From: an uncultured virus (IMG/VR IMGVR_UViG_3300008120_000033)
Lineage: Duplodnaviria > Heunggongvirae > Uroviricota > Caudoviricetes
DNA: 20,000 nt
Direction: 5' to 3' (one strand)
Virus record (IMG/VR): IMGVR_UViG_3300008120_000033
Shown: piece by piece, positions 1-20,000 of the stretch
How positions within the stretch are numbered: position 1 is the first letter of the stretch
Layout: each line of letters opens with the position of its first letter
Notes under the pieces: model-generated
Seen by the model: the letters and a program-made list of their open reading frames with translations, nothing else
What the model was told of the DNA's origin: nothing
Databases searched by the model: none
Made by a program: the position numbers and the translations under genes

Positions 1-1002
1 CGTATTAATTGTTATTGTTGCTATTCCGGAAGAATCGGTTGTTGCTGTAAATGTTTGACCAGCATCTGGTCCACCGGTAACTGTGATGCTTACAGAGACG
101 CCAGTCTGTGGCACACCAGCAAGCGTCTGGGCCGTGGCGGTAATCGTTAAAGGTGTTCCGGCGGCTGGATTATCTGGACTAATAGACAAGGTGAATGAGC
201 TTGGTAGTGAAACTTCTCCACCACCAACGGAAACAGCAACACGTGGTGAGGTTGGGCCTGGATATGGGTAGTCAACCAGGGTCTTTAGTGTCCCAAGATT
301 TCCAGTGAAATACCCATGCCAGCAGGCTGCAACAATTGAGTTAGTTAGGCCGAAGTCCGTGTTTCCATCAGCCGTCGCCTCTGGACCACCATTGCATCCT
401 CCGTCATTGAATACAGCACCAGGAAGAAGGGCGGTAAGCCAACCATATGGATTGTAATTTGCAAACAATCCGCCACCAGAATTAACGAAGTCAGCTATTT
501 TCTCTGCATTGGCGGTGAATATTGAGCTGACTGCACCAGAGCGACTCCAATCATCAGGAATCCATAGCATTTTTGGCGGAGCAGAGGAGATGGTGGTTGA
601 AAAGAAGGTCTCTAACTCTGCAGCCGTCGTAATAAACTCATAAACTGGAGCTGTAGAAAATTCAGAAGAAAAATCACCGCTTAAGAAGGTGTTCCAGTTT
701 CCTCCACACCCACCCGCACTTAATGGGTTAGAGATTCCAAGAATTGCAATCTTCCCGGTGTTTGACGGCATTATTGACTGGTCATAAACACTTTTCAGGA
801 CCTTGGCAATGTATTGGTCGGTATTTTCGTTATATGACGCGTGACAAACGGGGTCCATTCCATCAAGAACAATAGGCCCACCACTGCTAGCACTTGCATA
901 AACTGTTGATTTTGGAGCTGATTGGGTTAACCCAACAGCTGCCGTAAGAAGAAGGACGATAGCTAGCGCAGCACTTTTGAGGTTACGTGATTTAAGGAGC
1001 AT
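1..1002 (-). CDS. Secreted/surface protein with signal peptide and bacterial Ig-like (Big_1-type) segment; 3' end runs off the window
   Basis: Not in the ORF track (no stop in window). Manual translation from ATG 1002 is open for 334 codons: MLLKSRNLKSAALAIVLLLTAAVGLTQSAPK (signal peptide-like) ... FTLSISPDNPAAGTPLTITATAQTLAGVPQTGVSVSITVTGGPDAGQTFTATTDSSGIATITINT (Ig-like beta-rich). Confidence 0.8.
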   Translation of the reverse strand, partial: MLLKSRNLKSAALAIVLLLTAAVGLTQSAPKSTVYASASSGGPIVLDGMDPVCHASYNENTDQYIAKVLKSVYDQSIMPSNTGKIAILGISNPLSAGGCGGNWNTFLSGDFSSEFSTAPVYEFITTAAELETFFSTTISSAPPKMLWIPDDWSRSGAVSSIFTANAEKIADFVNSGGGLFANYNPYGWLTALLPGAVFNDGGCNGGPEATADGNTDFGLTNSIVAACWHGYFTGNLGTLKTLVDYPYPGPTSPRVAVSVGGGEVSLPSSFTLSISPDNPAAGTPLTITATAQTLAGVPQTGVSVSITVTGGPDAGQTFTATTDSSGIATITINT

Positions 1003-1107
1003 AATATCCAATTCTGTTCTAGTAACAACGAACAATTAATAATAACATTCTGAAAATAATCACGGCGGTAGCCGCTCAGCACAACAACGCGTATACTGCT
1101 GACAAAG

Positions 1108-1184
1108 CCGAACGTAGCGCAGCTTGGTAGCGCACCTGCTTTGGGAGCAGGGGGTCGCAGGTTCAAATCCTGCCGTTCGGACCA
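1108..1184 (+). tRNA. tRNA-Pro(TGG)
   Basis: Acceptor CCGAACG/CGTTCGG, anticodon arm CCTGC-TTTGGGA-GCAGG, T-arm GCAGG-TTCAAAT-CCTGC, encoded CCA. Upstream -10-like TATACT at 1092-1097. Confidence 0.97.
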
Positions 1185-1185
1185 C

Positions 1186-1260
1186 TGGGAAATGGTGTAA
1201 TTGGCAACACAACTGGTTCTGGTCCAGTTATTCAGGGTTCGAGTCCTTGTTTCCCAACCA
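1186..1260 (+). tRNA. tRNA-Gln(CTG)
   Basis: Acceptor TGGGAAA/TTTCCCA, anticodon arm ACTGG-TTCTGGT-CCAGT, T-loop TTCGAGT, encoded CCA; 1 nt after tRNA-Pro. Confidence 0.96.
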
Positions 1261-1274
1261 AACAGAGGAGACAT

Positions 1275-1385
1275 GTGCTTAAGTACCTAATAGGATGGTC
1301 GATAGGAATTATTAATTTAGTTGTGACTATTTTTTTAGAAGTTAGACGCAACAAAAAAGAACAGGAAAAAATGGATGCAGGATGA
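1275..1385 (+). CDS. Small single-TM hypothetical protein (36 aa)
   Basis: GAGGAG then GTG: (M)LKYLIGWSIGIINLVVTIFLEVRRNKKEQEKMDAG; overlaps the next gene. Confidence 0.5.
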   Translation: MLKYLIGWSIGIINLVVTIFLEVRRNKKEQEKMDAG

Positions 1386-1572
1386 CATTGTGACCCGACT
1401 ACGAGATTTACGGGAAGTGTTGATGGGTAACCCGATTATGGCTCGTGAAGTTCAAGAGGCTATGGATGAGATTGAACGCCTACGGGAGCAAATCAAGGCA
1501 CTTGTTCACGAATGGGAACTATCGGAGCGTGGCGTACACTGCGAACACAAGGAGGTGTGTGATGAGATATAA
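1375..1572 (+). CDS. Small phage protein, DIVTRLR...EIERLR family copy 1
   Basis: MQDDIVTRLR...EAMDEIERLR; shares DNA boxes with three downstream paralogs. Confidence 0.8.
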   Translation: MQDDIVTRLRDLREVLMGNPIMAREVQEAMDEIERLREQIKALVHEWELSERGVHCEHKEVCDEI

Positions 1573-1843
1573 ATTCAACCCCGAAGCCCGTAACCGTTAC
1601 GAGTATTACAGAGAGCATTTATTTCGCCAGTATCTTGCTCCAGCCATAGAGCGCAACGAACGGATGCGTAAAAACGGCGTTCATGCGCTTCTTATCCCAT
1701 CTATGAATGGTGCTATCTGGACTTCTGAAACTAGAGCCAAGAAAGAAGCCAAAAAGATGGTCAAATGGGACAAGCGTATGGCTAGGCTAAATAAAATCCC
1801 ACTCTCCCAGATTCCTAGAACAGAATGGGCGCAGAATCCATGA
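1562..1843 (+). CDS. Basic hypothetical protein (93 aa)
   Basis: AGGAGG at 1550-1555 before ATG 1562 (MRYKFNPEARNRY...); stop overlaps the next start (ATGA). Confidence 0.7.
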   Translation: MRYKFNPEARNRYEYYREHLFRQYLAPAIERNERMRKNGVHALLIPSMNGAIWTSETRAKKEAKKMVKWDKRMARLNKIPLSQIPRTEWAQNP

Positions 1844-2067
1844 GCCATGACATTGTGACCCGACTACGGGCAAGCATTGACGGCGATTACTTCGGAAGTC
1901 GTGAGGACATGAAAGAAGCCGTTGCCGAGATTGAACAATTACGCTTAGAGCGTGATAAGTGGTTTCACTTAGCGAGGCGTTTATATAACCAGTACGGTAA
2001 GCGAGGAAGTGAAGTTTTAGCAGAGGCTTACCTGCTCAACGATTACGAACAGGCGGTGAAATTTTAA
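1840..2067 (+). CDS. DIVTRLR family copy 2
   Basis: MSHDIVTRLR...EAVAEIEQLR; ATGA overlap with the upstream stop. Confidence 0.8.
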   Translation: MSHDIVTRLRASIDGDYFGSREDMKEAVAEIEQLRLERDKWFHLARRLYNQYGKRGSEVLAEAYLLNDYEQAVKF

Positions 2068-2513
2068 TGACCGATGACATTGTGACCCGACTACGGCAGG
2101 AATGGGAGTACGGTAATAATGCCAAAGGGTGCGACTATGAAATGTTCGCTCAAGCCGCTGATGAGATTGAACGACTACGCGTAGTGAATCAAATGCTGAA
2201 CGAGGCTCTCTCGAATAAAGGAATCAAGCAAGTCGCCAAAGTCGTTTCAACAACTGGTTCGTGTGACGAATGGATGTTGCCAATTTTTGCAAAAGACAAC
2301 CGCCATCTCTGCGATGGTTGTGGCGGCGAGAAATACCATCACTCCTACGAATGGGTACCTGCCATAACTCCATTTGGGGGTTCTTACAAGCCGTGGTCAC
2401 TGGAACAAATTCATAAATGGCGTGAGGATGATTTGATTACTAATGAGAGATATCACTTCTTGGTATCTGTGACGAAAGATTTTGACAAGCCAAAGGCGGT
2501 GCGTGGTGCCTGA
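2067..2513 (+). CDS. DIVTRLR family copy 3 with C-terminal extension containing CxxC
   Basis: MTDDIVTRLR...QAADEIERLR...HLCDGCGG; TAATG coupling. Confidence 0.8.
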   Translation: MTDDIVTRLRQEWEYGNNAKGCDYEMFAQAADEIERLRVVNQMLNEALSNKGIKQVAKVVSTTGSCDEWMLPIFAKDNRHLCDGCGGEKYHHSYEWVPAITPFGGSYKPWSLEQIHKWREDDLITNERYHFLVSVTKDFDKPKAVRGA

Positions 2514-2682
2514 TGACATTGTGACCCGACTACGGAACATCGCTGCCTTGCGTGGGAACTTGGGTGGGAATATTATTCCATTCGCCTGCGTTGAAGCCGC
2601 CGATGAGATTGAACGCCTACGGACAGAGCTGGTGCAGGCCAATAATCAAATAAGGCTACTAATCGCAATAGAAACCGCATGA
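2506..2682 (+). CDS. DIVTRLR family copy 4
   Basis: GTG start after AAGGCGGTG: (M)PDDIVTRLR...EAADEIERLR. Confidence 0.75.
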   Translation: MPDDIVTRLRNIAALRGNLGGNIIPFACVEAADEIERLRTELVQANNQIRLLIAIETA

Positions 2683-3137
2683 CCAATAATACAATTCTTC
2701 CACACGAACAAAAGTGGATGAGGGTTCTCGATGGAGCTGCCAAAGAGTTTTCTACCTGTGCCAAAAGGCAATATGCCGCCGTCGTGGTCGCTCCAAATAA
2801 GCGCGTTGTTGGCTTTGGCTACAATGGTTCGCCGCCGGGAGTGGCCCACTGCAACGAAGGCGCCTGTCCACGTCTCCACGAGGACTCTGCTTCCGGTTCG
2901 GCTTACGATAACTGCATTTCCCAGCACGCCGAAGCCGGGGCCCTTCTGTGGTCCGACCCAGGCCTAAGACTGGGTTCAACCCTGATAATCAACGGCTCAC
3001 CTTGTATGGGCTGTGCAAAATTAATCGCTTCTTCGGGGGTTAAAAGGGTTGTATACAGGCTTGACCCGTCATACAATCAGCTCCCTGTGGTATTAAATCT
3101 ACTGAATGAAGCCGGAATAGAGTACGTTTCTGCATAA
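2679..3137 (+). CDS. dCMP deaminase (ComEB-like zinc-dependent deaminase)
   Basis: STC.KR, GYNG, HAE and PCMGC motifs of the dCMP deaminase family. Confidence 0.92.
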   Translation: MTNNTILPHEQKWMRVLDGAAKEFSTCAKRQYAAVVVAPNKRVVGFGYNGSPPGVAHCNEGACPRLHEDSASGSAYDNCISQHAEAGALLWSDPGLRLGSTLIINGSPCMGCAKLIASSGVKRVVYRLDPSYNQLPVVLNLLNEAGIEYVSA

Positions 3138-3142
3138 AACTG

Positions 3143-3215
3143 GCCCCTATAGCTCAGTTGGTAGAGCAGCGGACTTTTAATCCGTGGGTCGCAGGTTCGA
3201 GCCCTGCTGGGGGTA
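3143..3215 (+). tRNA. tRNA-Lys(TTT), CCA not fully encoded
   Basis: Acceptor GCCCCTA/TGGGGGT, D-arm GCTC-AGTTGGTA-GAGC, anticodon loop CTTTTAA, T-loop TTCGAGC; followed by CCG. Confidence 0.95.
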
Positions 3216-3285
3216 CCGTGACGGTTGCAATACTTGGCACATTGTGATAGACACTAAACACAACAATTATCCCAGGAGGGGTACC

Positions 3286-3672
3286 GTGAAAAAGATGGCA
3301 ACATCACTTCTTATTGGACTTGGCGTTCTTGCGCTCTCTGCCTGCACGGTGGAGGTGAAAGAGGACTCTGGTAGTAGCCAGCGCCCAACCGCTACCACGG
3401 CATACATTCCGCCGTCACAATCAATTGACGACCTTTACCTTGAGGTTATTTATGACGAGTACCCGTTCCTGTATTCACAGATGGGTGATTCCGCTCTTCT
3501 TCAGTTCGGAAGACTTGCATGCGATTCAATTGACGAAGGCATGACGCTTGCTGAGCTCGCAATGATGGCAGTAGATGCTTACGCAGACCCAGAAATGGTT
3601 GGATTCATTGTCGGGGCGGCAGTGTATGCGTACTGTCCAGAAAACGAGTGGTTCCTTCGTAGCGGAGTCTGA
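3286..3672 (+). CDS. DUF732-like lipoprotein
   Basis: AGGAGG RBS at 3274-3279, GTG 3286. Lipobox LSAC, Thr/Pro linker, and G..AC..I..G...AA..AYCP pattern typical of actinobacterial DUF732. Confidence 0.8.
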   Translation: MKKMATSLLIGLGVLALSACTVEVKEDSGSSQRPTATTAYIPPSQSIDDLYLEVIYDEYPFLYSQMGDSALLQFGRLACDSIDEGMTLAELAMMAVDAYADPEMVGFIVGAAVYAYCPENEWFLRSGV

Positions 3673-3677
3673 TTCAA

Positions 3678-4358
3678 ATGTCCTCTGAGGCTTTTGGGTT
3701 TGTGCGCCTAGATGGCCACATGGCAGACGATATGTCTGTTGTTAACTCGGCCAGGGTTTCTTTCGCGCGAAATTCTGAAATACATGGCGGAATGACTGGC
3801 AAGGACAAGGGGCTTATCGGGTTTCTCATGCGTGAACGCCATGGGACCCCTTTTGAGCACAACTCATTTCGATTCCATATTAAGTGCCCAATGTTTGTGG
3901 CAAGAGAGTGGTTCAGGCATCGCATTGGCTCATTCAACGAGTTCAGTGCCAGATACTCGGAGGTGCCAAACGATTTCTGGGTACCAGATGAATCATCCAT
4001 AAGGACGCAGGTTGGCAAACCGGGGGCCTACACGTTTGAGCAGGTAGACCAGGTAGTCGCAGAACAGGCTGTTGAAATAATCGCCGGCATGAATCAGGCT
4101 GCATACAACTCTTATGCACTGCTTCTTGAGCTTGGCGTGGCGAAGGAAATTGCTCGTAGTGTTTTGCCAGTATCCATGTACACGCAGTTCTACTGGACAG
4201 TAAATGCCCGCTCTTTAATGAACTTTCTTTCTTTGAGACTTGATGAAAATGCCCAGGCGGAAATACGCGAATACGCCAAAGAGGTGGAGAAATACTTCGC
4301 TGAGACCATGCCTATCACCTATCAAGCATGGGTCGATAACAGCAGGGTAGCTCCTTAA
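3678..4358 (+). CDS. thyX: FAD-dependent thymidylate synthase
   Basis: HGTPFEH, REWFRHRIGSFNEFSARY signature, E.AR..LP, and NARSL.NF..LR...AQ.EIR. Confidence 0.97.
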   Translation: MSSEAFGFVRLDGHMADDMSVVNSARVSFARNSEIHGGMTGKDKGLIGFLMRERHGTPFEHNSFRFHIKCPMFVAREWFRHRIGSFNEFSARYSEVPNDFWVPDESSIRTQVGKPGAYTFEQVDQVVAEQAVEIIAGMNQAAYNSYALLLELGVAKEIARSVLPVSMYTQFYWTVNARSLMNFLSLRLDENAQAEIREYAKEVEKYFAETMPITYQAWVDNSRVAP

Positions 4359-4376
4359 TCGACTAGGCTTATAAAC

Positions 4377-5441
4377 ATGAAGGGCCTAATTCTTGCTGGT
4401 GGTCATGGAACCAGACTGCGACCAATAACGCACACACGAGCGAAGCAACTCGTTCCAATAGCTAATAAGCCAATAATCCACTACGCCATTGAATCAATGG
4501 TTCGGGCCGGCATAAAAGAAATCGGCGTAATTATTGGCAAGAACGGTGCCGATGTGATTGAGTCACTTCGTAACGGTGAACAATTTGGTGCCGAAATAAC
4601 TTACATGAAGCAATCAATACCAAGAGGTCTTGCTGATTGTGTTTCAATAGCTCGTGATTTTCTCGGTGAAGAAAACTTCATCATGTACCTAGGCGACAAC
4701 ATGATTGAGATGGAGTTGTCAACTTTCACGGAAACATGGATATCAGAGGGGGCAAAGATACTTCTCTGCCAAGTTGATAATCCAAAGAGCTTCGGTGTTG
4801 CCCAGTTTGATGACTCTGGAAAAATTGTTCGCCTTGTAGAAAAACCGGAATATCCACCATCGGACATGGCTCTTGTCGGCGTATACATGTTTACCCCAGA
4901 TATTCACGAAGCGGTTGCATCAATTAAGCCATCAGCGCGCGGAGAACTTGAGATTACCGATGCGATTCAGTGGTTGCTTGATTCGGGTAAGCCAGTATTT
5001 CACGAGACACTCTCTGGGTGGTGGATTGATACTGGCAAGAAAGACTCCCTACTTGAATGCAACCGTCTTGTTCTTGACACAATTGAGCGACACATAGATG
5101 GCGATATTGATTTGATGACAGTGCTTGAGGGGCGCATATCCATTCCGGATGGCGTAACGATTGTCAACTCCAGAATTTCAGGACCGGTAATTATTGGTTC
5201 TGGAACGGAAATACGCGACTCTTATATTGGTCCATATACGGCAATCGGCTCAAACTGTGAAATCATCAATTCAGAGATTGAAAACTCAGTAGTGATGGAC
5301 GGAAGCGAAGTAAGAGAAATAAGAAGAATGACTGATTCCCTTATTGGTATGAACGCAAGACTTATGCCATCACCAACAAAGCCAAAATCAACACGAATGA
5401 TGATTGGTGACGACTGCGTAGTGGAGGTAGCAGACCAATGA
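4377..5441 (+). CDS. rfbA: Glucose-1-phosphate thymidylyltransferase, long form with C-terminal left-handed beta-helix
   Basis: GLILAGGHGTRLRPIT, KQL.P, LGDN, VEKP, SARGELEITD, W.DTG; hexapeptide-like tail. Confidence 0.95.
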   Translation: MKGLILAGGHGTRLRPITHTRAKQLVPIANKPIIHYAIESMVRAGIKEIGVIIGKNGADVIESLRNGEQFGAEITYMKQSIPRGLADCVSIARDFLGEENFIMYLGDNMIEMELSTFTETWISEGAKILLCQVDNPKSFGVAQFDDSGKIVRLVEKPEYPPSDMALVGVYMFTPDIHEAVASIKPSARGELEITDAIQWLLDSGKPVFHETLSGWWIDTGKKDSLLECNRLVLDTIERHIDGDIDLMTVLEGRISIPDGVTIVNSRISGPVIIGSGTEIRDSYIGPYTAIGSNCEIINSEIENSVVMDGSEVREIRRMTDSLIGMNARLMPSPTKPKSTRMMIGDDCVVEVADQ

Positions 5442-6004
5442 TGAGAGTAGATTCAGAAATAATCAATGGTGTATCAATCATTATCCCGGATGTATTCCAG
5501 GACGAAAGAGGATGCTTCATAGAGACATATAGAAGAGAATGGTTTCCTAATTCCCGCGAAATGATTCAAGGAAATCGCGCAGACAGGGCATATGGTTCTG
5601 TCGTTGGTCTTCATTATCACCTTCACCAAGCAGATTACTGGTATGTGCCTTTTGGTTCTTGCCGAATAGTGCTTCACGACCTACGCGTAGGGTCATCGAC
5701 AAAAGGCAGAACGCTTATTATGGATGTTGGCGCACCAATCGATGGACCCGGACTTCATAACCACAGTGGCGTGTACATCCCACCAGGTGTTGCTCATGGA
5801 TTTTCTGCCCTTACAGATATGACAATCACGTACATGGTTGATGGTTACTACAACAAGCACGATGAACTTGGTGTTGCTTGGGATGACCCAGCGATAAACG
5901 CTCAATGGGGTGTTAAGTATCCGATTCTTTCTAAAAGGGATATGAACAATCCTCGTATTGACGAAATTCCCGAGCGTTTAATGCCGCATTTCGGTTTGCG
6001 CTGA
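5438..6004 (+). CDS. rfbC: dTDP-4-dehydrorhamnose 3,5-epimerase
   Basis: F.DERG.F.E, GLHYH, DLRVGSST, YIPPGVAHGF, WDDP, P.LS.RD. Confidence 0.95.
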   Translation: MMRVDSEIINGVSIIIPDVFQDERGCFIETYRREWFPNSREMIQGNRADRAYGSVVGLHYHLHQADYWYVPFGSCRIVLHDLRVGSSTKGRTLIMDVGAPIDGPGLHNHSGVYIPPGVAHGFSALTDMTITYMVDGYYNKHDELGVAWDDPAINAQWGVKYPILSKRDMNNPRIDEIPERLMPHFGLR

Positions 6005-6005
6005 A

Positions 6006-6974
6006 ATGAAACAACTAGTAACCGGCGGAGCTGGCTTTATTGGCTCAAGCTACGCACGCCATGTGTTAAAAAATACAGACGATGAAGTTGTCGTATACGA
6101 CGCGCTCACCTATGCCGGAAACATGTCTACAATGATTGACCTAAGGGATGATAAGAGGTTTTCCTTCGTCCATGGAAACATATGCGACCCATCATCACTA
6201 TGGGAAGCAATGAAGCAGTGTGATGTTGTTGTTCATTTTGCAGCAGAAAGCCATGTTGATAGGTCAATAAGTGGCTCTGATGATTTCATACTTACCAATT
6301 GTTTTGGAACAAACGTAGTGATGAATACGGCACTTGCTGTTGGTATCGAAAAAGTTATCCATATAGGTACAGACGAGGTTTATGGCTCAGTAGATGTCGG
6401 TTCATCGCTGGAGTCGGACCCACTTGAGCCACGGTCTCCATACTCAGCATCAAAAGCCGGTTCTGACCTCATAGCTCTTTCATATCACCACACACACGGG
6501 CTTCCGGTAACAGTCACTCGGTGTACGAACAATTTTGGACCGTTTCAATATCCAGAAAAAGCAATACCGCTATTTGTGACCAACCTGCTAGAAGGAAAAA
6601 ACATTCCACTATATGGGGACGGGCTAAACGAGAGAGACTGGCTATTTGTAGACGACCATTGCTCTGGAATTCTTCTAGTGCTAAACAAGGGTCTAGATGG
6701 AGAGATTTATAACATTGGCGCCGGAAACGAAACGCCAAACATCGAACTAGTGATGAAAATACTTGAGCTAACGGATTTTGGTGAAGACAAAATTTCATAT
6801 GTCGAAGACAGAAAGGGTCATGACCGAAGATACTCCGTCGACATTCAAAAAATTTCCGACCTTGGCTGGAGGCGTTCTCGTTCGCTAGATGAAGCTCTTG
6901 CCGAAACAGTTGGGTGGTATATAAATAACAAGTGGTGGTGGGAGCCACTCAAGAAAAAAGAAGGAATAAAGTGA
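6006..6974 (+). CDS. rfbB: dTDP-glucose 4,6-dehydratase
   Basis: GGAGFIGS, DALTYAGN, HFAAESHVDRSI, TDEVYG, YSASK, DRKGHDRRY. Confidence 0.97.
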   Translation: MKQLVTGGAGFIGSSYARHVLKNTDDEVVVYDALTYAGNMSTMIDLRDDKRFSFVHGNICDPSSLWEAMKQCDVVVHFAAESHVDRSISGSDDFILTNCFGTNVVMNTALAVGIEKVIHIGTDEVYGSVDVGSSLESDPLEPRSPYSASKAGSDLIALSYHHTHGLPVTVTRCTNNFGPFQYPEKAIPLFVTNLLEGKNIPLYGDGLNERDWLFVDDHCSGILLVLNKGLDGEIYNIGAGNETPNIELVMKILELTDFGEDKISYVEDRKGHDRRYSVDIQKISDLGWRRSRSLDEALAETVGWYINNKWWWEPLKKKEGIK

Positions 6975-7831
6975 GAGTTCTTGTAACTGGCGCTAATGGT
7001 CAGCTCGGCAGTGAAGTTGTTGCCGAGTGTCTCGCTAATGGTGACGAAGTTATCCCAATGACGAGAGAAGATGCCGACCTAGCAGACTTGCTAGCTGTGG
7101 GTAAATTTATCCAGGAACTTAGACCGACTCATATTATTCACTGTGCAGCAATGACCGGTGTCGATAAGTGTGAAACATACTCAAGGGAAGCAGTGAGAAT
7201 AAACACTCTTGCCACTGACATGATTGTTAGAACGGCCTATGAAATAGGGGCTCACGTCACATACATCTCAACAGACTACGTATTTAGTGGTAGACAAGAT
7301 GAACCATACGTCGAGAGCGACAGTCAATTCCCAATAAACAAGTACGGTATAACCAAGAAAAACGGAGAGCTTGTTCTTCGCCCAACAGATGCAATCGTTC
7401 GAGTCTCATGGTTATTTGGCCCAAATGGAAATAACATCGTAAAGACTGTTCTAAATCTCTGCAAAACCCAGGACGAGCTTAGATTCGTGGATGACCAAAT
7501 AGGCAATCCCACGTATGCGCCAGATGCCGCACGAGTTATTTCGAAAATATCCCGCAATAACATGGTGGGGATTTTTCACGTAACAAATGAAGGCTCAGTG
7601 TCGTGGTACGAATTTGTACGCGACCTACTCGATATTGCTGAAGTAAAGCATGTTGTTCTCAAGCCCGTCTCGAGCGTCGACATGCGTGTGTCTGGCTCAG
7701 CACTAAGACCGAAGAATTCAGTGCTCGCCAATACGAGACTTACTCCCGAAGCTGGATTTGAGCCGATGCCCCACTACAGGAACGCCCTCCAGAGAATGGT
7801 CGACGAACTTGCTGCTAGAGGAAGTATCTAG
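6971..7831 (+). CDS. rfbD: dTDP-4-dehydrorhamnose reductase
   Basis: GTGA overlap start: (M)RVLVTGANGQLG; ISTDYVF.G, YGITK, DQ.G.PT, RP.NS.L. Confidence 0.95.
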   Translation: MRVLVTGANGQLGSEVVAECLANGDEVIPMTREDADLADLLAVGKFIQELRPTHIIHCAAMTGVDKCETYSREAVRINTLATDMIVRTAYEIGAHVTYISTDYVFSGRQDEPYVESDSQFPINKYGITKKNGELVLRPTDAIVRVSWLFGPNGNNIVKTVLNLCKTQDELRFVDDQIGNPTYAPDAARVISKISRNNMVGIFHVTNEGSVSWYEFVRDLLDIAEVKHVVLKPVSSVDMRVSGSALRPKNSVLANTRLTPEAGFEPMPHYRNALQRMVDELAARGSI

Positions 7832-8694
7832 TTAGAGAACCAGACCAGGTTTTCTGCAGCCATTAAGACCTTTGCAACAATATCCTGCTGAGTTAACGGC
7901 TTCTCCGGAACACCAGCTTTCGTAAGTCCCCAGTAATTTAGGCCCTCGATGTGCTTCTTCCTAGTTGCATCATCATAAACGCCAGTTGGGGTCTTCATAC
8001 CCATAAGCACCTGAAGGTCTAGAACAGCAACTGACTTCTCGCCCCACTCGTACTTAATAAGCATCAACTTATCTGGGTCGTCGTAATGGAATAGCTGTTT
8101 TGGCTTTCCTCCAGCACAAGGCAGTGCGCCCCAGCCGCCAAAGCCAACTGGTTCTTTCTTGTAGTGATAAATCTGTGGGACACCATGGCGCTCGGCAAAT
8201 TCCCGCCCACGGTCAACTACTACTTCCCAACCCCAAAGAGCAATGCGATTCCCTACAAGAATCTGCTGCTCCTTTGTGGCTTCCTGTGGAGTGGGGGCAA
8301 ATTCCTCACCACCCCAGCGCTCCCATGTGCCCATCTGGCCCTGTCCAAGGACACCCTTAGCAAATGTGCCGGTATTCATGATTCCGACACCACCACTAAA
8401 GCGTCCACCGTTCTGCCAATTGCTGCCAGTCTCGCAGCGGGCCAGCTCGTCCCAGAACTCGATTCTGGGCTTTGGCCTGTCCGTCTTTGTTAGCTGATTG
8501 CGGTCGTAAAGACCTGCTTCCAGAGCCGGGGACTCGGGCTCCTCTTTCGGAACCTCGGCTTTTTTAACCATCTCAGTATTGCTATTCACCCCCTCATTCT
8601 TTGCTTCCGTTTCTGTCTGTGGCCAGAAGGACCAGCCGACCAGCAACGGAATAAGGGCATATATGGCAATGGAATAGAGACGGTTAGTCTGCAT
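7828..8694 (-). CDS. Resuscitation-promoting-factor (Rpf)-like lytic transglycosylase with N-terminal anchor and probable C-terminal peptidoglycan-binding domain
   Basis: WDELARCETGSNW..GG, TW..WGG..FAP.P..AT.EQQI.V..R, GW..C match the Rpf core with catalytic Glu. C-terminal GEKSVAVLDLQ..MG...TGVYDDAT resembles PG_binding_1. Confidence 0.85.
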   Translation of the reverse strand: MQTNRLYSIAIYALIPLLVGWSFWPQTETEAKNEGVNSNTEMVKKAEVPKEEPESPALEAGLYDRNQLTKTDRPKPRIEFWDELARCETGSNWQNGGRFSGGVGIMNTGTFAKGVLGQGQMGTWERWGGEEFAPTPQEATKEQQILVGNRIALWGWEVVVDRGREFAERHGVPQIYHYKKEPVGFGGWGALPCAGGKPKQLFHYDDPDKLMLIKYEWGEKSVAVLDLQVLMGMKTPTGVYDDATRKKHIEGLNYWGLTKAGVPEKPLTQQDIVAKVLMAAENLVWFSN

Positions 8695-8766
8695 TGGTTT
8701 TTCCTGACCTCGGTGGATAAGACGCTCGTGTTAGTAGCCGGAGCACCCGATATCTGGGGTACATCT

Positions 8767-8796
8767 ATTTTACCCCCAACATCCCAAAAAGTGCAA
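8767..8796 (-). promoter_or_regulatory. Sigma70-type promoter of the Rpf-like gene
   Basis: Minus strand TTGCAC-18nt-TAAAAT. Confidence 0.65.
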
Positions 8797-8964
8797 ACAA
8801 CCCCCTAGCCCGCGCCCCCCGCCGGCCGCCGCAACCCCAATAAAAGCAACGCTTTTAGAACAAAGCTGTATACCCAAAAAAATTTTTGGGAACGACCCTC
8901 TTTTTTGGATAAATTTATCCGGGAACCCTGTACATGCTCATATATTTGCGTTACCCTAAATCCC

Positions 8965-9258
8965 ATGACTACATATTCCACCGACTATGAATTCGACCCC
9001 ATCGGAGAGAGCTTCAAATACAAAGAGTCAATGGTCTTTGTGACAAACGACAACAGTGAATGGTTGGTCGTTTTTGATGGTGAAAGGGCCTACCTCTACA
9101 GGATGGAACGCACAGAATCTGGCGGCGACAAAATCGCGCGGCACTATGCAAGCTTCCTTGCTTCAGGAAACGAGTATTTCGAGTTCCTAAACGACCGCTC
9201 TGGAACGATGGTGAATTTCGCGCGGCGCTTATTATCTTCTGTCTCTTCCACGAGCTAG
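8965..9258 (+). CDS. Hypothetical protein (97 aa), probably leaderless
   Basis: TGTACA-17-TACCCT (8929-8957), 7 nt before ATG 8965. Confidence 0.7.
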   Translation: MTTYSTDYEFDPIGESFKYKESMVFVTNDNSEWLVVFDGERAYLYRMERTESGGDKIARHYASFLASGNEYFEFLNDRSGTMVNFARRLLSSVSSTS

Positions 9259-9309
9259 AACGCTGTTAAGACGGTCCAGTAAGGCTAGAGAGCCACTCTG
9301 GGGAACCGA

Positions 9310-9402
9310 TTACAGGTACATACCCCCGGGTACGAACACCAGAAGCAACAGCAACAGAATAATCAAACAAACAATCAACACATCAATTAGCTCGTCAGCC
9401 AT
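9310..9402 (-). CDS. Small hydrophobic protein (30 aa)
   Basis: MADELIDVLIVCLIILLLLLLVFVPGGMYL; start overlaps the upstream stop. Confidence 0.45.
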   Translation of the reverse strand: MADELIDVLIVCLIILLLLLLVFVPGGMYL

Positions 9403-9604
9403 CCATGCGTTCCATGACGAACGAAGCAATCATGGGGTCAATCTTGTCCCTGTGAAACGGGTCATGCACATGACCTCTTACCTCTACTGCGATGTCTGGA
9501 GCCACCTCGTGGAGGACGTTAAAGAAGGCCTGCCCGAGTGGCCATTCGCCGGCCATCGAATCATGCTTTTCGTGAACAAGGGCAAGAAACTCGTCGTATG
9601 TCAT
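9395..9604 (-). CDS. Hypothetical phage protein (69 aa)
   Basis: MTYDEFL...WPLGQAFFNVL...DPFH; TACCAT -10 lies 6 nt before ATG. Confidence 0.75.
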   Translation of the reverse strand: MTYDEFLALVHEKHDSMAGEWPLGQAFFNVLHEVAPDIAVEVRGHVHDPFHRDKIDPMIASFVMERMDG

Positions 9605-9769
9605 GGGGTCATGGTATCGCCGGCCGCGACCATATTGCCGGCTCCTAGGGCAGGTTTGGATAAATTTAAGTGAAGTAATTTGGAGTCCAAAATTTCTGTA
9701 GTAGCTGGCCACCGGTTGGGGGGTGCCAGTGAAAGTAGGCGGGGCTCACAGCGCGTGGGGTCGGCATCT

Positions 9770-10083
9770 ACGCAATGATGGACTGTCACGCAGTGTGTCA
9801 CGGGGTGAGCGCAACGCACACGCACACGCAATGCGCACACACACGCATACGCAACGCAGTAGCAACGCACACGCAATGCGCAACGATTACGAAAGTGTGT
9901 CAAGCAGTGTGTTACACACGCACACACGCACGCCGTTGTAAGTGTGATGCGAACACACACGCAAGCAAGCGACAAGCAAACACACAAAGTGTAAGTGAGT
10001 GTGTGTGAAGTGTTGAGAGACAAGCAGTGTGAGTGTGTTACGCACAAGCAGTGAGCAAGGCTAGCGATACAGTGAGCAATGCG
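9770..10083. repeat. Low-complexity alternating purine/pyrimidine tract (ACGCA/CACAC/GTGTG units)
   Basis: GCAACGCACACGCA at 9811 and 9862, CAAGCAGTG at 9901/10021/10045; overlapping ORFs are Cys/Val or His/Thr artefacts. Confidence 0.85.
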
Positions 10084-10326
10084 TCAGTGAGTAGGTGAGT
10101 CACTATCGTGCTCGTTGTCATAAGTACGCAGAGAGAAGTAGAACAAGGCAGAGTACACACACGCCACGGGTAGCCAGCCGACATACCACCCACCTAGTGA
10201 GGCAAGCCCTAGTAGTCCCATACCTATCGCCGTGTAGGCACGCACGACAACAGTGCGCCCATCTACCTCAGGCAGTGAGCGTTCAGGTATCGCCCTCTCC
10301 CACCCATCTTCTTGACCGAATGCCAT
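10084..10326 (-). CDS. Small membrane protein (2 TM), probably leaderless
   Basis: Hydrophobic central segment; minus-strand GTGGCA-17-TAGGGT, 6 nt before ATG. Confidence 0.65.
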   Translation of the reverse strand: MAFGQEDGWERAIPERSLPEVDGRTVVVRAYTAIGMGLLGLASLGGWYVGWLPVACVYSALFYFSLRTYDNEHDSDSPTH

Positions 10327-10428
10327 ACCATTACCCTAGTCATTGGTCGCCCAAGTGCCACGGGTGAGCAGGTAAATAAGTCGCACGAACCCTTTACATT
10401 GACACACCCACCTACTACTGTGAGCGGT

Positions 10429-10614
10429 ATGGATACAACAACGACCCACATACGACCCAGAGTCATTCACGCCCTGCCCCTTGGCAGTGTGGTACAAGTG
10501 TTCGCCAAGAGCACTGATACAGATGGCGTCTCACACACGCAGGTAGACACCATTGAGTGTGTCTCCCCTGAGCAAGCAGTTGCTATTGCGAGGTTCTATG
10601 AGGCGATAGGCTGA
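10429..10614 (+). CDS. Hypothetical protein (61 aa), probably leaderless
   Basis: TTTACA-17-TACTGT (10393-10421), 7 nt before ATG (MDTTTTHIRP...). Confidence 0.7.
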   Translation: MDTTTTHIRPRVIHALPLGSVVQVFAKSTDTDGVSHTQVDTIECVSPEQAVAIARFYEAIG

Positions 10615-10618
10615 GCCA

Positions 10619-10798
10619 ATGAGCGAGACATTCCGACTAACAGTCGCAGTGCGCAAGCACAAAGACCTTGACAATCCGACAACAGTTGATGAGGCTGTTG
10701 CAACTGTGTACAACCTCTTGACACAAGGCGCACTCATAGAAGTAGTGAGCGTGTTGCCTGAACAAAAGAGTAGTGGCAATGAGGTCAAGTGGGGATAG
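10619..10798 (+). CDS. Hypothetical protein (59 aa)
   Basis: Manual ORF MSETFRLTVAVRKHKDLDNP...EVKWG filling the gap between neighbours. Confidence 0.6.
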   Translation: MSETFRLTVAVRKHKDLDNPTTVDEAVATVYNLLTQGALIEVVSVLPEQKSSGNEVKWG

Positions 10799-10835
10799 GT
10801 GACACGTCTCTCACGCAGTGATACTGTTGTGAGCA

Positions 10836-11207
10836 ATGAACACCTATCTGTTTGTCACGCCCTATGCGGTATTGCGTGAACGCATAAGTGTTGGTGCGCC
10901 GTCATTCTTTGAGATAGATGAGCGTGAAAGAATGACGAGAATTCACCTCGCAGCACTGTTCACCACCAAAGTGCTTGATGCTTGTCGTGCGCACGACGTA
11001 ACGCCGTGGAGCGCCACGGGTGTCCCATTTCAGATGGTATCCCTGATGGCGGAAGCCGAGAGACAGTTAGGTATCGCAACATCGGATACCGAACTGGAAC
11101 TAATGAACAGATGGAAGCGGTACGAAGCGCAGTACATCGCAAGCCAACGCAAGCAGTATGCCTACTCAACATTCATACGAATGACCTCAGGTGCATTCAG
11201 TAGATAA
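10836..11207 (+). CDS. Hypothetical protein (123 aa), probably leaderless
   Basis: GTGACA-17-TACTGT (10799-10827), 8 nt before ATG; stop TAA lies inside a GTAGATAAG box. Confidence 0.7.
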   Translation: MNTYLFVTPYAVLRERISVGAPSFFEIDERERMTRIHLAALFTTKVLDACRAHDVTPWSATGVPFQMVSLMAEAERQLGIATSDTELELMNRWKRYEAQYIASQRKQYAYSTFIRMTSGAFSR

Positions 11208-11261
11208 GGCGCAAGTGCCACGGGTTGCCAAGTTTGTCCCCAGTGTGGTACGCTCGCAGTT

Positions 11262-11648
11262 ATGAGAGAAAAGAACTATGCAGTGTGCTCGGCGTGCGAC
11301 ACACGCACTGAGTGCAACTCGCAACTCATCTACCCTGATAATGGTTGGGTCTTACCATTTGACACATTCGGATACTACGGTGGATTTGACGACATGATGC
11401 CTGTGCTCGCAGGCGACCAACGAACGAGAGAATGGATTTTCTGTCACGATTGCGTTGTGAAGTTTCTCGAGCTTTTCCCCCGACTCGCTGAGAAACTCGG
11501 AGCGAACTGTCACCCTTGCGATGACGAAGTGCCGTGTTGCCGTCACGCTTGGCAAGGCACAGACCTGTTCGGCACTGACATCTATGGTGTCCACGCTCGT
11601 ACTGCCTGGCCTGATGGCCAATGGCACGATGACCCGCCGACTACCTAA
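11262..11648 (+). CDS. Cys-rich putative zinc-binding protein, probably leaderless
   Basis: CSAC, CHDC, CHPC, CC; TTGCCA-18-TACGCT, 7 nt before ATG. Confidence 0.75.
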   Translation: MREKNYAVCSACDTRTECNSQLIYPDNGWVLPFDTFGYYGGFDDMMPVLAGDQRTREWIFCHDCVVKFLELFPRLAEKLGANCHPCDDEVPCCRHAWQGTDLFGTDIYGVHARTAWPDGQWHDDPPTT

Positions 11649-11662
11649 CTACGGGTAGATAA

Positions 11663-11890
11663 CTAGTTTCCCTTGCGTTGTGTGTGTCTGATTGACTCGT
11701 AGCAACGGAGCATCGCTTTCACTATTGACGTGCACGAACCACTTGCCCAGTAATCACTAGGCGTGCCGTCTTCAAGCGTCGGTACACCACGTTTCCACGC
11801 AGTGCATTTCCATTGGCCAGCGATGTTCGTTAGTTGGAAGTCCATGCCATTGAGGTGAAACCACTTAGTGAACTGCGTGATGTCACTCAT
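11663..11890 (-). CDS. Hypothetical protein (75 aa)
   Basis: GGAGG upstream of ATG 11890 (MSDITQFTKWF...). Confidence 0.65.
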   Translation of the reverse strand: MSDITQFTKWFHLNGMDFQLTNIAGQWKCTAWKRGVPTLEDGTPSDYWASGSCTSIVKAMLRCYESIRHTQRKGN

Positions 11891-12091
11891 ATCGTTCCCG
11901 TCCTCCGTGCTTGTGGAATGTCCGTAAAGTACTGGCATCTCGTCAGCATACCGCTAATCAGCGGGGCTCCCGGCAGGGTGTAAGGCTGGGGCTTGCTGTG
12001 GCGTGGGGTGGCAGGTAGATAAGTCGGGAAATACTTGTAAGTCTGTACCACGTGTGATACGGTGAGTGTGTCGCCAAACGAAAGGGAAAAA

Positions 12092-12370
12092 ATGGCTACT
12101 ACACACCACACCAACCGAAACCGAGCGCAAGACGTGACAGTAATGCGCACTCTCGCTGTCCTGTCGTGGGCGTTCCCGTTGTTCGGGGTTGCTCTGCTGG
12201 CAGTGTCTTACTACTCACACGCTCTGTACGACTTGCTCGTGGGCGGTGTGTTCGCAGTGTTCGGGTCAATCGGCGCAACGCTGATGACAATCGCAATGAG
12301 CAACGCACTTGCCGAAGAGCGCAACCACGAGCGCCAAGCCCACCCGTCCTATCCGTTCCGTAATCGCTGA
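12092..12370 (+). CDS. Two-TM membrane protein
   Basis: Promoter TTGTAA-17-TACGGT (12035-12063), AAAGGGA RBS, two hydrophobic helices. Confidence 0.7.
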   Translation: MATTHHTNRNRAQDVTVMRTLAVLSWAFPLFGVALLAVSYYSHALYDLLVGGVFAVFGSIGATLMTIAMSNALAEERNHERQAHPSYPFRNR

Positions 12371-12384
12371 AAGGTAGATAAGTC

Positions 12385-13083
12385 ATGACAACCGCAACCG
12401 ACACCAAAACCGCCGAGGTCATTGCTGAAATGCTGACCGAGAATACGGGTAGGAGTATGCTTGATAGTGGCGACTACTACGGCAGACACTACGAGAAAAA
12501 CGCAGGCAAGGTGCTTGCTGATTTTGAGAGCGAACCGCAAGCGTGGGCGAGTTCCTACGGCGTGACGCTTTCCGTGTTTCACTATCTCACGGCGCGCGTC
12601 AAGTATGACGACTCACTCAATGCTGAGTGGGATTCGTTCTGCTCTCACAATGCTGATGACGGGTACTTCTCACTCATGCAGGATTTCGCCAATGAGCGCG
12701 ATTCGTCGGCGCATACGTGGAACACCTATAACGGGGACGATTCACTCTCGCAAACCTTGCAGGGTGTCACGTTCGCAATCGGTGAGCGTGTGTACGCGCT
12801 GATTCAGATTCACGGGGGTTGTGACGTTCGCGGTGGCTATACGCGTCCGCGCGCATTCCGCATTGAGATGAGTGACGCGTCATACTTTCCATGCGATAAC
12901 GATTCCTATCACGTCACGTGTGACAGTGGCGAAGAGACTCACGGACTCTCGTGGTACGGCGAGTGGATTTCGTGGGAAGGTTCTTGCGCTGACGATTCGT
13001 CCTATCCCGAGTACACGGGTGAAGGCATGAAGTGCGCGCAGTGTGGCGCAGGCATGACCGTACACGCGCCCGAGCCCTACTAG
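12385..13083 (+). CDS. Phage-type hypothetical protein with C-terminal CxxC
   Basis: 232-aa ORF with motifs ENTG.S.LDSG..YGR and IHGGCDVRGGYT.P; function unknown. Confidence 0.8.
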   Translation: MTTATDTKTAEVIAEMLTENTGRSMLDSGDYYGRHYEKNAGKVLADFESEPQAWASSYGVTLSVFHYLTARVKYDDSLNAEWDSFCSHNADDGYFSLMQDFANERDSSAHTWNTYNGDDSLSQTLQGVTFAIGERVYALIQIHGGCDVRGGYTRPRAFRIEMSDASYFPCDNDSYHVTCDSGEETHGLSWYGEWISWEGSCADDSSYPEYTGEGMKCAQCGAGMTVHAPEPY

Positions 13084-13246
13084 CGAGCGTTCCCTATCTC
13101 CGCTTGCTAGTCCTGCCCCTGCCCTGCTTAGTAGATAAGTGGGGTGGGGGCTAGGTCTTATCTACCTACTTGCATTCTCTGCCCGAGAGCAACCGAAGCG
13201 CGAACGCGCGAGGGCGCTAGCAGCCGGGGCTCCTGAGTGAGTAGTG

Positions 13247-14497
13247 CTACCTCGTCACTGTCACGATGCGAGGCTTATCTACCACTTCATCTGTTGCGCT
13301 TCCACCTCTGCGGTGCGCATTTATCCAGCGAGCACGGTGCATCTGTTGCGATGGATACCACTGATTACGCCAGTGTCCACGCACAAGGTGTGCGAGCGAT
13401 ACCTTGCGCCCTGTTGCTGAATCACTATCACCGTAGAGCGCCCTGCGTAGTTCTAGCGTGGTGATACTGTCAGTGTTCACGCGTCCAGCCCTTGCGCCCC
13501 TGCGAGAGAACGGGCGAGGCACACGGGTTGTTTCAACATCTACGTACTCATTCATCAAACGCAACAGTGCAACGATGAATCTACGAGACCTGCGATAACG
13601 GTCAAAACTTGACTGATTCATTACTTCTTCAAACGAGTCATTTTCAAGTTGAAAACCATCTTCTCCATACATAAAGTAGTAACTGTCAATCAGATTCATT
13701 TTCAACGAGATGAGTGGGTTTCTTACGACAAGTGTCAAACCGTCAATCTCTGAGCTGACAATACGCCCAAACACACCAACGATGATTGCGTTCATCGGGT
13801 GCTCTGTTCCGTCCTCTTCAACAAAACGTGCGTGATTCAATTCCTTCTTCTCGTAGTGTTCCAACTCAAGTTGGAATTTGTATTCAGGACTAGCAGTGCC
13901 ATACTGCTTCGCTACCGATTCAAGCACGTGAGGATAGATTGACTCGCAATCGCCCCACGAAAATGCAACGATTTCGTAAACGTCTACGCCATCAAGGTAT
14001 CCGTCCTCTGTCTGCGTGTACTTACGGGTTCCCTCAACGGTTCCACCGTATTGACGAACCTTATCTACTAGTTCGTCAATGTCATCCGATAAGCATCCAG
14101 CTGCAACCCTCACCTGGATTGGGCGTTCAAGGAAAACCATTGCACACGGCGTGTAGACATCAGTGCGAAAAAGAACTTCATCAGGCATTGACTCCGATGC
14201 TGTGTGCACCAATTCGTGTAGTTCTTCCGATAGGTACACAGTGTCTGCACGGGAAATGATTTCATCATCCGTCAAACGCCACACGTTATGAGCAACGCGC
14301 GAGTCTGCGAACTGCTTTTCTTTGTTCTCCAATGTAACTACCGACTCAAACAATCCATTCTGCTGAGCAGTCCACTGAGATGCGTGCAATAGTCGGTCTG
14401 CGCTCGGGTGGCCTTTGCGCCACACCAGGTATTCAGTCTGCATTTCATGTGCCTCTAATGGCGAGGTCAACCCCTTTGGGCTTTCAGTACCAGTCAT
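13247..14497 (-). CDS. Hypothetical protein with C-terminal VRGHWRNQW basic motif, probably leaderless
   Basis: 416-aa ORF; minus-strand TTGATT-17-TATTAT (14504-14532), 6 nt before ATG. Confidence 0.85.
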   Translation of the reverse strand: MTGTESPKGLTSPLEAHEMQTEYLVWRKGHPSADRLLHASQWTAQQNGLFESVVTLENKEKQFADSRVAHNVWRLTDDEIISRADTVYLSEELHELVHTASESMPDEVLFRTDVYTPCAMVFLERPIQVRVAAGCLSDDIDELVDKVRQYGGTVEGTRKYTQTEDGYLDGVDVYEIVAFSWGDCESIYPHVLESVAKQYGTASPEYKFQLELEHYEKKELNHARFVEEDGTEHPMNAIIVGVFGRIVSSEIDGLTLVVRNPLISLKMNLIDSYYFMYGEDGFQLENDSFEEVMNQSSFDRYRRSRRFIVALLRLMNEYVDVETTRVPRPFSRRGARAGRVNTDSITTLELRRALYGDSDSATGRKVSLAHLVRGHWRNQWYPSQQMHRARWINAHRRGGSATDEVVDKPRIVTVTR

Positions 14498-14605
14498 GTC
14501 ACCATAATAAACAATGCAAAGAGAAAAATCAACTCTTCGACTTATCTACCTGTCCACCCCAGCTCACCCTGGTCAGCGGGGCTCCTGCTGGACTTATCTA
14601 CCCAT

Positions 14606-14640
14606 AGATAAAGGGGGCGAACCGATTGGCTCACCCCCTC
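14606..14640 (-). terminator. Intrinsic terminator of the 14672-14971 gene
   Basis: Minus-strand RNA AGGGGGUGAGCC-AAUC-GGUUCGCCCCCU, 12-bp stem with two G-U pairs, then UUAU. Confidence 0.75.
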
Positions 14641-14671
14641 AATCAGGGAACCCTCGCTTGGCGAGACTTAT

Positions 14672-14971
14672 CTACACGCTGTCTGTGTGCTGTGTGATTG
14701 CGCCATCAACGGCTCGCTGAGCGTTCCGAAGTCCTGCGGTCTTGCAGGTCGTGGCAAGCAGTTGAGCGATTGTCTGTTGCAGACAAGATGCGTAGAAGTC
14801 GGCCATCGCTGGTGTCTGGGTGACCTTCTCAAACGCGTCCTGTGCTTGCAGGGCGAACTGGTGGAACTCACGGATGATGTGACCATCGAACATGTCGATT
14901 TCTCGTGCGAGGTATGCGCTGAGAAGCGATGGCATCGCCTCTGCTTTCACTGGGATGATTGGTCTGGACAT
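14672..14971 (-). CDS. Hypothetical protein (99 aa)
   Basis: GAAAGGGG RBS before ATG; TAG stop lies inside a GTAGATAAGTC box; terminator follows. Confidence 0.7.
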   Translation of the reverse strand: MSRPIIPVKAEAMPSLLSAYLAREIDMFDGHIIREFHQFALQAQDAFEKVTQTPAMADFYASCLQQTIAQLLATTCKTAGLRNAQRAVDGAITQHTDSV

Positions 14972-15164
14972 GGTGACCCCTTTCGGTCGGTTCGGGGGCG
15001 TTGGTGCCTCCTATCAACACTGTACCACATACGGTTCAGACTTATCTACCCGTTCCCCGTGCGCCCAACCCACCCCCGAGGGGGAGCCCCGCCTGAAATC
15101 ATCTGCCTGAAAGGGAGTACTTTCAGATAGATTTATCTACAAGCAAATAGCGAACGGAGACGAA

Positions 15165-16190
15165 ATGTCACACGACATAGAAATCAACGAAGACGGCACA
15201 GCCAGAATGGCTTACGCCGACAGGGAAATCCCTTGGCATCGCCTTGGAACACCAATGAAGGGCTTGCAGACGGCAGAGGCAATGCTCGCCGCCGCCCAGG
15301 CCAACTTTGATGTCGTGACCACACGGGTAGCAGTGTGTGACGATAATGGCGAAGTAATCAGAAACTCTGATGGCTCGCTCGTTCTAGTACCAGACAGTAG
15401 AGCCACAGTGCGTGTCAATGGTGACGGCACGTTCAATGGTCTTGCAACGGTTGGCACACGCTACGTGGTGCAGCAAAATCGTGAATGTCTTGACTATGCG
15501 CTCGCTATCGCAGGAGCATCTACGGGTGATGCAGTAGTAGATACTTGCGGTGTTCTCAATGGTGGCAGAGAGTTCTTCTCATCTCTTGACCTGGGTGCGC
15601 TTGTCATTGACCCAATGGGCGTGAATGACCAGATTGAGCGTTATCTACTAGTTCGCAATGGGCACGACGGAAAGACGGCGATTACGTTCGCAAACACAAG
15701 TATTCGCGCCGTATGCAAGAACACTGTTGTTGCAGGTCTTAGCAGTGCACGGAGAGTGTTCACTGCTCGTCATACACGCAACGCCGAGCGTGCGATTGAA
15801 GAAGCAAACAGTGTGCTCGAAATCTCCAATGAATGGGCAAAAGCGTTTACAGCAACTGCTGAGAAACTTCTGTCAATCCCCGTTGCGCCTGGCTCAAAAG
15901 TGCTGAACGAAACACTGAATGCAGTATTTCCACTGGAAACAAGTGCAACAGAGCGTCAGAAGCGCAACAGAGACAATGTGCTTTCACTTGTTCGTGCGGT
16001 GTATGACAACGACAACAACGCAAAGGGCTATGGGTACAACGGGTGGTCACTAGTGAATGCTATTGGTGAATACCTTGACCACTATCGTGATGCAACAGTG
16101 ACAGAGCGTGCGCTTGCGTCAATGGATAACAATTCTTGGGTGACTCGTTCAAAGATAAAAGCTCAGGATTTCCTCTTGTCAAGTCGTTGA
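15165..16190 (+). CDS. DUF932 (phage/plasmid TIGR03299-like) protein
   Basis: PWHRLG, Y.VVQN, YLLVRNGHDG, T.IR.VC.NT, RHT, W...NAI.EY.DH motifs. Confidence 0.9.
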   Translation: MSHDIEINEDGTARMAYADREIPWHRLGTPMKGLQTAEAMLAAAQANFDVVTTRVAVCDDNGEVIRNSDGSLVLVPDSRATVRVNGDGTFNGLATVGTRYVVQQNRECLDYALAIAGASTGDAVVDTCGVLNGGREFFSSLDLGALVIDPMGVNDQIERYLLVRNGHDGKTAITFANTSIRAVCKNTVVAGLSSARRVFTARHTRNAERAIEEANSVLEISNEWAKAFTATAEKLLSIPVAPGSKVLNETLNAVFPLETSATERQKRNRDNVLSLVRAVYDNDNNAKGYGYNGWSLVNAIGEYLDHYRDATVTERALASMDNNSWVTRSKIKAQDFLLSSR

Positions 16191-16238
16191 TAACAATTCC
16201 CTGTATCATTGACTTATCTACGGACATAGCGAGGCCTA

Positions 16239-16682
16239 ATGAGCGAAGACGACGAGAACTTTTACGAGTTCCTCTCTGACGGCGATGGCGACATGCCTAC
16301 ACCGGCAGAACTTGCCGTCTGGCTATCCGACTTCATGTCTCAATCACAGAAAGCGCGACAGATGTATCGTTCGCATTTTTGCAACATCATCGCCAATCGT
16401 ATTTGGGATGAGTTCGGCGTTGAGGGTATGTGCGACCTCATGATTGCTATTGACAAGAAGGCTGGCTGGATTTCAGACATCATCATTGAAGATGCTGACA
16501 TTCATGATGCTCTGTTCAAGACGTACGGTGTCTATGACAATGATGCGATAATAAAAGCACGAATGAGCCGTGAAATGATTGAGTTGAACAAGAAGATTTG
16601 GCGCCTTCGCAGAAAGTACTCGAAGTTGATTGCCGAAGAAATCTTCCGTGGCGTCTCGCCAGAAGAAGAAGACGCTAACTAA
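16239..16682 (+). CDS. Hypothetical protein (147 aa)
   Basis: GAGG RBS, clean ORF converging on the helicase gene. Confidence 0.75.
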   Translation: MSEDDENFYEFLSDGDGDMPTPAELAVWLSDFMSQSQKARQMYRSHFCNIIANRIWDEFGVEGMCDLMIAIDKKAGWISDIIIEDADIHDALFKTYGVYDNDAIIKARMSREMIELNKKIWRLRRKYSKLIAEEIFRGVSPEEEDAN

Positions 16683-18591
16683 TCTTGTCAATCATGCTCA
16701 GAATGAGCTGAACCGCTCCATCGTCCGCAACCATTTCTCCGCCCTCTACTGCTGCATTCACTACTGAACGCTTGTTCTCAATTAGTGAATAGATGTCCTC
16801 GTCTATCGTGCCAGCAGTGAGCATGTAGGTGGACGTAACGCTCCCCTTTTGCCCAATACGGTGAAGACGGCTGTATGTCTGGTCTACGTCTGCGGGTGTC
16901 CATGGCAACTCAATGAACAAGCATTCTTCCGATGCGGTGAGAGTGTGACCAGTCTTGGCTGCTTGTATCGAAAGAACGATGACTGGCGCCTTATCTACCG
17001 AGAGTGTCTGGAACTTGTGCTTATTGTCCTCTACTTCCTCTACTGCCATTCCGCCCTGAATACGAAGGTTGCCATACTTTCTAGAAATCTCATCCACGAT
17101 GTCTCTGTGGTGAGCGGCAACTACGACTTTTTTACCATTTTCCACCCGAGCCTGAATCCATTCCATTGCGGCTTCCATCTTTGCCTTTGCTGAAAGCCGG
17201 CGAAGAACGGACAAACGAACCAAATGCTCGTTTGCCTCTGCTCTAATCATTGCGGCAATGGCGGCACCGTACGATGGCTTGCCTTGCTCGATTGCCATTT
17301 GCCGTGCTCTGTCTGCGATGTAAACAAGAATGTCATTCTCTGCCTTCTTGTATTCCTTCATCGCCGCGCTCTCGCCCTCAATGAGAATCTTGCTGTGAAT
17401 CACGGGTGGTAATTCGGAGAGAACTTGGTCTTTCGTACGCCTGATGTAACACGTGCCTCGCAGGCGCTCATTGAGTTCATCTAGGTGCGAGTGTCCACTG
17501 ATGTTCCACTGACCGAACTTGTCCTGATAGGCAGCGCAGTAGCGTCGGTAGAAGCCCCACAGACCACCAAAGTCTTTGAGTCTTCCAAGAATCTCGAGCT
17601 GAGAGGCGTATTCATTCGGCCTGTTTGTTACTGGCGTTCCAGTGAGACACAGAACAATGCCCTCTTTGGGGGCGCTACGGGCTATCTTGACTGCTGCTTT
17701 AGTGCGCTGTGCTGTTGGCGTTTTGCAGTAGTGACTCTCATCGAAGATGTACGAGCGGTGACCAGACAAACTCTTCTCCCATGTTGCGAGATTGGAATAA
17801 CCAACCACTACAACGTCATAGGAGCCAGCGTCAGGGAACTCTTTTCTATTGGTCACCGTGGCGACTCTCCGATGTGGCAACCACTTACGGTATTCAGACG
17901 CCCAGTTAAGTACAAGGCTTGGAGGACACACAACAACGGCTGGATACGAGTCGTAGACATACTCAACGGTCGCCAGTGCCTGAATGGTCTTTCCTAGACC
18001 CATCTCATCTGCAATGAATGTACGTAGTGCTTTTGATGCATAGGCAACACCTGCTCGCTGATAAGGAAGTAGGTCACCCTGCAACTTATCTACCTGCACC
18101 CCAGCGTCCGTGGAACGAGAAGCCTCAATAAACTCGTTCATTTTTTCCGTTACGTCATCTGCTATCGCGATTACTTCGGGCTCGACATAGACGGAGAATG
18201 TTTCTGCCCAGTTGATGACTTCCTTGACGGATGAGAGGGGCGCCTGCCATGCAGACTTCTTGCTGTCCCACGAGACTGCGGGTATTTGCTTAACCGCTTT
18301 AATGATAACCCTCTCGTAGGGGAACCTCATTATTATTGAACCATCCAGCAAGAACACCCTTGCTGAGGCTGTCTTGGGCTTATCTACCAAGAACTTCATT
18401 GCATCCAGCGCAACTTCAAAGTCGTGCTTCATTGCGAAATCTCTGCCCTCGTTCATTGAGGTGATTGGGAGGCGCCACACTTTGCCAAGCTTGTCCCATT
18501 TGGCTCCAGTGATTTTCTTGATTTCATTCACCTGGCCAGCGTCGTACGGAAAGTCCAGTACTACTTCGCCATTCTCTAGGTACATCCTCAT
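16675..18591 (-). CDS. SNF2-family helicase/ATPase with two N-terminal HARP-like repeats (SMARCAL1-like)
   Basis: ADEMGLGKT, DESH, LTGTP, RR.K, GHTLT, QTYSRLHRIGQ; repeats FPY...IK.I....WD..K.W..P. Start 18591 chosen from TAGGCT -10 lying 7 nt upstream. Confidence 0.92.
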   Translation of the reverse strand: MRMYLENGEVVLDFPYDAGQVNEIKKITGAKWDKLGKVWRLPITSMNEGRDFAMKHDFEVALDAMKFLVDKPKTASARVFLLDGSIIMRFPYERVIIKAVKQIPAVSWDSKKSAWQAPLSSVKEVINWAETFSVYVEPEVIAIADDVTEKMNEFIEASRSTDAGVQVDKLQGDLLPYQRAGVAYASKALRTFIADEMGLGKTIQALATVEYVYDSYPAVVVCPPSLVLNWASEYRKWLPHRRVATVTNRKEFPDAGSYDVVVVGYSNLATWEKSLSGHRSYIFDESHYCKTPTAQRTKAAVKIARSAPKEGIVLCLTGTPVTNRPNEYASQLEILGRLKDFGGLWGFYRRYCAAYQDKFGQWNISGHSHLDELNERLRGTCYIRRTKDQVLSELPPVIHSKILIEGESAAMKEYKKAENDILVYIADRARQMAIEQGKPSYGAAIAAMIRAEANEHLVRLSVLRRLSAKAKMEAAMEWIQARVENGKKVVVAAHHRDIVDEISRKYGNLRIQGGMAVEEVEDNKHKFQTLSVDKAPVIVLSIQAAKTGHTLTASEECLFIELPWTPADVDQTYSRLHRIGQKGSVTSTYMLTAGTIDEDIYSLIENKRSVVNAAVEGGEMVADDGAVQLILSMIDKIS

Positions 18592-18755
18592 GGGTAAAAG
18601 CCTAGCAATAAATAGGTAGATAGGTAAGGCCGGCGAGATGCGTTCCGAGGTGTACCGAGAAAGGAGTGGAACGCACCCCACCAGCCCTTGTAGTCAACAT
18701 ACCAGCATTTACCATTATTTGCCAAGCCGGCGATGCGGCATGTATCCTGTAGCGC

Positions 18756-18848
18756 ATGAACCGAGAGAATAGAGATTCAATGATTATCCTTGGGATAGTT
18801 TTCTTTGTCGTGATGGGCCTTCTTTGGGCCATAGACAGGATTCGCTAA
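18756..18848 (+). CDS. Small single-TM protein (30 aa), probably leaderless
   Basis: TTGCCA-18-TATCCT, 7 nt before ATG; MNRENRDSMIILGIVFFVVMGLLWAIDRIR; TAATG overlap with the next ORF. Confidence 0.6.
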   Translation: MNRENRDSMIILGIVFFVVMGLLWAIDRIR

Positions 18849-19057
18849 TGAGCGGAGGAATACCAGCAATGTATCGCTGCATTGTCTGCGATTTGCCAAT
18901 CCGCCCCCAGGACGGAACAACCGTTCGTCTTGCTGTTGTGTGGCTAAAGTCAAAAGGCACCACAATTAGCCGTGTCCAAGAAGAACTTCATAACTACAAG
19001 CACGAGTTCTGTGACGAGCGCAGACTTGAAGAAGCAATGCAGCCGAGCTTGTTTTAA
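18848..19057 (+). CDS. Small putative zinc-binding protein
   Basis: CIVC...HEFC; alternative start at 18869 after GGAGGA. Confidence 0.65.
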   Translation: MSGGIPAMYRCIVCDLPIRPQDGTTVRLAVVWLKSKGTTISRVQEELHNYKHEFCDERRLEEAMQPSLF

Positions 19058-19147
19058 AATCTGAGCTACAAGTCGACAACAAAAAAACGAAAAATCGACA
19101 CGCCCTGAGTTCCCCTGTAGAAAAGTCACCTATGGGAAACTATTGCT

Positions 19148-19285
19148 ATGGCAAAGCGCGACCAAGACCCAGCACCAAATCCCGAATCTGCTGCTGTCCC
19201 ACCTAAGAAACGTTCCGTTCTTGTGTCAGACGCAAAGAAAGCGACCCGCCCCCCCAAGGCAGGTCGCCGTCCTTGTTGTCCGTAA
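19148..19285 (+). CDS. Small basic Pro-rich peptide (45 aa)
   Basis: MAKRDQDPAPNP...KAGRRPCCP; fills the intergenic gap. Confidence 0.4.
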   Translation: MAKRDQDPAPNPESAAVPPKKRSVLVSDAKKATRPPKAGRRPCCP

Positions 19286-19302
19286 TTTTCGGACCGACTT
19301 AT

Positions 19303-19560
19303 CTACTTGTTCTCCGTATAGTGGTTTCGCCATTGCGAAGGTGAATGCGCGTGCTCGACAGCATCTTTATGCTGCTCGCTTTCGTACATTCGAACGATGT
19401 GAATACAGGGGTCGTGGCCCTCGTCAAACTCTTCGTCTTCCTCAAGTGCAGTAGGGAGACCGTCGTGCGTGTAGCACACTGGCGGTCCACACCATCCACG
19501 GGTAATTCCTATAGCAATCCAATCGTCAAACGAAATCGACTCTTGGTCAACTTCTGACAT
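19303..19560 (-). CDS. Hypothetical phage protein (85 aa) with Cys/His motifs
   Basis: W..IG...GWC.P.VC.THDG.P...DPC.H; TAG stop lies inside a GTAGATAAGTC box. Confidence 0.8.
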
Positions 19561-19952
19561 TAGGAATTGCTTTCCGGAGTCGCGTCACTCACTGGTGTAG
19601 AGAGAACGGATACGTAGTTCACATCCTTGCGCGTTGTCGACTTGCTACGACGCGTAATCGGAATGACCTTCGCAAGCTTCTTTGCAATCGGCTTCTTCTT
19701 CGGCTGAGCCTTCTTGGCAACAGTCTTTGCAGCCTTCTTAGCCGGAGCCTTCTTTGCGACAGCCTTCTTGGCCGGCGACTTCTTTGCAGCAACCTTTTTG
19801 GCAGGCGCCTTCTTCGCGCTTGCCTTCTTGGCTGCAGGCTTCTTCTTGGCCGGCGACTTCTTTGCCACGGGCTTCTTCGCGGCAGGCTTCTTGGCCACCG
19901 TCTTCTTTGGTGCCGCCTTCTTGGCGGTCTTTTTCGCAGGCTTGGTAGCCAT
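19560..19952 (-). CDS. Histone H1-like Lys/Ala-rich basic protein
   Basis: Many PAKK/AKK repeats; AGAGGAGA RBS upstream. Confidence 0.85.
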
Positions 19953-20000
19953 GGTTTTCTCCTCTGGTATCGGGTTACACCCCGGATGGCTCAGGATACA

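Follow-up and report, generated by a model that had tools for sequence, protein, structure and literature searches.

Our analysis indicates that the window, the whole 20,000-nucleotide stretch of phage DNA considered here, carries an array of short directional sites which are most plausibly selected as targets of a sequence-specific factor that would control transcription of the region. The reading we prefer, with a probability of roughly 45%, is a stoperator-like system of operators and roadblocks which falls outside the L5 family. According to this model, a phage-encoded, sequence-specific factor would bind the AGGTAGATAAGTC sites: those overlapping promoters would act as operators, where RNA polymerase is blocked at initiation, the remaining ones would act as roadblocks, where elongation is blocked in one direction, and the whole block might be shut off at a set time, by analogy with the action of the L5 repressor at operators and stoperators. 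The host of this 151-kb phage is probably an actinobacterium, and the genes of the block are small, individually promoted and presumably early-type.

The preliminary description of the window had listed 19 exact copies of the 8-mer GTAGATAA, and this count was reproduced, whereas shuffled windows hold 0.33 copies on average and 4 at most (0 of 200 shuffles reach 19). The reported strand split was found as well, with five copies on the plus strand (11200-13131) and 14 on the minus strand (13158-19299) on either side of 13.14 kb, and so were the lack of any exact copy in positions 1-11199 and the outlying one-mismatch variant AGGTAAATAAGTC (10370..10382, plus strand), which occurs four times in the whole record described below. 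The full site is the asymmetric 13-mer given above, whose logo has no internal symmetry; at up to three mismatches it is matched 27 times in the window against 3.6 expected. Nothing is conserved downstream of the 13-mer and most sites are without flanking similarity.

The whole record G001 (151 kb, 99.6% identical to the window) served as the whole-genome reference, and the comparison set consisted of 13 whole records and 40 partial loci. Seen in G001, the array is larger than the window, which covers only its edge, and it has 100 copies compared to 6 for a reversed control. The genome-wide count by strand, which had been suggested as a check, gave a clustered and not a uniform distribution: 83 of 90 sites (up to two mismatches) fall in 35-65 kb, only 28 of the 151 kb carry the array, and it extends about 17 kb past the window end in three orientation blocks with many inverted pairs. 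Thus the claim that the array flips once holds inside the window and fails in the whole record. Across the genomes there are 90-120 sites per genome, in one 28-36 kb block that is rich in small genes differing from one relative to another. About 10-13 sites belong to a duplicated cassette of about 130 bp, in the order GGAGCCCCG...CGGGGCTCC hairpin, G-rich stretch, site and promoter, and therefore part of the site count reflects duplication. An Rfam search at E <=0.1 returned only three tRNAs, which lie outside the array, and one sub-threshold match overlying one tRNA. The literature text available to searching contains the exact motif strings only as unrelated primers, and the consulted portion of the freshwater actinophage literature (PMC10914622) makes no mention of such an array.

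The orientation of the sites follows that of the genes. Polarity had been described as not simply transcription-linked; yet among the 19 window copies, 17 point the same way as the gene which they occupy or flank, and in seven related genomes the same is true of 307 of 362 unpaired sites, the other 55 (15%) being anti-oriented. Sites between co-directional genes are co-oriented in 136 cases versus 41 opposite, and in-gene sites of five genomes lie on the same strand 45 times and on the opposite strand 4 times. On the same strand the motif leaves one frame only open, whereas read on the opposite strand it is free of stop codons in every frame. At 13.15 kb, where the orientation flips, two genes converge: they end at 13083 (plus) and 13247 (minus), and the gap between them (13115..13167) holds an inverted pair of sites at 13129-13141 (plus) and 13155-13167 (minus) together with a 16-bp hairpin at 13115-13151 (z -2.5 on the plus strand). 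When the flip point was checked in relatives, an orthologous inverted pair was present in both G002 and G003, each in its own variant.

On the plus strand of the window, the site at 11198..11210 contains the exact 8-mer and its TAA (11205-11207) is the stop codon of the ORF 10836-11207. It is followed by a sigma-A-type promoter read from the sequence (TTGCCA, 18 nt, TG-n-TACGCT; 11225..11254), and since ATG 11262 is only 7 nt past the -10 element, the transcript is probably leaderless. This ATG opens a conserved 128-aa gene (11262..11648), which was not picked up by the gene caller and has relatives in 11 of 12 other genomes; another site with the exact 8-mer (11653..11665) begins 5 nt past its stop. 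Further along the same strand (12013..12063), a perfect site (12013-12025) is separated by 9 nt from a promoter with TTGTAA (12035-12040), 17 nt and TACGGT (12058-12063), and this predicted promoter at 12035-12063 would drive the gene 12092-12370. A perfect site at 12372..12384 lies in the spacer between the ribosome-binding GAAAGG and ATG 12385 of the 232-aa gene 12385-13083. Beyond the junction, on the minus strand, a 416-aa gene (13247..14497) contains two in-frame 8-mers, at 13275 and 14061, which read V-D-K. Its ATG at 14497 is preceded at 6 nt by a promoter (TTGATT, 17 nt, TATTAT; 14532-14504), and upstream of its -35 element, at a distance of 6 nt, there is a perfect site (14539-14551). 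Two more minus-strand sites, 14591-14603 and 14665-14677 (together 14591..14677), follow, the TAG of the second being the stop codon of the gene 14672-14971; a CGGGGCTCC hairpin element at 14577 (minus) is located just downstream of the first and before the site 14539-14551. The gene 14672-14971 is predicted to be driven by a fused site and promoter, GGGTAGATAAGTC-TGAACC-N5-TGGTACAGT (15019..15051, minus). An ECF-type promoter reading of TGAACC was dropped by eye, as no conserved -10 GTT comes after it.

The case against a simple link with transcription had been the minus-strand copies at 15133, 15641 and 16214, which run across a plus-strand unit (15165..16682) made of a DUF932 gene (15165-16190) and a 147-aa gene (16239-16682); this unit is inverted relative to its neighbours in 7 of 7 genomes. 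The copies are indeed there, but only one of them is a good site. The 8-mer at 15133 (15130..15142, minus) is part of the palindrome TAGATAAATCTATCT, 24-26 nt upstream of DUF932, which is kept at this place in 5 of 7 genomes whatever the motif variant and is a separate element that does not follow the genome-specific variant. The 8-mer at 15641 (minus) is antisense on ERYLL codons of the unit and is present in 3 of 7 genomes. The good site is the one at 16211-16223 (minus, two mismatches). The two genuine exceptions to co-orientation sit where a minus-strand SNF2-type helicase gene (16675..18681) would read antisense into the DUF932 unit; this ORF, with three in-frame sites (16988, 18083 and 18377), overlaps by its 3' end the 3' end of the 147-aa gene. 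A near-match at 18615 had also been noted as opposing the rest; however, this site, AGGTAGATAGGTA (18614..18626, plus, two mismatches), lies upstream of the small conserved plus-strand gene 18824-19057 and is co-oriented with it, and thus it is no exception to the polarity. The TAG of the minus-strand site 19296-19308 is the stop codon of the gene 19303-19560, and a terminator-like hairpin with a T-run (19268-19240, minus) comes after it.

The L5 stoperators, which were among the analogues first named, are the closest known parallel, being asymmetric, co-oriented and partly promoter-linked. As described in the portions of the literature used here, L5-type repressors bind asymmetric sites of 13-14 bp, 20-30 per genome, which are oriented with transcription; some of these are operators, most are not associated with promoters, and the motif varies between relatives (PMC9283540, PMC6550527). 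The stoperators of Cluster A mycobacteriophages (L5 gp71-type) described there resemble our sites in being asymmetric 13-mers in many copies, in having mostly one orientation relative to transcription, in being found in promoters in a minority of cases (here a predicted promoter is fused to the site, or no more than 22 nt from it, for 19 of about 90 sites) and in having a motif similar but not identical between related phages. In contrast to the 20-30 sites which these sources give across the 50-kb Cluster A genome, 90-120 sites are packed here into one 28-36 kb block. Additionally, many of our sites are in frame in genes or supply the stop codon of a gene with their TAG or TAA, hairpin-forming inverted pairs are common, the motif sequence is unrelated, and the searches gave no gp71-like repressor, no integrase and nothing else that would indicate lysogeny. 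In a system of the Cluster A type, site variants would be expected to track the divergence of the cognate repressor; variants are present here as well, but no protein family covaries with them convincingly.

One could argue that the sites are promoter elements. They would then be either a phage-specific box that stands in for the -35 element, or is added to it, and is used by host RNA polymerase under the redirection of a phage activator, or promoters for a phage RNA polymerase that has escaped recognition. T4 middle promoters, for example, are composed of a MotA box at -30 plus a -10 element, and promoters of phage polymerases typically vary between phages around a constant core, as our motif does. 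The block of G001 holds 21 predicted sigma-A-type promoters of the form (TAAG)TCTGAACC-N5-TGGTACAGT, compared to 2 in the reversed control, and 19 of the 21 carry a site. At six of them the site is 12-22 nt upstream; at the other 13 it is fused, placed exactly at -39 to -27 of an extended -10 promoter so that a phage-specific box at fixed distance takes the place of the -35 element, much as in the T4 case. The sites are also co-oriented with genes and mostly upstream of them, and a 2070-aa virion-module protein with no PDB sequence match, Pfam family or Atlas look-alike leaves room for a divergent polymerase. However, about 70 of the 90 sites in G001 have no -10 element at any fixed distance, TGnTAnnnT stands at the required distance for 12 of the 87 TAGATAAG core copies, and nothing is conserved 3' of the 13-mer; the fixed spacing to a -10 (TANNNT) expected at most sites of a sigma-70/sigma-A -35 element or activator box is thus not seen. 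The fused form, moreover, occurs 0 times in each of G002, G003, G004 and G006. In G004 the site precedes a TTGGAA -35 element by anything between 0 and 35 nt, a spread that is not phase-consistent with an activator. Sites which overlap stop codons, abut ATGs or form convergent pairs are also difficult to reconcile with a promoter element, and neither sigma region 2 nor a T7-type polymerase was detected, although in the latter search the T7 control too matched nowhere, so that this negative carries no weight by itself. We consider it unlikely that this explanation accounts for the array.

It is similarly improbable, in our opinion, that the motif acts in RNA, where it would mark early transcripts as targets of an endoribonuclease specific to the phage, of a factor acting in termination or at 3' ends, or of a translational repressor. 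The logic would be comparable to that of T4 RegB, which cuts early mRNAs. Such a function would agree with the strong sense-strand bias, which extends into genes, with an orientation that matters while position does not, and with the presence of TAG and TAA in two motif frames (three frames if T precedes). Of 202 non-genic sites, 50 are on the upstream stop codon or within 10 nt after it; other sites abut the ATG, some of them between it and the ribosome-binding site, form hairpin pairs at gene ends, or sit in frame inside long genes. Inverted pairs of sites fold as strong hairpins (z -5 to -6), and the succession of a site and a terminator-like hairpin recurs, also in G009. Against this, the promoter-fused sites lie upstream of the start of the accompanying transcript, no RNase or RNA-binding candidate was found, and no conserved small RNA with the motif or its complement was detected (0 intergenic sites have flanks conserved across relatives).

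The array could also have arisen as a mere by-product, either when regulatory cassettes were duplicated or at boundaries where small gene cassettes recombine, with no dedicated binding factor. T4-type PeSL cassettes (promoter-early stem-loop) and the conserved inverted-repeat operators of phiC31 are repeated among many small early genes in a similar manner, and both the recurrence of the 130-bp cassette and the small genes differing between relatives would be in line with this view. In our case, however, conservation is strongest in an asymmetric site of 13 bp that is also found alone and in genes and differs between relatives, flanking similarity is absent at most sites, the in-frame sites of conserved genes follow the genome-specific variant, and the selection of orientation inside genes is left unexplained, which makes the by-product view very improbable. 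A role as directional signals that are read by a DNA translocase or by the machinery of replication or recombination (KOPS, Chi or Ter-like), or that guide DNA entry, is hardly credible: the 8-mer is polar, over-represented and converges on one point of the window, but the array is limited to 28 of 151 kb, has no genome-wide skew or host-set sequence, changes orientation with each gene block, is full of inverted pairs, and differs in sequence between phages whose capsid proteins are 92-94% identical, which is unlike a host-machine signal. KOPS, Chi and Ter are therefore poor analogues, and from the original proposal of directional sites for a DNA-binding protein or translocase we retain transcription control and abandon DNA entry, replication, recombination and translocation.

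The stoperator-like reading draws on the enrichment and confinement of the sites, on their co-orientation with genes, on the presence of a site at nearly all sigma-A-type promoters of the block, and on the further sites at stop codons and next to ATGs. It also requires a trans factor, and the relatives give an indication of one. Each has its own over-represented variant of the motif: GTGTAGGTAAGTC (G004), ACTAGATAAGT, TAATAGATAAGTC and CTAATAGATAACT. The alignment of a 529-aa gene shows two in-frame sites in 5 of 5 genomes compared, no more than about 10 columns apart, and they read VDK, VGK or LDK, matching the variant of each genome. Orthologous in-gene sites thus change together with the variant of the genome, and on these alignments this implies a trans factor that would co-evolve with its sites. 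Motif distance is uncorrelated with the local protein phylogeny (rho 0.12). The 5' part (GG/AG/AA/AC + TA) and the 3' G/C position each change on their own between relatives, which would fit two-module recognition. The in-gene 8-mer of an AAA ATPase was rejected as a selected site and is explained by the conserved Walker-B peptide DEVDK.

The search for the factor covered several families of candidates. Pfam and PHROGs scans of the predicted proteins matched no L5-type repressor, integrase or sigma region 2, the same sequence-level scan gave no match to a gp71-type repressor (HTH plus Stoperator domain), and Pfam reported no MotA or AsiA domain. A sigma-4-like HTH is present in two proteins, with helices invariant across motif variants. 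The 68-aa XRE, 124-aa HA plus sigma-4-like HTH, 224-aa HTH and TrmB-like proteins have recognition helices that do not change across the variants. Two Arc-like proteins, one of them of 53 aa, and two WhiB proteins are also encoded; the longer Arc-like protein and the WhiB proteins, when aligned, show no pattern following the motif. Covariation screens of 67 whole-genome protein families, and of 18 families encoded no more than 10 kb from the AAA gene in a set of 40 loci, gave no convincing factor, and neither did contrasts of ortholog identity; the best column-wise and distance covariation over the 40 loci (rho 0.47) is not significant after 18 tests. Presence/absence over 12 relatives singled out nothing but fast-evolving proteins, for which phylogeny is a confounder; one of them is a 160-aa possible winged-helix protein beside the TrmB-like gene. 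Judging by gene content, the phage does not look temperate: no integrase was found, a ParA-like gene occurs in some relatives only, and the ParB-like genes are within the DNA-metabolism module.

A bolder view, which we put forward only tentatively and find rather doubtful, is that early genes are timed, throughout a widespread lineage of uncultured phages of large size, by a factor with no recognisable family, either a protein whose two recognition modules evolve separately or an RNA-directed activity. Its target would be a directional tag of 13 nt, present about every 300 bp and also within coding sequence. The specificity would drift so fast that tags differ even among close relatives, and every phage would have a private code for the control of transcription or mRNA.

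If the proposed function is right, no denser array of directional control sites would be known from a phage (90-120 sites in each genome compared to 20-30 for the L5 type), and it would be the first such array outside small temperate actinophages. The natural motif variants are ready-made specificity mutants for finding the factor; coding sites that swapped amino acids while keeping the motif (VDK, VGK, LDK) are part of this series, which could be used to study the co-evolution of a recognition code with about 100 targets. By capsid protein, 450 relatives are present in IMG/VR, and the motif offers a practical marker for the regulatory block and the promoters in this abundant group of uncultured phages.

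Our analysis indicates that the array is real, strongly selected, regulatory and largely transcription-oriented. The window holds 19 copies of the 8-mer GTAGATAA against a chance mean of 0.33, and none of 200 dinucleotide shuffles reaches 19; recounting gave 5 copies on the + strand (11200-13131) and 14 on the - strand (13158-19299), exactly as in the preliminary description. Alignment of the copies yielded the 13-mer AGGTAGATAAGTC as an extended motif, which at up to 3 mismatches has 27 matches in the window versus 3.6 expected, including an outlying one at 10370 and one on the + strand at 18614. The window aligns, reversed, to positions 53753-73923 of the nearest whole virus record, G001 (a virus contig of 151,107 bp with an end repeat of 127 bp), at 99.6-99.7% identity. 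A strand count over a whole contig, as the preliminary description had proposed, gave for G001 100 copies of the 8-mer (44 +, 56 -) versus 6 for the reversed control. At up to 2 mismatches there are 90 sites versus 7 in the control, and 83 of the 90 lie within 35-65 kb; therefore the window covers only the final 9 kb of a 28-kb array. G001 also carries about 143 bp extra at 63861-64018 (window 9893-9906), where the alignments overlap by 14 bp.

Genes were taken from a self-trained ORF caller, which is crude and missed at least one real gene. The array in G001 consists of three gene blocks, leftward at 35-52.2 kb, rightward at 52.4-60.5 kb and leftward at 60.7-63.3 kb, and site orientation tracks them. 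The single flip first described thus holds inside the window, at 13.15 kb, where the last two blocks meet, but not in G001. Convergent genes end there at 13083 (+) and 13247 (-), and the gap between these ends holds an inverted pair of sites and a 16-bp hairpin. On conservation of the flip point in related phages, a question already raised, the orthologous junction shows this inverted pair in G002 and in G003, written in each phage's own variant of the motif; G006 has an inverted pair at different offsets and G004 a single site. The claim that polarity is not simply transcription-linked is not supported, as 17 of the 19 window copies are co-oriented with genes, and unpaired 8-mers in seven genomes are co-oriented in 307 cases versus 55 anti-oriented; copies whose inverted partner lies no more than 60 nt away divide 41 to 43, as pairs predict. 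Across five genomes, sites between co-directional genes are co-oriented in 136 cases versus 41 opposite, and in-gene sites lie 45 times on the coding strand versus 4 on the opposite one. This excess stands although the motif, read along its own strand, carries a stop codon in two frames out of three, and its complement carries none.

The orientation exceptions lie in the unit of DUF932 and a 147-aa gene; this unit runs opposite to its neighbours in all 7 genomes. Copy 15133 is part of the palindrome TAGATAAATCTATCT (window 15127-15142), which precedes the start of DUF932 by 24-26 nt. This palindrome is kept in 5 of 7 genomes irrespective of their motif variant (in the same place in G002, G005, G006 and G007, with its orientation to the gene reversed in G005) and may serve as promoter or operator of DUF932. 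Copy 15641 is antisense to ERYLL codons and found in 3 of 7 genomes, and copy 16214 (-) is a good site. At its 3' end the helicase gene (-) overlaps the 3' end of the 147-aa gene (+); therefore helicase read-through would hit these - sites head-on, a meeting that would fit a directional block.

IMG/VR contains 450 relatives of the capsid protein, and 12 further whole records were compared besides G001. Six of them carry their own over-represented variant of a common core: GAGTAGATAA[G/C]T in G002 (119 copies), GGTGTAGGTAAGTC in G003 (45) and G004 (80), CTAATAGATAACT in G005 (78), ACTAGATAAGT in G006 (47) and TAATAGATAAGTC in G007 (79). Further variants include GGGGGATAAGTC, AAAGGATAATG and GTGGGATAACT (80 loci around an AAA ATPase gene), and the 5' tetranucleotide of the motif varies separately from its 3' G/C position. 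G008 instead has a promoter of about 40 bp (TTTTGGAAATTTGGTATC...TGnTAnnGT) in about 30 near-identical copies at 87-96 kb, 28 of them on one strand and each followed by a small gene, an alternative solution used by a sister lineage. CCCACCCCTAACCGACAAATC precedes hairpins in G009, the repeat of G010 is coding, and no such repeat was found in G011, G013 and G014. All 5 compared genomes have two in-frame sites in a 529-aa gene, no more than about 10 alignment columns apart; they encode VDK (G001, G002), VGK (G003, G004) or LDK (G006), and two other genes show the same type of switch. It is the nucleotide motif rather than the peptide that is conserved. Since the switch goes with the genome's variant, about 100 sites per genome change together, and this implies a reader that evolves along with them. 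The distances between motifs did not agree with local protein phylogeny (rho 0.12).

The array is orientation-dependent, position-independent and dense, occupies one regulatory block, has promoter-overlapping members and differs in variant from phage to phage. This picture agrees with published accounts of L5-type operators and stoperators (PMC9283540, PMC6550527), and with the analogy drawn at the outset. This likeness favours sites served by a factor that would block transcription there at both initiation and elongation, a reading by analogy to which we assign a probability of roughly 0.45. However, the array does not belong to the L5 family, since its repressor and temperate life style were sought in this phage and neither was found; Pfam and PHROGs scans of the predicted proteins gave no L5-type repressor or integrase. 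In the search for the reader, no phage protein matched sigma region 2, and none matched a T7-type polymerase, although the control of that same search was equally silent. The HTH proteins present have recognition helices that are identical across phages with different variants, and contrast, presence/absence and covariation screens gave no convincing candidate.

Less probable than a blocking factor, but still plausible, is a reading of the sites as a promoter or activator box. The predicted array block promoters of G001, (TTGTAA/-35)-GTCTGAACC-N5-TGGTACAGT, number 21 versus 2 in the reversed control; the site is fused to 13 of them, filling -39 to -27, lies 12-22 nt upstream of 6, and is absent within that distance from 2. 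About 70 remaining sites are without a -10 partner, the fused form is absent (0) from G002, G003, G004 and G006, and in G004 the site precedes a TTGGAA -35 element by 0-35 nt. Several predicted promoters finish 5-7 nt ahead of a start codon (window 11262 and 14497, 6-7 nt after the -10 hexamer; likewise G001 44394, 48813 and 53005), and with so short a gap the transcripts are probably leaderless. The promoter spacer contains a near-dyad, CTGWACC-N5-GGTACAG, which overlaps the -10 (window 15019-15040 and 20 places in G001 35-63 kb) and is conserved among phages of differing site variant; it is conceivable, if speculative, that the array's 68-aa XRE protein, whose helix is invariant, binds it. 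Repeats of ACGGTGGTGGA or ACGGTGGCGGA lie upstream of promoters (G001 41196, 43310, 47025 and others), and this is the top over-represented word in G011, G013 and G014, relatives without the site array.

An RNA-level tag is about as plausible as a promoter or activator box. In five genomes 50 of 202 non-genic sites lie on the upstream stop codon or up to 10 nt past it, three window genes take their stop codon from the motif's own TAG or TAA, certain sites take up the gap that separates the ribosome-binding site from the ATG (e.g. 12372), and inverted pairs fold strongly (z -5 to -6). Nevertheless, no conserved small RNA with the motif was found, and Rfam over the sequence returned only tRNAs, outside the array (three genes, window 1108-1181, 1186-1257 and 3143-3215).

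A passive cassette origin is unlikely. About 10-13 sites lie in a repeated cassette of about 130 bp, composed of a GGAGCCCCG...CGGGGCTCC hairpin, a G-rich stretch, the site and a promoter; most sites show no conservation beyond the 13-mer. Translocase, Chi or Ter signals, which strand polarity had brought to mind, are very unlikely for sites co-oriented with genes. In the second repeated element GGAGCCCCG and CGGGGCTCC stand about 26 nt apart, with GC stems of 9-10 bp and loops of about 17 nt (window 9740, 11962, 13225, 14577 and 15084; 37 in G001). Intergenic regions of the array have about one such hairpin each, both words are frequent also in relatives without the site motif, and they may be terminators lacking a U tract.

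Pfam matches to two WhiB proteins, DUF732, an Rpf-like transglycosylase and HA and DUF6011 domains, together with closest GenBank-phage terminases that include those of Gordonia phages (about 42% identity), suggest that the host is probably an actinobacterium. A complete-looking dTDP-rhamnose pathway (RmlA, RmlC, RmlB and RmlD-type domains; window about 4377-7831, G001 66093-69547) contains no motif sites and has ThyX and dCMP deaminase nearby. G001 also encodes, in the regions 110345-119248 and 102423-108635, a 2967-aa polyvalent protein with prohead protease, ArdC-N, MPTase-PolyVal and UvrD-type helicase domains, adjoined by a 2070-aa protein without detectable family.

Follow-up and report, generated by a model that had tools for sequence, protein, structure and literature searches.

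Does a short DNA word that recurs through this locus shape the proteins encoded there, and what might read it? The window, a stretch of 20,000 nucleotides from an uncultured tailed phage, contains 16 exact copies of GTAGATAAG, all within positions 11200-19306, against a mean of 0.07 and a maximum of 2 in shuffled sequences. It matches positions 53753-73923 of its parent genome, the 151-kb freshwater actinobacterial myophage G001, in reverse and with 99.6% identity. The G001 record represents a complete phage, with capsid, portal, terminase, baseplate and sheath genes. Its word is non-palindromic and pure in consensus (fuller form RGTAGATAAST, core GTAGATAAG), and 80 of its 85 copies lie inside one 32-kb island, with borders set by using the word itself, of small genes that are probably expressed early. 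The window and G001 differ in the length of the CA-rich stretch at the island edge (Table 1). Matches to Rfam were to tRNAs only. Neither the island, nor the link to promoters, nor the lineage-specific spellings described below figure in the initial annotation of this DNA.

Table 1. Features of the window that bear on the repeated word
Feature	Position	Strand	Remark
CA-rich low-complexity stretch, island edge	9740..10300	.	exact word absent to left
Word-island part of window, small, probably early genes	10312..20000	.	G001 about 30.8-62.7 kb
Word holding TAA stop (11205-11207) of 123-aa gene (10836-11207)	11200..11208	+	
Word 12015-12023 upstream of predicted promoter	12015..12063	+	-35 12035-12040, -10 12058-12063
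Word 2 bases before ATG of 232-aa gene	12374..12382	+	
Inverted word pair where two convergent transcription blocks meet	13131..13165	.	RNA fold -10 to -15 kcal/mol
416-aa gene, two in-frame words	13247..14497	-	phrog_15934 only match
Word as VDK, residue 406 of 416-aa protein	13274..13282	-	VDK in 0/9 homologs
Word as VDK, residue 144 of 416-aa protein	14060..14068	-	VDK in 0/9 homologs
Two intergenic words upstream of 416-aa gene	14541..14601	-	flank AGCCCCG site 14577-14583
Word holding TAG stop of 99-aa gene (14672-14971)	14667..14675	-	
Predicted early promoter, word 15041-15049 in -35 slot	15019..15049	-	16 bases before extended -10 (15019-15024)
Variant GTAGATAAC, antisense inside DUF932	15640..15648	-	codons R-Y-L-L
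Sole exact copy antisense to neighbours	16213..16221	-	between DUF932 and 147-aa gene
SNF2-family helicase gene, three in-frame words	16675..18588	-	Pfam SNF2-rel_dom (PF00176), Helicase_C (PF00271)
Word as VDK, SNF2 residue 531	16990..16998	-	weakest of the sites; close to family consensus V-[DE]-[EK]
Word as VDK, SNF2 residue 166	18085..18093	-	
Word as VDK, SNF2 residue 68	18379..18387	-	variable linker
Word holding TAG stop of conserved 85-aa gene	19298..19306	-	

Selection of the word inside codons and at gene ends

Read in the sense direction, the word encodes Val-Asp-Lys (VDK) in one frame and supplies TAG or TAA in the other two. Because the code forces "VDK or stop", the in-frame VDK copies and the copies at gene ends are one phenomenon. 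The initial annotation had proposed that selection on the word is strong enough to shape coding sequence, and the codons it cited are as described: all three VDKs of the SNF2 helicase and both of those in the 416-aa protein are GTA GAT AAG, and the rfbD VDK at 7160, which serves as a single control only, is GTC GAT AAG. Over the whole of G001, the exact codons are used in 10 of 11 island VDKs versus 4 of 11 elsewhere, the expected fraction being 0.03-0.05.

Relatives of the SNF2 helicase in lake phages range from 54 to 93% identity. In their alignment, from which L029 was left out, VDK occurs at site 68 in none of the 74 homolog rows with residues there, and is unchanged in L412, the 93% relative. 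At site 166 it is found in none of 78 homologs; G003 has IDK, which is its own word, ATAGATAAG. Site 531 is weaker evidence, with VDK in 4 of 78 homologs, one of them, from a lineage that has no dense word, encoding it with the exact word; the site is kept in L412, where the consensus T is supplied by the next codon. L412 shares 82% nucleotide identity over the helicase gene and its neighbors. All 27 word bases of its helicase gene are retained and 256 of 566 conserved degenerate codons have changed, a retention with p about 0.03 when taken alone. For the 416-aa gene, the homologs in related phages are 38-45% identical. Of the two outcomes that the initial annotation named as refuting its proposal, VDK shared by homologs that lack the word and similar counts after codon shuffling (below), neither was borne out at most sites.

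Six relatives of G001 carry spellings of their own, ATAGATAAG, ATAGATAAC, CTAGATAAG and GTAGGTAAG, with G008 and G009 sharing one word, and the word of each lineage is highly pure. In the island genes of these seven genomes, which are related to one another, each genome's own word occurs in frame 54 times in total, against 0.6 in codon shuffles, so that shuffling does not reproduce the excess. The corresponding tripeptide is found 66 times (16 expected), and 54 of these 66 have the exact codons (2.6 expected), versus 7 of 76 for the words of other lineages. The own word is also present antisense in island genes (10 copies, 0.6 expected); outside the island it was found exactly in 7 of 85 cases (3.7 expected).

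Individual sites follow the same pattern. At one codon site in the gene next to an AAA ATPase, G001, G003, G004, G007 and G012 have VDK, IDK, IDN, VDK and LDK, respectively, each encoded by the phage's own word, and G008 and G009 have VGK 8 columns upstream. Three more genes show VDK/VGK or VDN/VGN swaps that match the lineage word. The VDK in the Walker B motif of the AAA gene itself was considered as a further amino-acid change, but G004, G008, G009 and G011 have this conserved VDK and lack the word, so that the recoding here is synonymous only. Inside DUF932, G004 and G007 place their own words at the codon where the window has GTAGATAAC. These comparisons support the conclusion that selection on the DNA word acts on both codons and amino acids and changes the protein sequence of the genes that hold it. 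Since the same codon position reads VDK, IDK, IDN, LDK or VGK according to the word of the phage, lineage-specific residues need not reflect protein function.

Gene ends behave alike. Stop codons fall inside the own word in 38 of 302 island genes versus 3 of 876 other genes, as called by a simple in-house caller, and the three stops that the initial annotation placed inside the word are there (the TAA at 11205-11207 and TAGs at 14672-14674 and 19303-19305). In G007 the 85-aa gene ends in that phage's own variant word. None of six homologs of the 123-aa gene ends in the word of its lineage, and the 99-aa gene has no homolog in the 10 other genomes. The copy at the end of the 123-aa gene precedes the -10 of the next promoter (11249-11254) by 40 bases. 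A further copy had been described as abutting the ATG at 12385; it does neighbor that start codon, but two bases intervene. Homologs of this 232-aa gene in G007, G008 and G009 have their own lineage word upstream. The antisense copy at 16213..16221 is lost in L412.

Promoters and a proposed function

Word sites are found in predicted promoters and also away from them. Twelve of the 85 G001 copies lie exactly 16 bases before an extended -10, in place of the -35 hexamer. The predicted promoter core is common to G001, G003, G004, G007 and G008, with a poorly conserved -35 region, and several predicted promoters have no word. Across lineages the distance from word to -10 is 16, about 25, 28-29 or 32 bases; this variation, together with the common core, fits repression better than activation. 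In the window, 15 of 16 copies are co-oriented with transcription, and 54 of 64 in-gene island copies in the seven genomes are sense. The window suggested a polarity toward position 13148, of the Ter or KOPS kind; this was rejected, since the words are oriented with the transcription blocks and point both ways in the island core. The PafBC-type promoter motif does not occur in the G001 island.

We consider it about an even chance (roughly 0.5) that the word is the site of a sequence-specific protein, likely made by the phage, that restrains transcription of the early island in the manner of an operator or stoperator. Binding of a protein, its phage origin and repression are each inferred. Every small island gene appears to have its own host-type promoter, and a protein occupying the -35 region, the bases immediately before it, or the stretch from promoter to start codon would block initiation, while the same protein on sense-oriented words at stops and inside long genes would halt elongation. 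Where long genes leave no intergenic space, selection would build the site from codons in tolerant loops, with VDK the only possible reading. A shift in the specificity of the reader in one lineage would then be followed by its sites, codons included. Two observations run counter to a stoperator: the sites are confined to the island, unlike the genome-wide sites of phage L5, and 10 of the 64 in-gene copies are antisense, with inverted pairs common between genes. Nor is a lysogenic state apparent that a repressor would uphold, as a tyrosine integrase (PF00589) was detected in none of the 5 genomes searched.

No covarying candidate for the reader was found among the proteins compared across lineages. 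One candidate, a winged-helix protein encoded in the island (G001 38197-38685), carries the word in the leader of its own gene, and its model (pLDDT 82) has no PDB match at E<=0.001 and one weak row to the Rok DNA-binding domain (E 0.2); its predicted recognition helix is kept where the words differ or are absent, and it was rejected. The same holds for the conserved recognition elements of two ribbon-helix-helix genes, WhiB, a TrmB-like protein and a helicase-associated HTH, and for an XRE protein with identical helices in G007 and G008, whose words differ. G008 and G009 share a word but have differing versions of a fast-evolving winged-helix gene (G001 23743-24225), whose syntenic counterpart in G011 is short. 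In a covariation scan covering 105 families, 308 columns matched the word, versus 319 and 293 for control patterns. The top family (G001 131372-132019; 10 columns versus 2 and 1 in controls) lies amid tail genes and shows conservative changes. A ParA-like gene is present in G001, G007, G008 and G011 and absent from G003, G004, G009 and G012. A search of the open literature listed no paper on the word or the phage group.

Other explanations

We regard it as unlikely that the word marks DNA that enters first and is terminally redundant, and serves entry, protection or circularization instead of transcription control. Contig depth rises toward the island at about 28.35 kb of G001 in four studies (11.8 to 18.1; 32-45 to 58-104; 3-7 to 10-11; and 22, or 14 in one contig, to 27), although depth here is one figure per contig and not a copy number, the step coincides with an assembly-breaking tRNA, and one of the runs is possibly the origin of the window DNA. 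The step hints weakly at a terminally redundant island. Contig G002 covers only the island (G001 27.4-65.5 kb). Of 39 contigs with lengths of 20-120 kb, 25 terminate close to the island edge, at a distance of 5-17 kb beyond the winged-helix gene, where 11.8 were expected; this bin was picked after inspection of the data. T5-like phages have paired DnaA boxes in their first-step-transfer region (bioRxiv 10.1101/866236). Only 1 of 5 genomes has words spaced significantly more evenly than at random, and neither the fixed promoter geometry nor the sense bias is predicted by a role in entry.

It also seems improbable to us that the word is bound by a host protein, either DnaA, for which it would be a degenerate box, or another, and so ties island promoters to the state of the host or titrates the host factor. 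GGTAGATAA and TGTGGATAA match at 7 of 9 positions and share the S-T tail, a likeness noticed post hoc. Relatives outside the dense-word clade have perfect DnaA boxes upstream of island promoters (10 in L052, 10 in L241, 9 in G014 and 6 in L053), at 39-41 bases before the -10 in L052, L053 and L060, and some are in 12-bp tandem, as are the words at G001 46399/46411. Within the clade (12 rows, SH-aLRT 100, in a quick tree of 47 of 85 rows), there are 0-1 perfect boxes per locus, and none in the G001 island. The word has two mismatches to the consensus TT(A/T)TNCACA given in bioRxiv 10.1101/866236, and a conserved host protein would hardly explain why phages that are as much as 80% identical use five different pure spellings. 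Among the matches listed by a scan of GTDB for tandem words, 80 rows were named, 2 of them from Actinomycetota, and no locus was rich in words. Domain IV of DnaA (PF08299) was detected in none of 5 phage genomes.

The MotA box of T4 is an activator box at a fixed distance from the -10 element. The copies that replace a poorly conserved -35 at exactly 16 bases might suggest a similar switch for island promoters. We doubt this too: the spacing varies among and within lineages, which a MotA-type distance does not allow, and an activator leaves promoters without the word, and the copies in genes and at stop codons, unexplained.

PeSL cassettes, which combine a promoter with a hairpin, shuffle small genes in T4-like phages (PMC4122927), and the word could be a functionless passenger of the duplication and recombination of a similar cassette. 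In the G001 island the promoter core recurs 21 times and the AGCCCCG inverted pair 13 times, its intergenic words sit in the repeated cassette, and many words in G001 and G007 are 38-44 bases from an AGCCCCG pair. A fixed distance was rejected as a general rule, holding only in these two of 10 genomes. In-gene copies lack cassette flanks, yet follow the lineage word through amino-acid changes; for them the passenger reading is largely refuted, and for the word as a whole it is very improbable.

Finally, the initial annotation's parallel with DNA uptake sequences of competent bacteria stands for the effect on coding sequence, as tripeptide excess and location at variable residues are alike (PMC2817400), but uptake itself is refuted by genomic context, since the record is a complete phage whose words are limited to a 32-kb island, tied to promoters and sense-biased 54 to 10, whereas uptake words number hundreds to thousands across a chromosome and their orientation is itself unimportant.

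Wider implications and known systems

More speculatively, and with small likelihood as a whole, a clade of large lake actinophages may have given up the host DnaA boxes retained by its relatives at early promoters in favor of a DnaA-like word of its own, whose reader would be a phage protein from an unrecognized family, perhaps delivered by the virion. The word would coat a roughly 35-kb, terminally redundant, first-entering segment; with each shift of the reader's specificity, about 80 sites in a genome would have been rewritten along with amino acids, and such self-marking would separate kin without lysogeny. Apart from this broader scenario, the locus shows cleanly, in nature, how a regulatory DNA word can override protein sequence, and its five matched word variants can be used to find the reader by binding assay. 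The proposed restraint of island transcription also bears on early-gene shutoff or insulation in large, apparently lytic actinophages, a process that the papers cited here describe for temperate Cluster A phages only.

Among known systems, uptake sequences of Neisseria and Pasteurellaceae also raise the encoded tripeptide at poorly conserved residues and have variant words in related lineages (PMC2817400). The tripeptide excess reported there is about twofold, versus about fourfold in the island, and those words are chromosomal, whereas the present word is on a phage, regional, sense-biased and promoter-linked. With the paired DnaA boxes of T5 (bioRxiv 10.1101/866236) it shares 7 of 9 bases, the 12-bp tandem and an early region, and relatives carry perfect boxes in cassettes like its own; T5 is described with 8 boxes, versus 80 copies here, with two consensus mismatches, pure spellings and many copies in genes. 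The PeSLs of T4-type phages share a cassette of promoter and inverted repeat between variable small genes, but as described in PMC4122927 they are intergenic and do not account for a word selected inside codons. A further likeness is to the operators and stoperators of Cluster A mycobacteriophages, such as those bound by L5 gp71 and the TipsytheTRex repressor. They differ in size and number (13 bp and 20-30 copies, versus 9-11 bp and about 80), and the present word is confined to its island (32 of the 151 kb, with 80 of the 85 copies), made from codons in many copies, and without a tyrosine integrase or a covarying repressor found. Like it, Cluster A stoperators are short asymmetric words in many copies, mostly co-oriented with transcription, located both in and away from promoters, and lineage-specific, with a consensus that varies between related phages (PMC6550527; PMC9283540).

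Phage genome and lineage-specific words

The window matches positions 53753-73923 of G001, its nearest record, in reverse (99.6%). G001 is a complete phage of 151,107 bp and, since it encodes capsid, portal, terminase, baseplate J and tail sheath together with two WhiB proteins and an Rpf-like transglycosylase, we infer a myophage of Actinomycetota. Its terminase is closest to those of psiM2 (44%) and Gordonia phages (42%), and no tyrosine integrase was found in the five genomes searched. The stretch is present in twenty runs from 12 studies, in metagenomes that are lake, freshwater or carry the label fungus.

By sequence likeness the window phage has a complete dTDP-rhamnose set (rfbA-rfbC-rfbB-rfbD), and all four genes are common to G007, G008 and G009, not to G003. 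A short repeat that encodes D-D-I-V-T-R-L-R recurs at the start of several small genes. GATC is absent from 8 of the 9 genomes counted (whole records G001, G003, G004, G007, G008, G011, G012 and G014) and occurs 792 times in G010; in G001, palindromes of four bases are otherwise common. The absence may reflect pressure from a GATC-directed host nuclease, lost or countered in G010. A trio of ParB-like, PAPS-reductase-like and ParB-like genes in G001, the reductase 87-94% identical across relatives, is probably a DNA-modification module.

Sixteen exact copies of the word core, GTAGATAAG, occur in the window, all within 11200-19306, against 0.07 in shuffles; with one mismatch allowed there are 26, against 2.6. 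Nearly all G001 words (80/85) lie at 30.8-62.7 kb, in an island of small genes with a lower coding density (0.67 vs 0.91) and a higher GC3 (0.58 vs 0.44). Relatives have the same island with words of their own, and one-base variants of these words are rare, the last position excepted. A quick SNF2 tree (47/85 rows) unites the word lineages, G010 and four rows that have few words or none in a single 12-row clade (SH-aLRT 100). The word phenomenon is real. A literature search, with subscription journals and supplements outside its scope, found no paper on the word or the phage group; the codon-level tracking across lineages, the DnaA-box lead and the depth lead are new here. The island also holds a histone H1-like (HC2) lysine/alanine-rich gene, with no match in other genomes when low-complexity masking was on.

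Words, repeats and genes in the window and related phage records
Feature	Record	Position	Copies in island
AGCCCCG heptamer	window	9740-9746, 11962-11968, 13225-13231, 14577-14583, 15085-15091	
Word ATAGATAAG	G003		66/68
Word ATAGATAAC	G004		64/68
Word GTAGATAAS	G007		107/110
Word GTAGGTAAS	G008 (same word in G009)		75/77
Word CTAGATAAG	G012		
Word AAGGATAAT	G010		
CA-rich stretch	window	near 9740-10300	
CA-rich stretch	G001	63650-64330	
D-D-I-V-T-R-L-R repeat	window	1366-2650 (gene starts ~1380, 1845, 2070, 2515)	
rfbA-rfbC-rfbB-rfbD	window	4377-7831	
HC2-like gene	window	19560-19952	
ParB/PAPS-reductase/ParB-like trio	G001	127009-129733	
tRNA gene	L150	8308-8379 (G001 28.3 kb)	
Winged-helix-like gene	L150	3743-4225	

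Selection on coding sequence

A sense copy of the word within a gene must be Val-Asp-Lys (VDK) or a stop, because the other two sense frames hold TAG or TAA; the antisense strand is open in all three frames. As the initial annotation had stated, VDK is written GTA GAT AAG in 3/3 cases in the SNF2 helicase and 2/2 in the 416-aa protein, and GTC GAT AAG in rfbD, and three genes have their stops inside the word. Its larger claim, that selection on the DNA word shapes coding sequence, was supported by the codon shuffles it had called for and by codons that track each lineage's word. With genes from our own caller (score of at least 6), island borders drawn from the word and seven related genomes, we count 54 in-frame copies of the own word in island genes, where codon shuffles give 0.6, and 66 of the own tripeptide, where they give 16. 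Exact word codons make up 54/66 of these tripeptides (expected 2.6); for the words of other lineages the figure is 7/76 tripeptides. Outside the island the own word accounts for 7/85, against 3.7, four of the 7 being in G001. Antisense copies in island genes number 10, against 0.6, and the own word holds the stop in 38/302 island genes vs 3/876 others. We rate selection acting on the word itself at a probability of about 0.95.

Tracking at individual sites, followed in 13 genes and 11 genomes, is the strongest evidence for selection on coding sequence. In the gene adjoining the AAA ATPase, a single column reads VDK in G001 and G007, IDK in G003, IDN in G004 and LDK in G012, in each case from the lineage's word; G008 and G009 have VGK eight columns upstream. 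The gene also has a second, low-complexity stretch where each of the seven genomes has its own word, the columns being offset from one another. The VDN that G007 has at the SNF2 C-terminus is VGN in G008 and G009, homologs of the 416-aa protein have VDK in G007 and VGK in G009, and a 155-aa gene has VDK in G007 and VGK in G008. In L412, a relative whose SNF2 is 93% identical, all three SNF2 words are intact although 256/566 conserved degenerate codons have changed, and 7/8 aligned words are kept at an overall divergence of 21%. Against such tracking, many sites are private to a single lineage, four genes out of the 13 lack any site, and a Walker B VDK is conserved even where the word is missing.

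The initial annotation had proposed a check on whether VDK is lineage-specific: homologs lack it at SNF2 residues 68 (0/74 homolog rows with residues there) and 166 (0/78; in L003 and L005, which belong to the G003 lineage, the own word gives IDK) and at both sites of the 416-aa protein (9 homologs). SNF2 residue 531 is a weaker case: 4 of the 78 rows, many of them redundant, have VDK, and in one of these, from a lineage with no dense word, it is spelled by the exact word.

Promoter cassettes, DnaA boxes and island edges

In the cassette repeated through the intergenic regions, a stop is followed, often by way of antisense or inverted words, by an AGCCCCG-N16-19-CGGGGCT inverted pair, and then come a sense word, a promoter and a ribosome-binding site. 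The heptamer (36/37 of G001 copies in the island) also occurs in lineages without the word; it is island-limited in 9/9 genomes counted, often as pairs 16-19 bases apart, and conserved where the word is not. G001 has 21 copies of the predicted promoter core, in which a conserved spacer element leads to an extended -10, all of them in the island; the core is common to G001, G003, G004, G007 and G008; no match to the pattern was found in G012, G011 or G014. The word fills the -35 slot, 16 bases before the -10, in 12/85 G001 copies, and elsewhere lies 25 or 32 (G007), 28-29 (G003) or 24 (G004) bases ahead of the -10; further copies sit after the promoter and ahead of the start codon. A third element, GACGGTGGTGGA, shared across clades, precedes some promoters (e.g. 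before G001 40408 and 42850), and 10/13 G001 copies of GACGGTGG are in the island. Island promoters of the outgroup (L052, L053, L072, L229) appear leaderless, with the start codon ~6 bases past the -10, whereas those of the window's clade are leadered.

The word differs by two bases from the DnaA box, a likeness noticed after the fact. Since lineages outside the word clade have perfect DnaA boxes upstream of island promoters, and loci inside it 0-1, comparison of these sequences suggests that the word may descend from a host-DnaA input. In the 120 matches listed by a scan of GTDB there was no indication that actinobacterial chromosomes carry the word.

In four studies contig depth, which is not copy number, shows a step up by a factor of 1.2 to 2 on crossing into the island; contig ends gather near the depth-step edge (25/39 vs 11.8), and G002 is a contig of the island only. 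As the step also falls on a tRNA gene, these data give a weak hint that the island is terminally redundant. In T5-like phages the first-injected terminal repeat is reported to hold paired DnaA boxes (bioRxiv 10.1101/866236). The tRNA gene adjoins WhiB, two ribbon-helix-helix genes and a replication-initiator-like gene. At the opposite edge, in the window, is a low-complexity CA-rich stretch, of different length in G001; the G004 and L013 records terminate in repeats resembling it, and it is possibly a genome end, packaging or injection-stop region.

A repressor-type reading and known systems

Because the word overlaps promoters at variable spacing, recurs with a sense bias in leaders, stops and genes, and drifts by lineage, our preferred reading is a repressor-type site working like the Cluster A operator/stoperator array (PMC6550527; PMC9283540). 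We give even odds to its being bound and repressing. Covariation with the word was not found for the candidate readers tested, nor DnaA domain IV in the five phage genomes searched. One winged-helix-like core gene, 26-34% identical between lineages beside neighbours at ~60%, is possibly under diversifying selection, judging from these identities.

We do not class the word as a member of the Cluster A system, since its sites are not spread over the whole genome, there is no evident lysogeny and none of the candidates proved to be a cognate repressor. Most in-gene sites fall in variable linkers, a position the word shares with uptake sequences as reported (PMC2817400).
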